From Gemmatimonas sp. (GTDB taxonomy: Bacteria; Gemmatimonadota; Gemmatimonadetes; Gemmatimonadales; Gemmatimonadaceae): a stretch of DNA of 64,000 nt. The number at the start of each line of letters is the position of its first letter. Position 1 is the first letter of the stretch. Positions 1 through 64,000 of the stretch are shown here, in pieces. The translations under genes and the position numbers were made by a program. The notes below the pieces were generated by a model that was not told the DNA's origin, made no database searches, and saw only the letters and a program-made list of their open reading frames with translations. The stretch covers positions 1 through 64,000 of the forward strand of contig JANNVQ010000038.1 of assembly GCA_031414535.1 (NCBI GenBank), in the 5' to 3' direction.

Positions 1-123
1 CACCCCGGCCTATTGCCGTATTTGTATGTACCCTCCGGGTTGTCCCCCGCCCCGGCAAACCAAACAAAACAACCGGGGCCCTATACGCCCCGCCCCACGT
101 TCCTACAATCGCGCGAGGCGCAA

Positions 124-489
124 TTAGTTGCAGATCGGCTCGCCGTCGCGTGCGCCAGAACCGACGGTGATCGTGCAGGTACGCGTGGTGCCGCCGGCGT
201 ACGAAGCGACTGCGGTGAACGTGCCCGAGCCAACGCTGCCAACCGCCACAGTCACGCCAGACGAAGGCTGGTACTGGGCGGTGGTCAGGGCCGTGGTGTA
301 GGCCGAGTTGTCAGCGAAATACGCTTCCTGTGCCGTCACGAGGTTGCGGAGGTCGGCCTTCATCGTGGCGATGTACGCCTTTTCCTTCGTGTTGGCGAAC
401 TTCGGGATCGCGATGGCGGCAAGAATGCCGATGATGACGACCACGATCAACAGCTCAATCAGGGTAAAGCCCTTCTTGTTTGACAACAT
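124..489 (-). CDS. pilA: Type IVa major pilin (prepilin, 121 aa)
   Basis: MLSNKKG|FTLIELLIVVVIIGILAAIAIP class III signal with E5; C-terminal Cys pair; start reassigned to ATG 489 with a purine-rich RBS (GAGAGA) upstream. Confidence 0.93.
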   Translation of the reverse strand: MLSNKKGFTLIELLIVVVIIGILAAIAIPKFANTKEKAYIATMKADLRNLVTAQEAYFADNSAYTTALTTAQYQPSSGVTVAVGSVGSGTFTAVASYAGGTTRTCTITVGSGARDGEPICN

Positions 490-558
490 TCTGAATCTCT
501 CTGAATAGGGTGGGTGGGGCGAAACAGCTGAATCCATCAGCGTCACAATAGCATCTTT

Positions 559-574
559 TGCAAGAACTGCGCCA
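559..574 (-). promoter_or_regulatory. sigma54 (-24/-12) promoter of the pilin gene
   Basis: Minus strand TGGCGCAGTTCTTGCA matches TGGCAC-N5-TTGCW with exact GG-N10-GC spacing, about 70 nt before the pilin ATG; PilR-type activator encoded in the same locus. Confidence 0.85.
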
Positions 575-613
575 CTCTTGCTTTGACTCCATAACCTCTT
601 ATTCGATAACGCT

Positions 614-2434
614 TTACATATATCCGTCGGGATCGCTTGAGCCCGGTTCGATTGCAGATTGCGCCGAAGATTGCGTACCCCGCCTCGAAGGTACCTCGCG
701 GAAAACGTCAATGCGGAGCGGCCGGCCGCTTCGCTCAAACGGGCGACCCGAGCGCCAGAAGCGGTTTCGGGCATCCACGGAGTCCATCGCCACGAGCACA
801 GACTCGGCCACAGTCCGAAGGTTTGTCAGGCGGGGTTCACGCCAGCCGGAGGAATTGCCAATCAAGGCCAGGCTGCGCGCCGCCTCAAACCGCTGGAGGT
901 CCAAGAGACAAATCACGGTCCCGACCACCGCCGTCTGGGAATCCGGGTCGTCGCGCACGGCCGACTCAAAAAGTGGCAGGGCGCGGCCGCATTGGCGCTG
1001 GATTTGAAGCACCTGCCCGTACGCAAGGCGAGCCGGCACGTGCTCGGGGTACAGCGACAGCGCGCGCTGGAACAGCGTGTCCGCGACGTCGGGACGCCCG
1101 CCCAGCGCATTGAACTCGGCGAGCGCAAAGTGCGCGCGAAAATTGTTGGGTGATTCCACGGCAAGCACGCTGAACAAGGTGGGATTGTCGGCCCACGTCG
1201 GCGTGCGCGAGATGCTCCGCACGAGTCCCAACCCGACAACCGCAAGCATCAACGCCAAGGCAACGCCGCGGCGCGACTCCGTCCACTCCACCGCGGTATT
1301 CGCCAACCACAGCGCCAGGCAGGACGCGGCGACGCTCGGCAAGAAGAGGGTGCGCTCCGCGATGAGCACACCAATCGGGAACAGGATGTTCGCCACCGGC
1401 AGATAGGTGATGGCGAACCACGCCAATCCTAGAGCGATCAGCGGCACCCGACGGCGCCACGCGACGATGGCGACCACCACCAGCGCGAGGAGCAGGATGA
1501 TGCCCGGCACATGCCCCCAAGAAAGTTCGGGCAGGAGCGGCGTCTGTTGCGGCGAATAGTCGGCGTACAGTCGCGCGGGCCAGAGCATAAGACGCGTGAT
1601 CTCGGGCACGAGGGCGAGCATTACGAACCAGCGCTGGGGCGCGCTCAGAAAACGCAGGCCCCAGAACGGCTCATCCCCGGTGACTGCGCCCAGGATCTGC
1701 ATACGTATTAGGAGATACAAGGCGGCGATGACGCCAAGCCCCAACACCAGCAGACGCGTGCGCCGCCGTGCGATGGGCGTGCGGTCCGCACCAGCAGGCA
1801 GAGCCAAGAGCTCGAGTGCGGCCAGGAGAGCCGGCAAGACGATGCCGTGCTCCTTGATGAACAGCGAGACGCCGAAGATGAGTGCGATGGGTATGGCAGT
1901 CGCCCAGCCGATTGCGCCGCGTCTGCGTGCGCGCAGGAAAAGCGCCACCGACCCAAAGATTGCACAGGCCACCCATAGCTCAGCTTGGCCCACGACGTTG
2001 GCCACGGCCTCCACATGGACAGGATGTACCGCGAAAACGGCCGCTCCGAAGAGCGCGGGCCCTGCCGGCGCCAGGTTGCGCAACACCAGCAACAGGAGCA
2101 CACAGGCTGCCGTGTAGAGCGCGGCGTTCACCGCGTGGTAAATCAGTGCCGAACCGCCGCCAATCTTCCATTGCACCGCGTAGGCCCACACCGCGAGCGG
2201 GCGGTACAGGGCCGCGTGCCCTCGAGCAGGCCCCCAATAGGTCTCGCGGAAATACTGTGGCAACGGTTGGAGGCTGTTCACCGCGGGATTGTCGCGAACA
2301 ATGAAGATATCATCGTAGGCAAAGCCGTTACGCAGGCCTAATCCGGAAGCGGAAAAGGCGATGATCGCAACGATGACGGCTGCCAAAGCCGCGGAGTGCT
2401 TGCTCCACCAGGTAGGCAGCGCCGCGGAACTCAT
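614..2434 (-). CDS. TMTC-like GT-C membrane glycosyltransferase (DUF1736 type) with C-terminal TPRs
   Basis: Motifs FAYDD..I..N, YRPL, HPVHVEAVANVVG, KEHGI, IAERTLFLPS; many TM segments then TPR-like repeats. Confidence 0.8.
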   Translation of the reverse strand: MSSAALPTWWSKHSAALAAVIVAIIAFSASGLGLRNGFAYDDIFIVRDNPAVNSLQPLPQYFRETYWGPARGHAALYRPLAVWAYAVQWKIGGGSALIYHAVNAALYTAACVLLLLVLRNLAPAGPALFGAAVFAVHPVHVEAVANVVGQAELWVACAIFGSVALFLRARRRGAIGWATAIPIALIFGVSLFIKEHGIVLPALLAALELLALPAGADRTPIARRRTRLLVLGLGVIAALYLLIRMQILGAVTGDEPFWGLRFLSAPQRWFVMLALVPEITRLMLWPARLYADYSPQQTPLLPELSWGHVPGIILLLALVVVAIVAWRRRVPLIALGLAWFAITYLPVANILFPIGVLIAERTLFLPSVAASCLALWLANTAVEWTESRRGVALALMLAVVGLGLVRSISRTPTWADNPTLFSVLAVESPNNFRAHFALAEFNALGGRPDVADTLFQRALSLYPEHVPARLAYGQVLQIQRQCGRALPLFESAVRDDPDSQTAVVGTVICLLDLQRFEAARSLALIGNSSGWREPRLTNLRTVAESVLVAMDSVDARNRFWRSGRPFERSGRPLRIDVFREVPSRRGTQSSAQSAIEPGSSDPDGYM

Positions 2435-3180
2435 CGGAGGTTAAACCGCAGGATATGCCAAATGGCGGCCACGCCGTCCTTCCAGCCGATCTTCTTGCCC
2501 TCTGCGTAGGTGCGTCCAGAGTAGGAAATTGGCACCTCGAAAATGCGAACGTTGGCCTTGGACAATGCAGCCGTGACCTCAGGCTCAAAGCCAAAGCGGT
2601 CTGACGTGAGGTGCAGCGAGCGCGCGACGTCCCCACGGATGGCCTTGTAGCACGTCTCCATATCCGTGAGGTTCAGGTTCGTCATCATGTTGCTGAATGT
2701 GGTCAGCACGAAGTTGCCGACCGAGTGCCAGAAGTAGAGTACGCGGTGCGGTCCACCGAGGAAGCGCGAGCCGAACACAGCGTCGGCGCGTCCGTCCATG
2801 ATTGGCTCCAGCATCGCCGGCCAATCCGCGGGGTCGTACTCGAGGTCCGCGTCCTGCACGATGACGACGTTGCCTGTGCTGGCGGCGAGCGCCGTACGAA
2901 TGGCTGCGCCCTTCCCTCGGTTGTGCGGGTGCAGAAGCAGCAGGTCAATGCGGCCGGCCGCGTGCAGGCGCTGCAACTCCTCGCGCGTCCCATCCGTGGA
3001 GTAATCATCCACGCAAATCACCTGCTTGCGCACCGGCACCGCCTGCACGGCGTCGAGGATGGTGTGGATGGTGTTCCGCTCGTTGTAGACCGGAATAAGG
3101 ACCGAGAGCACGAGGTCCGCGGCTGGGAGCGGCGTGCGCCCGCGGATGCGCGTGACGCTGTTTGGTGTGGGATGCGTCAT
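2431..3180 (-). CDS. GT2 glycosyltransferase, DPM1/polyprenol-phosphate sugar synthase-like
   Basis: LIPVYNE, VDDYSTDGT, NRGKGAA, QDADLEYDP, GSRF, TDMETCYK motifs. Confidence 0.88.
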   Translation of the reverse strand: MTHPTPNSVTRIRGRTPLPAADLVLSVLIPVYNERNTIHTILDAVQAVPVRKQVICVDDYSTDGTREELQRLHAAGRIDLLLLHPHNRGKGAAIRTALAASTGNVVIVQDADLEYDPADWPAMLEPIMDGRADAVFGSRFLGGPHRVLYFWHSVGNFVLTTFSNMMTNLNLTDMETCYKAIRGDVARSLHLTSDRFGFEPEVTAALSKANVRIFEVPISYSGRTYAEGKKIGWKDGVAAIWHILRFNLR

Positions 3181-4751
3181 TGAGAAACGGAGATGAAGGA
3201 GCGGACCTTCTGGTCGGCAGGCGAGATATCCATAAAGCGGCGCGTGGAATCCAACTTAGCCTGCAGCAATGCCAGCAGATGAGGACCCTGGGGCATCATC
3301 ACGTAGGCATCCGGCGTGAAGCGCCGATCAATGGCCTCAAGGAAGGCGGCGCTCTGTTGCGTGGTTTTCTTCTCGAGGTGGTCACGTACGACCAGCATCT
3401 CGACGGGAATCACTTGCAGGCCGGTATACAAGGCAACCATCGGCGCGGCCTCGGTGCCAATGACCTTGCCTCGCAGCCGCGGCTCGCCGTTGACGTAGCG
3501 GACGATGACTTCGACGCGCGACGACATCTCGTGCGAGGCGCTGTTGGACCAGCCGCGCCACATACCTCGGACGTTGTACGCGGTGTAGCCAAGCACGAGC
3601 AGGCTCGCGCTGGCGAGCGCCGCCGCGGCAACGCGCGGCAGCCCACGCGCACGCAGCGCAGCCTGCGTCACGCGCAGACCATCGAGGGCGAACAGCAGCA
3701 AGAGCGGCCACACCGCCCAGATGAAACGATCAACCTGAAAGGGCCAGACTAGCACAATGCCCAAGTATCCGATCATCCCGAGCGTCAGAATGCGCGTCGC
3801 CGGCCGCCGCAGAGATCCCGCGATTCCGGCAGCGGTGGCGAGCAGGGCGAGCGCCGTTGCCAGCGGCCGCAGTGGCGTGTCGGCAAGGCGAGGCGTCAGA
3901 ATCGCACCGACAAAGCGCCAAGTGTCAGTGACGTTCTTCAAGACGACCGCTTGAAGAAAGGGGAGACCGCCCTCGCGATATCCGTCGGCAAGCCATTCGA
4001 GGTAGGGACCATACGAGCCGCGGAGCTCATCCGGGAAGCCGGGCGAGTGCTTCCACACGAAGTATTGCCAGGGCGCGAGCAATGCGATGACGACCACAGA
4101 GTAGATGACAAGCTCGCGCCAGCGGCGATCCAGCAAGAGCACCAGTCCGGTCCCCGCCACGAATGCGCCGGCGATGGTGCGCGTGAGGACCAGCACTCCC
4201 GCCAATGCGCCTGCGGCCACTGCCAAGCGCCACCCGCCCTCGGCATGCAGCCGACTCGCTCCGTAGATCGCGGGAAAGAACAGGGCGATGAATATGGGCT
4301 CGGACAGCAGCACGTTCGTGAGTACGTGCATCGGAACGCTCAGCGTGGCGGCGAGTATCGCCAGCGCGGCAGCCCAAGCCGGAAGTCCGAAGAGCCGTCG
4401 CGCCACGACCGTACCACCGGCGGCGGCAAGTGCAAGCATCAGCGGATTGATGGCCTTCAACAATCCGAGGTTGTTGGGGAACGCGGGCCCCAGCTTCCAT
4501 ACGAGGGCCAAGAGTCCCGGCCAGACCGGTGGGTAGTGAATGGCCGGCGGCATCCCCGGCAGCTGCGGGTACACGTAGCCATGACCTTCGGCGATTCCCT
4601 TCGCGACCAAGACGTAAATCGCGTCATCGAAGAACACGCCGATGAGGTCAGGCGTCATCGTGGCAAGGCCGACAACCAGCGTCAGCAAGCCAGCGATGGC
4701 CGCCGCCCTCCGCTCGCTCAGGCCGGTGAGTGCCCCTTGCCACTTATTCAC
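3177..4751 (-). CDS. GT-C fold integral membrane glycosyltransferase (PMT/ArnT-like)
   Basis: FFDDAIY acidic pair after TM1, HYPP motif, LSEP, more than 10 TM helices, soluble C-terminal domain. Confidence 0.7.
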   Translation of the reverse strand: MNKWQGALTGLSERRAAAIAGLLTLVVGLATMTPDLIGVFFDDAIYVLVAKGIAEGHGYVYPQLPGMPPAIHYPPVWPGLLALVWKLGPAFPNNLGLLKAINPLMLALAAAGGTVVARRLFGLPAWAAALAILAATLSVPMHVLTNVLLSEPIFIALFFPAIYGASRLHAEGGWRLAVAAGALAGVLVLTRTIAGAFVAGTGLVLLLDRRWRELVIYSVVVIALLAPWQYFVWKHSPGFPDELRGSYGPYLEWLADGYREGGLPFLQAVVLKNVTDTWRFVGAILTPRLADTPLRPLATALALLATAAGIAGSLRRPATRILTLGMIGYLGIVLVWPFQVDRFIWAVWPLLLLFALDGLRVTQAALRARGLPRVAAAALASASLLVLGYTAYNVRGMWRGWSNSASHEMSSRVEVIVRYVNGEPRLRGKVIGTEAAPMVALYTGLQVIPVEMLVVRDHLEKKTTQQSAAFLEAIDRRFTPDAYVMMPQGPHLLALLQAKLDSTRRFMDISPADQKVRSFISVSQ

Positions 4752-6124
4752 GCATCAACCCCATAACGGGCCAACTTGCGGTGCAAGGTCGAGGGGTCGA
4801 TGCCCAACACTTCGGCGGCGCGGGTCTTATTCCCCTGCTCGCTCTGCAATACCCACTGGATGTAGGCGCGTTCAATCACTTCAAGCGTAGGGTTGGCCGC
4901 CACACGCTCGGCAATCAACGGCTCACTGCGCCGCTCCGTGATGCGCTCCGGCAGTGCGCTCAGACTGACCACTGGGCCGTGGCTAAGGATGAGCGCTCGC
5001 TCGAGCGCGTTCTCCAGTTCGCGCACATTGCCGGGCCAGTTGTAATTCAGCAAGGCATCCGCGGCCTCGTCCGAGAGCGACTTGGGCGCCTCACCACGCA
5101 GTGCGGCACCACTGCTCAAGAACGATTCCGCGAGCAGGGGAATATCCTCACGGCGCTCGCGCAGTGGCGGCAAGTGAATGGCGATGACGTTGAGGCGATA
5201 AAACAGATCGCGACGGAAGCCGCCGCGCTTGATCTCTTCTTCGAGGTCGCGGTTGGTGGCGGCGATGATGCGGGTGTCGATGGCCTGCGGATCTGTGGCG
5301 CCCACCGGAATGACTTCGCGATGCTGCAGCACGCGCAGCAGCTTCACCTGAGTGGCCGGCGTGGTCTCACCGATTTCGTCGAGGAAGAAGGTACCCCCCG
5401 CAGCAGCGGTGAAGAGTCCGTCCTTATCGCGGACTGCACCAGTGAAGGACCCTTTCACGTGGCCGAACAGTTCGCTCTCGAGCAGTCCCTCGGGGAGCGC
5501 GCCACAGTTGATAGTGGCGAACGAGGCGTCAGCGCGGGGCGACAGTTCGTGGATGTAGCGGGCCACGACTTCCTTGCCCGTGCCGGACTCTCCGGTGATG
5601 AGCACCGTGGACTCGGTGTGGGCCACGGCTTCGGCGAGGTTCAGTGCATCCAACCAGGCCCGATGCGCGCCAACCGGAGCGCCAGCACCGCGGCGCTCAC
5701 GACGACGAATCTCCTTCTTGAGTGACTTGTTCTCCAGCCGCAGGGCGCGGTGTTCGGCGGCCCGTTTGAGGATGGCCACGAGTTCGTCATTACGGAACGG
5801 CTTTTGGATGTAATAGAAGGCCCCCGCATTCACGGCCTGCATTGCCGTCTGCAGGGTCGCCTGCGCCGTCATCAGGATTACCGGAACTTCAGCGTCGTGT
5901 TCGCGCGCGGCGTTGAGCACTTCCACGCCACCCACGCCAGGCATACGCACATCTGAGATGATGATGTCTGGCGTGAGCTGCGGAATCTTTTCTAGCGCGG
6001 CCCGTCCTCCGTGCGCCGTGTGTACGTCAAAGCCCTCGGCGCGAAGCAAAATCTCCAGTGTTTGGAGAATACCGGACTCATCATCCACAACGAGGACAGT
6101 GGGACGGCGTTCGGTCTCGGTCAC
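4748..6124 (-). CDS. pilR: sigma54-dependent response regulator (PilR/NtrC family)
   Basis: Receiver domain (VVDDE, SDVRMP), AAA+ GESGTGKE, GSFTGA, FFLDEIGE, WPGNVREL, C-terminal Fis-type HTH. Confidence 0.88.
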   Translation of the reverse strand: MTETERRPTVLVVDDESGILQTLEILLRAEGFDVHTAHGGRAALEKIPQLTPDIIISDVRMPGVGGVEVLNAAREHDAEVPVILMTAQATLQTAMQAVNAGAFYYIQKPFRNDELVAILKRAAEHRALRLENKSLKKEIRRRERRGAGAPVGAHRAWLDALNLAEAVAHTESTVLITGESGTGKEVVARYIHELSPRADASFATINCGALPEGLLESELFGHVKGSFTGAVRDKDGLFTAAAGGTFFLDEIGETTPATQVKLLRVLQHREVIPVGATDPQAIDTRIIAATNRDLEEEIKRGGFRRDLFYRLNVIAIHLPPLRERREDIPLLAESFLSSGAALRGEAPKSLSDEAADALLNYNWPGNVRELENALERALILSHGPVVSLSALPERITERRSEPLIAERVAANPTLEVIERAYIQWVLQSEQGNKTRAAEVLGIDPSTLHRKLARYGVDA

Positions 6125-7800
6125 GTGGCAACTCCGGAGGGCGCACCCTCGGTCGGCAGATAAACAGTGAAGTGTGTTCCATCTTGGTCGCTATCCACGA
6201 GGATGACGCCTCGGTGCGCCTCGATGGCGCGGTGGACAACGGCAAGGCCGAGTCCGCTGCCACCGGGCTTGCTGGTCGCGAATGGTTCGAAGAGTCGGTC
6301 CTGCATATCCGGCGGAATGCCTTCTCCACGGTCACGTACGTCGATGACGAAGGCGTCTGAATGAAACGGGAGTCCGGTTGGGCATTCCGACGCCGCGAGG
6401 CGCCGAAGCGTGACGTCCACTTCTCCCGTCTCACCGGACGCCTGGCAAGCGTTTAGAACCAGGTTGAAGACCGCGCGGTGCAGCAGGTCTTCGTCGCCGG
6501 CCAGCGTGGCTGGATTGTCGGGCAGTAGTAGCTTCACCGTCACGGCCGCACCCCGGTCAGGGTGTGCGCCGGCAAGCGTGGTCGCGGCCCGAACGATATC
6601 CCGCAAATCGAGTTCGTCCCGCCGTGCTGCTTGTACGCGCGCAAAATCCAAGAACTCCGACAGCAAACGGGAAAGACGGTCTGTCTCTCGCGTGATCAGA
6701 TCGCCAAGCACTCGCTCGTCGGCGGTGGCGGCTTGGCGACGCGAGATCTGCTCCACGGCCGAGCGAATGCTCGCGAGCGGGTTCTTGATCTCGTGGGCCA
6801 GCGAGGCCGAGAGTTCGGCGACGGCCTCGAGCCGCTGGGCTCGCAAGCGCAGCGCTTCCAAACGCTTCTCATCAGAGATGTCCTGCACGATGACGGTCGT
6901 GGCACCGCCGACTGGACGTAGGTCGCCCGTCACGGACGTGGTGGTAATGCCCAATGGCATGACGCGACCCGCGTGCATGAGCGTGCCCTCCGACCGGGCG
7001 CTCGTCCGCTGTTCACCGATATGCGAGTCGATAGCTGCGGCCACGATTGGTGCCGAGGTCCGCAATCGCTCAAGGATCGGTGCGCCAGACAGCGTGTCGA
7101 AGGGCACACCCAACATCTGGCTCGCCGCTGGGTTGGCATAGAGCAGACGGCCCAGATCATCCACCGTGATGATGCCCGCCCGGATGTTGGCGAGGATGTC
7201 TGCAGCGCGGAGGCGAGCGCTGGCCAATTCCGCCTGCAGCTGCTCGCGCCCCAATCCGGCTTCCTGCAGTCGGGCGGCGATGTAGCTGGTGCCAATCACC
7301 ACGAGCACGAACACCACGAGCTGCAGCAGCAGCGGCACGGTGATGTCGCCGCCGCTCACCAAGAAGGCATCGCCCACATAGAGCACACTGCCCAGCATGG
7401 CCAGCAGCAGGGAGCTGCCGATGGGCAGGAGCAGGGCGGCGGTGGCGTTGACGAGGATGTAGAGCGCGGCAAATTGGGAATTACCGCCGCCGCTCAGGTG
7501 CACGATGACCGTGATGAGCAGCAGGTCGTGCACGAACTGCAGATAGAGGAAGCCAGGGCCCGCCTTCTGCCGGTTTACCTCGGTCCGGATGTACGAAACA
7601 GCCGTAAGCGCCATGGCCACCACGAAGGCCGAGGCCGCGATGACGGTGCTGACCGGGTTCGCGAAGAGGGCGAAGACCAGGGCCCACACGAAGTTGGCAC
7701 TCGCCGCAACGAGGCGGCCGACATAAATACCATTGAGCAGACGGCGGGAATCGAGCACCGCCAGCATTCGCTCAGATGTCCCCCCTCGCTCGACGCTCAC
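6121..7800 (-). CDS. pilS: Sensor histidine kinase, PilS-like (TM + PAS + HisKA + HATPase)
   Basis: About 6 TM helices, PAS-like segment, LAHEIKNPL, NLVLNA, DRGEG, FEPF, GSGLGL; overlaps the pilR start. Confidence 0.85.
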   Translation of the reverse strand: MSVERGGTSERMLAVLDSRRLLNGIYVGRLVAASANFVWALVFALFANPVSTVIAASAFVVAMALTAVSYIRTEVNRQKAGPGFLYLQFVHDLLLITVIVHLSGGGNSQFAALYILVNATAALLLPIGSSLLLAMLGSVLYVGDAFLVSGGDITVPLLLQLVVFVLVVIGTSYIAARLQEAGLGREQLQAELASARLRAADILANIRAGIITVDDLGRLLYANPAASQMLGVPFDTLSGAPILERLRTSAPIVAAAIDSHIGEQRTSARSEGTLMHAGRVMPLGITTTSVTGDLRPVGGATTVIVQDISDEKRLEALRLRAQRLEAVAELSASLAHEIKNPLASIRSAVEQISRRQAATADERVLGDLITRETDRLSRLLSEFLDFARVQAARRDELDLRDIVRAATTLAGAHPDRGAAVTVKLLLPDNPATLAGDEDLLHRAVFNLVLNACQASGETGEVDVTLRRLAASECPTGLPFHSDAFVIDVRDRGEGIPPDMQDRLFEPFATSKPGGSGLGLAVVHRAIEAHRGVILVDSDQDGTHFTVYLPTEGAPSGVAT

Positions 7801-7878
7801 AGGATCTCCGAGTGTTGCAATTCACAACGACTTTAAGGTGACGAACGCTGTGGCAATTTGCAACACAAGGCCCTTGTA

Positions 7879-8331
7879 ATGGCTCCCCGTGAAATCTGGG
7901 ACGAGGAAGGCCGCCTTCTCGTGAACGGCCGGGTACGCATCCCCGCTGCCGAACTCGCGGTGAAGGCCACACGCTCGGGGGGACCGGGGGGGCAGCACGT
8001 GAACACCAGCTCCACCCGAGTCGAGGTGGTGTGGGTCATGCGCACATCCAACGCCTTGTCCGACACGCAGCGCACGCTGCTCGAGACCAACCTCGCGCCC
8101 AAACTCGACGCCAGTGGCGCGGTGCGCGTGGTGGCCGCTGATACGCGCAGCCAGTCCCAGAATCGCCTTCTCGCGCTCTCGCGCCTGGCCAACCTGGTTC
8201 GGGAAGCCTTGGTGGTGCCGAAGACCCGTCGCGCCACCGCACCGAGCCGGGGGCAGAAGCAACAGCGGCTCAACGAAAAAAAACGGCGGTCACACGTGAA
8301 GCGTGACCGCCGCCATAAAGACGACGAGTAG
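7879..8331 (+). CDS. arfB: Alternative ribosome-rescue peptidyl-tRNA hydrolase ArfB
   Basis: RSGGPGGQHVN motif, RSQ..NR, basic C-terminal tail. Confidence 0.92.
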   Translation: MAPREIWDEEGRLLVNGRVRIPAAELAVKATRSGGPGGQHVNTSSTRVEVVWVMRTSNALSDTQRTLLETNLAPKLDASGAVRVVAADTRSQSQNRLLALSRLANLVREALVVPKTRRATAPSRGQKQQRLNEKKRRSHVKRDRRHKDDE

Positions 8332-8363
8332 TCGGCGGGCGCGACGCGCGCGTCAGCGGTGAG

Positions 8364-9062
8364 CTACTTGGCGCGGTTCCCGCCAAACTTAATCGTCACG
8401 CCAAACGTGATGGTGAGCAGGTCTGCCCGCGTCTCATTCGTGCTGATGACAATATTGCCCAGCGCATCTTCGCTAATGTCGCCTGGCGTGAGGTAGCGGA
8501 CGGACTCGCCATTCCAGGTGTAGCGCGCGCCGATGTCAACGAGCACGTCGCCGTTTTTCATCGGGAAATAGAAGCCGGCGAGGGCGTGCTTGGAAAACGC
8601 GTTGTCCGACAGGTTCGTGCTGCTGGCGAATGGCTCATCCTGCGAATTCTCCCCCGCCACGCGCGAGGACGTGCTGAAATTGGAGAATCCAATGAGGCCA
8701 CCGATGTATGGCTTGGCGCGATCGCTAGGCAAGCCGATCTGAGCGCCGATGTTGCCACCGATAATCGCATTGGTGGTGGTGACATCCACATTGATGAGCC
8801 CCAAGGCGCCCCCGCCCAGCGGGACCCGGCGCGTCTCGTTGCCATAAATCTGAAAGTCGAGCCCAGCGCGGATGCCGAACTCCGACGCGATGGGGAAGAT
8901 GCCGGCAAACCCAAATCCACCGGCGACGCTGACGTTCTCCTTGAATTCTCCCTGCGGCAGTCCAATCTGCAGGTTGATGGGGATGCCACCTTGGGCGACG
9001 AGCGGCCCCAGCGGGAGCAGAAGGACGGCGAGGGCGATGAAAGTGGAACGAAGCGCGCGCAT
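8364..9062 (-). CDS. Outer-membrane beta-barrel protein (OmpA/OmpW-like)
   Basis: Signal peptide, alternating amphipathic strands, terminal GVTIKF strand. Confidence 0.65.
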   Translation of the reverse strand: MRALRSTFIALAVLLLPLGPLVAQGGIPINLQIGLPQGEFKENVSVAGGFGFAGIFPIASEFGIRAGLDFQIYGNETRRVPLGGGALGLINVDVTTTNAIIGGNIGAQIGLPSDRAKPYIGGLIGFSNFSTSSRVAGENSQDEPFASSTNLSDNAFSKHALAGFYFPMKNGDVLVDIGARYTWNGESVRYLTPGDISEDALGNIVISTNETRADLLTITFGVTIKFGGNRAK

Positions 9063-9094
9063 ACAAAGATGTGAGAGGGTGGTGTGCCGCAGTC

Positions 9095-10570
9095 CTAACG
9101 AGTCTCGCGGCTCCGTGTTTCACCCGTTCCATACGCCGGAGTTCCCAGCGCGACGGCGAGGGTGCCTAGGGCACGCGCGCGGCGCGACACCAAGGTCGCC
9201 AGCCGAAGCCGCTCGTCGAGTAACGTGCGCTCGCGCAGGTTCACGATGAGTAACGAGACCTCGCCTGCCTCAAAGCGATTCTGCTCCGCCGCCAGCAACT
9301 GCGTCTGCATTGCCACGAGTGATTCCTGCCGAACCAGCTGCGCGTCCACTACTTCAATCTCAATCAACGCACGTTGCGCTTCGACTTCCACATCGCGGCG
9401 GATGCGATCGCGCTCCAGCCCGAGTGCGCGGGCTCTGGACTCCGCGACTCTCAGGCGCCCTACCTCACGGCGCAAGAACAGGGGCAAGCGCACATTGCCA
9501 CTGAACTTGCTGTCTTCACCCCCGAAGCCAAGGCCGCTGACGTCACCAAGGGAACTCCCAGCTGCGAGGCCGCTGAACTCGACGCTTGCCGACGGGAGGA
9601 TGCCGGTGGCCGCGAGACGACGTGAGGCATCGGCTTGGCGCCAGCGGGCCGTGGCCTGCTGCACGGCGGGATGGCGCGCTACGAGATAGCGCAGACGATC
9701 ACCGTTCCCCGTGAGTGCCTCGGCTTCGCTGCGCAGCTCAGCGCGTTCCGATGGCACCGCACCGGCCGGCAGCGCATCGGGCACACCGTCGGCCGTCCAC
9801 CACCAGGCCTCAGCAATCAAACGCGCGATCCGCGCAGCCGCCGCGGCGTCCAGTCGCAGTACTTCGCGGGCGGTCAGTTCGGCATTCGCTTCCACTGAAT
9901 CAATCTCTGCGGCATCGCCGGTCTCGACGCGGCGGCGAATGGCATGAAGGCGAAAGCGCGCCAGCTCCACGCCTTCGGAGGCGATGCGCGCTCGGCGCTC
10001 AGACTCGGCCCACTGGCCCCAGTCGCGGGCCGCGGACTGCAACACGCGCGCGATGGCCAAGTCGCGCTCGGCGTCTGCCGCATCGCGCGCCACCTCGGCC
10101 TGCCGCAAGGCCGTGCGCCGCTCGTCGGTGAGCAGACGCGGACCGATGGGAAGCATCACGCCGAATGAAAGCAAGCCAGCGCCCGGCGTGGCGCGCTCGG
10201 GATTGATGATCTGCCCAGCGGCGCGCTCCCAACCAAGCTTGAAGTCCACTCCCCACGGCGTCGGCACCACGAGACGTGCGTCAAACTCATCGTAATAGCC
10301 GATGCCTTTGAACCGCTTGGTCTCCCACAGCGCCGAGATGTAGGGGTCGAACCCACCGCGAGCGGCCAAGGCCTCGCCGCGCACTTGATCGCGCGCCGCC
10401 GACGCTTGCTTCACGCTCGGATGATTCTCCGCCGCACGCGCAATGAACGACTCGAGCGTGATCTCAACGCGGGCGGCTTGCGAGCTACTCTGTGCGGCGA
10501 GTGACGGGGCGGCGAGTGACGGCGCGGCGAGCGCAAGCACACGCAGCGCGCCGAAGAGAGACGTCCGCAT
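9095..10570 (-). CDS. TolC family outer-membrane channel
   Basis: Start reassigned to ATG 10570 (overlaps the hlyD-like stop); signal peptide, two OEP-like helical repeats, RFEAGEVSLL motif. Confidence 0.85.
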   Translation of the reverse strand: MRTSLFGALRVLALAAPSLAAPSLAAQSSSQAARVEITLESFIARAAENHPSVKQASAARDQVRGEALAARGGFDPYISALWETKRFKGIGYYDEFDARLVVPTPWGVDFKLGWERAAGQIINPERATPGAGLLSFGVMLPIGPRLLTDERRTALRQAEVARDAADAERDLAIARVLQSAARDWGQWAESERRARIASEGVELARFRLHAIRRRVETGDAAEIDSVEANAELTAREVLRLDAAAAARIARLIAEAWWWTADGVPDALPAGAVPSERAELRSEAEALTGNGDRLRYLVARHPAVQQATARWRQADASRRLAATGILPSASVEFSGLAAGSSLGDVSGLGFGGEDSKFSGNVRLPLFLRREVGRLRVAESRARALGLERDRIRRDVEVEAQRALIEIEVVDAQLVRQESLVAMQTQLLAAEQNRFEAGEVSLLIVNLRERTLLDERLRLATLVSRRARALGTLAVALGTPAYGTGETRSRETR

Positions 10571-11889
10571 CAAATTTTTGGCTTGCTCGAGAACGGCGCG
10601 CCGCTCGGACTGATCAACCCGCTCTGCGGAATCGACGGCGGGAAGCCGTTGACCGTACGCCAGACTTCGAACCACACGCGCACCTCGCGCAACATGGCCC
10701 AGCCGCGCACACCCGAGCCCATTAAGAGCTCGCGCGGCCACGCCACCTGCGCGGTGTCGGGTGCCACGAGCACACGGTAGTAGCCATTGGGCAGCGCCAC
10801 TTGATCCACGACGGCCACCCGGCCACCAAAAGTACCGAGCGACGCGTTGGGCCAGCCGCTGAACTGCAGCGCGGGCCAGCCCGCAAACTCAAGACGTACT
10901 TCATCGCCGAGCCTGAGCAAGGGCACGTCGCGCGCATTCACTTGCAAAGCCACCGCCAGCGTGGGCGCGGCAGCCTGCACCGTAGCGATGGCTTCACCGT
11001 CCTTGACCACCTCGCCGATACCGGCGCGCAGGGCGCGCACCACAATGCCATCACGCGGGGCGCGAACCACGAGCAAACCCTGACGCTCCGTCATGTTGGC
11101 TTCGCCCGTCTCCATCTTGGCAATCTCCCCCATACCATCGGCCACCTCAGCGAGCGTGGCTCGACGCTCGCTCTCTACCTTCGCGATTTTCTCGGCGAAG
11201 TCCGCCTCTACTCCCGAACGCTCTGCGCGCGCCGTTGCCAAGGCAGCACCCTGCTCCACCGCGAGCGCGGACGCACGCTGCTGGCGCTGGCGCGCCGCCT
11301 CGAAATCCGCACGCGAGCGGAGACCATCGTTCACTAGGGCCTGCATGCGCTCCAACTGCACGGTAGCAATGGAGTCCTCAAGCGTGGCCGCCCGCAACGT
11401 GGCCGTAATCTGTTGAATGCGATTGTCGGCGCGGATGCGCCCGAGCGTACGCAAGGAATCCAAGGCAATAGCCTGATCGGCCAGTGCAGCAGCCTTGGCG
11501 CGCTTCTCCTGAACGGACTGACGCTTGGCCTGCACCTGCTCGCCCAAGCGGTCCAGCGTGAGCGGATCAAGGTAGGCTTCCTTCACTTCCGACATCGCCA
11601 TAATCGGATCGCCGACCTTTACTGAGTCGCCTTCCTGCACATACCACTCAGAGATGCGGCCGCCCACGGCGGCCACGGCCTCCTGCGGACGGTCCTCCGG
11701 TTTCAGAGCCGTGACCTCACCAGCCCCGGCCACGTTCTGCTGCCACGGCAAGAACGCCACGATCAACAACACGAGCAACACGCCCATCATCCACGTCCCC
11801 AGCACGCGGAAGGATGGTTGACGTGCAAGCAGCTTCACCGACTCGAGCGAGGAGCCGCCGCGATCAAGGAGATTGAGCGAGTCTGCCAT
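10570..11889 (-). CDS. HlyD family membrane-fusion protein
   Basis: N-terminal TM, GRISEWYVQEGDSVKVGD lipoyl half-motif, coiled coil, VRAPRDG. Confidence 0.88.
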   Translation of the reverse strand: MADSLNLLDRGGSSLESVKLLARQPSFRVLGTWMMGVLLVLLIVAFLPWQQNVAGAGEVTALKPEDRPQEAVAAVGGRISEWYVQEGDSVKVGDPIMAMSEVKEAYLDPLTLDRLGEQVQAKRQSVQEKRAKAAALADQAIALDSLRTLGRIRADNRIQQITATLRAATLEDSIATVQLERMQALVNDGLRSRADFEAARQRQQRASALAVEQGAALATARAERSGVEADFAEKIAKVESERRATLAEVADGMGEIAKMETGEANMTERQGLLVVRAPRDGIVVRALRAGIGEVVKDGEAIATVQAAAPTLAVALQVNARDVPLLRLGDEVRLEFAGWPALQFSGWPNASLGTFGGRVAVVDQVALPNGYYRVLVAPDTAQVAWPRELLMGSGVRGWAMLREVRVWFEVWRTVNGFPPSIPQSGLISPSGAPFSSKPKI

Positions 11890-14081
11890 TACGCGGCGCT
11901 CCGCGAGGACGACATCAGTTCGCGCAAAAATATGTCGTTCGCCAAGTCCTTCCATGGCGCGGCAGCGTGCGTCACGCCCTCTCGTAGCACCAGCACGGTA
12001 TCAACCGCGGCAAACACTTCCGGATCGTGTGAGACGATGAAAAGCGTCCAGGGCGCGTCGGGCCCAGTCAGCACCTTCACAAGGTCGTGACGCGCGGCTG
12101 ACTCCACCGATGCCAGCAGTTCATCGATCACCAGGAGTCGCGGCCGGGCCGCGATGGCCCGCGCGACGAGAATCTTGACTCGCAAGGTCGTGGGCAGGCC
12201 CCGGCCCGCCGAGACCAGCGGCGTGCGCAGTCCGAGCGCGAGTGCCTGCACCTCATCGAAGGCGCCTACGCGCTCGAGCGCATGCATCACTTCGGCCGGG
12301 CCAACACCTAAGCGGCCGAGGGCGACGTTCTCTTCCACCGTCCCTTCGAATACCTCGTTTTGCCCGAACACCAGGCCGATGCGGTCGCGCATGGTCGTAG
12401 GATCCACGTCACGCAGCGTAATGCCCGCCGCCTGCACCTGACCAGCGTAGTGCGGCAGCAAACCCGACACCACACCCAGCAACGTGGACGCGCCGGCACC
12501 ATCCGGACCCGTCACCGCAATCTTGGCTCCCGCCGGCACATCGAGTGTGATGCCGCTCAGGGCGGGACGGCTCGCTGCGGGATAGTTGTACGACACATCC
12601 GTGAGCTTCACCGACAGTCCCGTCCCATCATCAGGCAGGGTGAGGCCGCCCACCGATTCCAAGGGGAGATCAGTCACGCCGCCGAGTTTGTAGACCGCAG
12701 TCAGGAGGTCGTACATCTCGTCGAGCGAATCCACCAGCTTCTCGACGCCCGCCAGCACGGTGACCACCACAAGCTCCGCCGCCACAAACTGGCCCAGCGT
12801 AATCTGCCCGCCAATCACCAGCCAGGATCCAAGGATCAACAGCGAACCAGTGATGACTGCTTTCAAGCCAACCGCTGAAAGTGCCTGCCACACGATCACG
12901 CGGAAATGCCGCTGCCGATAGCGCAAATACCCGGTGACATGCTCGTCCATTCGCTCCAACGCCGGCGTGGCGCGGCCGGCCGCCTTGAAGGAACTCACCG
13001 TACGTGCGAGTTCCTCGAGCCAATGCACGGCGCGGTACTTGTACTTGCTCTCCATCAGGCTCGTCTCGAGGCCCTTGGGATACGTCAGCCACAGGACAAC
13101 CCAGAAGGCCAACGCGAGGCCAATCCAGAACACAATGAAGTACGGGTGATAAAAGCCGAGCAAGAGCAGGCCGAACAGCACCTGCAAGGCCGCCGTCGTG
13201 GCGCCCGTGAGCAACTTGCCGAGCGACTTCTGGATGGTGATCACTTCGAAAAAGCGGTTCATTCGTTCCGGCAGATCGTCCTTCAGCCACTGCTCCACGC
13301 TCACGCGCGGCACTCGCAGCGAGAACTCCAACGCAATGCGCGCAAAAATGCGCTGCTGGATGCGCTCCACTGCGGCGAGCTGCAGCACTTGCAGCACTCC
13401 CGTCGCGATGGTGCCGATAATCACGAACGTGATGAGAATGACGATGGGCTGCAGGAAGAGTCCGCCCGACACCAGTCCGATGATTGCCTGCACCCCCACC
13501 GGCAGCGTCAGCGAAAACAGACCGACAAGCGTGGCGTAGGCATAGACGAGACCGATATTGCCCTTCTCGAGGACTAGTAGCTCCCAGAGTCGCTCAGTTG
13601 GCGTGCGGGAGAGCGCGTCGGCCGCAGGGCCGAGCACCGCTTCGGGTAGCACCTTCGCAGGAAAAAGCGCACCGAGCACGCCGCCTGCTCCCGCCAGACG
13701 CGTGAACACCCCGTCCGCGTGCAGCTGCTCATTGAGGACCTCGCCGGCCGCTGTCACGATGCGGAGCGTGACGCTTTCTCCGCGCACTTCATGAACCACA
13801 GCGCCTAGGACGCCCTGCTGCGGGTGCTCGGCGACCAGCACAATTGGCGCGGACGCCCCGCGGATGACACGGCTGAACTCTTCGCCCGCGTATGACTGGC
13901 GAAGGTAGGCTACGCCGCAGCGGCGCCCGCTCTCGACGATGCTCTCGACGAGGTCGGCAGGAGAGACTTCAGGGAGATGACAGCGGCGCAGATCGTCGCG
14001 CCACGCAGCGCCGGGGTCTTCAAGACCCAACAGTTCAGCAACTTGTTGCGTGAGCAGGACGGCGCGAGGCATCGGTACCAT
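11889..14081 (-). CDS. Type I secretion ABC transporter (C39-like N-domain + TMD + degenerate NBD)
   Basis: Six-TM ABC membrane domain, GQITLGQFVA; NBD has Walker B LLVIDE and H-loop, but Walker A reads GPDGAGAST. Confidence 0.82.
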   Translation of the reverse strand: MVPMPRAVLLTQQVAELLGLEDPGAAWRDDLRRCHLPEVSPADLVESIVESGRRCGVAYLRQSYAGEEFSRVIRGASAPIVLVAEHPQQGVLGAVVHEVRGESVTLRIVTAAGEVLNEQLHADGVFTRLAGAGGVLGALFPAKVLPEAVLGPAADALSRTPTERLWELLVLEKGNIGLVYAYATLVGLFSLTLPVGVQAIIGLVSGGLFLQPIVILITFVIIGTIATGVLQVLQLAAVERIQQRIFARIALEFSLRVPRVSVEQWLKDDLPERMNRFFEVITIQKSLGKLLTGATTAALQVLFGLLLLGFYHPYFIVFWIGLALAFWVVLWLTYPKGLETSLMESKYKYRAVHWLEELARTVSSFKAAGRATPALERMDEHVTGYLRYRQRHFRVIVWQALSAVGLKAVITGSLLILGSWLVIGGQITLGQFVAAELVVVTVLAGVEKLVDSLDEMYDLLTAVYKLGGVTDLPLESVGGLTLPDDGTGLSVKLTDVSYNYPAASRPALSGITLDVPAGAKIAVTGPDGAGASTLLGVVSGLLPHYAGQVQAAGITLRDVDPTTMRDRIGLVFGQNEVFEGTVEENVALGRLGVGPAEVMHALERVGAFDEVQALALGLRTPLVSAGRGLPTTLRVKILVARAIAARPRLLVIDELLASVESAARHDLVKVLTGPDAPWTLFIVSHDPEVFAAVDTVLVLREGVTHAAAPWKDLANDIFLRELMSSSRSAA

Positions 14082-14249
14082 AATTCTTTATACGGGCGCA
14101 GAAAATAAGGGGACAAGACTTATCGGTTCTAATATCAGCAAGCGCCAGCCTGGAGGGCAGTGGGGAGCTCCCTGCATTTCAGGAGATTGACGAAGACCGG
14201 ACGATAAAGAAACGCTCGCGCGCCCTCTGGCGAGGCGCTTGGGAGCGGT

Positions 14250-14759
14250 CTACGGTGCCGCCGGAAGTCCCGCTTGAATGGCCAGCACGATGCGGTCTTG
14301 GTTCGTGACGCGGCCCCCGGCAATCACCACCGCGATATTGTTGTTGGTGACGAGCATCATGGGCGGTGCGTAGGGCGAAACGCTGCCCGCAGGTACGGCC
14401 GTGAGGGAGTCCAGCTTCTCCGTCACGGCTCGGCGTGCGGAGGAATCGGCGTAGATCCAGGCGTACACCTCCCCGCCCCCCGCCAAAAGGGCGATGGTCC
14501 TGCTCTCCATCCATGGCGCCTCGATGCGGGCCGAGGCATTCACTCGCGGCGCCACACCGGCCCTGACGAGGCGATCCATCAAATGCGCCTCACTCCAGAG
14601 TCCCGTACTGGGTAGCGAGGCGGCTTGGCGCGCGGTGGTGACGGCCGCGTCCATGGACGTCCGAACCGCCGCCTGCTCCGCCGCAGCCTTCGTCTCGGCG
14701 TCGCCGCACCCGATGAGCCAAGCGGCGAGTAGCATTAGTTTGAACGGATGACGGTGCAT
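14250..14759 (-). CDS. Hypothetical lipoprotein
   Basis: LLAAWLIG-C lipobox; start 14759 or 14735. Confidence 0.6.
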   Translation of the reverse strand: MHRHPFKLMLLAAWLIGCGDAETKAAAEQAAVRTSMDAAVTTARQAASLPSTGLWSEAHLMDRLVRAGVAPRVNASARIEAPWMESRTIALLAGGGEVYAWIYADSSARRAVTEKLDSLTAVPAGSVSPYAPPMMLVTNNNIAVVIAGGRVTNQDRIVLAIQAGLPAAP

Positions 14760-15158
14760 AGCGATGACGCTCCTCTGAGGACAGAACCGGTCCGCGTGGA
14801 CAAGTGGCTGTGGGCGGCGCGGTTCTTCAAGACGCGCTCCCTCGCAGCGGACACGGTGGATGGAGGCAAGGTGTACGTGAACGGAGACCGCGCCAAGCCC
14901 GCCAAGTCCGTGAAGCCAGGCGACGAGATACGGATTCGGCTTGGCCCCTATGAGCATGTGCTGATTGTTCGGGGCACCTCAGAGCGGCGCGGACCCGCGC
15001 CCGAGGCCCAGCGCCTGTACGAGGAGACGTCGGCGTCTCGGGAAGCCCGCGAAAAGCTCCACTGGCAGCTCACCAAGGCCGCCCCGGCGATGGAAGCGGC
15101 GCCTGGTCGGCCCACCAAACAGGACCGCCGAGCGCTGAACCGCTTCAAGGGCCGCTGA
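14748..15158 (+). CDS. hslR: Ribosome-associated heat-shock protein Hsp15 (S4 domain)
   Basis: RVDKWLWAARFFKTRSLA, GRPTKQDRR. Confidence 0.92.
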   Translation: MTVHSDDAPLRTEPVRVDKWLWAARFFKTRSLAADTVDGGKVYVNGDRAKPAKSVKPGDEIRIRLGPYEHVLIVRGTSERRGPAPEAQRLYEETSASREAREKLHWQLTKAAPAMEAAPGRPTKQDRRALNRFKGR

Positions 15159-15161
15159 GCT

Positions 15162-15189
15162 GAAGACGGATGACGGATGGCGGAAGACG
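15162..15189 (+). repeat. GACGGAW heptamer tandem repeat after the hslR stop
   Basis: gaagacggatgacggatggcggaagacg. Confidence 0.8.
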
Positions 15190-15268
15190 CGAGAGGTCTC
15201 GTAGAGTGGCGCGCGGGCCCCTGCCCCCGTTAGCATTCCTGCTCTGAACTTTTGCCGTGGAGATTGGT

Positions 15269-15430
15269 ATGTCGAACAACGAGACTTCCTACGATCCCAA
15301 CAAGCTCGGATGGGGCTTTGCCGCCGCCATCATCGTGCTCGCGATTGTTGCAAACCTGACGGCCTTCTCGATCCACAAGGCTACCTACCTGAAGCCAGAC
15401 AAGGCCAAGGCCGAAGCGACCGCGCACTAA
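15269..15430 (+). CDS. Small single-TM protein (53 aa), absent from the ORF track
   Basis: GGAGA RBS; MSNNETSYDPNKLGWGFAAAIIVLAIVANLTAFSIHKATYLKPDKAKAEATAH; GC-rich third positions; followed by a terminator. Confidence 0.7.
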   Translation: MSNNETSYDPNKLGWGFAAAIIVLAIVANLTAFSIHKATYLKPDKAKAEATAH

Positions 15431-15475
15431 GCGGGTTACGGGTCGCAGGCTGCTGATTGTTGGAGAGAAACAGAC

Positions 15476-15510
15476 AGGGGCGCGAATCCAATGGATTCGC
15501 GCCCCTTTTT
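15476..15510 (+). terminator. Rho-independent terminator between the small ORF and convergent infA
   Basis: aggggcgcgaatcca-a-tggattcgcgcccct inverted repeat followed by TTTT. Confidence 0.85.
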
Positions 15511-15535
15511 CGATGTGCCCGTCAGGTGCTTCGAC

Positions 15536-15757
15536 TTAGTTCTTGTGACGGAACGTGATGCGCCCGCGGCTCAGATCGTACGGCGAGACTTCGACCGTCA
15601 CGCGATCGCCCTGCAGAACTCGAATGCGGAAGCGCCGCATCTTCCCGGCCATCGTGGCGAGCACGTCGTGCCCATTTGACAAGAGCACGCGAAACGTCGC
15701 GCTGGGGAGCACTTCGCTCACGGTTCCTTCGAGTTCAATCGCTTCTTCCTTCGCCAT
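15536..15757 (-). CDS. infA: Translation initiation factor IF-1
   Basis: [13 protein letters not shown]...[33 protein letters not shown]; start reassigned to 15757. Confidence 0.97.
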
Positions 15758-15779
15758 AGTGTCCGGTCGGGGGTTATCC

Positions 15780-16472
15780 CTACAATCTAGCTTGGGACGC
15801 AGCGCTCTCACAACCGCGAGCACCGCCCGCGGCCTTCTCCAGGACGGCCACGACTTCGTTGATGGTGGAGGCCCCGGCATCGGTCTCGTACCAGGCCGCC
15901 TTGCGAGGGGCGAAGTCGCTGGTGCCGCCGCCTGCGCGGGCCTCGATGGCGATGGCCTGCAACGCAGCGGGACGTTCAATCCAGCAACCAACCTCCTCGC
16001 CAGCCTCGTTCAGCACGACCACCGTGGGGGTCGCAGCGCGCCCGTCGGGTGTGCGGCGGGCCTCCATCAGCTCCCTGCCCGCCTGCGGCGTGATGACCCG
16101 CATCTCCAGTTGTGGCACGGCGGCCACGAGGCGTGCCAGAAACGGGATGGTGTTCACGGAGTCGCTACAGGAATCCACCGCAACGACCAAGAGGCGCCAC
16201 CGCCCCGGAAGCGCCTGGGCACGAGCGAGCGCGTCGGCCGGCACCACGCCCTGGGTGGCGTGCCTCAGCCACATGTCTCGGCGCGCACGGGCGGCGCCCA
16301 AGAATCCATCCCATGGTTCCCCACTCTCGTACAGCCGAACCAGCGTCGAGTCCGAGACCGCATGGCGGGACACCCGGGACATTTCAGTCTGAACCGCGAC
16401 ATCATCTATGCACACGACTGGCGCGGGCGTTACGGCAAGCGAGAGCAGCGCAAACGGGATGGCAAATGACAT
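15780..16472 (-). CDS. Exported thioredoxin-fold protein (Thioredoxin_9-like)
   Basis: [12 protein letters not shown] (CxxS), [14 protein letters not shown] motifs; N-terminal signal. Confidence 0.72.
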
Positions 16473-16569
16473 GTGGAGGGACGCGTGGGCGTCGGTGAAT
16501 GGCTGGATGCAAGATGTCGTATGTGGACGCGCCTTGTAAACGGCCCTCGTTTACCGTTACGCTCCCCTC

Positions 16570-17142
16570 ATGGATCCTCTGGAGATCGTCGCCGCGGCGT
16601 TTGGCGTGCTCAGCGTCTGGCTGAGTACGCGCGAACACATCGCGAGTTGGCCGACGGCGCTCGTGAATACCGCCCTGTACTTCGTGGTGCTCGAGCGGGC
16701 CCATCTCTACGCCAACGCGTGGCTGCAGGTGTTTTACTTCCTCCTCTCCTGCTACGGCTGGTATCAGTGGAAGTTTGGCGGTGCGGCGCATACGGGTGTG
16801 GTTGTCACGCGCGCGTCGGCCCGCACGCTCGTGTGGTCCGCCGCCATCGCCGTGCTCAGCACACTCGTCATCGCGGGCGGACTCGCGCAGTTCACGGACG
16901 CCGCCCTCCCGTGGACGGACGCGGCCACCACGTCGGTGAGCCTCGTCGCGCAGTGGATGCTCACGAGGAAGCTGCGGGAGAACTGGGCCATCTGGGCCGG
17001 CGTGAACGTCGTCTACGTCGCGATGTACGCATCACAGGGGCTCTGGCCGACCGTCGCGCTCTACGTGGCGTTCTTTCTACTGGCCCTGCAAGGTTGGCGC
17101 GCGTGGGGTGAAACCCTGCAGGCACGCGAGGCCAGCGCATGA
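16570..17142 (+). CDS. pnuC: Nicotinamide riboside transporter PnuC
   Basis: YGWYQW, DAATTSVSLVAQW...RKLRENW..W motifs. Confidence 0.9.
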   Translation: MDPLEIVAAAFGVLSVWLSTREHIASWPTALVNTALYFVVLERAHLYANAWLQVFYFLLSCYGWYQWKFGGAAHTGVVVTRASARTLVWSAAIAVLSTLVIAGGLAQFTDAALPWTDAATTSVSLVAQWMLTRKLRENWAIWAGVNVVYVAMYASQGLWPTVALYVAFFLLALQGWRAWGETLQAREASA

Positions 17143-17654
17143 CTGTCGACGTGGTACTCACTGGGCCGGAGAGCAGCGGCAAGACGTCCTTGGCCGTGCA
17201 TCTGAGCGCCGCCTTCTCCGCTCCGTGGATTGCAGAAGCGTCGCGACGCTTTGTGGAATCGGACCCAACGCCGCTCTCGGCGCTGACGGTCGAACCCATT
17301 GCCCGCTTGGCGATGGCCATGGACGACGAGGCTCGCGCGGCTGCACCTCCGCTCTTGATTCACGACACGGATCTGGTGAGCACGGTCGTGTATGCGCGCC
17401 ACTACTACGGCGACTGCCCGCCCTGGATCTTGGCCGAGGCGAAGCGGCGGCGCGCCGATTTGTATCTCTTGTGTTTGCCCGACTTGCCTTGGGAAGCCGA
17501 CGGCGTCCGCGACCGTCCTACGCAACGCACGGAGTTGCTGGAGCAATTTCGCGAGACACTCCAGGCGATTGAGGCCGACTATACCGTCATCGGTGGACTC
17601 GGCGATGCGCGTCGCCGCGCTGCCGAGTCTGCGCTACGGCTGCGGCTGCGATAG
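17139..17654 (+). CDS. NadR C-terminal-like kinase/AAA_28 protein
   Basis: GPESSGKTSLA, LIHDTD, DLPWEADGVRD; coupled to pnuC. Confidence 0.85.
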   Translation: MTVDVVLTGPESSGKTSLAVHLSAAFSAPWIAEASRRFVESDPTPLSALTVEPIARLAMAMDDEARAAAPPLLIHDTDLVSTVVYARHYYGDCPPWILAEAKRRRADLYLLCLPDLPWEADGVRDRPTQRTELLEQFRETLQAIEADYTVIGGLGDARRRAAESALRLRLR

Positions 17655-17690
17655 CGGGAGTGGGAGCGCCAACAGATTGCGTTCAACGAG

Positions 17691-18644
17691 TCAGCGTGCG
17701 GGCCAACTCGTGATTGCTGCGTCGAGGCGCGTCACGAACGACGCGATGGTACGCGCAGCTCCGTAGTAGAAGCCAGCGTTCACCTTTTCCGCATCGTCAC
17801 TGGGCTCGTGGTAGTCGGGATGATCCTCGACACCGAAATAGATGAACGGAATGCTCACGGCGTGGAAGGCGCCTTGGTCAGACTGCGAGGTCCAGTTGTC
17901 GCGACCCGTGCCGGTATCGAAACCCATCTTCACGGTCACTCGCGAATCGCTCACGATGGATTCAACGACGGGCTTCATCTGCGGGTAGGGTGCGGTTCCT
18001 ACCGCCCAAAGGAATCCATTATCGCCGCGGGCCACCATGTCCATGTTGACGTTGGCGGCAATCTGCGCGAGCGGCACGGGCGGAGCGGCCACGAAGGCGC
18101 GCGCGCCGAGCAAGCCCATCTCTTCGGCGTCGAAGAAGACGAAGATGATGCTGTGCGCCGGCCGATTGCGCTGGAAGTGCGCGGCCAACTGTAGCAACGC
18201 GGCGGTGCCCGATGCGTTGTCGTCAGCGCCGTTGTAGACGTTGCCGTTGCGCGTGCCCACGTGATCGAAGTGCGCGCTCACGACGAGGTAGCGCTCAGGA
18301 ATGCGCGTGCCCCTCAACATGCCGAGGACGTTCACGCCCTTCACGGAGTCCGGCCGGTTGCGGCGCGGCATCGTGAAGGCCTGCTCGTAACTGCCATTGA
18401 CCTGGGCAAGTCCGAGGCGCTGCATCTCGGCCACGAGAAATGCCCGCGCCTTGGCGTTCTCTGGCGTCATGGACGCACGTCCCGCCATGGAATCATGCGC
18501 AAGGCGGAAGAGGTCCGACATCAGCCGCGTGGAGTCCAGCGCGGGCAGTGCGGTGAGGGCGGCCGTGGCCGTGGTGGTAGCAGCAGCGCGCGACCCAGCG
18601 CAGCCCGCGATGGCGAGGACGATGATCAAAGAAAGAATTCGCAT
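17691..18644 (-). CDS. M28 family metallopeptidase, lipoprotein
   Basis: LAIAG-C lipobox, SAHFDH, GADDNASG, DAEEMGL, NMDM, SDQ, DYH. Confidence 0.88.
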   Translation of the reverse strand: MRILSLIIVLAIAGCAGSRAAATTTATAALTALPALDSTRLMSDLFRLAHDSMAGRASMTPENAKARAFLVAEMQRLGLAQVNGSYEQAFTMPRRNRPDSVKGVNVLGMLRGTRIPERYLVVSAHFDHVGTRNGNVYNGADDNASGTAALLQLAAHFQRNRPAHSIIFVFFDAEEMGLLGARAFVAAPPVPLAQIAANVNMDMVARGDNGFLWAVGTAPYPQMKPVVESIVSDSRVTVKMGFDTGTGRDNWTSQSDQGAFHAVSIPFIYFGVEDHPDYHEPSDDAEKVNAGFYYGAARTIASFVTRLDAAITSWPAR

Positions 18645-18713
18645 ACTCTGAACCTAGGCTGAGGCAAGAAAGAAGGAAGGCGGCCAGCGAACCATCGCCG
18701 ACCGCCTTCCCTC

Positions 18714-18770
18714 TTCCGTCTTCCGTCATCCGTGATCCGTCATCCGTGATCCGTCATCCGTCATCCGTCC
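18714..18770 (-). repeat. Eight-unit GACGGAW heptamer array right after the porin stop
   Basis: ttccgtc ttccgtc atccgtg atccgtc atccgtg atccgtc atccgtc atccgtc on the + strand. Confidence 0.92.
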
Positions 18771-18773
18771 AAC

Positions 18774-20168
18774 TTAGAACGCGGTGACTGCTTGGATCAT
18801 AAACCCGTTGATCTTGAGGCCCGAGCGGATGTCCGAGCGGATGAAGTCCTCGTAGGTCTGATTCATATACTCGGCCTTGAGCAGCAGGCTCGGCGTGATG
18901 AACCAGCCGGCGCTCAGGGCTGTACGGAGGACGCTCGGCTCGGTCGCGATGAAGGTGGGGCCAGGCGTGAAGTAGTTGAAGTTCGTGGCGCCCGCGGTGG
19001 GGGCTTGACCAATCTGACCTTCAACGGTGTTGTAGCGGCCACCCACGTAGAACTTCTCGCCGGCACCGAAGCGATACACCAGCTCGGCCATCATCTGCGT
19101 CACTTCACGATAAGGCGGCGAGACGGCCGGGGTTCCGACTTCCTGACCACGACCCTTCGCCATTTCGTACATGCCGAAGAACTCGAGGCCGTTGAACTTC
19201 ACGAAGGGGTTGATCACGAAGGCCGTGAGCGCATCGCCGAACCCTGGGTTGACGCGGCCCGAGGTGAACTGCGCCGACTCCGTCGCGGTGGTGTTCTCAC
19301 CGACGAAGAAGTAGTTCGAGCCTGCGCGGTCGCCCGAGTACAAGGTGTTGCTGATGGCGCTTTCCTGCCCGCGATACGATGCCGAGAGGCGAACGCGGAG
19401 GTCTTCGCTCAACTGGCGGTCAAATCCGCCCTTCAGGATCACGGCCGGCGAGCGCTTCTGCGGATCCTTGATGTTGCCGCGGATCTCGCCATTGGTCAAC
19501 GCGACGACAGCGAAGAGTCCGTTGGCCTGCACGACGGCCTCGGTGCCGATTTCCGTGGTAAAGGCATCCATCAACGAGTTCTCGGCGAACGGATTGTAGA
19601 GCGCCTGGCCGTTGTCCGTGCGACGGAACTGGAAGTCGCCGTAGTTCACCTGGAAGTGACCGATCTTGAGCGTCGTGTATTCCATGATCTTGTTAAAGAT
19701 CGGCAGGTCAATCGGCGAGGCGTCGATCTGGAGGAAGCCATCCTTTACCCAGGTCTCGTTGTGGTGACGCGACGAGAGGTAGCTGGTGAGCTGGACGCGG
19801 ATTCCGGGGGCCAGCTGCGCGTGTAGGTACATATTGGCGCCAGCGTTATTGAAGCCATTTCCAATGGCCATCAACTGGTTGCGATTCACGCCACCGACGA
19901 GGACCACATCGGCATCGTTCTCGTGGTCGAGACCTTGGAAGCCTTGCGTGAACGCCGCACCCCACTGGACGGCGAAGCCAGTATACGCGACGCCTTCGAC
20001 CTTCGGAGTTTCAAACACATTGATGCCGCGCTTGTCTTGCGGGCGGAGGTACTGGATGACCGTCGGCGGCTGGAAGCGCGCCTGTGCGGTGTCGATGGTC
20101 TGTGCCTGAGCCGGGAGGGCCAAGCCCAGAGCTGCCGAAGCGATAATGGTGTTACGGAGCGAGCGCAT
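18774..20168 (-). CDS. Putative outer-membrane beta-barrel (porin-like) protein
   Basis: Signal peptide ending AQA|Q, amphipathic strands, C-terminal Phe (IQAVTAF); GAGG RBS before ATG 20168. Confidence 0.7.
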   Translation of the reverse strand: MRSLRNTIIASAALGLALPAQAQTIDTAQARFQPPTVIQYLRPQDKRGINVFETPKVEGVAYTGFAVQWGAAFTQGFQGLDHENDADVVLVGGVNRNQLMAIGNGFNNAGANMYLHAQLAPGIRVQLTSYLSSRHHNETWVKDGFLQIDASPIDLPIFNKIMEYTTLKIGHFQVNYGDFQFRRTDNGQALYNPFAENSLMDAFTTEIGTEAVVQANGLFAVVALTNGEIRGNIKDPQKRSPAVILKGGFDRQLSEDLRVRLSASYRGQESAISNTLYSGDRAGSNYFFVGENTTATESAQFTSGRVNPGFGDALTAFVINPFVKFNGLEFFGMYEMAKGRGQEVGTPAVSPPYREVTQMMAELVYRFGAGEKFYVGGRYNTVEGQIGQAPTAGATNFNYFTPGPTFIATEPSVLRTALSAGWFITPSLLLKAEYMNQTYEDFIRSDIRSGLKINGFMIQAVTAF

Positions 20169-20206
20169 GAGGGGTGTCCTCTTTATGTGGATCGGCGGAC
20201 CGCCGA

Positions 20207-20797
20207 TCAGGGTTGGAGCAAAAGATCGAAGTTGACCGTGATTGTGTCGCCGACTTTCATGGTGCCCATCATCAATCGTGGGGGACGTACGCCCCACTGT
20301 GACATCGCGAGCGGGTAGCGTCCGGTTACGCGAAGTGCACCGGCGGCATCGGCGAACTGCACCGGCACCGTAATCGGCTTAGCCTGGCCGTTGATCATCA
20401 GCGTGCCATCGAGTGTGCCGGTGGTCGCCGCAGCCTTGGCAAGCGTGTAGCCGCTGAGCGTGAAACGGATGTACTGGTGCTCCTCGGCGTTGAGCGCGTT
20501 GCGCATATGGTTGTTCATCGTGCGGTTCTCACAATCCAGGCCAGACACCGGGAACGTGAGTTCCACCGTGCGCACCGCTTTGCGACCACCGAGCACGGCT
20601 GCCGCTGCGCCAGCTTCCGCATCAATGGCGGCTTCGATGCTCGGAGCCTTGCAGTCCCAATTGCGCACCGTTGACGTACCGGTGAACCACAGACGGCTTT
20701 CAGGCTTCAGGCGCAGTGAGTCGAACAGCGGGCCAGCTGCGGCCACAAACGCCAAAGCGGCGAAGGCAACCATCCAGCGGGGCGTTGAGACTTTCAT
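20207..20797 (-). CDS. YceI family polyisoprenoid-binding protein
   Basis: SRLWFTGTSTVRNW, MNNHMRNAL, GTLMING, WGVRPP..MMGTMKVGD. Confidence 0.85.
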   Translation of the reverse strand: MKVSTPRWMVAFAALAFVAAAGPLFDSLRLKPESRLWFTGTSTVRNWDCKAPSIEAAIDAEAGAAAAVLGGRKAVRTVELTFPVSGLDCENRTMNNHMRNALNAEEHQYIRFTLSGYTLAKAAATTGTLDGTLMINGQAKPITVPVQFADAAGALRVTGRYPLAMSQWGVRPPRLMMGTMKVGDTITVNFDLLLQP

Positions 20798-20944
20798 TGG
20801 GGGAACTCCGGACAGGGAAACGCCTGCGAGTCGCGGTACTGACGTGACTCTTGAGAGAACAATCGGACTTGGACCAGTAGGCGGCAGTAGGGTGCAACCG
20901 GAACTTGAGTGCGGGGCCAGACTGCCTAGCGCTAGGGGTTTTCC

Positions 20945-21733
20945 CTACGGCTCGCAACTCATGGCCCCGGGGTACCGGGGCGGGCTCACCCATCCCACCA
21001 GCAGCAAGGTGGTGGCGCCCAGCAGAGGCATTTGGCTGACGATGCGCACAGGAACGTGGCAATCGGCGGTGTCAATATTGAAGCGAATGGTGCCGACGCC
21101 GCGGTAGCGCTTGGGATCACGGACATCCATTTCCACGATGCGCGTGCGGAAGATGCCCACGGGGGTTTCCACCAGTTCCTCTCCCATCACCCGGATGGTC
21201 GTCGGATTTCGACTCGCATCAAAATGCCGCGACACCTGATACGTGGTATCGCGGTCGAGGGGGATGGTGCGTAGATAATAGATGAACGACAGCTCGTCCA
21301 AGGGCGCGACTGATCCGAGCGCGTGCCAGTCATCGTGATCCGGCGTCTCATGCTCCTTGGCATCGTACCAAGCCCTGCGGCTCTCGCTCACGACCACCCG
21401 TTCGGAGCTATTGGAGAGCGGGTGGCGTTCGGTCTTCTCGAAGCGTGTGATGGCGAAGCGCTCGGGGTCCAGCCACGACGTGGTCCGATCTGTGGCGCGG
21501 ATGAGGCCTCGTCCCGCGTGCATATCGAAGACTAGGCGCCAGGTGACGACCTCGCCCTCGGTGACGGGGCCCTCGACGCGCATCTGGCCATGGCCAACAT
21601 TGCCGCCACGCGCCACGTGCACGCGGTAATTGAGCGCCTCACCAAGCGGGAATGGCGGCCGCGAGGCGGGGGCGGACTGCGCGGACGCAATCAGTGGAAG
21701 GCAGAGGAGCGCGAGAACGACGCGAGTCAGCAC
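20945..21733 (-). CDS. DUF3108-like exported protein
   Basis: PFPLGEALNYRV, LDELSFIYYLR, ETPVGIFRT pattern; signal peptide. Confidence 0.65.
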   Translation of the reverse strand: MLTRVVLALLCLPLIASAQSAPASRPPFPLGEALNYRVHVARGGNVGHGQMRVEGPVTEGEVVTWRLVFDMHAGRGLIRATDRTTSWLDPERFAITRFEKTERHPLSNSSERVVVSESRRAWYDAKEHETPDHDDWHALGSVAPLDELSFIYYLRTIPLDRDTTYQVSRHFDASRNPTTIRVMGEELVETPVGIFRTRIVEMDVRDPKRYRGVGTIRFNIDTADCHVPVRIVSQMPLLGATTLLLVGWVSPPRYPGAMSCEP

Positions 21734-21811
21734 ACGAGGAAGGGTGTGTGGTGCACAGGCTCGCCGCCATCAGCACTTGGGATGACTCGGAGTCAGGGGT
21801 AGCCCGACTTT

Positions 21812-21906
21812 GGACGGATGACGGATACAACTGCCACATATCTCGAATACGGAAGCGGGAGGTAGCCCGTAAGCCACCCCCCGCTTCCGTCATCCGTCAT
21901 CCGTCC
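21812..21906. repeat. Inverted heptamer arms enclosing a hairpin downstream of pilC
   Basis: ggacggatgacgga (21812) versus tccgtcatccgtcatccgtcc (to 21906); inner stem acggaagcggg / cccgcttccgt. Confidence 0.8.
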
Positions 21907-23103
21907 TTATTGCACCGCGTTAATCATGTCGAAGATTGGCAAGTACATCGCGACGACCATGCCGCCGACGACGACGCCGAGGAACACGATCATCATCGGT
22001 TCCATAAGGGCGAGAAGGCCACCGACCGCCGCGTCCACTTCTTCATCATAGAAGTCGGCAATCTTGCTGAGCATTTCGTCGAGACCACCGGTCTGCTCAC
22101 CGACGGCGATCATTGAAATCACCATTGGCGGAAACACACCAGACTTGGCGAGCGGAGCGGAAATTGTATCACCGCCTGCAATTGAGGCACGGGACGCCAT
22201 GATGGCGTCGGAGACAACACGGTTGCCGGCCGTCTTGGCCGTGATCTCGAGGCCGTCGAGAATGCTGACGCCCGAGCTGATGAGCGTGCCCAAGGTGCGC
22301 GTGAAGCGCGACACCGCCGACTTGCGGAGCACGTCACCGAGCACTGGCGCCTTCAGCAACAGCTTGTCGATGACGAGCTGACCATCGCTGGTCGCGTAGT
22401 AACTCTTGAACGACCGGAAGAGCACCACGCCGCCGATGATGATGGCCCACCAGAAGCCCTGCAGGAACTCCGACATCGCGATGACGATGCGCGTCGGTAG
22501 CGGCAGCGCGAGGCCCACGGACGCGAACATCCGTTGGAAGGTCGGAATGACGAAGAGCAAGAGCACGGTGATGGCCGAGCCGGCGACACCCGAGATGACG
22601 CCGGGGTAAATCATCGCGCCCTTCACCTTGCGGACGAGCGCGTCGTTCTTTTCCATGAACGTCGCGAGGCGCAGCAGAATGGTGTCGAGAATACCGCCGG
22701 CCTCGCCCGCCGCCACCATGTTCACATAGAGCTCGGTGAAGGCGTTGGGGTGCTTGCCGAGGGCGTCGGCCACGGTGTGGCCCGATTCCACGTCAAAGAC
22801 CACCTGACGCGTCACGGCCTGCAACACCGGGTTTTCCGACTGCTTGGATAGAATGTCAAGGGCCTGCACGAGCGGCAGACCCGAGTTAATCATCGTGGAA
22901 AACTGCCGAGTGAAGATCACGATGTCGCGCATCGAGATCGAACCCTTGGTCGTGGGTGCCTTCTTGGACTGCTCCTCGACCTTGACGACGGCCATCCTCA
23001 GCCGCTTGAGCTGATTGACGACGTCTTCCTTGTTCGCGGCCTCCATGGTCGCGGACTTGAGTTCACCGGTGGCGGTGCGGGCGGTGTAGCTAAATGCTGG
23101 CAT
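21907..23103 (-). CDS. pilC: Type IV pilus platform protein PilC (T2SS F family)
   Basis: FTRQFSTMINSGLPL, AGEAGGILD, KGAMIYP, VGEQTGGLDEML. Confidence 0.95.
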   Translation of the reverse strand: MPAFSYTARTATGELKSATMEAANKEDVVNQLKRLRMAVVKVEEQSKKAPTTKGSISMRDIVIFTRQFSTMINSGLPLVQALDILSKQSENPVLQAVTRQVVFDVESGHTVADALGKHPNAFTELYVNMVAAGEAGGILDTILLRLATFMEKNDALVRKVKGAMIYPGVISGVAGSAITVLLLFVIPTFQRMFASVGLALPLPTRIVIAMSEFLQGFWWAIIIGGVVLFRSFKSYYATSDGQLVIDKLLLKAPVLGDVLRKSAVSRFTRTLGTLISSGVSILDGLEITAKTAGNRVVSDAIMASRASIAGGDTISAPLAKSGVFPPMVISMIAVGEQTGGLDEMLSKIADFYDEEVDAAVGGLLALMEPMMIVFLGVVVGGMVVAMYLPIFDMINAVQ

Positions 23104-23129
23104 ATAGAATCCTCCTTAAGGCCTGACGA

Positions 23130-24293
23130 TCATCGACGCGTTCCCGCCACAGCTCCGGGCTTGGACGCCCCACCTGAGGCCGGTCCCTCGTCGGTCACGG
23201 ACTTGCCAATCATGCGCAGGAACTCGTTCGGGTCGCTCGACACGCGCAGACACTCGTCCTCGTCCACTTCGCGCGCCGTGTAGAGGGCGTAGAGCGAGTC
23301 GTTGAGGGTCTGCATGCCGTACTTCTTGCCGGACTGCATCATCGAATAGACTTGGTGAATCTTGTCGTCGCGGATGAGGGCGCGAATGGCCGGCGTCACG
23401 ACCAAAATCTCGGCGGCCATCGCGCGGCCCTTGCCCGATCGCTTGGGCAACAGCGTCTGCGTGATGATGCCCTCGAGCACGAACGAGAGCTGCGCGCGCA
23501 CCTGCGACTGCTGGTGGCTCGGGAAGACGTCAATGATGCGATTGATGGCTTCGGCCGCCGAGTTGGTGTGCAGGGTGGCGAAGGCCAAGTGGCCCGTCTC
23601 GGCGATGGTCAGGCCCGCGTGGATGGTCTCGTGGTCGCGCATTTCGCCAACGAGCACCACGTCCGGATCTTCACGCAGCGCGTACTTGAGCGCCGAGCCG
23701 AAGCTCTTGGTGTCGGAGCCCACCTCGCGCTGGTTGACGATGCACCCCTGATGCTTGTGGATGAACTCGATGGGGTCTTCGACCGTGAGGATATGCCCAC
23801 GGCGCTCGCGGTTGATCTTATCGATCATCGCGGCGAGGGTGGTGGACTTGCCCGAACCCGTGGGACCGGTGACGAGCACGAGGCCGCGCGGCTTCTCGGC
23901 CAGCTTGGCGATGACCGGCGGTAACTTGAGGTCCGCAAAAGTCTTGATGGAGAACGGAATCTGCCGCAGCACGATGGACACGCAACCGCGCTGCTTGAAG
24001 CAGTTGCCGCGGAAACGTGCGAGATTTTGGATGCCGAACGAGAAGTCCAGCTCGTCATCCATCTCGAAACGCTTCTTCTGGTTCTCCGTGAGCACCGAGT
24101 ACGCCAACTGCAGCGTGTCCTTGGGCTGCAGCACGACTTCGCCCTTGGACGGCACGATGTCGCCGTCAATGCGCATCATCGGCCGTGCACCGGCGGTGAT
24201 GTGGAGGTCGGAGGCGCCGCGTTCGATCATTTCTTCGAGCAGGACTCGGAGATTGACGGCTTGGGCGGGGGGTGCGGCTTGGGGAGCGGTCAT
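23130..24293 (-). CDS. pilT: Type IV pilus retraction ATPase PilT
   Basis: GASDLH, GPTGSGKSTT, EDPIEF, REDPD, TLHTNS, AIRALIRD; start reassigned to 24293. Confidence 0.95.
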   Translation of the reverse strand: MTAPQAAPPAQAVNLRVLLEEMIERGASDLHITAGARPMMRIDGDIVPSKGEVVLQPKDTLQLAYSVLTENQKKRFEMDDELDFSFGIQNLARFRGNCFKQRGCVSIVLRQIPFSIKTFADLKLPPVIAKLAEKPRGLVLVTGPTGSGKSTTLAAMIDKINRERRGHILTVEDPIEFIHKHQGCIVNQREVGSDTKSFGSALKYALREDPDVVLVGEMRDHETIHAGLTIAETGHLAFATLHTNSAAEAINRIIDVFPSHQQSQVRAQLSFVLEGIITQTLLPKRSGKGRAMAAEILVVTPAIRALIRDDKIHQVYSMMQSGKKYGMQTLNDSLYALYTAREVDEDECLRVSSDPNEFLRMIGKSVTDEGPASGGASKPGAVAGTRR

Positions 24294-24297
24294 TAAA

Positions 24298-24432
<135 letters not shown>

Positions 24433-24433
24433 A

Positions 24434-26269
24434 TTACGCGCTTGTTTCGGTGATGACCTGCTCCAGTGAAGTAATGCCCTTCCACACCTTGACCAAGCCG
24501 TCCATACGCAGCGTTAGCATGCCTTCCTCGATGGCGAAGTCCTTGATCTCGGCGGCGCCGACATTTTGCAGAATCAGCTTGCGCAGGCCGGGCGTCATGT
24601 TGAGCACTTCGTAGGCGCCTTGGCGACCGCGCGAGCCAGAGCCCTTGCACTTGTCGCAGCCTTTGCCGCGGAAGAACGGCATGTCTACGACCTTGGTGTC
24701 GAGCGTGATGTTGGCCAGCAGAGGCTTCACATCTTCCGGCGCACGGGTCTTGAGGCCAGCGATCGCGTCCTCTTTGAATCGGATCTCGCCGATCGTGGTC
24801 GTATTCGTCCACTTGGCGGCCGCGATTTCCTCGTCCGACAGGCGATACTGCTCCTTGCAGTTGCTGCAAATGCGGCGCAACAAACGCTGCGCCAGCACGA
24901 GGTTCAACGCCGAGCTCACGTTGAAGGGCTCGAGTCCCATGTCCAACAGACGCGTGATGGTCTCGGCCGTGGAATTCGTGTGCAGCGTGGAGAGCACCAA
25001 GTGACCCGTGAGCGCGGCCTTGATGGCGATGCCACCCGTCTCGAGGTCACGGATTTCGCCGACCATGATGATGTTCGGATCCTGACGCAAGAACGCCTTC
25101 AGTGCGGCCGCGAATGTCATGCCGATTTCGTTGCGCACCAACACCTGATTGACGCCGTAGAGGTTGTACTCCACGGGGTCCTCGGCGGTCATGATGTTCG
25201 TCTCGACCTTGTTGATGAGCATGATGCTCGAATACAGCGTGGTCGTCTTGCCGGAACCTGTGGGGCCCGTGACGAGCACCATGCCGTAGGGGCTCCGCAC
25301 CGCGTGCATCAAGTCGCGCTCGGCGGCCGGCTCGATGCCAAGCTTATCGAGATCCATCAGGTTGTTCTGCGCGAGAATACGCAGCACGACCTTCTCGCCA
25401 AACAGCGTGGGCAAGGTGGAGACGCGGAAGTCCACCACCTTGTTGGCGGCGAGCTTGAGCTTGATGCGCCCGTCCTGGGGAACGCGGCGCTCGGCGATGT
25501 TGAGCGCGCTCATAATCTTGAAGCGCGAAATGAGCGCCGGCTGCATCTTCTTCGGCGGCTTCATCACTTCTTCGAGGTGTCCGTCCACGCGATACCGCAC
25601 GCGTAGATCCTTCTCGAAGCACTCGAAGTGGATGTCCGACGCACCCATCTTCACGGCGTTGGTGAGGATGGCATTGATGAGCTTCACGACTGGGGCATCG
25701 TCCACGGCGGCGGCCAACGCCGTCGCCGACATTTCCTCTTCTTTCTCCTGCAGGACCTCGATGTCGCCGTCGCCGCCCTCGAGTTCCTCGATCTCGGTGA
25801 GCAACGCCGACATCTGCACGTCGTTCGAGTCGTAGTGCTTCTCGATGACGTTGCGCAACGTGAACTCGCCCGCGATGACCGGGAAGATGTCGTAGCGCGT
25901 GATGAACTTGAGGTCTTCGATGACGCCGAGGTTGGTCGGGTCGGCCATGGCGACCGTGAGCGTGCGGCCGTCGCGCTTCAGCGGGAGCACGAGGTTCTTC
26001 ACGGCGAGGTCCGCCGGCACCAGCTTCACGATCTTGCTGTCTACCTCGAACTTCGAGAGGTCCACGGCCGGCATCTTGAACTGACGCGCCAGCGTTCGGG
26101 TGAGCTCGTTTTCCTGGATGAAGCCGAGCTTCACCAAGTTGTAGCCCACGCGCGTCCCGTTCTGGCGTTGCTCATCGAGCGCCTTCTGGAGTTGCTCCCG
26201 CGTGATGAGCCCCTCCTTGAGTAGGAGATCGCCAATCCGCTCACCACCTGCGCTTGCCGCTGCGGTCAT
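24434..26269 (-). CDS. pilB: Type IV pilus assembly ATPase PilB with N-terminal MshEN domain
   Basis: RIGDLLLKEGLI..., ASDIHFE, GPTGSGKTTT, RQDPN, two CxxC motifs. Confidence 0.95.
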   Translation of the reverse strand: MTAAASAGGERIGDLLLKEGLITREQLQKALDEQRQNGTRVGYNLVKLGFIQENELTRTLARQFKMPAVDLSKFEVDSKIVKLVPADLAVKNLVLPLKRDGRTLTVAMADPTNLGVIEDLKFITRYDIFPVIAGEFTLRNVIEKHYDSNDVQMSALLTEIEELEGGDGDIEVLQEKEEEMSATALAAAVDDAPVVKLINAILTNAVKMGASDIHFECFEKDLRVRYRVDGHLEEVMKPPKKMQPALISRFKIMSALNIAERRVPQDGRIKLKLAANKVVDFRVSTLPTLFGEKVVLRILAQNNLMDLDKLGIEPAAERDLMHAVRSPYGMVLVTGPTGSGKTTTLYSSIMLINKVETNIMTAEDPVEYNLYGVNQVLVRNEIGMTFAAALKAFLRQDPNIIMVGEIRDLETGGIAIKAALTGHLVLSTLHTNSTAETITRLLDMGLEPFNVSSALNLVLAQRLLRRICSNCKEQYRLSDEEIAAAKWTNTTTIGEIRFKEDAIAGLKTRAPEDVKPLLANITLDTKVVDMPFFRGKGCDKCKGSGSRGRQGAYEVLNMTPGLRKLILQNVGAAEIKDFAIEEGMLTLRMDGLVKVWKGITSLEQVITETSA

Positions 26270-26371
26270 TCGTAAGGCACGGGACGGGGCGCACCCAGCC
26301 CACCGGGGAACGCCCGAGACGGGTCCGACTGCGCGTGACAGGGTGAAGGTGGACGGGGGAACGCATAGGTG

Positions 26372-26857
26372 TCAAGGATGTAGACCACGCGATTGGGCTC
26401 CTGAGGCACGCGGACGCCGCGGCGGCGCTGAAAAGCGGACAAACGGAGCCAGTTTTGCCGCCAAGGCGGGTCCGATGCCGCGGACCTCCTGTAAGGCGTC
26501 CAAGGACCCAAATGGACCGCGGCTGGACCGGTCCTCCACGATGCGTCTCGCCAAGGCGGGGCCGATCCCAGGCAGCGCGTCCAGTTCCGCTTCGCTGGCC
26601 CGGTCGAGGTCGAGGACCGCGGCCGGTTGCACGGGGCGGCGCGTCGCCTGCGCGGTGCTCGGCGCACGGCTCTTGCTCCGGCCTCTTCCGCCCCTGCTCA
26701 CGGCGGAGTCCACGGCCGCAATCTGCGAAGCCAAGGTCTGGCGTTCGGTGGCGGCAATCGCCTCCGGGCGCAAAGCGCGAAGGCCGCGCACCCCAAGGCC
26801 TAGCGCGGCAACGGCTGCTACGAAAAGCAGGGCGCGGCGTTCTGACGGGGTCGGCAC
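26372..26857 (-). CDS. comEA: ComEA-like helix-hairpin-helix DNA-binding protein
   Basis: N-terminal TM; LDLDRASEAELDALPGIGPALARRIV and VRGIGP HhH motifs. Confidence 0.85.
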   Translation of the reverse strand: MPTPSERRALLFVAAVAALGLGVRGLRALRPEAIAATERQTLASQIAAVDSAVSRGGRGRSKSRAPSTAQATRRPVQPAAVLDLDRASEAELDALPGIGPALARRIVEDRSSRGPFGSLDALQEVRGIGPALAAKLAPFVRFSAPPRRPRASGAQSRGLHP

Positions 26858-26955
26858 GGTGCACAATGCCGAGCGACACGCCGTGAACCAACATCTTCAT
26901 CACGCCCGATGTAGCCGAACTCCGGCGCCCATCATCGAGCTCGCCCCGAACCCAA

Positions 26956-27903
26956 CTACATCCCTCGAAGCACCGCCACAGCCACGTCGCCCACCACCTG
27001 TAGCGTGACCGCCGACACCTTGTCCGCTGTATCCTCGGGCGTGTGGTGGTAGGCGTAGTCGAGGTCAATGATGTCAATGACCTTCAGGCCCTTCTCGATG
27101 AGCGGGACGTGGTCGTCGGTAATCGGCCCATACTCGCGCGTGGGGAAATACGCAGCGTGACCAATCTGTTGCGCGGTGCCCCAGACACGTTGCAGGACCT
27201 CGGGCGCGGCCCGCAACGAGTGCGACTCGTACAGGAAACGCGCGTTGGGTTCTCCCACCATATCGAACAGGACGCCGAAGGCCGGCGCGTATCCCGAAGG
27301 CATGTTGGCCGCGAAGTGCTTGGCGCCAATCAAGACGTCCCTGTTGTCGTCAAAATCGCCCCAGTCTTCGCCATCCACAAAGAGCAAATCCACGCCAATC
27401 TCGGTTTTGCGCGCCTTAAGGGCGTCCGCGACGCCGATGAGCACAGCCACGCCGGAGGCACCATCATTGGCCCCTGGAGTCGGCTGCTCGCGTGCCGCTG
27501 GGCTTGTCGCCTTCTCTGCCGTGGGTCGCGAGTCCCAATGCGCGAGGTAGAGGACGCGCGTGGTGGCGGCTGGATTGAAGCGCGCCAAGACGTTGCGCAT
27601 GGGCAGGCGCTTGCCGTCGGCGGTGACGTGCGTCCAACTCTGCACGATTACCGTGTCTGCCCGCTCGCGCATCTGGGCCACGATCCAGTCGCCGGCGTTG
27701 CGATGCGCAGCCGTGCCTGGGACGCGCGGGCCGAAAGCCATCTGCGTGTTGACGTAGTCCAGTGCCTTTGCACCGTCAAATTCGCGCGTCATCACGGGAA
27801 TCGGCTGTGAATTGCCCGTCTCGGACGCTTCTGAGCCTCCGCAGGCGAGGACGAGCACAGCAAGGGCGGCAGGGCGACGCAGGATGGCGAGAGAGGAAGG
27901 CAT
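26956..27903 (-). CDS. M28 family lipoprotein, glutaminyl-peptide cyclotransferase-like
   Basis: VLA-C lipobox; FGPRVPGT, AHWDSRP, GANDGASG, DGEDWG, FDMVG, DDH, HHTPED. Confidence 0.8.
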   Translation of the reverse strand: MPSSLAILRRPAALAVLVLACGGSEASETGNSQPIPVMTREFDGAKALDYVNTQMAFGPRVPGTAAHRNAGDWIVAQMRERADTVIVQSWTHVTADGKRLPMRNVLARFNPAATTRVLYLAHWDSRPTAEKATSPAAREQPTPGANDGASGVAVLIGVADALKARKTEIGVDLLFVDGEDWGDFDDNRDVLIGAKHFAANMPSGYAPAFGVLFDMVGEPNARFLYESHSLRAAPEVLQRVWGTAQQIGHAAYFPTREYGPITDDHVPLIEKGLKVIDIIDLDYAYHHTPEDTADKVSAVTLQVVGDVAVAVLRGM

Positions 27904-28000
27904 CTGTGGGAGGCTTTGGGAGGGGCTCGGGCGCGTTCTTTCGGGGTATACCTGCGGCGGCACCTTGCCCGGCCATCAATAGCTAGTGGAATATACCCCA

Positions 28001-29479
28001 GTGAAGATTGCGCACCGCTACATCCTCCGCGAGCACCTCGGGCCGCTGGTCTTTGCCCTTTCGGCGCTGACTTCGCTGCTCATGTTGAACTTCGTGGCGA
28101 AGAAGTTCCCCGACCTCGTGGGCAAGGGATTGCCGTGGTCGGTCATCCTTGAGTTCTTGGCGCTCTCGTTGCCGTTCACCATCGCGATGACGTTCCCAAT
28201 GGCGGTGCTGGTGGCCACACTGCACGCCTTCTCGCGCTTCGCGGCAGAAAACGAGATCACCGCCTTCAAGGCTAGCGGCGTGAGCATGCAGTTGCTCGTA
28301 CGCCCGGTCATCTTCTCCGCCATCGTCCTCTCGCTGGGGATGGTGTGGTTCAACGATCAAGTGCTTCCGCGAGCCAATCATCGCCTCGCCACGCTGCAGC
28401 AGGACATTGCGCGGGTGAAGCCGACGCTGGCCCTCAACGAGCAGGTCATCAACGAAGTGGTGCGCGGCTCGCTCTATCTACGAGCGGCACGCATCGAGTC
28501 TGGCACCAACCGGATGCGCGATGTCACGATTTACGACTTGAGCAATGCGGAGAGCCGGCGGACGGTGCGCGCCGACAGTGGCGAGCTCGCGTTCTCGAGG
28601 AGCGGCACAGACTTGGTGCTCACGCTCTATGACGGTCACTCGGTGGAGAGCGCGGCAAACGCGCCGCAGCGCCTGCAGCGTAGCTTCTTCTTGGAAGACC
28701 GCATCGTCGTGCGCGGCATCGCGGCGGGACTCGAGCGCGGCAGCACGGACATGGGCTACAAGTCGGACCGCGAGCTGACCATCTGCGAGTTGCAAGCCCG
28801 TGTGGTGGCGGCGCGCGAACCGCGTGATGTGATGTGGCGGCGGCTGCGTGCCATCACGCATCCGGGCGATTCGCTCGGGACGCCGCCGCGCGATCATTGG
28901 CCGTTGGCCAACTGGTACTGCACCGCGTTGGCGAAGTGGGGTGGGCCAAGCAGCGTGCAGGAGGCGCAGACTGCGTCCATGATTCCGCTCCTCTCGCTGG
29001 GCTTCGCCCAGCGTCCCGCGCAAGATCTCAAGGCCGAGGAGCCGGCGGACTACCAAACGGTCCTCGAGGAAGGTCTCCGCTTCGAGCTCACGGGCGCACA
29101 ATCGCAGATTGATCGCTACCGCGTAGAGATCGAGAAGAAGTTCTCCATTGCGGCGTCCTGTGTGGTGTTCGCGCTGCTCGGCGCCCCCATCGCACTGCGG
29201 TTCCCGCGTGGCGGCGTTGGTCTCACCATCGGCGTGTCGCTTGGCGTGTTCGCCATCTACTACGTGGGGCTGCTTGCCGGTGAGGCCCTGTCCGACAGCG
29301 GCTACGTGGACCCGGCACTGGCGATGTGGGGCGCCAACATCCTCCTCGGTGCCGTGGGTGTGGTGCTCACCGCGCGCCTCGGCAGCGAAGGCTCGACGCA
29401 TCGCGGCAGCGAGACAAGTGAGTGGTGGGGCCGCATGATGGACGCGATCAAGGCCAAGACGCGTCGGAAGGCGGCGTGA
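28001..29479 (+). CDS. lptF: LPS export permease LptF
   Basis: RYILRE, ENEITAFKASGVS, EKKFSIA, LGAPIA; GTG start. Confidence 0.85.
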   Translation: MKIAHRYILREHLGPLVFALSALTSLLMLNFVAKKFPDLVGKGLPWSVILEFLALSLPFTIAMTFPMAVLVATLHAFSRFAAENEITAFKASGVSMQLLVRPVIFSAIVLSLGMVWFNDQVLPRANHRLATLQQDIARVKPTLALNEQVINEVVRGSLYLRAARIESGTNRMRDVTIYDLSNAESRRTVRADSGELAFSRSGTDLVLTLYDGHSVESAANAPQRLQRSFFLEDRIVVRGIAAGLERGSTDMGYKSDRELTICELQARVVAAREPRDVMWRRLRAITHPGDSLGTPPRDHWPLANWYCTALAKWGGPSSVQEAQTASMIPLLSLGFAQRPAQDLKAEEPADYQTVLEEGLRFELTGAQSQIDRYRVEIEKKFSIAASCVVFALLGAPIALRFPRGGVGLTIGVSLGVFAIYYVGLLAGEALSDSGYVDPALAMWGANILLGAVGVVLTARLGSEGSTHRGSETSEWWGRMMDAIKAKTRRKAA

Positions 29480-30570
29480 CACTTCGCCGTGGGTGGTTGC
29501 ATCCGCTCGACCGCTATGTGCTGAACGAGTTCTGGAAAGTGCTCGCCGCCACGGCGCTCGGCTTTCCGCTGCTCGTCATCATCATTGACGTCTCTGAGAA
29601 GCTCGACAACTACCTTGCCCGTGATCTCACGCCCGCGCAGATCGCCACAGCGTATCTGTTCGGGATTCCCGAGACGATGTTCCTCGTGTTGCCGGCCTCT
29701 GTGCTGTTCGCCACCGTGTTCACCGTGGGCAGCTTCACGAGGCACAGCGAGATCACCGCGGCGAAAGCCTCCGGCATTTCGTTCCATCGGTTCATCCGGC
29801 CAATCTTCTTTGGCGCGGTGTTCGCGACTTTCGTGGGGCTCGCACTCTCGGAGCTCGTGCCACCACTGAACGCACGGCGCTTGGAGATTCTCAAGGAGAA
29901 GGCGGTGCGCTCGGCGGACCAACGCAGCAACTTCGCCTATGCTGCCGACGAAGGGCGAGTCTATAAGATTGGCTACGCCGACGTAAACTCCGCGTCTATG
30001 CAACGTGTGGAAATCGAGCGGCGAGGCACGGGCCCCGAATTCCCGTCTTATGTAATCTCGGCCGAGGAAGGCAAGTACAGCGAGGGTGAGGGCTGGCGGC
30101 TCACCAAGGGCTATCTGCACCTGATGCCAGATTCGCTCTCCAGCCTGAGCATCCAGTTTGATTCGTTGCAGGACAAGCTCTTCAGCGAGCGTCCAGAGAA
30201 CCTGATGGCCAATCCCAAGGCGCCCGCGGAGATGGGCTACCGCGACTTGGGCCGGTTCATCGCGGCCATGGAGCGCTCGGGGGCGGACGTGAAAAAGCTG
30301 CGCGTAGAGCGCATGCTCAAGATTGCCATTCCGGTGACCTGCGTCGTCATCATGCTCATCGGTGCCCCGCTGGCCACGAGCACACAGCGCGGCGGCACGG
30401 CCTACGGCGTCGCTATTTCGCTTGCGACGACGGTTATCTTCCTCATTCTGTTGCAACTGACTCAGGCCATTGGCGCCGGCGGATTGGTGCAGCCGGAGTT
30501 GGCCGCCTGGTTGCCCGGCATTTTGTTTACCGGCATTGGCACGTATCTCTTGATTAAGGTTCGCACCTAG
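29476..30570 (+). CDS. lptG: LPS export permease LptG
   Basis: LDRYVLNEF, HSEITAAKASGIS, AAWLP; GTGA overlap with lptF. Confidence 0.85.
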   Translation: MTLRRGWLHPLDRYVLNEFWKVLAATALGFPLLVIIIDVSEKLDNYLARDLTPAQIATAYLFGIPETMFLVLPASVLFATVFTVGSFTRHSEITAAKASGISFHRFIRPIFFGAVFATFVGLALSELVPPLNARRLEILKEKAVRSADQRSNFAYAADEGRVYKIGYADVNSASMQRVEIERRGTGPEFPSYVISAEEGKYSEGEGWRLTKGYLHLMPDSLSSLSIQFDSLQDKLFSERPENLMANPKAPAEMGYRDLGRFIAAMERSGADVKKLRVERMLKIAIPVTCVVIMLIGAPLATSTQRGGTAYGVAISLATTVIFLILLQLTQAIGAGGLVQPELAAWLPGILFTGIGTYLLIKVRT

Positions 30571-30583
30571 GTGGATTCGTAGC

Positions 30584-31414
30584 GTGGCAGGCCGTCCTAC
30601 TGAGTCCTTTCCCGTTGTCCAGCGCTCCGGAATGCAGTTCTTCCGCGCGATGGGGCGGAGCGCCATTGCGCTCTTCGGCGGCATCGGCGCGCGGGCGTTG
30701 TTTGTGCGGGAGCTGTGGCGCGCGGTCAAGGAGTGGAAGACTTGGTCGCGCGAAGTCATTCACCAGATGCGCGCCATCGGCGTGGACTCGCTGCCGTTGG
30801 CCATCATGGTGGCCGCGTTCATTGGTGGTGTCATCACCATCCAGATTCGCTACCAGCTCTTCCCCGGCATCCAGCTCTCGATTGTCGGCTTGAGCTCGCG
30901 CCAGATTGTGATTCTCGAAACAGGTCCACTGCTCACAGGCCTAGTGCTCGCTGGCCGCGTGGGCGCCAAGATGACGGCCGAGATCGCGACGATGCGCGTC
31001 ACCGAACAGATTGACGCGCTCGAGACCTTGGCCTTCGATCCCGTGGCCTACTTGATCATCCCGCGGCTCATCGCGGCGATCATCATGCTGCCGATTCTCA
31101 CCGTGTTTGCCGACGTGTTCGGCGTGATCAGCGGGATGCTATCGGCAGTACTCATTACAGATGTGAAGTACGCCCAGTTCATGGAAGGCGTGCGATTAGG
31201 CTACGACCACTTTCAGGTGGCGTATTCCTTGATCAAGGCGACGCTCTTTGGCGGGGCCATCGCCTTCCTGTGCACCTACGAGGGGTACACCACCCGCGGC
31301 GGCGCGGAGGGCGTGGGCCAGAGCACGGCGAAGGCCGTGGTGGTGGCCTCCATCGCTATCCTGATTCTGGACGCCATCACAGCTGTGCTCCTCGCACCTT
31401 ATCTTCAGGGATGA
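30584..31414 (+). CDS. mlaE: MlaE family ABC permease
   Basis: IGVDSLP, ETGPLLTGLVLAGRVGA, TEQIDALE, GGAEGVG; exact start uncertain. Confidence 0.9.
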   Translation: MAGRPTESFPVVQRSGMQFFRAMGRSAIALFGGIGARALFVRELWRAVKEWKTWSREVIHQMRAIGVDSLPLAIMVAAFIGGVITIQIRYQLFPGIQLSIVGLSSRQIVILETGPLLTGLVLAGRVGAKMTAEIATMRVTEQIDALETLAFDPVAYLIIPRLIAAIIMLPILTVFADVFGVISGMLSAVLITDVKYAQFMEGVRLGYDHFQVAYSLIKATLFGGAIAFLCTYEGYTTRGGAEGVGQSTAKAVVVASIAILILDAITAVLLAPYLQG

Positions 31415-32295
31415 AGCGTCGCGACGAAGTTCTCGTGGGAATCGTGGCTACCGTGGCCTTGGTGCTCGGAGTCGCGGGTGCCCTCTTGTTGGCCCGCGGT
31501 GGTCTGGCCCCGGGTTATCCCGTGTATTCGATTTTCACATGGGGGGGCGGCCTGCGGGCTGGCCAGCCCGTTCTGCTCTCGGGCGTTTCGGTGGGCTACG
31601 TCTCGGACGTGACCTTCCAGCGCGAGGGTACACTGCTCGTGGAGATGCGCATTCAGGAGCGCTACCAACTTCCGGCAAACTCGGTCACGAAGATTGCGCC
31701 GAACGGCGTGTTTGGAGACATGATGGTGGTCATCACGCCGGGCACAGTGATGACGGACCAAAACTTCGCCGAGGGCGATACTCTTCCCGCCGGCCCGCCG
31801 TCCATCGCCATTGGCGACGTGCTGACGCGCGTGGATTCCATCGGCAAGGACGTGCAGGCGCTGACGGCTGGGCTCAACCGCGAGTTGATTGCCGAGGGCG
31901 GCATTCGCGAACTGCGGGCCACGATTCGTAACGCGAATGAGTTCCTGGGCGAACTGGCGCGTATTGCGCAGGTGCAGAGCTCTGAGCTCACGAAGACCCA
32001 GGAGGCCGTGCGGCGTGTGGTCAGCGCCGTGGACTCAGCGAGCGTGGATAGCACGGTGAAGGCGCTGTCTGGCGCTGCTACGGCCATGGGAGCGTTAGCC
32101 ACTGACCTGCGCGCCACCACCCTGCAGCTCAACGGCGTGCTGGCCAAGCTGGAGAGCGGCGAGGGCTCGGCTGGCCTGTTGCTGAATGACCCCGGGATGT
32201 ATCGCGACACGCGGGCCCTGCTCGCGCGGCTCGACTCCCTGACGGCGGACTTCCAGCGGAACCCGCGGAAGTACATCAACCTGTCGATCTTCTGA
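31411..32295 (+). CDS. mlaD: MCE/MlaD family protein
   Basis: N-terminal TM, GLRAGQPVLLSGVSVGYV MCE motif, helical tail, GSAGLLLND. Confidence 0.87.
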   Translation: MKRRDEVLVGIVATVALVLGVAGALLLARGGLAPGYPVYSIFTWGGGLRAGQPVLLSGVSVGYVSDVTFQREGTLLVEMRIQERYQLPANSVTKIAPNGVFGDMMVVITPGTVMTDQNFAEGDTLPAGPPSIAIGDVLTRVDSIGKDVQALTAGLNRELIAEGGIRELRATIRNANEFLGELARIAQVQSSELTKTQEAVRRVVSAVDSASVDSTVKALSGAATAMGALATDLRATTLQLNGVLAKLESGEGSAGLLLNDPGMYRDTRALLARLDSLTADFQRNPRKYINLSIF

Positions 32296-32298
32296 AGT

Positions 32299-32447
32299 GG
32301 ACGGATGACGGATGACGGATGACGGATGACGGAGGGGGGCGTCGCGGTTGGTCAGCGGCGCCCCCTGATTCGTTTTACCGCGGCGCGTCTCGCACGTTCA
32401 ACACGCCACGGCTCCGCAGTTCAGCTTTCGTCATCCGTCTTCCGTCC
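32299..32447. repeat. Heptamer array after the mlaD stop with a distal inverted arm
   Basis: (GACGGAT)x4 + GACGGA from 32300; tcgtcatccgtcttccgtcc ending 32447. Confidence 0.88.
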
Positions 32448-32455
32448 CAAAGCCA

Positions 32456-32489
32456 ACCGCCCCGGCAGCGCGATGGCTGCCGGGGCGGT
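32456..32489. terminator. GC-rich hairpin between convergent mlaD and TonB-dependent receptor genes
   Basis: accgccccggcagc-gcgatg-gctgccggggcggt, 14-bp perfect stem. Confidence 0.75.
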
Positions 32490-32514
32490 CTGTCCTTCTG
32501 GATCTAGACTCGGC

Positions 32515-35500
32515 TCAGTTAAAGATGTAGCGGAGGCCGAGCTGCATACGCCAGACGTCGCTCGTATTCGCGTTCTTCTGGAACGTGCGGCTGAGGAGCT
32601 GACCGTTCACAACGCGCATGCGGTACTGCGGCTGGCCGCCGCCCGTTGCACCGGCCGGGATGAGCGGTTGGTTGTTGATCACCTGCTGGGAAAGACCCCA
32701 GTCGGCGTTGATCATGTTGGTGAAGTTCAGGATGTCGAGACGCACCTGCAGGGAGTTTTTCTTCCCGGCGAACAGCGCGCTCAAGTCCTGCGAGACGCTG
32801 AGGTCCATACGCGTCACGTTCGGGAGTACCACTCCGCCGCGCAGCGCGTACTGGCCGCGACGGGTGCTGAGGTGCGGATCCTGATTGATGTAGGCATCCC
32901 AAGCGGCCTGCTGCTGCGCGACCGTAAAGGGCGCGGCACCCGTGATCGGCAGGAAGTTCATCTGGGCCTGAGTCTGGGGGACCCAGATCAGGTCGTTGGA
33001 CGTGCCGCCGTCGCCGTTCAAGTCACCGCCGGTGGTGTAGCTCGTCTGACCCGTGGTGAAGTTCTCGAGGAAGGCTGCGATGGTGGTGTTGCCGAAGCCA
33101 AACCAGTCGCGCGAGTAGCTCGAGACGAGGAAGGAACGACGACCCTGGTAGCCAGCGGCGTTACCGATGGCTGGGTTGTTCGGGTCACCGGTGTGCTGGT
33201 TGCCGTTCCACGAGCCGAAGGCGATGGAGCCGGCATCAACCGTGTTGCTGGCGGTGCCGTAAGCCGTCGCCATCTTGGTGAAGAAGCCGTTGCGGAACGC
33301 GCGCTCAAGGGAGACGGAGGCGTTGTAGGTCTCGCCGACGTTCTGATTCTTGAGTACGATGGCGCTCGTGATGTTGCAATTCAGGCGGTTAGACTGCGTG
33401 CCGGTGACGGTCGGGCACTTGTCGGAGACCCAACGCGGGCGGGCATCGGGGCCGGTGAAGGCCGCGTCGGCTGCCGGCAGATTGGCGTTGATGTAGTACA
33501 CGCCGTTCACGTCGCGGCCCCACAGGAACTCGACCGTGGTGAGCCAGCCGTTAGAGAAGCGGTGGTCAAGGGCGAGGTTGGAGCGCCACACCTGCGGGAA
33601 CTTGAAGCCCTTATCCGTCAGGGCGAGCTCGTATGAAGCGGCCGGAGCCCCGGTCACCGTCGCCGGCTTGTAGAAATCGGTGTTCGGGTGGAACGGACGG
33701 TTCGTGAGTTCCGGACCGTTGTTGTTGTCGTCAATGAAGCCGGTCAGGATGCCGTTGTTGCCGATCTGGTTGGAAATCCAGACGTAGGCCGGACGGCCGG
33801 TGAAGATACCAGTACCGCCGCGAATGATGGTCTGGCCGTTGCCGCGGGCGTCGTAGTTGAAGCCGAGGCGGGGCGAGACGAGCGGTGTGGCATCCGGCAG
33901 CTGGGCAGTGTTGTACTGCACCTGCAGGCCGTCTTCGTCGCGGAAGGTGAGGCCGTTGACCTGCGTGTTCTCTTCAGCGGTGTTGCCGAAGGTGACGATG
34001 TCAACGCGAACGCCGCCGGTGATGGTGAGTCCGCGACCGGCGCGGAACTCGTCCTGCAAATAGGCGCCCATGAAGTTCACTTCGAGCGGCTGCACCGGCT
34101 TGATCTGGCCAGGCACGTTGGCGTAGCGAACCTGGAAGCGACGCGGACCGACGCCGGCCGGCGAAGCGGTGTATGCCGAGCACCCGAGTTGCGTGGCCGT
34201 CGTTCCGCAGGCGTTCGCGAAGCCGCGAGCGTCAGCATAGAAGTCCGAGAGCGTGTTGTAGACGTACGCGCTCTGCTTGCCGGGGAAGAACACGTTCTCT
34301 GACTCGTAGCCCTCGATGTTGAAGCCGAGGGTCAGGTCGTTGCGGTTGCCGTAGATCGTGAAGTTGTTCTGCAGCTGCCAGTTGCTGTAGCGCAGTTCGT
34401 TGTTCGGCGTGAACGGCTCCGAGCCGAACGAGATGTAGGTCTGGCCGGCGCCGTCGAGGATGTCCACGAAGGGGAACAGGTTGCTGATCTGGCCGCGGGA
34501 CTCGTCCTGCGCGGTGTAGGTGAACAGCAGCTGGTTGGACATACGATCGGTGAGGAGCGAGTTCCACTCCGCGGCGTACGAATCGATGTTCTCTGTAATG
34601 GTATAGTTCGAGCCGTCGTAGCCCATCGAGTTGTTCCGCACGCGACCGTTGCCCAGCGAGGCCGACGTGGACATCAACACGTCCGTCTCGGACTCGAGGT
34701 TGGTGTAGCGGAACGAGAACTTGTTGCGGTCGCTGAGGGCGAAGTCCACGCGCGCGGTGAGGCGCTGTGAAGGCGTGAGGCCAGGATAGCCCTCGTACTC
34801 GCCGGGATTGAAGTTGAACAGCGTCCGCAGCGTGTCGCGCACGCTATTCAAGTCAGAGCGCAGAACGCGGGTGATGTTGCCACCCGCGGTCTGGGTCGCC
34901 TCGCGCGGAAGGAAGGTGTTGCCGGGGCCTTCATTCTCGTCGGTCTCATACGAGACGAAGAAGAAGAGCTTGTCCTTGAGGATCGGGCCGCCGAGGCGGA
35001 AGCCGATCTGGTCGAAGGAGAAGGTGCCGGGGTTGAAGGTACGGGTACCGGCCTGGCGCCCGACGTACTCCTGGTCGCGGACGTTGTAGTAGACGGAGCC
35101 GGAGAACTCGTTGGTGCCTGAGCGCGTCACCGTGTTGATCGCGGCGCCGACGAAGCCACCCTGGCGCACGTCAAACGGCGCGATGTTCACCTGCACCGCT
35201 TCGACGGCATCGAGCGAAATCGGGGCGACACCGGTACGGTCACCGGGCTGGCCACCGAGGCCGAAGGAGTTGTTGAAGGCCGCACCGTCAATCGTGATGT
35301 TGTTGAGACGATTGTCTTGGCCGGCGAAGTTGTTGCCGCTCGCCTGCGGGGTGAGGCGAGTGAAGTCGGAGAGACGACGCGAAATCGTCGGGAGCTGCTC
35401 AAGCGCCTCGCGGCGCACGCTGGTGGCGGCACCGGTGCGCGTGGTGCTCAGTTCACCGCCTTCAGAGGTCACGGTCACCGCATTCAGCTGCGTGGCGACG

Positions 35501-35844
35501 GCATCCATCTTGAAGATCAGGTCGGCAGCCGCACCGAGTGAGACGTTGATGTCGTCACGGTTCTGGCGGGCGAAGCCGATGGACGTAGCAGCGACGCTGT
35601 ACGGGCCACCGACGCGCATACCGGGGATGTTGAATCGACCGTCAGCGCGCGAGGCGCCGACATACTGGGTGCCAGAAGGCAAGTGCACCGCGATAATGCG
35701 GGCGCCTTCGAGCGGCCTGTTCTCGCCGTCCGTCACGAGACCACGAATCGAACCCGTGGTCACCTGTGCGGAGGCGATGGTGGTAGACGCAGCGACGGCC
35801 ATGGCGGCCAAGGCAAACGTCAACCGAAGGATCCAACGCTTCAT
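32515..35844 (-). CDS. TonB-dependent receptor, Oar-like, with N-terminal carboxypeptidase-regulatory-like domain
   Basis: Signal ASA|Q, GSIRGLVTD, INTVTRSGTN plug motif, SPRLGFNYD, terminal LGLRYIFN; GAGGA RBS before ATG 35844. Confidence 0.92.
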   Translation of the reverse strand: MKRWILRLTFALAAMAVAASTTIASAQVTTGSIRGLVTDGENRPLEGARIIAVHLPSGTQYVGASRADGRFNIPGMRVGGPYSVAATSIGFARQNRDDINVSLGAAADLIFKMDAVATQLNAVTVTSEGGELSTTRTGAATSVRREALEQLPTISRRLSDFTRLTPQASGNNFAGQDNRLNNITIDGAAFNNSFGLGGQPGDRTGVAPISLDAVEAVQVNIAPFDVRQGGFVGAAINTVTRSGTNEFSGSVYYNVRDQEYVGRQAGTRTFNPGTFSFDQIGFRLGGPILKDKLFFFVSYETDENEGPGNTFLPREATQTAGGNITRVLRSDLNSVRDTLRTLFNFNPGEYEGYPGLTPSQRLTARVDFALSDRNKFSFRYTNLESETDVLMSTSASLGNGRVRNNSMGYDGSNYTITENIDSYAAEWNSLLTDRMSNQLLFTYTAQDESRGQISNLFPFVDILDGAGQTYISFGSEPFTPNNELRYSNWQLQNNFTIYGNRNDLTLGFNIEGYESENVFFPGKQSAYVYNTLSDFYADARGFANACGTTATQLGCSAYTASPAGVGPRRFQVRYANVPGQIKPVQPLEVNFMGAYLQDEFRAGRGLTITGGVRVDIVTFGNTAEENTQVNGLTFRDEDGLQVQYNTAQLPDATPLVSPRLGFNYDARGNGQTIIRGGTGIFTGRPAYVWISNQIGNNGILTGFIDDNNNGPELTNRPFHPNTDFYKPATVTGAPAASYELALTDKGFKFPQVWRSNLALDHRFSNGWLTTVEFLWGRDVNGVYYINANLPAADAAFTGPDARPRWVSDKCPTVTGTQSNRLNCNITSAIVLKNQNVGETYNASVSLERAFRNGFFTKMATAYGTASNTVDAGSIAFGSWNGNQHTGDPNNPAIGNAAGYQGRRSFLVSSYSRDWFGFGNTTIAAFLENFTTGQTSYTTGGDLNGDGGTSNDLIWVPQTQAQMNFLPITGAAPFTVAQQQAAWDAYINQDPHLSTRRGQYALRGGVVLPNVTRMDLSVSQDLSALFAGKKNSLQVRLDILNFTNMINADWGLSQQVINNQPLIPAGATGGGQPQYRMRVVNGQLLSRTFQKNANTSDVWRMQLGLRYIFN

Positions 35845-35995
35845 TGGGCTTTCCTCTATCGGGGTGGGAACCAACAACGCGCTCCACGGGGCCGTTACAA
35901 ACCCAAGAGCGGCGGCGTAGCCAAGCAGAATGTAACGAAAAATCGCCCTCGTGGCGTCCCTACGTCAACCGAGACCACCGGAGGTTACCGAACCG

Positions 35996-37366
35996 TTATT
36001 TCCGGCGCCCCACGGTCATGGAAAATACGGGCACCCCCACGAGGCAGACGCCCAGCACGGCCGCGGTCTGCCAGCGGCTCGATTCATTGACCAGCGCGTT
36101 CCCAAGCAGGTACAGGACCGCCACCATGAACAGGCCTGGCACGATGGGGTAACCGGGGACGCGGAACGCCGGTTTGTAGTCGGGCCGCTTGCGGAGGCGG
36201 AAAATCGAGGCCACCGCCAGAAAATAGAAGGGCAGAAAGGCCGTCACGAAGGAGTCGGCCAGCTGCTCAAAGGTCCGCATCAGGACGAACAGGGCCCCGA
36301 GCGTGGCAGTCATGAGAATGGAGACCCAAGGGGTGCCCCAGGTGGGGTGCACCGCGGCCACTTGCTTGAAGAACAGCCCGTCCGCCGCCATGGCGAAGAA
36401 GATGCGGGGGCTCGTGAAAAGCACCGCATTCAGGGTCCCGAAGGTCGAGATCATCACCGTGACAGATACGAACACCACGCCGGCAGGACCAATGACCCGC
36501 TCCGCCACATCGGCCGCCACGAGGCGGGACACGCGCATCTCTTCAATGGAGAGCACCGAGAGGTAGGCCAGATTCGCCGCCAAATAGATGGCGAGTACCA
36601 AGATGGTGCCGCCGATGAGTGCCCTGGGCAGATTCTTCTGGGGATCTTTGACCTCACCACCATTGTACGAGATGTCCGCCCAGCCGTCGAACGCCCACAG
36701 CGTGCTCACCAGCGCGAGGCCAAACGCGGACACGCTGAGACTGCCCGGCGGCATGGCTGGTGTGAAGTTCGAGAGCCCGTTGGCGGGTAATCCCACCGCA
36801 AAGGCCACGACGACGATGAACATCAACCCGCCGTACTTGGCCAGCACCGTGAAGTTGGTGAAGGCCGCGCCAACCTTGGCCCCACGCACATTGAAGCTGG
36901 CCGTGAGCAGGATGGCGGTGGCCGCCGCATAGCGCACCGGCATCGCCTCCTCGAGGCTCCAACCCATCACTCGGAAGAAATACTCGGCGCAGGTGATGGC
37001 GATGGCGCCCAGCGACGCGGCGCGGATCATGACCAGCTGGGCCCAGCCGAAGGTGAAGGCCGTACGATCACCCCAGCCCTCCTTCAAAAAGACGTAAATG
37101 CCGCCCGTCTTTGGGTAGGCGCTCGCGAGCTCAGCGATGGTCAGGGCACCGCACATCGCGAAAATGCCACCGGCCGCCCACGCGAGCAGCATGGGGAAGG
37201 GACCCGGGAGCTTGTCGGCGATGCCCGCGGGGGAGCGAAAGATGCCAGAGCCGATGGTGGAGCCGATGACTACAGCCATGGCGCTCCACAGGCCAATGCT
37301 GCGGGCCAAGGTGGGCTGCTGCGCAGGTTGAGCTGTGGACGGAGTCTGATCTGTTGTGGAAGCCAT
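35996..37366 (-). CDS. APC family amino-acid permease (LAT/SteT-like)
   Basis: IGSGIF, AELASAYPKTGG, WAFDGW, EVKDPQKNLPRA. Confidence 0.9.
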   Translation of the reverse strand: MASTTDQTPSTAQPAQQPTLARSIGLWSAMAVVIGSTIGSGIFRSPAGIADKLPGPFPMLLAWAAGGIFAMCGALTIAELASAYPKTGGIYVFLKEGWGDRTAFTFGWAQLVMIRAASLGAIAITCAEYFFRVMGWSLEEAMPVRYAAATAILLTASFNVRGAKVGAAFTNFTVLAKYGGLMFIVVVAFAVGLPANGLSNFTPAMPPGSLSVSAFGLALVSTLWAFDGWADISYNGGEVKDPQKNLPRALIGGTILVLAIYLAANLAYLSVLSIEEMRVSRLVAADVAERVIGPAGVVFVSVTVMISTFGTLNAVLFTSPRIFFAMAADGLFFKQVAAVHPTWGTPWVSILMTATLGALFVLMRTFEQLADSFVTAFLPFYFLAVASIFRLRKRPDYKPAFRVPGYPIVPGLFMVAVLYLLGNALVNESSRWQTAAVLGVCLVGVPVFSMTVGRRK

Positions 37367-37426
37367 AGGGCGAAGCTACGCGTTGCCACTCCCTGCGGGG
37401 AGTGTCTCCAGCGATAATTCCTTCAG

Positions 37427-37684
37427 ATGATTCCGAACGTTTTTCTGACCGTGCTCTTCTGGTCCGCCGCGCTCGCCGTGGTGCTGGGCCAAGTGGCAAT
37501 CCTGCGCTCCACTTCGCGCGCTTGGCGGTACACGGGCGCGGGCGTGCCCCTCACCGAGCGCCTATTCGCTTGGGGACCGGCCTTGGCCCTAATCGTGGTG
37601 CTGTTCTTTGCATGGAAAGCGGCCACGAGGCCCCCGGTGGTGGAGGTCCAGTTCGACCCGGCCACGCAGAGCATCACACTATGA
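37427..37684 (+). CDS. Small two-TM protein coupled to ctaB
   Basis: Two hydrophobic segments; ATGA overlap with the ctaB start. Confidence 0.65.
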   Translation: MIPNVFLTVLFWSAALAVVLGQVAILRSTSRAWRYTGAGVPLTERLFAWGPALALIVVLFFAWKAATRPPVVEVQFDPATQSITL

Positions 37685-38571
37685 GCGCGGAGTCCCTAGC
37701 CGCGACTCCGCTCGCGAAGGATTTCATCGCGCTCACCAAGCCACGAATCATCTCGTTGCTGTTGGTGACCACGCTCGCGCCCATGTACGTGGCGGGGGTG
37801 CCGACGCTGGCCACGGTGGCCATCGTGATGCTGGGCGGGTACCTGATGGCGGGTGGTGCCAACGCCGTGAACATGTACTTGGACCGCGACATTGACGACG
37901 TGATGGCGCGGACCAAGCTGCGGCCGATTCCGAGCGGGCGCATGCACGCCACCGCGGTGCTGGCCTTCGGAGTCGGCATTGCCACGGCCGCGACCTGGAT
38001 GCTGGCGAGCTTCGTGAACGTGCTGACGGCCGCGCTGGCTCTCGCGGGCTTCTACTTCTATGTCTTCATCTACACGCGCTGGCTCAAGCGCACGTCCCCT
38101 CAGAACATCGTGATTGGCGGGGCGGCCGGTGCGTTTCCCCCACTGGTGGGCTGGGCGGCGGTCACGGGCTCGCTGGACCTCACCGCGTGGTTTCTGTTCT
38201 TGATCGTGTTCTACTGGACCCCGCCCCACTTCTGGGCGCTCGCGCTCAATAAACAGAAGGACTACGGCAACGCCGGTGTGCCGATGGCGCCGCTGGTCTG
38301 GGGCGAGGACGAGACCATCGCGCAGATGTGGTGGTACACGGTGCTACTCGTGGGACTCACGGTGTTACCGGCAACCTTCGGCGCGTTTGGATTGATCTAT
38401 TTGATCTCCGCGCTCGTGCTCGGCGGGCTTCTTCTCTGGGGCGTGTGGCGCGTTCGCGTAGCGCCACCTGATCAGCGTGCGAAGCCGTCTTGGTGGGTGT
38501 ATGGGTACTCGCTGCTGTACTTGGCTTTGCTGTTCGTAGCGATGGCGGCGGATCGGCGGTTGGTCTTTTAA
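37681..38571 (+). CDS. ctaB: Heme O synthase (protoheme IX farnesyltransferase)
   Basis: LTKPRI, NMYLDRDIDDVMARTKLRPIPSG, YTRWLKR, WTPPHFWALA. Confidence 0.95.
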   Translation: MSAESLAATPLAKDFIALTKPRIISLLLVTTLAPMYVAGVPTLATVAIVMLGGYLMAGGANAVNMYLDRDIDDVMARTKLRPIPSGRMHATAVLAFGVGIATAATWMLASFVNVLTAALALAGFYFYVFIYTRWLKRTSPQNIVIGGAAGAFPPLVGWAAVTGSLDLTAWFLFLIVFYWTPPHFWALALNKQKDYGNAGVPMAPLVWGEDETIAQMWWYTVLLVGLTVLPATFGAFGLIYLISALVLGGLLLWGVWRVRVAPPDQRAKPSWWVYGYSLLYLALLFVAMAADRRLVF

Positions 38572-38577
38572 CTGCTA

Positions 38578-38702
38578 TTCACCACAGAGGCACGGAGTCA
38601 CGGAGACTGCTGGAGATTCTTTGGGGGGCCGCGCCGATGCTTCGGTGCGAGCCCCCCAATTTTCCTTTGCCGTTCTCCGAGCCTCTGTGCCTCCGTGGTC
38701 AA
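38578..38702. mobile_element. MITE/REP-like element, copy 1 (125 bp)
   Basis: Terminal inverted repeats TTCACCACAGAGGCACGGAG / CTCTGTGCCTCCGTGGTCAA; homologous copy at 46432-46563. Confidence 0.7.
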
Positions 38703-38707
38703 CGCCG

Positions 38708-39892
38708 TTAGATGATCACAAGCTCGCGCTGATACTCGGCAGGCGTCACGACCAACCCGGCTGAGGTCACGTACGCATTGACCTCGGTGCGCATGCCGAA
38801 TTCGCCGGCGATGTAAATCCCCGGCTCAATCGAGAACCCCACGCCCGTGATCAACTCTCGCTCGTCGCGCGATTCGAGGTCATCGAGGTTCGGGCCCATG
38901 CCGTGCAATCCACGCGCGTCAATGGAATGGCCCGTACGATGCGTGAAGTACTTGCCGTAGCCGCGCTGCTCAATCACGGCGCGTGAGGCAGCGTCGGCCT
39001 CACGGCCTTGGACGGTCTCCCCTGCACCGAGCTTCTTCGCGAGGAGGGCGATGGCCGCATCACGCGCATCGCGAAGGGCGGCCCAAACGTCCTGCTGCTT
39101 GGCCGCGGGGGTGCCGACGACCGCCATGTAGGTCTGGTCGGCCCACATCGCGCCGGGCAGCTGCTTGGTCGCCCAGAGATCAATGAGCACGACGTCCCCA
39201 GTCACGATGCGCCGAGGATGCTTGGCTGAGGGCTCATAGTGGGGGTTCGCGGCATTCTCGCTCGCCGACACGTTGGGACCGTGGTCGGTGAACAGGCCAT
39301 GCGCCGCGAACTGGCCCTGAATCCACTCCATCACCTCATGCTCGTGGATGGGCGTGCCCGCCTTGATGTGCGCACCGATCCGCGCAAAGGCGGCGTGCGC
39401 GAACCCACGCAGCAACTCCGCGTGATGACGATGCGACGCGATTTCCGCCTCGCTCCACACGGCGAAGAACTTGGTCACCAAGGCCCCGCTGGTCAGCACC
39501 TCGGCGCCGGCGCCGCGCACCATCTCGATGACCCCCGCGGGCACACGATCCACCACCGGCACCGCGTCGTCAGGGGAATACTCCATGGCGATGCGCTTGC
39601 CCTTCACCATGGTTGGCAACAAGGCTTCGAGTTCGCGCCACGCCGAGTAGACGTGCTTGGGCCACGCGGCTGGCCACGCAGCCCAAGGACCCGGCTCAAT
39701 GGCGTGCGTAATTGCCTGCGGGATGCCCTCGGTGGGGATCCAAGCGAAGATACGCCGCGTGACCATCCCCTTGATGCCAAGCACACCGGCGGCCACCGGA
39801 TTGAGGCCACGGAAGTCGTAGACGAGCCAGCCGTCGAGACCGGCCTCTTTCAGGGCCGTCTGTACTTGAGCGAGCGTGTGCGTGTTGAGCAT
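38708..39892 (-). CDS. M24 family Xaa-Pro aminopeptidase-like protein
   Basis: NPHY, VLIDLW, ADQT, HRTGHSI, FSIEPGIY, RTE metal ligands. Confidence 0.9.
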   Translation of the reverse strand: MLNTHTLAQVQTALKEAGLDGWLVYDFRGLNPVAAGVLGIKGMVTRRIFAWIPTEGIPQAITHAIEPGPWAAWPAAWPKHVYSAWRELEALLPTMVKGKRIAMEYSPDDAVPVVDRVPAGVIEMVRGAGAEVLTSGALVTKFFAVWSEAEIASHRHHAELLRGFAHAAFARIGAHIKAGTPIHEHEVMEWIQGQFAAHGLFTDHGPNVSASENAANPHYEPSAKHPRRIVTGDVVLIDLWATKQLPGAMWADQTYMAVVGTPAAKQQDVWAALRDARDAAIALLAKKLGAGETVQGREADAASRAVIEQRGYGKYFTHRTGHSIDARGLHGMGPNLDDLESRDERELITGVGFSIEPGIYIAGEFGMRTEVNAYVTSAGLVVTPAEYQRELVII

Positions 39893-39894
39893 GG

Positions 39895-40515
39895 TCAGCG
39901 CACCGCTCGCCACTGAGCGCGCCATTCACAGGTTCCCTCGCCGCGCGACGCGCAGCGCACGTGTTCCACTGCTCCCACACCATCGACCAACTGCTGCATG
40001 AGTTCGCGCAGGGCGGCTTCGTAAAATGTGCAGCCGGCGAGCTTTGGCGCGGCATCGAGTGTGACGGAGTTTTGGATGTCTAAATGAATACTCGCGCCAA
40101 CGCGCCGCACGTCGCCACCGAGGTAGCGCTCGCCGATGCGGCGGATTTGCCGCAGGGCCAAGGGACGGGCCACGAGCGCGGGCAAGACGTGCGTGAGTTT
40201 CCGTACCGGCCCCGAGACGCGGTCGTAGGTCCGCCGCGCGATGTTGCGGCCGGCTTCGCGGAACACGGCCTCGGCGTCCGGGCGGCGTCCGATGAGCCGC
40301 GCGATGCCAGCGGCCTCCTCCAGGCTCGGCCGCTGCCCGCGCTTCACCGCCTCATGGTAGCGGCGGATCTGGGCGTGGACGGTGTCGCTCAGGCCGAAGC
40401 GCTTGGTGCGCAGCTCCTCGACGAACTCCGTCTCCAATTCCTCGTCTGGCAGGTCTACCATACGCACGGCTTCGAGGAGGGCGAGCGGGACCAACGGGTC
40501 GACGGTGGCAGACAC
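39895..40515 (-). CDS. V4R-domain protein
   Basis: C-terminal CTFYEAALREL...VEHVRCASRGEGTCEW pattern; GTG start inferred. Confidence 0.65.
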   Translation of the reverse strand: MSATVDPLVPLALLEAVRMVDLPDEELETEFVEELRTKRFGLSDTVHAQIRRYHEAVKRGQRPSLEEAAGIARLIGRRPDAEAVFREAGRNIARRTYDRVSGPVRKLTHVLPALVARPLALRQIRRIGERYLGGDVRRVGASIHLDIQNSVTLDAAPKLAGCTFYEAALRELMQQLVDGVGAVEHVRCASRGEGTCEWRAQWRAVR

Positions 40516-40596
40516 GAGACGGGGGTGGGAGACTGGCTTGGAACTGTGGAAGAAGTTAATGGTTGAGTCAGTGTTGGTGGCACCTCTTGTCTGCGA

Positions 40597-40872
40597 ATGG
40601 CCATAGAAACTCCCCTCTCGTTGGACCACACGCAGCCCTGCGCTGAGTATCGCCGCGTCCTCGACGACTTCGCGGCGGACGAGGTTGACGCCGTGGTGAT
40701 GGTTCGCGCCGAGGCGCACATGGCCCGATGCCAAGATTGCCGCTTTGCACTAGCGCAGGCCCGTTCGTACCGGCGGATGATGCGGCGCGTGGGTCAGGGG
40801 GTGCGCGCGCCGAGTGTGATGCGCGATCGAGCAGTGGCGCTTCTTCGCGGACCGCGCCCACCGCAATCGTGA
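40597..40872 (+). CDS. zf-HC2 (ZAS anti-sigma-like) small protein
   Basis: N-terminal Cys followed by HMARCQDC (HxxxCxxC). Confidence 0.72.
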   Translation: MAIETPLSLDHTQPCAEYRRVLDDFAADEVDAVVMVRAEAHMARCQDCRFALAQARSYRRMMRRVGQGVRAPSVMRDRAVALLRGPRPPQS

Positions 40873-40879
40873 CCGACCG

Positions 40880-41662
40880 GTGATCCTGCGTCTCGTCATC
40901 GGACTCGCTGTTGCGGGACTCGTGGCCTGGGCGGGTAAACGAGCGGGTTCGCTGAACGCATCCGGTGCTCGCGCCGCGACCATCGTGGGCGGCATGGCAG
41001 TAGGCGCCGGCTGGGGCTGGGGAGTCCTGCTGATTGGGTGGTTTGTAGCCTCGAGCGGGCTCACGCGGCTGGGTAGCATCAAGAAGTCTGCCCGCACGCG
41101 GGCCACGCTCACGCCGGCTTCGGCGCGAAACGCGACGCAGGTGTGGGCAAACGGCGGCGTGTTTGCAGGCGCCGCGCTTCTCGGTACCGCGACGGGTGCG
41201 TCGGGTTGGACACTCGTCGCCGTCGGCGCGCTTGCCGCGGCCGCCGCGGATACTTGGAGTTCGGAGATTGGACTTTTGCTGGGCGGGGCGCCTCGCTCGA
41301 TTGTGACGTGGCGGCGCGTCGAGCCAGGGCTCTCCGGTGGCATCACATTGGCTGGCTCGCTGGGCGGCGCGCTGGGGTCCACGTTTGTAGCGCTCGCCGT
41401 AGGACTGATCGTGCCAGGCGCCTCTATTTTGCGCATTGCGCTCGCCGGCATGATTGGCGGTGTGGGCGATTCGTTACTGGGTGCCACGGTTCAGGTGGTG
41501 CGTCGCTGCGCGCGCTGCGGGGCGTTCACGGAACGGGCCATCCACGACTGCGGCACGGCCACCGATCACGCTCGCGGATGGCGCTGGATGACCAATGACA
41601 CTGTTAACCTTGCTGCGACGTTGATTGGGGCGGGGGCGGCGTTGCTGCTCCCCATTCCTTAA
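40880..41662 (+). CDS. DUF92/TMEM19 family membrane protein
   Basis: RNATQVWANGG, ADTWSSEIG, GLSGGITLAG, DSLLGATVQ, NDTVN. Confidence 0.88.
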   Translation: MILRLVIGLAVAGLVAWAGKRAGSLNASGARAATIVGGMAVGAGWGWGVLLIGWFVASSGLTRLGSIKKSARTRATLTPASARNATQVWANGGVFAGAALLGTATGASGWTLVAVGALAAAAADTWSSEIGLLLGGAPRSIVTWRRVEPGLSGGITLAGSLGGALGSTFVALAVGLIVPGASILRIALAGMIGGVGDSLLGATVQVVRRCARCGAFTERAIHDCGTATDHARGWRWMTNDTVNLAATLIGAGAALLLPIP

Positions 41663-41674
41663 GCTCATGAAGCA

Positions 41675-42151
41675 ATGACTCTCGATCCCGCCACGTACCG
41701 TTCCACGCTCGGACGCTTTGCGTCTGGCATCACCATCATCACTGCCCGCGACGCCGAAGGTCGCGACGTGGGGATGACGGTCAGCGCGTTCTCCTCGCTC
41801 TCGCTCACGCCGCCGCTGGTCCTGATCTGCATTGACAACGCGGCCTCCGTTGCGCCGGTGCTGGAACACTGCGAGACCTTCGCCGTCAACATCCTCGCGG
41901 ACGATCAGGAAGAACTGTCGCGCCGTTTCGCCAAGCGGGAGTTGAATCGCTTTGAGGGAGTGCCCATCGCGCGCGGCGAGTTGGGAGTGGCCTTGCTCGA
42001 TGGCGCGCTTGCCAACCTCGAATGCCGCGTGAGTGCCCGTCAGCCCGGCGGCGACCACACCATCCTGATCGGCGAAGTGAAGGCGGCCAACCTGCGCGAG
42101 GGGCATCCCCTGCTCTACTACCGTGGTGGCTACGGACGGCTCGAACGCTAA
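41675..42151 (+). CDS. Flavin reductase family protein
   Basis: FASGITIIT, GMTVSAFSSLSLTPPLV, GGDHTILIGEV. Confidence 0.92.
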   Translation: MTLDPATYRSTLGRFASGITIITARDAEGRDVGMTVSAFSSLSLTPPLVLICIDNAASVAPVLEHCETFAVNILADDQEELSRRFAKRELNRFEGVPIARGELGVALLDGALANLECRVSARQPGGDHTILIGEVKAANLREGHPLLYYRGGYGRLER

Positions 42152-42160
42152 GTTTGTGGA

Positions 42161-42829
42161 ATGACCCTCGAGTTTGAACGCGAAGACGCGGTCCAGAAAC
42201 TCTGCGCGGCCTACGCGCGGGACCACATCACGACTGGCGAACTTGAGTCGCGGTTGGAGCGCGTGTACAAGGCATCCGACCAAGCGCAGCTGACCACCCT
42301 GCTCGAAGGTCTACCTGCCGTGCAACTGCAGCGGCTGGGTGACGCACAGGTGGTCGCACCAAGCCTCCCGCCCCGCACACCATTGCCCCCTTTGCCGGCC
42401 GCAACGCTGCGCCGTCATGGCCCTGGTGCCCCCGGTGAGAAGCGCTACGCCGCGTTCATGAGTGAGATTCGCAAGGAAGGCGCGTGGTCGCCGAGCCCAG
42501 TAATTCTCGCCAAAACCATCATGGGCAGTGTCTTGCTCGATTTCCGGGAGGCGCACATTCCGGCAGAGGGCATCGAGATCTATGCCGACGTCTTCATGGG
42601 CGACCTCAAGATCATTCTGCCACCCGGACTGCCGGCCGAGGTGGATTGCTCCACCTTCATGGGCTCCGTCAACGACAAGTCCAAGGCTGGAGTGTCGGGT
42701 GCGCCGTTGGTTCGCGTCGGGGGCTCCACCTTTATGGGCGGCATCAGCGTCGTAACCAAGGCGCCACGTCGAGAAGGTGAAAGCGCGTTTCGCGCGCAGA
42801 TGCGAAGCTGGCTCGGCAGCGGAGAATAA
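42161..42829 (+). CDS. DUF1707 (SHOCT-like) protein with LiaF-like C-terminal domain
   Basis: REDAVQKL..AY...I...E...RL; repeated F/I-M-G beta motifs. Confidence 0.72.
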   Translation: MTLEFEREDAVQKLCAAYARDHITTGELESRLERVYKASDQAQLTTLLEGLPAVQLQRLGDAQVVAPSLPPRTPLPPLPAATLRRHGPGAPGEKRYAAFMSEIRKEGAWSPSPVILAKTIMGSVLLDFREAHIPAEGIEIYADVFMGDLKIILPPGLPAEVDCSTFMGSVNDKSKAGVSGAPLVRVGGSTFMGGISVVTKAPRREGESAFRAQMRSWLGSGE

Positions 42830-42833
42830 ACTG

Positions 42834-42866
42834 AAGCGGGGCCGGTCAACCTGACCGGCCCCGCTT
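42834..42866. terminator. Hairpin between convergent genes
   Basis: aagcggggccggtca-acc-tgaccggccccgctt, 15-bp perfect stem. Confidence 0.8.
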
Positions 42867-42889
42867 GGCTTTCTGCGTCACCACCGAAC

Positions 42890-43432
42890 TTAGGGTCCTT
42901 GGGAGAGGTACTGCTCAGAGTAGCGCACAATGCTCTCGTCAACGATTCGCATGGCCTCGTCACTCTTGCCCCAGCCGATGATCTCAACGCGCTTACCCTC
43001 TAGGTCCTTGTAGATCGCGAAAAAGTGCTCAATCTCCCGTAGGTAATGGTGGGGGAGATCTGCGATGTCGAAGTACTCGTCGTGCATTGGGTCATCCACG
43101 GGCACCGCGAGAATCTTGTCGTCGGGCTCGCCCTTGTCGAGCATCTTCAGCACACCAACGGGACGGACGTCAATCAAGCATCCCGTGAAGGTGGGCTCCT
43201 TGATCATCACGAGAACGTCGAGCGGATCGTTGTCCTCGTGCAGGGTGCGTGGAATGAGTCCGTAATCGCCGGGATAGTGCACCGCCGAATACAAGACGCG
43301 ATCGAGGCGAAAGAGTCCGGATTCTTTATCGAGTTCGTACTTGTTGCGCGATCCGCGCGGGATCTCAATGACCGCGGTAACGACCTCAGGCGCGGAGCGG
43401 CCGGGGGGGAGATCCTTCCAGGGATGAATCAC
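42890..43432 (-). CDS. ppa: Family I inorganic pyrophosphatase
   Basis: EIPRGSRNKYE, YPGDYG, DNDPLDVL, DDKILAV. Confidence 0.95.
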   Translation of the reverse strand: MIHPWKDLPPGRSAPEVVTAVIEIPRGSRNKYELDKESGLFRLDRVLYSAVHYPGDYGLIPRTLHEDNDPLDVLVMIKEPTFTGCLIDVRPVGVLKMLDKGEPDDKILAVPVDDPMHDEYFDIADLPHHYLREIEHFFAIYKDLEGKRVEIIGWGKSDEAMRIVDESIVRYSEQYLSQGP

Positions 43433-43563
43433 GAGCCACGCTCGGCGGCGGCGCGCTTGCGGGCCACGGTATTACGTCGCACGCGGATGGAAATCCCGTA
43501 CACGACGAAGAGTCCAATGATGGCGCCGTAGGCCACCTGGAAGTAGATCGCGTTGTCGGGCAT
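43429..43563 (-). CDS. ccmD: CcmD-like small membrane protein (44 aa), absent from the ORF track
   Basis: MPDNAIYFQVAYGAIIGLFVVYGISIRVRRNTVARKRAAAERGS; overlaps the ccmC stop and ppa start; AY motif, one TM, basic tail. Confidence 0.72.
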   Translation of the reverse strand: MPDNAIYFQVAYGAIIGLFVVYGISIRVRRNTVARKRAAAERGS

Positions 43564-44261
43564 TAGCGCTCCGCAGTGGAAAGGTCGTGCAGCGCATCAC
43601 GCTCAGCCGCCAGTGCCATGCGCTGACGCACAAGAGCCAAGTACAGCACGGTGAACGCGCCTAGCGAGAGGAAGAGCGTCTTGATCATCACCGCCGGCAT
43701 CTGGATGCCCGCCGTGTTGGCCACGATGGGCGTAGGATGCTGTGTGCGAAACAGGTACACACTCAAGTGAATGAACGGAATGAGTAGCGCGCCAAGAATG
43801 CCGACCACGGCGGAGTAGCGCGCGCGCGCTTCGGGATCATCCACCGCCGACCGCAACACTAGGTAGCCGAGGTAGAGGAACCAGAGGAAGAGCGTCAGGG
43901 TGAGCCGCGCATCCCACACCCACCAGGCGCCCCAAATCGGCCTACCCCAGAGCGGACCCGAGACGAGTACGCCGGTGGTGAAGATTACGCCGACCTCCGC
44001 CGAGGACTCGGCAAAGCGGTCAAGACGCGCATCCTTGATGAACAACCAGACGCCGCCGGCGATGGCGGTGAGACCAAAGGCGAGAAAGGCCACCCAGGCC
44101 GACGGGAGATGCACATAGAAAATCTTCTGCGCCAATCCCTGCAGGCGCTCAGCCGGCGTGAACCAAATGGCACGCGTGAGCGCGGTGGCCATGAGGAGCA
44201 CCGCCGCGAGCATCAGCCAATCAATACCGCGCGTGCGCGCGGATGAAACAGTAGCGGTCAC
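43563..44261 (-). CDS. ccmC: Cytochrome c maturation heme chaperone-loading protein CcmC
   Basis: IFYVHLP, WGRPIWGAWWVWDARLT (WWD motif), second His in RTQHP. Confidence 0.93.
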   Translation of the reverse strand: MTATVSSARTRGIDWLMLAAVLLMATALTRAIWFTPAERLQGLAQKIFYVHLPSAWVAFLAFGLTAIAGGVWLFIKDARLDRFAESSAEVGVIFTTGVLVSGPLWGRPIWGAWWVWDARLTLTLFLWFLYLGYLVLRSAVDDPEARARYSAVVGILGALLIPFIHLSVYLFRTQHPTPIVANTAGIQMPAVMIKTLFLSLGAFTVLYLALVRQRMALAAERDALHDLSTAER

Positions 44262-44264
44262 AGG

Positions 44265-44960
44265 TCAGTCTTCAAGCGTGAAGGGGAACGCCAAGGTACA
44301 GGCATACACAAAGACGAGGTCAAACGCGAGCAGGATACGAATCCAGCCCAAGGATTCGTCGAGCGGGCGCCCGGCGAGCAACTTGGCCGTCACCTGCGCG
44401 GCCGGCAGCACGATGGGCACGAAAAACGGTAGCGCGAGCACTGGCAAGAGCAGTTCCGCCATTCGCGTGTTGGACGTGATGCCGGCGAACAGGGTCCCGA
44501 CGCAGGTCAGGCCGATGGCCGCGAGCACCATCACGAGCGCGAGCGGCCCTATGATCGAGCTGAAAGGCAGATTGTAGAACAGCGAGACTGCGGGCAACGC
44601 TACGAGTTGAACGCCGATGACGAACACGAGGTTCGCCATTGCCTTGCCCAAAAAGATCGCCTCCCGTGAGATGGGCGCCACGAGCAGCGCATCCATGGCG
44701 CGCTCTGCGGCTTCCACGCCGAAGGAGCGATGGAGGCCGAGGAGTCCCGAGTAGGTGAAGGTCACCCAGAGAATGCCCGGTGCCACATCCACCGCCGCAA
44801 CGGCGGTCGGATCCCACGCAAAGTAGAAGATGACGAGGGAGAGCAGCGAGAGCACCATCGCGGAGAGAAACGCAGAGCGGGTGCGGAACTCGATGGCGAG
44901 GTCCTTCTGCGCAACAATCAAGGCGGAGGCGAACATGCCCGGCGGCGTGGCACGACTCAC
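44265..44960 (-). CDS. ccmB: Heme exporter protein CcmB
   Basis: KDLAIEFR, PGILW, LLLPVLALP. Confidence 0.92.
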   Translation of the reverse strand: MSRATPPGMFASALIVAQKDLAIEFRTRSAFLSAMVLSLLSLVIFYFAWDPTAVAAVDVAPGILWVTFTYSGLLGLHRSFGVEAAERAMDALLVAPISREAIFLGKAMANLVFVIGVQLVALPAVSLFYNLPFSSIIGPLALVMVLAAIGLTCVGTLFAGITSNTRMAELLLPVLALPFFVPIVLPAAQVTAKLLAGRPLDESLGWIRILLAFDLVFVYACTLAFPFTLED

Positions 44961-45655
44961 GAAAACAGCTCCCGGTACTCGGCGGCGTAGCGTGTGAGGT
45001 CGAGCTCACGCGTGGGCTCGTGACGGAGAAAGCGACCGGCTCGCATCACGGCAGCCTGCGAAGCCACGGCGAGGCCCTCACTGAGCTGGTGCGTGACGAC
45101 CACGAGCGCGGCGCCAGCGGCGCGACGCTCGAGGAGCAAGCCGGTGAGGGCCGCGCTGCCTTGTTCATCAAGACCGGTATACGGCTCGTCGGCGAGGAGC
45201 ACGTCGGGCTGGTGCACGATGGCACGGGCAATCGCAACGCGCTGCTGCAGGCCGCGCGAGAGCGCCCGCACGGGCACGTCGGAGCGGTCCGCGACGCGCA
45301 GTGCCTCGAGTGCCCGCTGGGTGGCGGCATCCAGGTCGGCGATGCCGTGCAACTGCGCGGCGAAGCGCACGTTTTCGCGAGCACTGAGCGCGTCGTAGAG
45401 CATCGTGCGGTGCGATATGAGTCCCACGCGGGCGCGAGCGGAGACAGCGGGCAACGCATCGCCGCCGATTCTCGCGACTCCGCCGGCGGGCTTGAGCAGG
45501 CCAGCGAGCAGCCTCAGCAGCGTGGTCTTGCCGGCACCGTTGGGCCCGAAGAGGGCGAGCGCGTCACCAGCCGCCACCGTGAACGAGACGTCATCCACAG
45601 CTCGACGCGTGCCGAAGCTGCGCACGAGGCCCGTAGCTTCGAGAAGCGCGGTCAC
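44957..45655 (-). CDS. ccmA: Heme ABC exporter ATPase CcmA
   Basis: GPNGAGKTT, LSRGLQQR, DEPYTGLD; upstream of ccmBC. Confidence 0.9.
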   Translation of the reverse strand: MTALLEATGLVRSFGTRRAVDDVSFTVAAGDALALFGPNGAGKTTLLRLLAGLLKPAGGVARIGGDALPAVSARARVGLISHRTMLYDALSARENVRFAAQLHGIADLDAATQRALEALRVADRSDVPVRALSRGLQQRVAIARAIVHQPDVLLADEPYTGLDEQGSAALTGLLLERRAAGAALVVVTHQLSEGLAVASQAAVMRAGRFLRHEPTRELDLTRYAAEYRELFS

Positions 45656-45726
45656 GACCTGAGGACTCTGGGGGGCTGCATCCTCAGAAAACTACCAACG
45701 GAGGCGCCGTCGCGGGACGGTGCCTT

Positions 45727-46074
45727 TTAGTTGCTCGGTCGTGAGTCCGAACGATCGATGTCGAATAGCGCGCCCATATGCGTCTCCGTGAGGAGCCGCT
45801 GCACGAGGGAGGGCACCGAGAGGAGTCGCGTGCGAAGCCCACGTTCACGCGCGCGCTTCTGGAGGAGAATGAGGACGCCGAGTCCCGAGGCATCGAGCTC
45901 GACGACACCGGAAAGATCGAGATTCACCGAACTCTCACCGGCGGCCGAGGCCGACTCGAGGGCGTTGAGCACGTCTTGACGGAATTCAAGGCGGTAGTCC
46001 GCCGTGAGACGCGCGGGGCAAACGAGGGGAGTCATTGGATCGCCAGGGATATACAGGTAAGGCAGCGCGGTCAT
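45727..46074 (-). CDS. STAS domain protein (anti-anti-sigma-like)
   Basis: VNLDLSGVVELDASGLGVL motif; GGAGG RBS before ATG 46074 (alternative start 46035). Confidence 0.85.
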   Translation of the reverse strand: MTALPYLYIPGDPMTPLVCPARLTADYRLEFRQDVLNALESASAAGESSVNLDLSGVVELDASGLGVLILLQKRARERGLRTRLLSVPSLVQRLLTETHMGALFDIDRSDSRPSN

Positions 46075-46155
46075 GCGACCTCCGAGAGGAAGCCCCTCCC
46101 CACAGCGACCCAGAACTGCTCCTGCTGCCCGATGGGCACCTGGCCCATCCCTCTT

Positions 46156-46240
46156 CACTTCGGCAACCGGACGATCTCGGTAATCCGAGATTCCTGGCTT
46201 TGCGTCCCCGCCTCGCAGCGAGTTTGCTCTTGTCGGTGTG
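46156..46240 (-). ncRNA. GEMM-I (c-di-GMP-I class) riboswitch aptamer, A20 variant
   Basis: Minus strand CACACCGACAAGAGCAAACUCGCU-GCGA-GGCGGGGACGCAAAGCCAGGAAUCUCGG-AUUA-CCGAGAUCGUCCGGUUGCCGAAGUG: GCAAAC, GNRA-capped P2, GACGCAAAGCC junction, P3, GGUUGCCG. Confidence 0.9.
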
Positions 46241-46267
46241 GCGAATTGCTTTGCACTGCTAAAGTAT

Positions 46268-46283
46268 GGCGAGATGCGTGCCA
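46268..46283 (-). promoter_or_regulatory. sigma54 promoter driving the riboswitch-STAS transcript
   Basis: TGGCACGCATCTCGCC with GG-N10-GC spacing; predicted TSS near 46257, about 17 nt before the aptamer; AT-rich tract upstream. Confidence 0.75.
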
Positions 46284-46431
46284 AGTTATGGCGCGACGTA
46301 ACCCGTTGTTGTTGAGCAGTTTAAGTCATTATCACAACGTGATTTTAGGGAAAAGAGGCGCGGCCTGCGGCGGTAGTGGCGCAATGCGCGTCGCTGTCTG
46401 GTTTCTATTCGCCTTTCCGGTTTAAACGGCA

Positions 46432-46563
46432 TTCACCACGGAGGCACGGAGGCACAGAGGGTGCACGGAGCTTCTTTTGGGGGTCTTGCACCGATGCTTT
46501 CTCTCTCAGCGGACGGCTATGGCTGCTCTCGCAGTCTCCGAGCCTCCGTGTCTCCGTGGTGAA
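46432..46563. mobile_element. MITE/REP-like element, copy 2 (132 bp)
   Basis: TTCACCACGGAGGCACGGAGGC / GCCTCCGTGTCTCCGTGGTGAA terminal inverted repeats; internal similarity to copy 1. Confidence 0.72.
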
Positions 46564-46648
46564 ACGCACTTCCGTCAGTTGATCAGCACTGCCTTGGCGA
46601 ATATGGTCACCACGCGCCAAACTGTCCTTCGTCGTTTAGGATGATGGG

Positions 46649-48613
46649 ATGAACGACATCCGCGATTTGCTCGTCGAGAACCGCTCATTCCCGCCGGCGC
46701 CCGAGTTCAGCGCCAAGGCCCATGTTCGCGACCGCTCGCTGCACGAGGCCGCTGAGCGCGATTACTTGGCGTATTGGGCCGACCAGGCCCGCACGCTCAA
46801 GTGGACGAAGCCATGGTCGAGCGTGCTCGAATGGAAGGCGCCGCACGCCAAGTGGTTTTTGGGCGGTCAACTGAACGTCAGTGAGAACTGCCTTGACCGG
46901 CATCTCGACTCGGCGCGCCGCAACAAGGCGGCTATCGTTTGGGAGGGAGAGCCTGGCGACCGTCGCACATTGACGTACTGGGAGCTGGCGCGTGAGGTGC
47001 GCACCTTCGCCAACGTGCTCAAGTCGCTCGGCGTGGAGAAGGGCGACCGCGTGGGCCTCTATTTACCGCTTGTACCGGAAGCAGCCATCGCGATGCTCGC
47101 CTGCGCGCGCATTGGCGCCATTCACTCCGTGGTGTTTGGTGGATTCTCCCCGGAGTCATTGCGCGACCGCATGAACGACGCCGAGGCCAAGGTGGTTATT
47201 ACGGCCGACGGCGGATATCGCCGCGGGCAGATTGTGCCCCTGAAGCGCAACACTGACAAGGCGCTCGAGGGATGCCCGACGGTGAAGCACGTGGTGGTAG
47301 TGCAGCGCCGTACCTCGGGACCGATCTCGGAAGCGCACGTGGACATGCAGGAAGGCCGCGACCACTGGTATCACCGCCTCATGCAGCACGCCAGCGATGT
47401 GTGCCCACCCGAGCCGATGGACGCCGAGGACGTGCTCTTCATCCTCTACACCTCTGGCACGACGGGAAAGCCCAAGGGCATCGTGCACAGCACCGGCGGC
47501 TACCTCACCGGCGTGGCGAGTTCTACGAAGCTCGTGTTCGACTTGAAGGAAGAAGACGTGTTCTGGTGCACCGCCGATGTGGGTTGGATTACCGGGCACA
47601 GCTATCTCGTGTACGGACCGCTCGCCAACGGCGCGACCTGCGTGATGTACGAAGGCGCGCCCGACTGGCCGGAGCGCGATCGCTTTTGGAGCATCATCGC
47701 TCGGCACGGCGTGACGATTCTGTACACGGCACCGACGGCTATCCGCGCCTTCATGAAGTGGGGCGTGGAGCATCCGCAGCGGCATAACCTCTCTTCGCTG
47801 CGCTTGTTAGGATCGGTGGGCGAGCCGATCAATCCCGAAGCGTGGATGTGGTATCAGGAGCACATCGGTGGTTTGCGCTGCCCCATCGTGGATACCTGGT
47901 GGCAGACGGAGACCGGCTCCATCGTGATTTCTCCACTGCCTGGCCTCACCGCCACCAAGCCTGGCTCGGCGACCACTGCCCTCCCCGGCTACTCCGCCAC
48001 GCTCCTCGACAACGAAGCCAAGGAACTCACGAGCGGCGGGGGATTGCTGGTCCTCACAAAGCCTTGGCCCTCAATGCTACGCACCATTTGGGGCGACGAT
48101 GCTCGCTACGTGGAGACCTACTTCTCCAAGTGGGCTGGGCGGCCCGACATCTACTTCGCCGGCGACGGCGCCAAACGCGATGCCGACGGGTTCTTCTGGC
48201 TCCTCGGCCGCGTGGATGACGTGCTCAATGTTGCAGGGCACCGCATTGGGACCATGGAAGTGGAATCCGCGCTCGTGGAGCACCCGGCGGTCGCCGAGGC
48301 GGCGGTGGTTGGCAAGACGCACGAACTGAAGGGTCAGGCCGTGGCGGCCTTCGTCACGCTACGGGACGGATTCCACAAGAGTTCGTCGCTGCGGGATGAA
48401 CTGCGGGAGTTCGTGGCGATGAAGATCGGCGCACTCGCGCGGCCGGACGACATTCTCTTTTCGGCGGATCTTCCCAAGACACGCTCGGGCAAGATCATGC
48501 GGCGCCTGTTGCGCGACATCGCTGAGGGACGGGCCCTCGGGGACACCACCACGCTGGCTGACCCCAGCGTGGTGGCATCGCTCAAATCACAGTACGAGGA
48601 TCAAGAAGGCTAG
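46649..48613 (+). CDS. acs: Acetyl-CoA synthetase
   Basis: [44 protein letters not shown]. Confidence 0.97.
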
Positions 48614-48615
48614 GC

Positions 48616-49323
48616 TCAGTTCCGGACGGGTGCCGGAACCGCCGGGGTGGCGGCGGCTTTGGCCTCGTCCACGTACTTCTTGAAATTGTCGTAGGTGATG
48701 CTGCCTTCCACGAGCTGACCGCCAATGACAAACGACGGCGTGGAGCGCACCCTCAGACGCACCGCTTCGTCGCGGTTGGCCATGATCTGCGGCAGCATTC
48801 GCCCGGAGTCAAAGCAGTCGTTCCACTTGGCCATATCGAGTCCAATCTGTTTGACGTAGCCCTCGAGCACGCGCTTGGGGCTACGAGTGGCCTGCGAGTT
48901 CCAATCGAACTGGCCGGCGAAGATGAGATCATGCATTTCCCAGAACTTTCCCTGTTCGTTGGCACAATGTGCGGCATTGTGCGCCGGGATGGCGTTGGGA
49001 TGGATTTCGAGCGGAAGGTCAAAGAAGCGGATGGCGACTTCGCCGGTGGCGACGAGGCGTTGCATGACGTCGGGGCCGGTGACCGTGGCGAAGTTGCCGC
49101 AGGCCGGGCATTCGAAGTCCGCAAACTCCATGACCTGCACGGGCGCGTTGGGATTGCCCTTGAGGATACCGGCAGCCGCAACGCGCGGCAGCGTCGTGGG
49201 ATCGAGCGTGATGGCCTGACGGGGACGTGACATCACGTAGCCGAGCGTAGCGACGCCGACCACCGCAACGACGGCGACGATGGCAGTGAAGGGACTCTTG
49301 GAACTAGACGACTTTCGGGCCAC
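48616..49323 (-). CDS. DsbA-like thioredoxin-fold oxidoreductase
   Basis: N-terminal TM, FADFECPAC, QGKFWEMHD, STPSF cis-Pro loop. Confidence 0.9.
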   Translation of the reverse strand: MARKSSSSKSPFTAIVAVVAVVGVATLGYVMSRPRQAITLDPTTLPRVAAAGILKGNPNAPVQVMEFADFECPACGNFATVTGPDVMQRLVATGEVAIRFFDLPLEIHPNAIPAHNAAHCANEQGKFWEMHDLIFAGQFDWNSQATRSPKRVLEGYVKQIGLDMAKWNDCFDSGRMLPQIMANRDEAVRLRVRSTPSFVIGGQLVEGSITYDNFKKYVDEAKAAATPAVPAPVRN

Positions 49324-49466
49324 GGGATTTGCTCCGGGAGGGGCTTCAGAGGAGGGAGAACTCTGGGAAGGTATCTGGCTTGGTGGGGTATGAGAATGGC
49401 CAAGCTCCGATTAGCTTTCGGACGTGGGCGGAACCGACCGTCCACACGCAACTCACACGGGAAGAG

Positions 49467-49745
49467 ATGAGTAGACAGAAGAGTCGTAGCCGGCCCTCGG
49501 CTGCTGCGCCGTCAGCAATGGACGAAGCGCGTAACGAGCTGTTCCAGCACATCATGAGCTGCGGCGTCATTGGTTCGCAGCCTGAGCACCAGGTCGAGTG
49601 GTTTAACGAGACGATGAACTATTTCTCGGAACGCTACCACGAGCTGAGCAAGCAACAGATTGCAGACCTGCGGGTTCTCGGAGAGCGGTTCGCTGCGCCT
49701 CCGGTGAAGAAGTCGGCCTCGGCCGACGCGGTCAGCGCCGCCTGA
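49467..49745 (+). CDS. Hypothetical protein (92 aa)
   Basis: Purine-rich RBS, coding-like composition, own terminator. Confidence 0.65.
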   Translation: MSRQKSRSRPSAAAPSAMDEARNELFQHIMSCGVIGSQPEHQVEWFNETMNYFSERYHELSKQQIADLRVLGERFAAPPVKKSASADAVSAA

Positions 49746-49752
49746 AGCACCC

Positions 49753-49781
49753 GAAGCCCCGACCTCGCGTCGGGGCTTCTT
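49753..49781 (+). terminator. Rho-independent terminator
   Basis: gaagccccgac-ctcgc-gtcggggcttc followed by tt. Confidence 0.75.
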
Positions 49782-49804
49782 GCGTTCAGGCCTAGCCAGC
49801 TAGG

Positions 49805-50353
49805 TCAGCGGGACCCGTCGCCGCGACTCCGGCGCCAAGTTGCGCCTAGGCGGAGTCCACTGCCAATTCCGAGCTCGAGGGCCCAGACGCCGGCGCTTCT
49901 GCGGCGGCCTTCGATGCCGAGAATGAACAGCATCGCGGGATCGTCAGCACCGATGCCGGATCCGAGAAATCGTTGGCTTAGGCCCACGCCGCCGTAGATG
50001 CCTTTGCAGAGGGTGCCGACCTCCGGGCGACGGCAGCCCGGAGCCTCAAAAAATGGATCGAGGTGAAAGCGCACGGCGCCTTCGACTCGGGCCAGGCCGA
50101 CGGTGGCCGCGTCCCGACGTAGGGCGCCTCCGAGGACGGCCAGCGAAGCGCGAACGTACCAACCAGCGCGGATGTTGACGCCCGGCCCAAACTGGAACTC
50201 TGGGTCATCGCCCACAGGCAGGACGGCGCGCATCTCAAGGACTGGCGAGGGCGCCACGTAGCGCGGATCCGCGCGCGGATCTGCGCCGGGTGCGCGCTGC
50301 GCGGCCAGGGCTGGAGCCCAGATTAGAGCAAGGGCGATGAGGAGTACCTGCAT
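49805..50353 (-). CDS. Hypothetical exported protein, possible small beta-barrel
   Basis: Signal peptide ALAA|Q, alternating strands. Confidence 0.55.
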   Translation of the reverse strand: MQVLLIALALIWAPALAAQRAPGADPRADPRYVAPSPVLEMRAVLPVGDDPEFQFGPGVNIRAGWYVRASLAVLGGALRRDAATVGLARVEGAVRFHLDPFFEAPGCRRPEVGTLCKGIYGGVGLSQRFLGSGIGADDPAMLFILGIEGRRRSAGVWALELGIGSGLRLGATWRRSRGDGSR

Positions 50354-50479
50354 TCCGCAAAGCTAGCGGGGCAAGCGTATGCGACACCACAGCTTGCGAC
50401 GCCCGCCGCCTCTGGGGTAGCTTCGCTAAGTACCCTTCAGGATTCACTGGGTACCTTACTCGCACTACCAGAGGCTCCG

Positions 50480-50944
50480 ATGACGGACACAGTCGCGCTG
50501 CTGCGCGGCGTCGCCATCTTCAAAGATCTCGACGACGGGGAGTTAGCCCGCGTCGCAGAAGTATGTCGCACCAAGGAGTTCGTCTCCGGTGAGTACATCT
50601 TTAAGGAAGGCGAGGCCGGTAGCCGCTTGTATTTGATCGTGGAAGGCGACGTGCGCATCTCGCGCGTGGTCCCGGGCAGCGGTGAGGAAGCCTTGGCCGT
50701 CTTGAAGCCTGGCGCGCTGTTTGGCGAGATGTCCGTGTTTGATCGCAGCGAGCGCTCCACCGACGCCATCTCCAACGGCGGCACCAAGGTGCTGACCATC
50801 TCACGCAGCGACTTCGAGTTGTTGCTCGATTTCAATCGCGAAATCGCGTACAAGGTACTCTGGAGCTGCACTCGGCTACTCTCGGGGCGACTCAGAGCCA
50901 CGAATGACTCGCTGAGATCTTTCCTCGCGATGTCAATGTTCTAA
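50480..50944 (+). CDS. Stand-alone cyclic nucleotide-binding domain protein
   Basis: IFKEGEAG, LYLIVEGDV, FGEMSVFDRSERSTDA phosphate-binding cassette; no HTH. Confidence 0.9.
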   Translation: MTDTVALLRGVAIFKDLDDGELARVAEVCRTKEFVSGEYIFKEGEAGSRLYLIVEGDVRISRVVPGSGEEALAVLKPGALFGEMSVFDRSERSTDAISNGGTKVLTISRSDFELLLDFNREIAYKVLWSCTRLLSGRLRATNDSLRSFLAMSMF

Positions 50945-50954
50945 GGGCGAACAG

Positions 50955-51071
50955 ATGACGGAAGACGGATGACGGAAGGGAACCTCACCTTTCCCCCTCA
51001 TCCCTTCTTCCCTTCACCTTTCGCTCTTCATTACTTCGCTTTTCTCTTTCGCTCTTCGCTCCTCGCTCTTC
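50955..51071 (+). repeat. GACGGAW heptamers followed by a pyrimidine-rich degenerate TTCGCTC tract
   Basis: atgacggaagacggatgacggaag, then tttcgctcttcgctcctcgctcttc. Confidence 0.7.
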
Positions 51072-51073
51072 TT

Positions 51074-52405
51074 ATGCGCCTTTTCCTTTGCGCTGCGGCG
51101 CTGATCCCGTCCGTCCTCTTCGCCCAAGCCCCCAGCACCATGGGCTTGCAGCGTGATCCGAAGATTGCCGCCGCGCTCGCCGACATCTCCCCGGCTCGCC
51201 TGCGCGCGCTCGACTCTGTGCTCGTGACCTTCGGCACGCGACACACGATGAGCGACACGGTATCGAACACGCGCGGCGTGGGTGCGGCGCGGCGTTGGAT
51301 CTACTCGCAGCTGCAGCAGGCTTCGCGCGATTGCAACGGCTGCCTTCGCGTGGAATACGACACAGGCTCCGCCGTCATCACGCGGCACATCGAGCGGCCC
51401 ACGTGGCCAATCGTGAACGTGGTGGCGTGGCTGCCCGGCAGAGACACAAACCGCGTGGTGGTGATTGGCGGACACTTTGACTCCTGCGTCTGCTCTTCAC
51501 CGAATCCGATGGACGCCACCGGCGATGCGCCGGGTGCCGATGACGACGGCTCGGGCACGGTTGCCGTGATGGAGCTCGCGCGCGTGGTGGGGAAGCACTT
51601 CCCGCAGGGTGTGGACGCGACCATCGCCTTCGTGCTCTACACGGGTGAGGAGCAGGGCCTGCTTGGCTCCACGCAATTCGCCGAGCGTTTGCAGCGCGAG
51701 GGCAAGACGGTGACCGCCGCCTTCACCGATGACATCATTGGCAATGTGGTGGCCGACGATGGACGCGTGGACTCCAGCTCGGTCCGCGTGTTTGCCGTGG
51801 ACTCACTCGCAGTAGGAGGCGGCGAACTCGCGCGCTACGTGTGGGCCGTGGGCGCGGTGTACCAACCGAACTTTGAAGTGCTACCCGTGCTGCGCCTCGA
51901 CCGACTCGGCCGCGGTGGCGATCACGCACCATTTCATCGTCTGGGCGTGCCCGCACTCCGCTTCTCGGAACGTCTTGAGAACTACAAGCGGCAGCATTTG
52001 GTGACAGACGTCTTTGAACACGTGAACTTTGGGTACATCGCCAAGGTGGCGCGCTTGAACTTGGCCACCGTGGTGTCGCTGGCATCTGCGCCCTCCCGCC
52101 CCGTGCGCACCGCCTATGGCCGCGATCGTGAGTCGGGAGGGCAGAGCTTTCAGATTCGCTGGGATACCGTGCCTGGGGTGGCCGGTTATGAGTTGCTCGT
52201 GCGTCGCACCACAGCGCCCACCTACACGCGCATTGTGCCGACGGGCAACCTCACGCAGTTCCTGCTCGACGAGCAGTTAGATGATGTGTGGGTGGGCGTG
52301 CGCGCGATTGGACCCAACGGACACCGCTCGCTCACCACGGTCGTCGGCGCGCCCAATGGCCCGCGTCTTCCGAACTTGCCGCGGCGTAGCGAGCCGCAGC
52401 CCTGA
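51074..52405 (+). CDS. M28 family peptidase with C-terminal FN3-like domain
   Basis: Signal VLFA|Q, GGHFDS, PGADDDGSG, GEEQGL, GGDH; start reassigned to 51074. Confidence 0.87.
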   Translation: MRLFLCAAALIPSVLFAQAPSTMGLQRDPKIAAALADISPARLRALDSVLVTFGTRHTMSDTVSNTRGVGAARRWIYSQLQQASRDCNGCLRVEYDTGSAVITRHIERPTWPIVNVVAWLPGRDTNRVVVIGGHFDSCVCSSPNPMDATGDAPGADDDGSGTVAVMELARVVGKHFPQGVDATIAFVLYTGEEQGLLGSTQFAERLQREGKTVTAAFTDDIIGNVVADDGRVDSSSVRVFAVDSLAVGGGELARYVWAVGAVYQPNFEVLPVLRLDRLGRGGDHAPFHRLGVPALRFSERLENYKRQHLVTDVFEHVNFGYIAKVARLNLATVVSLASAPSRPVRTAYGRDRESGGQSFQIRWDTVPGVAGYELLVRRTTAPTYTRIVPTGNLTQFLLDEQLDDVWVGVRAIGPNGHRSLTTVVGAPNGPRLPNLPRRSEPQP

Positions 52406-52423
52406 GCAGGTGTTGAGTAGCCA

Positions 52424-53149
52424 GTGAGCGCGTTCGCGGGCTTTCGGCCTGAGTCCCTGAAGTTTTTAAAGGGACTCAAGCGACATAACGACAAGCCGTG
52501 GTTCGAGGCCAATCGGCCGGTGTACGAACGCGCGGTGAAGCAGCCCTTGCTGCACCTCGCAGAAGAACTGGATATCCGCTTTGCGAAGCTCGCGCCTGAA
52601 TTCGTGGCGCCCCCGAAGCGCGCCTTGTTTCGAATTCACCGGGACGTGCGCTTCTCGAAGGACAAGTCGCCGTACAAGACGCACGCGGCGCTCTGGGTCT
52701 TTCATCGGGATGCTGGGCGTGGGGTGGGGAGCGAAGCACACGGCGGCGCGGGCTTCTATTTCCACTTGGAGCCGGGGGCGTCGTTGGTCGCCGCGGGATA
52801 CTGGATGCCGCCGCGGCCCGCTCTGAATATCATTCGCGAACGACTCGCCGAGGACTATGCGTCCTTCGCGAAGCTCGTGAATGCCAGCCCATTCAAGAAG
52901 CGCTTTGGTGGACTCACGGATGATGAAGCCGGTGTACGACTGACCCGCGTCCCGCGCGGATTTTCGCCAGATCATCCCGCCGCGGACTGGCTGCGCTTCG
53001 CGTCATTTACCGCGTCACGAGCTCTCACGGACGCTGAAGCGCTCTCACCAAAACTGGTGGACGCAATCCTCAAGGATTACGCGCTGATGCTTCCGATGGT
53101 GCGCTGGCTAAACGGTACCCTCGGGCACGCCGCGGCCACGCGGCGCTAG
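52424..53149 (+). CDS. DUF2461 family protein
   Basis: HNDKPWFEANR, FRIHRDVRFSKDKSPYKT, GFYFHLEP. Confidence 0.9.
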   Translation: MSAFAGFRPESLKFLKGLKRHNDKPWFEANRPVYERAVKQPLLHLAEELDIRFAKLAPEFVAPPKRALFRIHRDVRFSKDKSPYKTHAALWVFHRDAGRGVGSEAHGGAGFYFHLEPGASLVAAGYWMPPRPALNIIRERLAEDYASFAKLVNASPFKKRFGGLTDDEAGVRLTRVPRGFSPDHPAADWLRFASFTASRALTDAEALSPKLVDAILKDYALMLPMVRWLNGTLGHAAATRR

Positions 53150-55764
53150 ACCCGGCCGCGTACCACGCCTTCCACTCGCCGCGACGGGTCAAACAAGCGC
53201 TGGGCGAGTGCCTGCATCGTCTCTGGCGTCACCTTCGCTAGCTCATGAGGGTAGCGCGCGATCTCCTCAAGCTCTCCAAACAGGAATGCATCGGCGAGCT
53301 CGCTGAGCAAAGCAGCGCCGCTGGCCTGCCGAATCTGCCAAGCTCCCACTGAGTACTGGCGCGCCCGCTCCAACTCCTCGGGCCCGACCGCATGCAAGCA
53401 AAGCTTCTCGAACTCGGCGAGGAGTGCCTGACGTGCGGTGTCTTCTTTGGCAGGTGATGTCGCGATGTAGGCGGCAAAGGTCCCGCCTGCCGCGCGCGCG
53501 TAGGGCCGAGCGATCACGGTGTACGCGAGCGACTGCCGATCACGCAGTTCCTCAAAGAACCGGCCACCCAAGCCACTGGCAACACCGCCAATCATCTCGG
53601 CGTCGAAGCGTGCGGGATTATCGCGCGAGGGCCCATCGAAGAATATCGAGAGTGCGGTCTGCTGCTTCTCACGGGGTTCCACGCGCACTGCGACTTCGCG
53701 AGGCCAATCGGGACGAGGCACCTTGGGACGAGCAGCGAGCTGCAACGCGCCAAACACGGTGGCGAGTTGATCTGCGGTGCTCTGCGGATCAACATCCCCG
53801 ACCACGGCAATGACGGCGGCGGAGCGCAACACCCGCTGGGCGTGCCAGTCCTTTAGCACGCCGGTCGTGAGCAAGTTGAGGCTCTCTTCGGTACCGATGG
53901 TAGAGCGACCGTAGGGATGATTGGGCCACGCAACCTCCGCCGCGAGGCGCATCGGCTGGCGATACATGTCGTCGCGCAGCGCACCAAGCGAAGCGAGCGC
54001 CACGGCGCGTTCTGCCTCGAGTCCCTCTTCGGGGAAGGTGGGTTCGAGCAGTACTTCTGCGAGCAGGGTGGATGCTTCGGCCAGTCTCGCCGTGGGTACG
54101 CCGATCGTCCACTGCACGGCCTCGGTGCCCACGGAAGTGGACATCGAGCCACCGAGTCGCTCAGCATCCTCGGCGAGCTGTGTGGCGCTGCGCTTGGCGG
54201 TGCCGCGGAGCATTGTGCGTGCCATCACGGTGGACACGCCGCCGCGCTCAAGCAGTTCTTCCACCACGCCACCAGCAATGAAGCACCCCACGTGCGCGAG
54301 CCCAGCGCCTCGGCGCGGCTTGACGAGAATCGGAACACCGCCTGCCGTGCGAAACACGTGGACGCCATCTACGACGCGTTCCTTGATTGCAGGTGTGGGC
54401 GTGACGCGAACGATCGCCTCGCGACGCGGGGATTGCGGCAGCGCGGCGATGCCGGGCGCCTCGAGTAGCGCCCGCACTTCGTCGGCGTTCGCGCCTAGCG
54501 CAGTTGCATCGCGCGGGCGGTAGGCGACGATGGAGGCGTGCTCGGGGTCCAGCCAGCGCTGGGCTACCGCCGTGAGTCCGGCGGCATCGGTGCTGAGCAG
54601 TGCCTTCTGGTACGCGATGCCGTCTTCCCAGCCGCCGCTCAACTCCCACGAGCCAAGGAAGTTGGCTTGGCCTTCGGCGCTTTCGAGGCGGCGCAGCCAC
54701 TGGGCTTCCACGAGTTGGCGCGCGCGATCCACTTCGTCGCCGCTAATCTCACCGGCCCGGACACGGCGCAACTGATCATGAATGGTGCGCGCGGCCTCAG
54801 CGGCCTTGTCGGCCGGCGCTGAGGCGTGCACCACGAAGACGCCAACTTCCGTGGGCGTGTAGTTGTAGGCGCTGATGCTGGAGACGAGGCGCCGATCGCG
54901 CGTGGCGCGGACGAGTCGCGCCGCCCGTCCGGAGGAGAGCACTGTACCCAGCAGGTCGAGCGCCGGTGCATCCGGATGATTCGCCGCGGGTGTGCGCCAG
55001 CCGAATACGAGTTCCGTCTGCGAGATGTCACCGGCCCATTCGCGGACGCGGAATCCTGGAAGCGCATCCTCCTGCGGCCCCGGCGTACGCGTCACCGGCG
55101 CATCCGCGAGGTGAGCGTATCGCTTGGTCGCCTCGGCAATAGCAAGGTCGGGGTCTACGTCGCCGACGATGGCGACCACTGTGTTGGATGGCCGGTAGTA
55201 ATTGCGATAGAACGCGACGAGCTGTTCGCGCGTGAAGGTCCGCAGTGGGGCTTCACGTCCCATGCGCCAGCGGCGGATGCGATGCTTATCGTGAAGTAAT
55301 TCGAACATCGTCTCCAGCGCCAGCGGTCCAGCGGAGTCGGCCTTGCGCTTGGTTTCCTCGATGATGACTTCGAGCTCACGCCGCAGTTCGTCCGCATCAA
55401 TCACGGAGTTGGCATAGGCGTCAGCCTGCACTTCGAGGCCCGCGAGGAAGCCGCTGGCGGGCAGCACCGCGTAGTAGTGCGTGCGGTCGTAGATGGTGCC
55501 GGCGTTGAGGTAACCGCCGGCCATCTTGGTGGCGCGCGCGATCTCGCCCACCCCGCGTGTGGGCGTGCCCTTGAAGTACATGTGCTCCAGGACATGCGCG
55601 ATGCCCACGAGGTCGTCTGGCTCGTCGAAGTAGCCGGCGTTCACCCACGTGACAATGGCCACCACCGGCGCCGTGGTATCACGGCGCGCGAGTAGTGTCA
55701 GGCCGTTGGAAAGACGGACGCGCCTGACACTTTCAGGAGGCAGCAGTGAGGTGACGCTCGACAT
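53146..55764 (-). CDS. M16 (pitrilysin) zinc protease, two fused halves
   Basis: HVLEHMYFKGT inverted zinc motif, LNAGT, ELRDRQSLAY. Confidence 0.93.
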   Translation of the reverse strand: MSSVTSLLPPESVRRVRLSNGLTLLARRDTTAPVVAIVTWVNAGYFDEPDDLVGIAHVLEHMYFKGTPTRGVGEIARATKMAGGYLNAGTIYDRTHYYAVLPASGFLAGLEVQADAYANSVIDADELRRELEVIIEETKRKADSAGPLALETMFELLHDKHRIRRWRMGREAPLRTFTREQLVAFYRNYYRPSNTVVAIVGDVDPDLAIAEATKRYAHLADAPVTRTPGPQEDALPGFRVREWAGDISQTELVFGWRTPAANHPDAPALDLLGTVLSSGRAARLVRATRDRRLVSSISAYNYTPTEVGVFVVHASAPADKAAEAARTIHDQLRRVRAGEISGDEVDRARQLVEAQWLRRLESAEGQANFLGSWELSGGWEDGIAYQKALLSTDAAGLTAVAQRWLDPEHASIVAYRPRDATALGANADEVRALLEAPGIAALPQSPRREAIVRVTPTPAIKERVVDGVHVFRTAGGVPILVKPRRGAGLAHVGCFIAGGVVEELLERGGVSTVMARTMLRGTAKRSATQLAEDAERLGGSMSTSVGTEAVQWTIGVPTARLAEASTLLAEVLLEPTFPEEGLEAERAVALASLGALRDDMYRQPMRLAAEVAWPNHPYGRSTIGTEESLNLLTTGVLKDWHAQRVLRSAAVIAVVGDVDPQSTADQLATVFGALQLAARPKVPRPDWPREVAVRVEPREKQQTALSIFFDGPSRDNPARFDAEMIGGVASGLGGRFFEELRDRQSLAYTVIARPYARAAGGTFAAYIATSPAKEDTARQALLAEFEKLCLHAVGPEELERARQYSVGAWQIRQASGAALLSELADAFLFGELEEIARYPHELAKVTPETMQALAQRLFDPSRRVEGVVRGRV

Positions 55765-55770
55765 TCCTGC

Positions 55771-56514
55771 TCAACGCACCAGGGCTGAGCGGCGCATGAC
55801 GATCAGGCCTGCGACCAGCAAACCGAGACCATAGCCGACGACGTGAATGAGGTCGGTGGTCTGGAAGGTGTTGCCTTCCACAAGGGCCTTGGAGAGCTGC
55901 GCCATCGTCTCGATGGGCGGCAGGCCACGGGCCACGGGCTCCATCCAGTCGGGCAGCAGGTCCTGCGTCGACAACTGCTGCAGCGTACGAATGATGACAA
56001 AGGACAGAATGAGCGCGAGCCCATCGCGATTCGTGAGTGCGGCGGCGAGAACCGTCAGACCACCAATCAGCACGAGGGAGATAGCGAACGCTCCGATTGA
56101 GCCAAGTACGTTCACATCCGTCATGAACAACTCAATGGCCCCGGGCACAATACCGAACAAGGCCAAAAAGAGCAGCATCCCGACAACGAATCGTTGCAGG
56201 TAATAGTTGACCGGATTGACTTGGCGCGAAAAGAAGAACCGAACGTGTTGCTTGTCACGATCCAAAGCCACGCTCGACGACATGAACAGGAAGGCCCCGA
56301 GCGTGATGGCCAGCGAGGCCACGCTCTGGTAAATGGCCTTCACCGTATCCGCCTGCGTCGAATTGTTGGCCAGATCCACCACGTCCTGGCCATTTAAGAA
56401 GGCATATGTGGGAATGCCGCCCACGACGAGAAGAATGGCGAGCGGTGCGAGCCCTCGGACGGCCATTTCGCGGGCTTGCCAGGGGAGATACGCCAATAAG
56501 GGTCGTAGCGTCAT
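55771..56514 (-). CDS. ABC transporter permease
   Basis: About 6 TM segments, coupled to an ABC ATPase. Confidence 0.7.
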   Translation of the reverse strand: MTLRPLLAYLPWQAREMAVRGLAPLAILLVVGGIPTYAFLNGQDVVDLANNSTQADTVKAIYQSVASLAITLGAFLFMSSSVALDRDKQHVRFFFSRQVNPVNYYLQRFVVGMLLFLALFGIVPGAIELFMTDVNVLGSIGAFAISLVLIGGLTVLAAALTNRDGLALILSFVIIRTLQQLSTQDLLPDWMEPVARGLPPIETMAQLSKALVEGNTFQTTDLIHVVGYGLGLLVAGLIVMRRSALVR

Positions 56515-57413
56515 CGGAGCGTCACCGCCGAGCGGAAGGCTTCTTCAAGCGAGGACTCCGCGGGTGCAACGGCGACAATCAGTGTGCCCTGCGCGATTGC
56601 CGCTGCCAGTCCTGCGTTGAGCGCCGCCACATCCGCCGTACATTCCACGTCCGGTCCGTTCATGGTGGCACCCGGCAAATGTTCGATGAGCGCGTCAGGC
56701 ACCTGGGCGACCCGGATACGCCACCGACGCGCCGTGCCCTGCCCGGCCGACTCGCGCACGCTGACGATGCGCTGAATGTGGCCGCGATCAATGATGGCCA
56801 CGCGGTCACACAGGCGCTCGAGTTCGTCGAGATTGTGCGAGGCGATGATGATGGCGCGCTCCGGGCGCCTCAGCCCCGCGACGATATCGCGGAACCGCGC
56901 GGTCCACACGGGATCGAGTCCATGCGTGGGTTCATCGAAAATCACGAGATCGCGCTCGGCCAGTAGCGCCTGCGCGAGACCGACGCGCTGCAGATTGCCC
57001 TTGCTGAGGGCCTTCAGTTTCTTCTTGCGGTGCTCGTCGATGCCCACCGCCTCGATGACGCGCTCGACGGCCGCCCGACGCTCTGCCGCCGGCACACCGG
57101 ATAGTGCGGCGAGGCGCAGCAGCGCATCATCGGTGCGCCATTCGAGCGGGAAAGTCATCAGTTCGGGCAAGTAGGCCACGCCGGAGCGCTCCGCGAAACC
57201 GCGCGGCGAGAGCCCATCGATGCTCATCTCACCGGCGTCGGGCGTGAGCAAGCCCAGCAGCATGGCAATCAGCGTGCTCTTCCCTGCGCCGTTGGGGCCG
57301 GCGATGCCGACGACTTCCCCTCGTGTCACTTCTAGCGTGACATCTGAGACGGCGCGGACCGGCGAACCGAAGATGGTGCGGTAGGTCTTCCCGACGTTGT
57401 TCAGTACAATCAC
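56511..57413 (-). CDS. ABC transporter ATP-binding protein (ABC-2 type)
   Basis: GPNGAGKST, LSKGNLQR, FDEPTHGLDP, ASH. Confidence 0.93.
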   Translation of the reverse strand: MIVLNNVGKTYRTIFGSPVRAVSDVTLEVTRGEVVGIAGPNGAGKSTLIAMLLGLLTPDAGEMSIDGLSPRGFAERSGVAYLPELMTFPLEWRTDDALLRLAALSGVPAAERRAAVERVIEAVGIDEHRKKKLKALSKGNLQRVGLAQALLAERDLVIFDEPTHGLDPVWTARFRDIVAGLRRPERAIIIASHNLDELERLCDRVAIIDRGHIQRIVSVRESAGQGTARRWRIRVAQVPDALIEHLPGATMNGPDVECTADVAALNAGLAAAIAQGTLIVAVAPAESSLEEAFRSAVTLR

Positions 57414-58522
57414 TGCACAATTCGTAAAAGGCCTGCATCCGCGCTTCCGCGGAGAAAGCTCTCCGCATCACGCGTGGGAATCAGCATCCCGGTCAGCGAG
57501 AAGCCGCGACGAGCCTCTGACTGCATGAACTCTTCGAGCGTGCGCATCAGTTGCCCCGGCGTCGCATCGCGCATGGCCATCACAATCTCCTCCCAGCTGC
57601 CTTCATAGGGACGTCCGTCTCGGCCCACCACCTTGTGGTGAACAGGTCCGCCGCGCTGCTCGCTCAGATCGCTGAGCAGCGCTCCGAACAGCTCCAGCTG
57701 CGAACGCGCCTCTTCCTGCTCCTGTTCCACGGCGCGCTGCTCAATCTCACTGAGCATTTCCTCGAGCGGATCGCTGGGCGGCGTGAGCTCGACAAGTCGC
57801 TCTTCCCAGATTTTGAGCGAGGAATCGTCGTCGCGCAGGCGGAGGTGCGACTTCTTGAGTTCGAGCAGGCGCCAAATGCCGAGTTCGTCCCAGTGATCTT
57901 CGGGCTTGGTGCGATCGAGTTGGAACAGCGCGCCCTCGTACTCGCCCTGATCATAGAGGAGATTGCCGAGATAGATGCGCGCTTCGCTGTGCTCAGGATC
58001 GAGTTGCAGCGCCTTGCGCAGGGTCTCCACGGCTGCGGGTTCGTCGCCCAGGCGATGTTGCGTGTAGCCCACCATCGCGATGGCCTCGGCGTTCTCCGGC
58101 GTCTGCTGCACGGCGACATCAAAGAAGTCCTTGGCGTCTTCCATGAAGCCTTCGCGAAACAGCGCCCGACCCACCTGCAGCATCAACTCGATATCGTCGC
58201 TGTAGCCGAGCTCGAGGATGCGCCGAAAACTCCTGAGGCCGGCGTCGGTCTGACCGAACTTGATGAGCACCTCGCCGAGCCCGGCAAGCGCATCCTCGTG
58301 CTCGGGATCGAGGACTAGGGCCTCCTCGAAGGACCGACGCGCCCAGGCGAATTCCTCGCGGGCCAAGCGCGCGTATCCCACACCGACGTGCAATTCTACG
58401 GCGTTCGGATATAAACCGAGGCCCTCGCGCAGCAGCGTGAGTGCCTCGTCAAAGCTGCCTTCGTTGTAGAGCTGGTGCGCGCGCTCGTCGTACTCCTCAG
58501 AACTCAGGAACGGAGAGGGCAT
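57410..58522 (-). CDS. Tetratricopeptide repeat protein
   Basis: Several TPR motifs (ALVLDPEH, ALQLDPEH); GGAGG RBS. Confidence 0.85.
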   Translation of the reverse strand: MPSPFLSSEEYDERAHQLYNEGSFDEALTLLREGLGLYPNAVELHVGVGYARLAREEFAWARRSFEEALVLDPEHEDALAGLGEVLIKFGQTDAGLRSFRRILELGYSDDIELMLQVGRALFREGFMEDAKDFFDVAVQQTPENAEAIAMVGYTQHRLGDEPAAVETLRKALQLDPEHSEARIYLGNLLYDQGEYEGALFQLDRTKPEDHWDELGIWRLLELKKSHLRLRDDDSSLKIWEERLVELTPPSDPLEEMLSEIEQRAVEQEQEEARSQLELFGALLSDLSEQRGGPVHHKVVGRDGRPYEGSWEEIVMAMRDATPGQLMRTLEEFMQSEARRGFSLTGMLIPTRDAESFLRGSADAGLLRIVQ

Positions 58523-58623
58523 CTTGGGTCTGACCTCCAGCTCACAAGGTGGATACGACTAAGGTATCGCGCGGACCAACATGTCAACAGCCACCACCGC
58601 CGTCACAGATGCGGCCAAAAAGG

Positions 58624-59166
58624 CTAGGTCGGCGGCGTTCCTCGGGTACCCCGCGCCGGCCCGTCTGGATGCACCCGACACGCCGGTGGCTGCTCGATGC
58701 TGTACGTGAGGTTGGCGATGCGCCAACGCTCGCCGATGAGCACGAGCGTAAAGACATCCACGCCACAATGCGACCAGGTGTCGTCCACATAGAGGTCGTA
58801 CGGCAGCCACACCACGGCGATGGTGCCCGCGATGCGCAGGTCGGGCTCGAACCCGCGCTCGATGATCGGGTCTCGGCGACCGGCGGCGCGCTGCGATTCT
58901 GCGGTTCGCATCCGATAGTCGGGACGACCACTGCGCGTGCTTGCGGCGTACACCTGAGCCTCGGGTGTCATGAGGTCGCTCAGGCGTGCGACCTCACCGG
59001 TGTTGATGAACCGCATCGCGGAATCAACAACAGCCATCACGGCCGCTCGCTGCTCCTGGGCCTGCGCTGCGCCGGGAGCCGCGAGATGGAGAGCAAGCAC
59101 GAGCGCCAGGCAAAAGTGGCGGGGCAAACGGCGGGGCATCCGGAACTCCGAAAGGAGAGGGTTCAT
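58624..59166 (-). CDS. Exported NTF2/SnoaL-like protein
   Basis: IAVVWLPYDLYVD..WSHCGVDVFTL...WRI; ATGA overlap with the psuG stop. Confidence 0.72.
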   Translation of the reverse strand: MNPLLSEFRMPRRLPRHFCLALVLALHLAAPGAAQAQEQRAAVMAVVDSAMRFINTGEVARLSDLMTPEAQVYAASTRSGRPDYRMRTAESQRAAGRRDPIIERGFEPDLRIAGTIAVVWLPYDLYVDDTWSHCGVDVFTLVLIGERWRIANLTYSIEQPPACRVHPDGPARGTRGTPPT

Positions 59167-60089
59167 GCGGGGCGCTCGGCTAGCGATCGCGCGACCGCCG
59201 CGGCAAGGGCGGCGTTGGCCTCGAGTAGCGCGAGATTGGCCTGCAGCGAGCGCCCGTGCGTGGCCCGCTGCACAGCGGCGAGCAAATACGGCGTCACGGC
59301 CGCACCGCGCACGCCGGCCTCGCGGGCGGATGCGAGAGCCGCGTCTACTGCCGCATTCACGAGCGCGTCGTCGAGCGCCTCGGGTTCCGGCACCGGCTGG
59401 ACCAGCAACACCGCGCCCGGATGCCCCGTGCGCCACGACGCCCGTGCGATGGCGGCCACTTCGTCAGGGGATTCCGCACGCGAGGAGACTTTCAGCCCCG
59501 TTCGTCTCGTAAAAAACCCCGGAAACTCATCCGTGCCGAATCCGACGACGCTTACGCCGTACGTCTCGAGCCGCTCGAGCGTGGCGGGCAGATCGAGAAT
59601 AGACTTGGCTCCAGCGCAGACTACGACGACCGGCGAGCGCGAGAGCTCGAGGAGATCTGCCGACTCATCAAAGGCAGGTTCGCGATGCACGCCACCGATG
59701 CCTCCAGTGGCGAACACCGGGATGCCAGCAGCGCGGCAGATGGTGAGCGTGGCCGCCACCGTGGTGGCGCCGTCGGCGCGTTGGGCCATGGCGAGCCCCA
59801 AGTCCCGCGAAGAAACCTTGCGCACCCCGTCGCGCTGAAGGAAGCGCGCGTGCTCGCTCTCGCTCAGCCCAACGCTGAGCTCGCCTGCCACAACCGCTGT
59901 AATTGCGGGAACGGCACCGCCTGCGCGAACGGCGGCCTGCATACGCGCTGAGGCCTCCCCGTTGCTAGGAACGGGGAGGCCTTGTGCCAGCACAGAACTT
60001 TCGAGGGCGACAATCGGGCGACCAGCATCGCGGGCTGCGGCGACTTCAGTGGTCCAGCGGACCCAACCGTCGCTCTGCCCAAACGCCAC
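59163..60089 (-). CDS. psuG: Pseudouridine-5'-phosphate glycosidase
   Basis: VALESSVLAQG, KVSSRD, ATTVAAT, ATGGIGGVHR, DESADL, GAKSILD, VTPYLL. Confidence 0.93.
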   Translation of the reverse strand: MAFGQSDGWVRWTTEVAAARDAGRPIVALESSVLAQGLPVPSNGEASARMQAAVRAGGAVPAITAVVAGELSVGLSESEHARFLQRDGVRKVSSRDLGLAMAQRADGATTVAATLTICRAAGIPVFATGGIGGVHREPAFDESADLLELSRSPVVVVCAGAKSILDLPATLERLETYGVSVVGFGTDEFPGFFTRRTGLKVSSRAESPDEVAAIARASWRTGHPGAVLLVQPVPEPEALDDALVNAAVDAALASAREAGVRGAAVTPYLLAAVQRATHGRSLQANLALLEANAALAAAVARSLAERPA

Positions 60090-60317
60090 TTAGGCGTCGT
60101 CGAAATCGTCGGCGCGACGCGTGTCCATGAGATCGCGTTCGCGAGCGTCCGGATCGAAGACCGCGAGGATCTTCACGTTCTCGCCAGCATAGCAATCGAA
60201 GGCCTTGCCAGTGCCGCGCTTGATCGAGATTTCGTGCCCGTCCTCGAAACGGAGGACAGCGGTCGGGAACTCGTTGTTGACGTACTGCTTGCGGAGCTTT
60301 TTCGCGGGCGTGGGCAT
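60090..60317 (-). CDS. Small hypothetical protein (75 aa)
   Basis: Abuts the psuG start; coding-like codon use; TAGCCT-N6-ATG upstream. Confidence 0.65.
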   Translation of the reverse strand: MPTPAKKLRKQYVNNEFPTAVLRFEDGHEISIKRGTGKAFDCYAGENVKILAVFDPDARERDLMDTRRADDFDDA

Positions 60318-60403
60318 CGGAGTAGGCTAGGCGTTCAAGTGGGACCACGTCTCTCAAGCGAAGCTATCCCAGCAACGCTCACGGCGAAAGGGTCAGGACG
60401 GGG

Positions 60404-61594
60404 TCAAGTGACGGTCGGTCGGGAGTTTTCGAAGGCCTTCCAGGCCCCCGCCGTGAGGATGTCGTCAATCTCCTCCACCACGCGCGCCACCTCGTCGTCC
60501 GTTGAATAGAAGTGCGGAGCCACGCGGATGCCAGCGCCGGGGCGGTAGTCAATGACGACATCGCGCTTGAGCAGGGCTTGCGCCACTTCTGCGCCATGCG
60601 GGACGTCAAAGGCCACCGTTCCACCGCGGCGAGCGGGGTCGCGGGGTGCGTGCACGCGGTAGCCGCGGGCATCGGCCATGGCCACGAGCGCGGCGGTCTG
60701 GCGCATGCTCTTTTCGCGCAGGGCGCCCATCCCCACCTCACCTAGGATGCGCGGGCCCTCGGTGGCGGCGTAGAGCGAGGGCACCGTGGGCGTGCCGCCC
60801 AGCCAACGCCAGATGCCATCGGCCGGCTCCATCTGCTGATCAAACGCGAAGGGCCGCTTGTGAGCCTGCCAGCCGGTCAGCGCGGGCGCAAAGCGCGCGC
60901 TCGCGGATGGGCTGGCGTACACAAAGCAGCCGCCGGGCCCGCCGCAGAGCCATTTAAGCACACCACCAGCGAGGAAGTCCACGCCGCTCTTCTTCACGTC
61001 CACAGGAATCACTCCGACGGAGTGATAGGCATCGAGGGAAACCACGGCACCCTGCGTGTGCGCGTGCGCCACCAGCGCGTCGGCATCCATGATGTACGCA
61101 GACTTGAACAGCACGTGGCTGACGCAGACAAGCGCCGTGCGCTCCGTGATGGCCGCGTGCAGCGTGGCTTGGTCAATCGTGATGCCATCGCTGCTGGGAA
61201 CAACGACCACGCGCGCACCAAATTTTGGCGCGAGCTGCTCGATGGCATAGCGCACACTCGGGAAGTCGAGCTCCGTCATCACCACCGTGTCGCGATCCTT
61301 GGTGAACGGAATCGCCGAGAGGATGGTGGCCTGCGCCAGGGTCACAGTTGGCACGATGCCGACCTCGTGCGGCGCGGCACCGATAAGTGGCGCGACCATA
61401 TCACCCACCGTAACGGGCATCTCCCACCAACCCTTGGCCCAAGCCCGAACGCCGTGGGTGCGCCAGGCGTCCGTGTACTCCTGCAGGCGCGCGGGAACCC
61501 CGCGAGGCATGGCGCCAAGGGAGTTTGATACGAGATAGGTGCAGGTGTCGAGGATGGGGAACTCCTCTCGAAATCGCAGCAAAGTATCAGACAC
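60404..61594 (-). CDS. Kynureninase-like PLP enzyme (aminotransferase class V)
   Basis: YLVSNSLGAMP, DFPSVRY, SHVLFKSA, DAYHSVG, LKWLCGGPG, TGW. Confidence 0.85.
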   Translation of the reverse strand: MSDTLLRFREEFPILDTCTYLVSNSLGAMPRGVPARLQEYTDAWRTHGVRAWAKGWWEMPVTVGDMVAPLIGAAPHEVGIVPTVTLAQATILSAIPFTKDRDTVVMTELDFPSVRYAIEQLAPKFGARVVVVPSSDGITIDQATLHAAITERTALVCVSHVLFKSAYIMDADALVAHAHTQGAVVSLDAYHSVGVIPVDVKKSGVDFLAGGVLKWLCGGPGGCFVYASPSASARFAPALTGWQAHKRPFAFDQQMEPADGIWRWLGGTPTVPSLYAATEGPRILGEVGMGALREKSMRQTAALVAMADARGYRVHAPRDPARRGGTVAFDVPHGAEVAQALLKRDVVIDYRPGAGIRVAPHFYSTDDEVARVVEEIDDILTAGAWKAFENSRPTVT

Positions 61595-61666
61595 GGGGAC
61601 GGATAAAGGAAGAGGACACAACTATTACGGTGGCGACGCTGCTGCGTTGGCGCGCTGCGAACGAGT

Positions 61667-64000
61667 TCACACGTCCTCACGGGCTGGGTCCGGCCAGCGT
61701 CGCTCGAGCCAAGTGAACAACACGGGCAGTACAAGCAGCGTCAGCAGCGTAGACGTAATGAGTCCACCAATCACCACGGTGGCTAGGGGGCGCTGCACTT
61801 CGGCGCCGGTGCCCGTGGAGAGAGCAACCGGCAAGAATCCAATGCTAGCCACGAGGGCAGTCATGAGCACTGGCCGTAAGCGTTGGATGGATCCCTCGCG
61901 CGCGGCAACTTCTGGCTCGTATCCCTCACGGCGGAATCGCTGCACTGTCGTGAGGAGCACAAGGCCGTTCAGCACCGCCACGCCGGAGAGCGCAATGAAT
62001 CCGATGGACGCGGACACCGAGAGATGCAGCCCACGCAGCCACAGCGCGAGCACTCCACCGACGGCCGCAAAGGGAAGATTCACGAGCACGAGAGTCGCCA
62101 GCCTCCAGCTGCGTAGCGCGGCAGTAAGCAGCAACGCGATGAGTGCAATCGCGGCCGGAACCACGAAGCGAAGTCGACTCATCGCACGGCGTTGATTCTC
62201 AAACTGTCCCCCGTACTCGAGGAACACGCCTGGCGGCAGCTTGACCTCGCGCGCGATTGCTGCCTGCGCCTCTTCCACGAATCCGCCGAGGTCGCGACCC
62301 ACGACGTTGGCCTGCGCAAGGACGAATCGCTGGGCCCGCTCGCGGCTGACTTGCACCGGCCCCGGTTCCTCGCGAATGCTCGCGAGTTGGCCAAGCGGTA
62401 CGCGGGCGCCCGAGGGGGAGGGCACCGCGATGGAGGCAATCGCTTCGGCCGACGCGCGAAGTTCGTCTGGGTAGTACACGGCAATGTCTACCGCATAGTT
62501 GCCCTCGACAATGCTCGCCAATGGGCGCCCTCCGACAGCCGTCTCCAAGGCCTCTTGCACTTCAGCAACGGGAATCCCGTAGCGGGCCATGGCGCCGCGA
62601 TCAATGTGAACATTGAGGTAGCCCTGCCCTTCCGTTGCTTCGACCAACACATTCGCTGCGCCCGGCACGCGTCGCATCACCGTTGCGACGCGCTCAGCGA
62701 CTTCGAGATCCACCGTCGGATCGTCACCGAATACCTTTACCGCGAGATCTGCGCGCACACCGGAGATGAGTTCATCGAGGCGCATCGCCATCGGCTGCGT
62801 CATGCCGATAGCAATGCCAGGCACGCGGGCTGCCACGCGCGCTTCGAGTTCGGCGATGAGACTGTCCTTCGACACGCCATCGCGCCACTCGGCGCGCGGC
62901 TTCAGCATCACAAAGACGTCCGCTTGGTGCACGCCCATGGCGTCGGAACCGATCTCCGGGCGCCCAACACGGCTCACGGCGATGCTGACCTCAGGAGACT
63001 CGCGGACCGCGAGCTCGACTTCCTTCTGCATGTTCAGTGATGCCGAAAGCGCGATGGCCGGGTCACGCACCACTTCAATGAGAATCGAGCCCTCGTCGAG
63101 TTCAGGAACGAACTCCGTGCCGAGTTGCGGCACGAGTAGCATCGTCGAGGCAAAGACGGCAACTGCGGCGGCCACCGTGCGTCCGGGGCGCGGCAGCACC
63201 ACCGCCAGCACGCGTCCGTAGACGCCTTCGAGCCAGGTGGCCAAGCGGCGCGCAAACGCCGACTCCGTAGCGCCACGACGAAACACCCAGGTGGCGAGCG
63301 CGGGTACTGCCACCAGCGCCAACAGCAAACTGCCGAACAACGCCATCGCAATGGTCAGCGCCATCGGGCGGAACATCCGCGCCTCGAGTCCCTGCAAACT
63401 CAGGACCGGCAGATACACGATGAGAATGATCAGCACGCCGAACGCAATCGGGCGCCCCACATCGTGCGCCGCCTCGAGAATACGTCGCCGTAACGATGCC
63501 GGCGTGGTGGTGGCATTGGCTTCCCCGTCCGCGTGCAGCGAGCGCACAAACTGCTCCGCCATTACCACGGCGCCGTCGACAATCATGCCGAAGTCAATGG
63601 CCCCAAGGCTCATCAAGTTGGCCGAGAGCCCCAACCATCGCATGCCGAGCAGCGCAAACAGGAGCGAGAGTGGAATCGTGATGGCGACTAACAGGGCCGC
63701 GCGCACATTACCAAGGAAAAGCAACAGCACCGCGACGACGAGCAGCCCGCCCTCCACCAAGTTGGTACGCACGGTGCCGAGCGTGGCGTTTACGACGTCG
63801 GATTGGTCGTAGTAGCTGACCACGCGAACGCCCGGCGGCATGGCCGAGTTGATGACGTCCAGTCGGTCGCGAAGGCGCTGCGCCACCTCACGGCTATTCT
63901 CGCCGCGCAGCATCATCACGATGCCACTGACAATCTCTCCCTCGCCATCCTTGGACACTGCCCCTTGCCGTACCTCGGCGCCAAAGCGTACCTCGGCTAC
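61667..64000 (-). CDS. CusA/CzcA heavy-metal RND efflux pump, 5' end outside the window
   Basis: SANLMSLGAIDFGMIVDGAVV, MFRPMA, FVPELDEG, GVAVLNG, RLRPVLMT, EVQRPLATVVIGG. Confidence 0.93.
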   Translation of the reverse strand, partial: VAEVRFGAEVRQGAVSKDGEGEIVSGIVMMLRGENSREVAQRLRDRLDVINSAMPPGVRVVSYYDQSDVVNATLGTVRTNLVEGGLLVVAVLLLFLGNVRAALLVAITIPLSLLFALLGMRWLGLSANLMSLGAIDFGMIVDGAVVMAEQFVRSLHADGEANATTTPASLRRRILEAAHDVGRPIAFGVLIILIVYLPVLSLQGLEARMFRPMALTIAMALFGSLLLALVAVPALATWVFRRGATESAFARRLATWLEGVYGRVLAVVLPRPGRTVAAAVAVFASTMLLVPQLGTEFVPELDEGSILIEVVRDPAIALSASLNMQKEVELAVRESPEVSIAVSRVGRPEIGSDAMGVHQADVFVMLKPRAEWRDGVSKDSLIAELEARVAARVPGIAIGMTQPMAMRLDELISGVRADLAVKVFGDDPTVDLEVAERVATVMRRVPGAANVLVEATEGQGYLNVHIDRGAMARYGIPVAEVQEALETAVGGRPLASIVEGNYAVDIAVYYPDELRASAEAIASIAVPSPSGARVPLGQLASIREEPGPVQVSRERAQRFVLAQANVVGRDLGGFVEEAQAAIAREVKLPPGVFLEYGGQFENQRRAMSRLRFVVPAAIALIALLLTAALRSWRLATLVLVNLPFAAVGGVLALWLRGLHLSVSASIGFIALSGVAVLNGLVLLTTVQRFRREGYEPEVAAREGSIQRLRPVLMTALVASIGFLPVALSTGTGAEVQRPLATVVIGGLITSTLLTLLVLPVLFTWLERRWPDPAREDV

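Follow-up and report, generated by a model that had tools for sequence, protein, structure and literature searches.

A predicted TfpW-type pilin O-glycosylation cassette with a TMTC-family enzyme between pilR and pilA in Gemmatimonadota

The window, i.e., the whole 64,000-nt stretch of Gemmatimonas sp. DNA analyzed here (GCA_031414535.1, contig JANNVQ010000038.1, forward strand, positions 1 to 64,000), carries the gene series pilS-pilR-GT-C-GT2-TMTC-like-pilA, with every gene on the minus strand. The series starts with genes for a pilS-type sensor histidine kinase (6121..7800; 559 aa; 6TM_PilS, PAS, HisKA, and HATPase_c domains) and a pilR-type sigma54 response regulator recognized by domain matches (4748..6124; 458 aa). 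Then follow genes for a GT-C glycosyltransferase that lacks TPRs and has a C-terminal alpha/beta domain (3177..4751; 524 aa), a GT2 protein predicted to be a polyprenyl-phosphate-monosaccharide synthase (2431..3180; 249 aa), and a TMTC-family GT-C protein with TPRs, the predicted pilin O-glycosyltransferase (614..2434; 606 aa). The last gene (124..489) encodes a type IVa major pilin with an N_methyl domain and the GFTLIEL motif; the prepilin has 121 aa and the mature protein, the predicted acceptor, 114 aa.

As described in the first-pass annotation, the genes from pilS through the TMTC-like gene are chained by four 4-bp start/stop overlaps (GTGA, GTGA, ATGA, and ATGA), and the chain ends at a putative sigma54 site before pilA. 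This -24/-12-type site (TGGCGC-N5-TTGCA; 559..574, minus strand), which lies 40 nt beyond the TMTC-like stop codon, was the top match, with 1 mismatch, when the initial 9 kb of the minus strand were scored against the sigma54 consensus. In relatives, 41 of 62 loci have this motif no more than 220 nt upstream of a pilA, compared to 1 of 62 when the reverse strand is scanned. Since the site falls inside the 216-aa ORF that starts at 774, this ORF was rejected as the pilin, and 489 is the most likely pilin start. A terminator-like hairpin 3' of pilA (74..92, minus strand) is a weak prediction from a pattern scan, which gave 10 sites versus 6.5 ± 2.3 in shuffles. A horizontal-island signature in the composition was considered and dropped; the GC content of the cassette (0.63 to 0.65) is similar to that of the window.

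For the comparison of loci, pilR served as anchor gene, with one close orthologue per genome; the pilS-type gene is the constant upstream edge of the slot between pilR and pilA. In 48 of the 62 Gemmatimonadota genomes inspected, which were in part chosen for carrying the TMTC-like gene, a homologue was located at most 6 kb from pilA, while 10 genomes had no linked copy in the regions fetched. Counted by locus, 57 of 77 named loci had a pilin within 6 kb of the TMTC-like gene; in 13 of the other 20, the sequence ends no farther than approximately 2 kb from the gene. The TMTC-like gene adjoins pilA in both orientations, through inversions, and also where pilR sits elsewhere. Thus, the linkage to pilA is conserved among the genomes inspected. 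Away from pilR, 27 of 40 loci fetched had no pilA within 6 kb; together with the genomes lacking a linked copy, this means that family members can act unlinked or on other substrates. In a FastTree phylogeny, the unlinked copies were mostly nested in pilin-linked clades. Two unlinked paralogues adjoin pilBTC or a gene for a PilT-like ATPase, and in another class, tandem copies adjoin large secreted proteins with Fn3/Ig-like domains (L221 and L222). Relatives carry one to three tandem TMTC-like paralogues, and the gene is single copy in the host genome.

The slot itself is variable. In genomes negative for the TMTC-like gene, none of the queried genes was found between pilR and pilA in 25 of 39 cases. 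Other fillers were a SpeE-domain membrane protein (6 of 39 loci), a restriction-modification methylase, and an IS200-like gene, and in many relatives SAM methyltransferases are part of the cassette. On a 79-row pilR tree, slot gains and losses amounted to at least 15 changes. We conclude that the three genes are an optional filler of the slot between pilR and pilA that was gained and lost repeatedly.

The TMTC-like protein of the window has no match to Pfam PF08409 (TMTC_DUF1736). Of its homologues, 24 of 81 matched this model at E ≤ 0.1, with the best value (0.0045) still below the curated cut-off. Nevertheless, the label TMTC-like proved justified: residues 1 to 420, from which the TPRs are excluded, retrieved a eukaryotic PF08409 protein (P0270; phmmer E value, 2.3e-8), and hhalign aligned the two over 420 columns spanning the entire N-terminal membrane domain (probability, 99.5%; E value, 2.7e-22). 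Judged by this homology, the protein is genuinely related to the animal TMTC enzymes. Our TMTC-like tree contains two PF08409 rows, too thin for placing the eukaryotic branch. Full-length prokaryotic TMTC homologues are mentioned as uncharacterized in PMC7801869. Database searches gave no TMTC-like homologues in plasmids, phages, or viral contigs. The best 150 matches of a profile search of cluster representatives were close relatives, and the named distant relatives were not among the matches listed. As leads only, ESM Atlas feature searches returned unnamed or PMT_2 clusters from several phyla.

The AlphaFold2 model of the protein (pLDDT, 90.9) shows a GT-C fold and C-terminal TPRs, the latter in line with TPR Pfam matches and limited to about residues 430 to 550. 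Its top structural matches were Pmt1-Pmt2, OST, and AglB (Z score, 20.9; rmsd, 4.4 to 5.6 Å over 350 to 372 residues), with no TMTC structure among those listed. PDB sequence searches with the protein and its profile gave TPR matches only, in one of the two among the 60 of 211 matches listed. The motif table in PMC7801869 lists M1 DD, M4 KE, M5 DW, and M7 ER as catalytic, metal, and phosphate motifs of TMTCs. The window protein has D41-D42, K194-E195, D292-Y293 (W replaced by Y), and E360-R361 at these places, and in the pilin-linked homologues (n = 81), DD is present in 79 to 80, KE in 81, and ER in 80 to 81. The same source, relying on a model of TMTCs, assigns mannose contacts to M2 (SHKSYRP) and M3 (RxD). 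These motifs are altered in the window protein and read HAALYRP and QAE, respectively; among the 81 homologues, position 152 is E in all, and position 150 is Q in 39 and R in 33. In summary, the protein resembles animal TMTC1-4 in the full length of its membrane domain, in motifs M1, M4, and M7, with DY at M5, and in its C-terminal TPRs. It differs in falling below the DUF1736 cut-off, in M2 and M3, in its short TPR region, and in its predicted acceptor, which is pilin instead of cadherin.

The GT2 protein, proposed earlier to make a polyprenol-phosphate sugar, had DPM synthase (5mlz) as its best PDB sequence match (E value, 2.6e-14), followed by 6yv7, sll0501, and ArnC. Its matches to curated models were all below cut-off, the best ones including AglJ, a GalNAc-lipid synthase, and ArnC. 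It is therefore predicted to be a lipid-phosphate-sugar synthase of the DPM synthase/GtrB/ArnC type. The GT2 subfamily was present in 21 of 22 TMTC-positive genomes searched versus 21 of 39 TMTC-negative ones. The earlier designation of the TMTC-like enzyme as a mannosyltransferase finds no support, given the altered M2 and M3 motifs and the several lipid sugars to which the curated models nearest to the GT2 correspond; mannose, which no evidence singles out, is a tentative candidate for the sugar. The presence of a predicted GT2 lipid-sugar synthase together with GT-C transferases recalls dolichol-phosphate-mannose synthase and three-component periplasmic glycosylation of the GtrABC type as presented in PMC11127046. 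Unlike in the latter, the predicted acceptor is a protein, the cassette contains no flippase, and the host genome (98.4% complete) has no match to the GtrA-type flippase model PF04138. The genome also lacks a match to the ALO domain PF04030, which serves as a proxy for DprE1; controls matched in both searches. Since neither model matched, an arabinofuranose donor like that of TfpW was dropped. In total, the host genome has 8 PMT_2 and 12 GT2 matches.

In the TPR-less GT-C protein and its homologues, the acidic pair after TM1 comprises an invariant D42 and an almost invariant D43, and 21 of 64 homologues matched PMT_2 at E ≤ 0.1. A PDB sequence search with its profile gave no match. Its structural model (pLDDT, 96) matched OST (Z score, 23.9), PglB (21.1), ALG12 (20.8), Pmt (20.7), and ArnT (19.6). 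Since the same enzymes also top the list for this second GT-C, fold ranking cannot separate protein from glycan acceptors, and the structural ranking was dropped as proof of a protein acceptor. In 4 of 39 loci, the GT-C gene, accompanied by GT2 or not, stands before pilA and there is no TMTC-like gene; 4 of 40 loci have the TMTC-like gene before pilA but no GT-C. Given this independent occurrence, and given that by its fold the GT-C resembles protein-glycosylating enzymes no less than the TMTC-like model does, the earlier suggestion that the GT-C extends the glycan finds no support. Extension is a possible role, modification of pilin by the GT-C itself is an equally possible one, and an altogether different acceptor is only slightly less so.

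The pilin of the window has 19 Ser/Thr among its last 60 residues, as the first-pass annotation had noted in support of O-glycosylation. The count is correct, but taken alone it was dropped as evidence, because it is ordinary among the relatives' pilins: the Ser/Thr fraction ranks 28th of 62, and in TMTC-like-negative genomes the per-locus mean count over the last 60 residues reaches up to 19. By contrast, a comparison across loci revealed a higher Ser/Thr fraction beside the TMTC-like gene (phylogenetic generalized least squares [PGLS], +0.035; p = 8e-5; 32 versus 30 loci), which persisted with GC3 as a covariate. There was no such shift in PilR (p = 0.19) or in minor pilins (p = 0.63; n = 30). 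When each locus was represented by a single pilin, p was 0.003 to 0.007 at best-fit lambda and 0.14 to 0.19 under Brownian motion, and independent pairs (4.7 in the same and 0.3 in the opposite direction; median p = 0.125) were not significant. Ala, Pro, and Phe of the linked pilins also shift, and Asn does not (p = 0.75). In a joint model, the Thr shift was associated with the TMTC-like gene (p = 0.002) but not with the GT-C gene (p = 0.6). Thus, linked pilins are richer in Ser/Thr, a comparative acceptor signal that is weaker in stricter tests. A complex prediction for the TMTC-like enzyme and the pilin (score, 0.09; mark, 0.32) was counted neither for nor against.

The closest characterized precedent is TfpW, described as the pilin D-arabinofuranosyltransferase of Pseudomonas aeruginosa group IV/P. 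paraeruginosa in 10.1101/2020.04.19.049825, 10.1101/150227, and PMC12369383. TfpW is a 646-aa GT-C protein with 11 predicted TMs, a DDX motif in its first loop, and a TPR domain at the C terminus; it is encoded beside pilA and modifies many Ser/Thr residues (10.1101/2020.04.19.049825). In this published architecture, the window protein is similar: it has DD in the first periplasmic loop, a TPR C terminus, 606 aa, and a gene beside pilA, and the helices before residue 414 are, as judged from the model, compatible with 11 TM segments. Both systems also share a lipid-phosphate monosaccharide donor (predicted here) and the nature of an exchangeable pilin accessory cassette. The TfpW loop-4 motif YX6PFX7P can be compared with I279-X6-P286-A-X7-P295, which matches in spacing and in both prolines and differs at Y and F; residue 279 is F in the family consensus, and P295 is kept in 116 of 124 homologues. 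In contrast to tfpW, which lies downstream of pilA, the TMTC-like gene lies upstream and is overlap-coupled to pilSR; furthermore, it is accompanied by a second GT-C, and the donor enzyme is the GT2 of the cassette, with no GtrA or DprE1-type gene found in the genome. The earlier contrast between the cassette and TfpW finds no support: since TfpW shares the architecture, the cassette is a TfpW-kind variant and not an alternative, and since TfpW already does the job, the cassette does not represent a novel type of system.

Taken together, the locus probably encodes a TfpW-like module for pilin O-glycosylation that is fed by a lipid sugar made by the GT2. It is improbable that the enzymes instead act on other envelope proteins or glycans (beta-sandwich proteins, LPS, and exopolysaccharide), the slot being a surface-modification hotspot. 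The common unlinked paralogues, the tandem copies beside Fn3/Ig-like secreted proteins, the unrelated genes that fill the same slot, the PMT_2 and GT2 matches of the host, and the use of cadherins by animal TMTCs, as given in PMC7801869, speak for such acceptors. However, the gene keeps its place beside pilA through inversions and without pilR, the unlinked copies mostly nest in pilin-linked clades, the Ser/Thr shift is confined to the major pilin as opposed to PilR and minor pilins, and the host has a single TMTC-like gene.

Still less probable is a pilin modification other than the simple transfer of an O-linked hexose. The sugar would then be N-linked, or it would be an amino sugar or carry methyl or other decorations; alternatively, the GT-C would prime and the TMTC-like enzyme would act second. 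The unshifted Asn content, the Thr shift that follows the TMTC-like gene, and the loci with this gene but no GT-C argue against it, although GT-C also precedes pilA where the TMTC-like gene is absent, its model best matches OST/PglB, SAM methyltransferases occur in many relatives' cassettes, and the curated GT2 models named above make diverse sugars. Finally, the TMTC-like protein might be a noncatalytic membrane chaperone or scaffold in pilus assembly, since inactive GT-C-fold proteins such as PIG-U exist (mentioned in PMC7801869), TPR domains can scaffold, and TfpY is a nonglycosylating pilin accessory protein (PMC11841053). This is very improbable in view of the near-invariant catalytic-type DD, KE, and ER residues, the co-occurring lipid-sugar synthase, and the many genomes in which pilins do without the gene.

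According to the O-glycosylation reading, the GT2 would couple a single sugar to undecaprenyl phosphate. From there, the TMTC-family enzyme would pass the sugar, on the periplasmic side, to Ser/Thr residues of the membrane-held pilin, the lipid donor and the pilin acceptor both being putative. The TPR domain may bind the substrate, and the overlapping cassette is presumably cotranscribed with pilSR. By analogy, the module probably serves to mask the surface from phages that bind pili, for which pilin glycosylation by TfpW is a precedent as outlined in 10.1101/150227.

In a broader, rather doubtful reading, TfpW, the Gemmatimonadota enzymes, and the animal TMTCs form one family, with the widespread bacterial members being pilin O-glycosyltransferases that use interchangeable lipid-sugar donors, in this case a mannose donor of the DPM1 type. 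Our literature searches gave no paper that mentions TMTC together with TfpW, and no description of this locus in Gemmatimonadota in a search of titles and abstract openings. If this reading is true, bacteria would have a DPM1-TMTC pathway of their own that targets beta-strands rich in Thr. Cadherin O-mannosylation could plausibly stem from this pathway, which would also offer TMTC enzymology a model with a soluble substrate. The slot between pilR and pilA would then be a phage-driven locus for switching pilus glycotypes, with the pilin Thr content coevolving with the enzyme. The three-gene module and its 114-residue candidate substrate could be rebuilt in a laboratory strain as a test of the bacterial TMTC role, and would provide a simple system for the TMTC family, of which the listed PDB matches include no structure. 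The gain and loss pattern suggests pilus glycotype variation in Gemmatimonadota, an abundant and poorly studied phylum.

The window opens at the start of contig C38 of the Gemmatimonas sp. genome G000 (98.4% complete). On the minus strand, pilS (7800-6121), pilR (6124-4748), a TPR-less GT-C gene (4751-3177), a GT2 gene (3180-2431) and a GT-C/TPR gene (2434-614; TMTC-like) are chained by a 4-bp overlap at each junction. Further along this strand, a sigma54-type site lies at 574-559 and the gene for a type IV pilin at 489-124; this arrangement, reported in the first-pass annotation together with 19 Ser/Thr in the last 60 pilin residues, was confirmed on the sequence. Among relatives, a sigma54 motif preceded a pilA in 41/62 loci, compared to 1/62 on the reverse strand. 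From the overlaps and this recurrent motif, we infer that the three enzyme genes are probably transcribed with pilSR, and pilA from its own promoter. Downstream of pilA, relatives often have another sensor kinase paired with a sigma54 regulator, and then minor pilins (e.g., loci L120-L141 and L154-L170).

Elsewhere in the window, an RF-1-domain protein, presumably the ribosome-rescue factor ArfB, is encoded divergently from pilS (7858-8331, plus strand). A type I secretion-like trio (9095-14081, minus strand) comprises an ABC transporter, an HlyD-type adaptor and an outer-membrane efflux protein; no substrate was identified for it. A pilB (MshEN)-pilT-pilC-type operon (21910-26269, minus strand) lies 14 kb from pilS. 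Contig C57 of G000 encodes a second major-type pilin (152823-153284), a possible second acceptor; the mature protein has 121 aa, and 15 of its last 60 residues are Ser/Thr.

To analyze the slot between pilR and pilA, 80 stretches downstream of pilR were compared: 40 from genomes picked for a homologue near pilR and 40 from genomes picked for no strong match, of which one (G102) was dropped because it had a copy elsewhere, leaving 39. The 40 positive slots contained both GT-C and GT2 (33), GT-C alone (3), GT2 alone (1) or neither (3). In the 39 TMTC-negative genomes, 25 had none of the queried genes in the slot, 6 had a SpeE-domain membrane protein and 4 had GT-C with or without GT2, while pilA was out of reach in 4. 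Two of the 25 slots held an IS200-like gene (L126:11642-12238) and an Eco57I-type restriction-modification methylase (L138:1656-4117), respectively. On the 79-row pilR tree (FastTree), presence of the TMTC-like gene changes at least 15 times. The proposed fixed order, in which the TMTC-like enzyme primes and the GT-C extends, found no support, since slots with either gene lacking the other occur. Genome-wide, the GT2 subfamily was detected in 21/22 TMTC-positive genomes that were additional or lacked the slot and in 21/39 TMTC-negative genomes; thus, the TMTC-like enzyme nearly always co-occurs with this donor synthase, which also serves other enzymes.

A spermidine-synthase-domain membrane protein of ~1020 aa lay in reverse orientation in seven slots (L120:9422-12514, L121, L133, L134, L136, L139 and L183), six of them from genomes without a TMTC-like gene, and in forward orientation at L164 and L168. 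It could represent an alternative enzyme for pilin modification. In other cassettes, a SAM methyltransferase gene is added, usually directly before GT2 (L154-L158, L162, L163, L165, L169, L171, L182 and L187), a hint that the sugar may be methylated. Other relatives carry additional GT-C families.

The TMTC-like protein itself did not match the DUF1736 model, which was matched weakly by just 24/81 homologues. However, its residues 1-420 retrieved a eukaryotic PF08409 protein (P0270; E 2.3e-8), to which the family profile aligned over 420 columns with 99.5% probability. The AlphaFold model (pLDDT 90.9) comprised a GT-C membrane domain and TPRs, and was nearest to Pmt, OST and AglB (Z 20.9), with ArnT more distant (16.7). 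Compared to the TMTC motif table in PMC7801869, the catalytic, metal and phosphate motifs were retained (DD 41-42, KE 194-195, D292 and ER 360-361). Judged by homology, the protein is a TMTC-family enzyme, so the proposed label stands. Its designation as a mannosyltransferase is not supported: both motifs modelled as mannose contacts in that table were altered (SHKSYRP to HAALYRP, RxD to QAE), and nothing pointed to mannose in particular. Two fusion forms were also seen, one with a second membrane domain ahead of the TMTC-like domain (P0268) and one joining TMTC-like/TPR to a sulfatase (P0273).

The top solved relative of GT2 was dolichol-phosphate-mannose synthase (E 2.6e-14), followed by further lipid-phosphate sugar synthases, including ArnC. 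The top curated models are of enzymes that make other lipid sugars, and each of them scored below cut-off. As had been suggested, the GT2 product is very likely a polyprenyl-phosphate monosaccharide. In the TPR-less GT-C, TM1 is followed by a DD, the model showed a confident GT-C fold (top matches OST, AglB and PglB; Z 21-24), and PMT_2 was weakly matched by 21/64 homologues. Since the same enzymes rank first for both models, the fold identifies the acceptor of neither. A GtrA-type flippase and a DprE1-type gene were sought in G000, and neither was found.

Across the phylum, the TMTC-like protein was matched in 103/151 genomes (E<=0.001), the weakest matches probably reflecting TPRs only. A pilin lay within 6 kb in 57/77 named loci; in 13 of the other 20, the sequence on one side runs for less than ~2 kb. 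The expected synteny with pilA was supported. In a partly selected sample of 62 genomes, a copy lay no more than 6 kb from pilA in 48 and in the pilR slot with no scored pilA in a further 4, while 10 had no linked copy within the sequence fetched. Of 40 homologue loci fetched away from pilR, 27 lacked pilA within 6 kb. Linked genes adjoin pilA in both orientations, as one to three tandem copies, and in the TMTC tree (FastTree) the unlinked copies are mostly nested in pilin-linked clades. Two unlinked paralogues directly follow pilB-pilT-pilC or lie by a PilT-like ATPase (L213:1517-8150; L211:6299-11500). In another class of the phylum, three tandem TMTC-like genes stand beside a large secreted Fn3/Ig-like protein, a candidate cadherin-like substrate (L221:10563-14501; L222:2-3349). 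In one genus (L194, L195, L197 and L200), copies off pilA precede a class-V aminotransferase gene, at L194 accompanied by GT2.

The 19 Ser/Thr of the window pilin, previously offered as evidence, are not informative as a raw count (rank 28/62). Between loci, the last 60 residues averaged 16.8 Ser/Thr in positive slots versus 13.9 (32 versus 33 loci). By PGLS on the 62/79 loci that remained once loci lacking a complete pilin, and pilins whose tails were frameshift-like, had been removed, the Ser/Thr fraction was 0.035 higher beside the TMTC-like gene (p 8e-5; Brownian p 0.005). Thr followed the TMTC-like gene and not GT-C, GC3 did not explain the shift, and no such shift was detected in PilR or minor pilins. 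On the other hand, Ala, Pro and Phe also shifted. With one pilin per locus, p was 0.003-0.007, but 0.14-0.19 under Brownian motion, and independent pairs had the same direction (4.7 versus 0.3) without significance (median p 0.125). We rate the comparison as moderate support for the pilin as acceptor.

The contrast previously drawn with TfpW was not upheld. TfpW, a 646-aa GT-C predicted to have 11 TMs, carries an essential loop-1 DDX and a periplasmic TPR domain; its gene lies beside pilA in several species, and it puts D-arabinofuranose on multiple Ser/Thr (10.1101/2020.04.19.049825). Its best template is ArnT (10.1101/2020.04.19.049825), as for human TMTCs. In the window's TMTC-like protein, F/I279-P286-P295 are spaced like the loop-4 motif YX6PFX7P of TfpW. 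That the cassette works like TfpW is well supported, the likeness being drawn from the published description of TfpW. The window cassette differs in its position, its internal GT2 donor and second GT-C, and the paralogue arrays of its family, and no arabinofuranose pathway was found in G000. Arabinofuranose modification by TfpW blocks several pilus phages (10.1101/150227), and TfpW-type pilin cassettes are exchanged horizontally (PMC12369383). A literature search, with most subscription papers outside its reach, retrieved no paper naming both TMTC and TfpW and no description of the Gemmatimonadota pilR-pilA cassette locus.

In summary, the cassette is real, conserved and optional, and it likely glycosylates the major pilin, with the GT2 making a lipid sugar and the TMTC-family enzyme transferring it. 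It is of value because it ties bacterial TMTC homologues to a substrate that can be tested, and because of the patterns seen in the slot and in Ser/Thr content.

Follow-up and report, generated by a model that had tools for sequence, protein, structure and literature searches.

GEMM-I riboswitches (Rfam RF01051, c-di-GMP-I) include the Vibrio cholerae aptamer Vc2, the residues G20, A47 and C92 of which are numbered as in PMC6140456 and PMC5888326. Wild-type Vc2, with G at position 20, is reported to bind cGAMP only at 10 uM (PMC6140456). The GEMM-Ib subtype includes the 3',3'-cGAMP riboswitches Gs1761 and Gm0970 of Geobacter (Kellenberger 2015, Nelson 2015, via PMC6140456, PMC6456294 and PMC8835794), and Gs1761 binds cGAMP at 0.53 nM versus 660 nM for c-di-GMP (PMC6140456). 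The Vc2 mutant G20A displays a Kd of 53 nM for c-di-GMP versus 120 nM for cGAMP, and Cbe 1-2, a natural A20 aptamer of Clostridium beijerinckii, 30 nM versus 463 nM (PMC6140456). [quoted passage not shown] A20 is necessary, but not sufficient, for cGAMP selectivity, Vc2 G20A and Cbe 1-2 both being bispecific (PMC6140456).

The locus described here lies on the minus strand of a 64-kb stretch of Gemmatimonas DNA, the whole of which is termed the window. It comprises a sigma54-type promoter with an upstream palindrome, a leader carrying a GEMM-I aptamer, a gene for a STAS-domain protein and, further downstream, genes of the ccm cluster. A previous sequence-only reading had assigned it to cGAMP signalling, with control possibly extending to cytochrome c maturation. 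The architecture which it described is largely borne out below; the ligand and the reach of the control are seen differently.

The GEMM-I aptamer and its position 20

The element is a genuine GEMM-I aptamer with an A at the position equivalent to G20.

46159..46238, minus strand: GEMM-I (c-di-GMP-I) aptamer, in which the G20 equivalent (46228) is A, one hairpin has a GCGA tetraloop and the C92 equivalent is at 46163; RF01051 at 66.2 bits, and covariation

RF01051 is the sole match above the gathering score when the 64-kb window is scanned with cmscan (46238..46159 on the minus strand, cut-off 35 bits, E 9.4e-11), and the alignment spans the full model, positions 1-87 of 87. It is also the single GEMM-I of the whole 3.70 Mb assembly, which is 98.4% complete. 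The covariance search thus agrees with the sequence-only reading, which had recognised a complete GEMM-I aptamer in front of a STAS gene; the A at 46228 and the retained C92 equivalent, both pointed out at that time, are seen in the alignment, and the aptamer sits in the leader of the STAS gene.

The A at 46228 aligns to model position 11 (consensus G), an unpaired position; the first hairpin begins with a G-C pair immediately 3' of it. Counted from position 11 (G), the A at 38 and the C at 83 of the model lie 27 and 72 further on, the same distances that separate A47 and C92 from G20 in Vc2. Based on these spacings and on the Vc2 numbering, rather than on an aligned Vc2 sequence, we take model position 11 to be Vc2 G20. 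The A47 equivalent is kept within ACGCAAAG and the C92 equivalent within UUGCCGAA; with numbering again by spacing, both of them (38 and 83 of the model) are invariant among 20 orthologs. Covariation over 20 orthologs involves 22 pairs, with 98.9% of the cells paired and both sides changed in 7 of the 22 pairs. These values are reached by none of 500 shuffles, and slid controls are 25-47% paired.

Conservation among relatives

The promoter, the palindrome, the aptamer and the STAS gene are all retained in related Gemmatimonadaceae genomes. An aptamer is present at 52 of 80 STAS loci from Gemmatimonadaceae-titled records, 48 of these aptamers having A and 4 having G at position 20; a recheck of 20 of the 28 aptamer-less loci with Rfam at the gathering threshold yields no match. 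Near-identical orthologs differ at this very position (A in L059 versus G in L063; A in L101 versus G in L103, L106 and L110), an alternation that fits a ligand bound by both variants. At the level of the genus, 35 GEMM-I copies from 20 genomes, one weak match (G024) being left out, divide into 34 A20 and one G20. The complete A/G table covers 70 of 76 GEMM-I matches, the six left out all being among the weakest.

A second class of A20 aptamers is found in a sister family (f2), in which it occurs in 5 of 5 genomes harboring a Ser-type MASE1-GGDEF enzyme and in none of the 7 enzyme-less genomes with GEMM-I sequence examined. This association fails in the genus, since ten of its genomes possess the second A20 class without the Ser-type enzyme.

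Cyclase inventory and the nature of the ligand

The genome harbors nine GGDEF matches, six of which display the NDxxGHxxGD motif (four with an intact GG[DE]EF), the other three being degenerate. None of the nine carries Ser or Thr at the GGDEF specificity position, and the genome has no match to a SMODS cyclase. With the Ser-type MASE1-GGDEF of the sister families as query, tblastn finds no ortholog in the genome, the best match having 39% identity and being confined to the GGDEF domain. A DNA pattern that detects solely N-D-x-x-G-H-x-x-G-[S/T/C/W/R] found no Hypr-signature GGDEF in 37 genus genomes; 9 of the 20 matches to this pattern, including the one in this genome, are not GGDEF genes. 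Five further members of the genus give 37 matches, and in each of the 30 GGDEF loci that were read among them the position is Asp. These absences come from draft genomes, in which a missing gene is weak evidence, the completeness being 98.4% for the assembly of the window and 65 to 99% for the others. Ser-type (Hypr-signature) MASE1-GGDEF genes do occur in 11 of 24 genomes of two sister families, so that the order does possess the chemistry for cGAMP. The GEMM-I sensors of the genus are thus of the A20 type, in view of the 34 copies out of 35, and its cyclases look GTP-specific, given the Asp of the loci read and the absence of the Hypr signature.

The sequence-only reading had proposed that cGAMP signalling of a non-CBASS kind operates in this lineage and had suggested a search for Ser/Thr-type GGDEF proteins. 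As far as can be told from the DNA, neither the genome nor the 37 genus genomes encode a Hypr GGDEF, and the proposal is not upheld. A version of it is rather unlikely: a cGAMP-selective GEMM-Ib riboswitch, its ligand being made by an enzyme that evades the signature, e.g., a new cyclase or an Asp-type GGDEF altered in its partner-site residues. The prevalence of A20, in STAS-linked aptamers as in the genus, might reflect selection for a pocket that reads adenine, and hence cGAMP, the f2 distribution suggests that coupling between A20 and cGAMP is possible in the order, and Gs1761 provides a precedent with its 0.53 nM affinity (PMC6140456). Weighing against such selectivity are G20 variants arising among near-identical orthologs, a cyclase repertoire devoid of Ser/Thr-type GGDEF and SMODS in the genome and of the Hypr signature in the 37 genus genomes searched, and the ten genomes in which the second A20 class is found without the enzyme. 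Furthermore, the natural A20 aptamer Cbe 1-2 prefers c-di-GMP (PMC6140456).

The nanomolar Kd values reported for A20 aptamers with c-di-GMP make the sensing of c-di-GMP, or of both ligands, likelier than that of cGAMP, and the aptamer probably reads c-di-GMP. The promiscuity of some A20 aptamers, raised as a caveat in the sequence-only reading, is indeed documented for Vc2 G20A and Cbe 1-2 (PMC6140456).

Sigma54 promoter and upstream palindrome

46269..46283, minus strand: sigma54-type promoter TGGCACGCATCTCGC, with -24 TGGCAC and -12 TCGC; single match in the window, conserved in relatives
46332..46342, minus strand: TCACGTTGTGA, a TCAC-N3-GTGA palindrome beginning 59 nt upstream of TGGCAC and a candidate site for an upstream activator

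The sigma54 box already placed on the minus strand by the sequence-only reading is found at 46283-46269 and is kept at the loci of relatives. TGGCACGCATCTCGC is the unique match to TGGCACGNNNNTYGC across the 64 kb; since shuffled sequence yields 0.21 matches on average, and at least one match in 18 of 100 shuffles, this is weak as stand-alone evidence. The -24 GG and -12 GC elements stand at consensus spacing, the -12 element being TCGC and not TTGC. Among relatives, TGGCA[CT]-N5-TNGC is observed upstream of the STAS gene at 48 of the 52 loci with a riboswitch and at 21 of the 28 loci without. The same genome encodes one rpoN and gives 7 strong Sigma54_activat matches. At 50 of 70 strict-motif loci, riboswitch-less loci among them, the sigma54 motif is preceded at a distance of 57-60 nt by a TCAC-N3..5-[GT]TGA palindrome. 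The palindrome is a putative binding site of an enhancer-binding protein.

Leader and expression platform

46232..46243, minus strand: 5' flank of the aptamer, CGCCACACCGAC, containing the 5' strand of P1 and complementary to 46110-46098; pairing in the MFE fold
46121..46130, minus strand: GGGCAGCAGG box, candidate anti-aptamer element with complementarity to CCGGUUGCCG, the 3' strand of the aptamer (46170-46161); RNAduplex across relatives
46098..46110, minus strand: GGTCGCTGTGGGG box, with complementarity to the aptamer's 5' flank and overlapping GGGAGG, which is able to pair with CCUCUC; MFE fold and relatives
46079..46089, minus strand: CCUCUC (46089-46084) beside the Shine-Dalgarno sequence (SD) GGAGG (46083-46079), a possible sequestering hairpin; read from the sequence

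Two pairings between the aptamer and the downstream leader can be drawn. The first involves the 5' flank, which in a second clade has the form CGCTGC..CCGAC opposite GTCGG..GCAGCG; the GTCGG box is located 10-25 nt ahead of the start codon in most relatives. The energy of the duplex between flank and box is no better than that of shuffled strands, with z of about +1 to -2 in the 39 leaders scored (7 skipped). As this shuffle test is unsupportive, the long-range helix remains a lead by position and covariation only. The second pairing involves the 3' strand of the aptamer. When the 3' 12-mer of each aptamer is matched by RNAduplex to its own downstream leader, the mean z is -1.56 relative to shuffled 12-mers and z is below -1.5 in 24 of 53 cases. 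Several loci possess perfect anti-aptamer partners of 8-10 bp, CGGCAACCGG or CGGCAGCC. The duplex of the window itself is weak (z -0.5).

In the window, the unpaired probability of the SD goes from 0.13 in the free leader to 0.27 when the aptamer side is withheld. Comparing the full-leader ensemble with the downstream part folded alone, modelled SD accessibility is higher in 14 of 51 leaders, drops in 21 and stays within 0.05 in the other 16; the 51 are the 53 leaders less two that were dropped for want of an assignable start codon. A thermodynamic call of ON or OFF was discarded, as the 51 leaders display no consistent sign; the constrained folds of the window lean weakly towards ON. In our estimate an ON switch has roughly an even chance, and an OFF switch is possible but somewhat less probable. 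No terminator-like site is seen in the interval between the aptamer and the ATG, and because the leader is devoid of an intrinsic terminator, control of the STAS gene is probably translational.

The STAS protein and its putative partner

45727..46074, minus strand: gene for a STAS-domain protein of 115 aa with motif DASGLG; Pfam STAS_2 E 1.3e-11, STAS E 5.7e-08

The gene starts with the ATG at 46074, preceded by GGAGG (46083-46079), and its stop is at 45727. The best solved relatives of the protein are TM1442 (2.5e-10), SpoIIAA (2.8e-05) and RsbV, and MlaB chains are matched weakly by its profile (E 0.002-0.003). The NCBIfam family of anti-sigma factor antagonists, TIGR00377, gives 31.7 bits, under its cut-off of 53.45.

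In antagonists of this family, the Ser directly following the conserved Asp of the D-S-x-G-L-G loop is the phosphorylated residue. The corresponding loops in the PDB are DSSGLG in SpoIIAA (1th8_B), DASGLG in a deposited variant of it (1tid_B), DSAGLG in TM1442 (1sbo_A) and DSTGLG in RsbV (6m36_B). The STAS protein possesses an Ala where SpoIIAA, RsbV and TM1442 have this first Ser, and 17 of 19 riboswitch-anchored orthologs likewise have DASGLG. The Ser that comes right after the Ala is retained and might be phosphorylated. No kinase or phosphatase gene adjoins the STAS gene, and the one module of the genome combining a STAS, an RsbW-like and a GAF-PP2C gene is located on a different contig (G000:C41). 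The partner-switching role formerly attributed to the protein is plausible but atypical, owing to the Ala in place of Ser and to the absence of a neighbouring kinase or phosphatase.

Complex prediction of the STAS protein with the RsbW-like protein lends weak support to such a pairing, with a score of 0.34, the best of 3 controls scoring 0.00. The runs show a contact agreement of at least 87% and a partner pLDDT of at least 74. In the calibration set, 116 of 157 solved complexes passed the mark, compared with 2 of 215 mismatched pairs; scores of 0.60 or under belong to just 18 of the 157 solved complexes, plus both mismatches. Since a STAS protein and an RsbW-like kinase form a textbook pair, passing the mark may merely reflect this likeness.

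The ccm genes and the STAS-ccmA spacer

43429..45655, minus strand: ccmA (45655-44957), ccmB (44960-44265) and ccmC (44261-43563), with Pfam ABC_tran, CcmB and Cytochrom_C_asm; then a ccmD candidate (43563-43429)
45656..45726, minus strand: STAS-ccmA spacer with a GC-rich hairpin and a terminator-like site (45712-45696), then GGTAGTTTTC; sequence and spacers of relatives

Of the ccmABCD cluster named in the sequence-only reading, ccmA, ccmB and ccmC are identified by Pfam, whereas ccmD is a positional candidate: 44 aa, one hydrophobic stretch, a basic tail and no Pfam match. The 71-nt gap between STAS and ccmA, on the same strand, is as described. That the control reaches ccmABCD is a different matter. 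In such a scheme, STAS-ccmABC(D) would form one transcript and the dinucleotide would set the capacity for heme export, the riboswitch thereby governing cytochrome c maturation. The short same-strand gap is in keeping with it, as is the terminator-like site, which is weak, with 6 pairs and a T-run set off from the stem. Among relatives, ccmA directly follows STAS at 32 of 80 loci, and 23 of these 32 possess the riboswitch. Nevertheless, the other 48 loci are devoid of ccmA, and riboswitch and STAS occur together without it at 29 loci; the genes following STAS at ccmA-less loci encode, e.g., a gamma-glutamyltranspeptidase and a pyrophosphatase (L096), or are unrelated (L103). No conserved riboswitch-ccmA linkage emerges across the 80 loci, and the STAS-ccm link is a genus-level neighbourhood confined to close relatives. 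Moreover, the spacers of relatives, 60-195 nt long, exhibit strong hairpins and a recurring CCGT[TC]CC..TA[GC]NNTT motif that resembles a separate promoter; the TAGTTT formerly noted as a possible -10 of ccmA is part of it. Translational control at the STAS ribosome site, too, need not extend to ccmA. Control of cytochrome c maturation by the riboswitch is thus unlikely, and the ccm genes, judging by the spacer motif, probably have their own promoter.

The position of the STAS gene immediately upstream of an ABC ATPase gene, together with the weak MlaB matches, evokes an MlaB-like accessory subunit of the CcmAB exporter in place of an anti-sigma antagonist. This role was dropped and is highly improbable: the closest solved structures are anti-sigma antagonists, and STAS, promoter and riboswitch are conserved where ccmA is absent.

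Proposed mechanism and significance

In the favoured model, sigma54-RNA polymerase would be activated by an enhancer-binding protein, probably bound to the palindrome 59 nt upstream, and would transcribe a leader of ~180 nt in which the GEMM-I aptamer has an A at position 20, where the ligand is read. Binding of the ligand would close P1 and the pocket, pulling the 5' flank and the 3' strand off the conserved complementary boxes further downstream; the boxes thus freed may alter access to the ribosome site of the 115-aa STAS protein. The ligand would most likely be c-di-GMP, provided by the four intact Asp-type GG[DE]EF cyclases, and the A20 aptamer would act as a lower-affinity or bispecific sensor, not a cGAMP-selective one. 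We infer that the STAS protein is a non-phosphorylatable antagonist, the amount of which, and not its phosphorylation state, would titrate the single RsbW-like anti-sigma kinase of the genome. Taken as a whole, this chain, from a sigma54 promoter via an A20 riboswitch for c-di-GMP or both ligands to translational dosing of a non-phosphorylatable STAS antagonist, has in our view slightly better than even prospects. A complete cGAMP pathway of Gemmatimonadota, in which a missed synthase would feed a cGAMP-selective A20 riboswitch and a non-phosphorylatable STAS decoy would override the single partner-switching module, seems quite improbable. If the cGAMP reading were true, it would provide a link from a cyclic dinucleotide to a sigma factor purely by way of a sigma54-controlled RNA sensor.

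As the class of riboswitch and the A20 subtype have both been on record since 2015, the element as such is not novel. Its interest resides in the setting. A whole genus appears to have GEMM-I sensors of the A20 type only and diguanylate cyclases of the Asp type only, and thereby offers a natural test case for the equation of A20 with cGAMP beyond Geobacter; cGAMP signalling should not be annotated from the A20 base alone. The Ala at the usual phosphorylation site of the STAS protein suggests that a cyclic dinucleotide may dose a kinase-proof antagonist in a partner-switching circuit. The two-layer control, a sigma54 promoter with a palindrome at fixed distance and then a riboswitch, is conserved across the family. 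Text searches of the literature returned no paper in which a c-di-GMP riboswitch is connected with an anti-sigma factor antagonist, nor one that connects Gemmatimonadetes with cGAMP and GGDEF.

Comparison with known systems

The aptamer resembles Vc2 in its full-length match to RF01051, in its two hairpins with a GNRA loop and covariation, and in the conserved pocket strands ACGCAAAG and GCCGAA. In contrast to Vc2, it has an A, not a G, at the position reading the first base of the ligand, and it is associated with a sigma54 promoter and an expression platform without terminator.

With the Geobacter GEMM-Ib riboswitches it shares the A at the G20 equivalent, the retained C92 and the fold family. 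It departs from them in that no Hypr GGDEF (GacA-type, Ser348 with GGDEF) is found in the genome or the genus, in that the terminator-based ON platform described for Geobacter in the cited sources is absent here, and in its target, a STAS regulator instead of cytochromes or pili.

The STAS protein shares with SpoIIAA, RsbV and TM1442 (PDB 1th8, 6m36 and 1sbo) the STAS fold profile, an aligned D-x-x-G-L-G loop and C-terminal helix motifs. It differs by its NCBIfam score under the family cut-off, by a gene neighbourhood free of kinase and phosphatase, and by the Ala right after the Asp, as in the SpoIIAA variant 1tid_B.

Vc2 G20A and Cbe 1-2 likewise carry A20 with no evident need for cGAMP; the phylum and the gene context differ. 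These two aptamers bind c-di-GMP at 30-53 nM with the adenine protonated (PMC6140456), and the aptamer of this locus is predicted to behave in a similar way.

Identity of the aptamer and layout of the locus

Scanned as a whole against Rfam 15, the window yields a full-model match to the c-di-GMP-I riboswitch (GEMM-I, RF01051) on its minus strand at 46238-46159, scoring 66.2 bits (cut-off 35). It is the sole Rfam match above gathering score in the window, and the only GEMM-I copy in the assembly (3.70 Mb, 58 contigs, 98.4% complete). ACGCAAAG and UUGCCGAA are retained in this aptamer. In the printed alignment, an A at 46228 stands opposite the consensus G of model position 11, unpaired and immediately 5' of the first G-C pair. 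The spacing between model positions 11, 38, and 83 matches that of G20, A47, and C92 in Vc2, as numbered in excerpts of PMC6140456 and PMC5888326, and the "A20" label is accepted because of this spacing, not by alignment to Vc2. The sequence-only reading had called this A and proposed the RF01051 search; it also described a sigma54 box, a STAS gene, and ccm genes, all of which are present, ccmD as a positional candidate only.

46342-46332, minus strand: palindrome TCAC-N3-GTGA, recurring in most of the related loci compared (L040-L119)
46283-46269, minus strand: sigma54 box TGGCACGCATCTCGC, single match in the window
46074-45727, minus strand: STAS gene (Pfam), GGAGG 5 nt upstream of its ATG
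Downstream of the STAS gene: ccmA, ccmB, and ccmC, by profile matches
43429-43563, minus strand: ccmD candidate, 44-aa ORF, by position, without Pfam match
After the ccmD candidate: pyrophosphatase gene (ppa)

The 44-aa frame overlaps both the stop of ccmC and the start of ppa, and has a single hydrophobic stretch and a basic tail.

Conservation of the aptamer, promoter, and downstream genes

A GEMM-I match occurs in 33 of 61 related genomes, including 19 of 36 other members of the genus. In 18 of these 19, and in one genome from a different family, the best match is flanked by a divergent acetyl-CoA synthetase gene on one side and a STAS homolog on the other. Mapped onto 20 aptamer orthologs, the Rfam structure keeps 98.9% pairing, and both sides have changed in 7 of its 22 pairs; none of 500 shuffles reaches the observed values, and slid controls are 25-47% paired. 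Of 80 loci collected by STAS similarity from Gemmatimonas, Gemmatimonadaceae, or Gemmatimonadota MAGs, 52 carry an aptamer upstream of STAS according to a model built from these 20 (L055 and L056 represent the same stretch taken twice, and several loci come from genomes already among the 61). A Rfam recheck of 20 of the 28 aptamer-less loci returned zero matches. At one of them, locus L069, upstream of 1743, the whole aptamer is cleanly deleted relative to its near relatives L059 and L063, with the 5' flank (CGCCACACCGAC) and the downstream leader kept.

Of the 52 riboswitch loci, 48 have the promoter motif TGGCA[CT]-N5-TNGC ahead of STAS, as do 21 of the 28 riboswitch-less ones. In 50 of 70 loci, riboswitch-less ones included, the palindrome begins 57-60 nt before TGGCAC; this candidate activator site lies in the interval separating the STAS gene from the divergent acetyl-CoA synthetase gene. 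Since promoter and palindrome are present with or without the riboswitch, palindrome, sigma54 promoter, and STAS gene make up the conserved core, and by the same comparison the riboswitch is a leader insert kept by most lineages, not all. The window's genome encodes a single rpoN and has seven strong matches to Sigma54_activat. One of these seven, an enhancer-binding protein at 5174-6459 (minus strand) in which a Sigma54_activat match (5174-5671) adjoins a weak HATPase match (6214-6459), is 40 kb away from the STAS promoter.

Control of ccm by the riboswitch, as first suggested, is not conserved: ccmA comes after STAS in 32 of the 80 loci, which all belong to the closest relatives and of which 23 carry the riboswitch, and 29 loci have riboswitch and STAS with other downstream genes. 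Strong hairpins are found in the STAS-ccmA spacers (60-195 nt), and CCGT[TC]CC..TA[GC]NNTT recurs there. In the window (45656-45726, minus strand) and relatives, a GC-rich hairpin is followed by CCGT[TC]CC, ~17-22 nt, and TA[GC]NNTT. This motif may be a ccm promoter of non-standard type. The TAGTTT formerly read as a possible ccmA -10 does fall inside it, its promoter role being that of a candidate. Read-through into ccmA may occur but is not a conserved logic.

Ligand of the A20 aptamers

A occupies position 20 in 48 of the 52 STAS-linked aptamers and G in the other 4, each G20 aptamer having a near-identical A20 counterpart (L063 vs L059; L103, L106, and L110 vs L101). Among the 35 GEMM-I copies fetched from the window's genus, 34 are A20 and one G20; the base was tabulated for 70 of the 76 matches of the 61 genomes, the six unfetched including one weak genus match (in G024). 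Excerpts of PMC6140456 report Kd values for c-di-GMP and cGAMP of 53 and 120 nM for Vc2 G20A, 30 and 463 nM for Cbe 1-2 (a natural A20), and 660 and 0.53 nM for Gs1761, with 10 uM for cGAMP with wild-type Vc2 (G20). By these published values, A20 by itself does not imply cGAMP selectivity. Ligand preference is the defining test of the cGAMP-selective subclass.

The window's genome has nine GGDEF matches: six with NDxxGHxxGD, of which four have an intact GG[DE]EF, and three degenerate. The search for a Hypr-type cyclase proposed earlier came back empty: none of the nine has Ser or Thr at the position defining the Hypr signature (PMC6456294, in excerpt), and the genome has neither a SMODS-type cyclase nor an ortholog of the relatives' Ser-type enzyme. 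An atypical cyclase-like domain is found at G000:C7:84748-84987 (minus strand), a partial GGDEF-like match in a 347-aa frame with YNDRYSYYDGD and GGDDF. A DNA pattern for the Ser/Thr signature hits no true GGDEF gene in 37 genomes of the genus, and Asp is found in 30 of 30 GGDEF loci read, of 37 matches, from five further members. The pattern has no match in five additional genomes, whose STAS riboswitch is G20 in three and A20 in two. In two sister families, it retrieves genuine GGDEF genes with NDxxGHxxGS and GGDEF in 11 of 24 genomes. L120 is a MASE1-GGDEF by Pfam; this architecture with the Hypr-type signature is observed in L120 (436-1839, plus strand), L121-L124, and L131-L136. These enzymes are candidate cGAMP synthases of Gemmatimonadales.

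A second A20 class (ACGCAGAG, GCCGCCAGC, P1 GCUG/CAGC) bears on whether the A20 aptamers of the genus could be cGAMP-selective and supplied by an unrecognised synthase. In f2, one of the sister families, where G20 and A20 copies coexist, this class is present in five of five genomes with the Ser-type MASE1-GGDEF and in none of the seven lacking the enzyme but having a fetched GEMM-I match, an association that is a lead and not a test because the genomes are kin; it occurs, however, in 10 genomes of the window's genus that lack the enzyme. With the accompanying synthase searched for by sequence and not found, and published A20 aptamers binding c-di-GMP too, the cGAMP signalling first attributed to this lineage is unsupported, and cGAMP selectivity with an unrecognised synthase as its source seems improbable, at roughly one chance in five. 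The A20 aptamers of the genus are most likely c-di-GMP or bispecific sensors. Second-class copies are located at G039:C36:1983-2385 and G039:C3:4761-5163 (L169-L171, L176, L178, L185) and in L009, L012, L013, L022, and L024; one genome carries triple tandem copies ~157 nt apart.

Expression platform

No terminator-like site is found between aptamer and start codon. Two sets of complementary sequences are found repeatedly in the leaders. In the first, the aptamer 3' strand CCGG[UC]UGCCG can pair with CGGCA[AG]C, a box lying 20-55 nt further down (mean z -1.56 vs shuffled 12-mers; z < -1.5 in 24 of 53); the match is perfect over 8-10 bp for some partner boxes, U-A to C-G changes are compensated in some cases, and the window's own pair is weak. 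In the second, the 5' flank is complementary to a GTCGG box just upstream of the ribosome site, a pairing favoured by its position and a CGCCAC:GTGGCG to CGCTGC:GCAGCG change between clades, with no support from duplex energy. In the window, CCUCUC (46089-46084) has as alternative partners the Shine-Dalgarno (SD) or a GGGAGG upstream of it. Since there is no terminator and modelled SD accessibility has no consistent direction over 51 leaders, we propose that the riboswitch would control STAS translation, in either direction. In a more distant clade, leaders such as L091, L081, and L096 harbor within the expression platform an in-frame GGAGG-N4-ATG, placed 13 codons before the start normally used for STAS, which may be an alternative start or open a short leader reading frame.

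The STAS protein and comparison with known systems

The window protein matches Pfam STAS and STAS_2 and falls below the NCBIfam antagonist cut-off. Among solved structures, TM1442, SpoIIAA, and RsbV are its best relatives, with weak matches to MlaB. A single canonical module, made up of STAS, RsbW-like kinase, and GAF-PP2C phosphatase, is encoded in the genome (contig C41), and the kinase is present in 41 of 41 related genomes. The predicted complex of the riboswitch STAS with the C41 kinase scored 0.34 (best control 0.00), which passes a mark that 116 of 157 solved complexes and 2 of 215 mismatched pairs also reach, with only 18 of the 157, and both mismatches, at 0.60 or under. Contact agreement between runs was at least 87% and partner pLDDT at least 74. 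The model lends weak support to binding, and the pass may reflect likeness only because STAS and RsbW are a textbook pair.

In antagonists, the Ser following the Asp of the loop is the phosphorylated residue. Solved antagonists have DS[SAT]GLG, whereas the window STAS and 17 of 19 riboswitch-anchored orthologs have DASGLG, as does the deposited SpoIIAA variant 1tid_B, the non-phosphorylatable mutant. Through this element, a cyclic dinucleotide would be linked to a putatively kinase-proof STAS regulator. In itself it is an ordinary riboswitch, by its sequence a GEMM-I member with the known A20 variation, under a sigma54 promoter and in a new phylum and gene context. The A20 aptamers of this genus would be a natural counter-example to "A20 means cGAMP".
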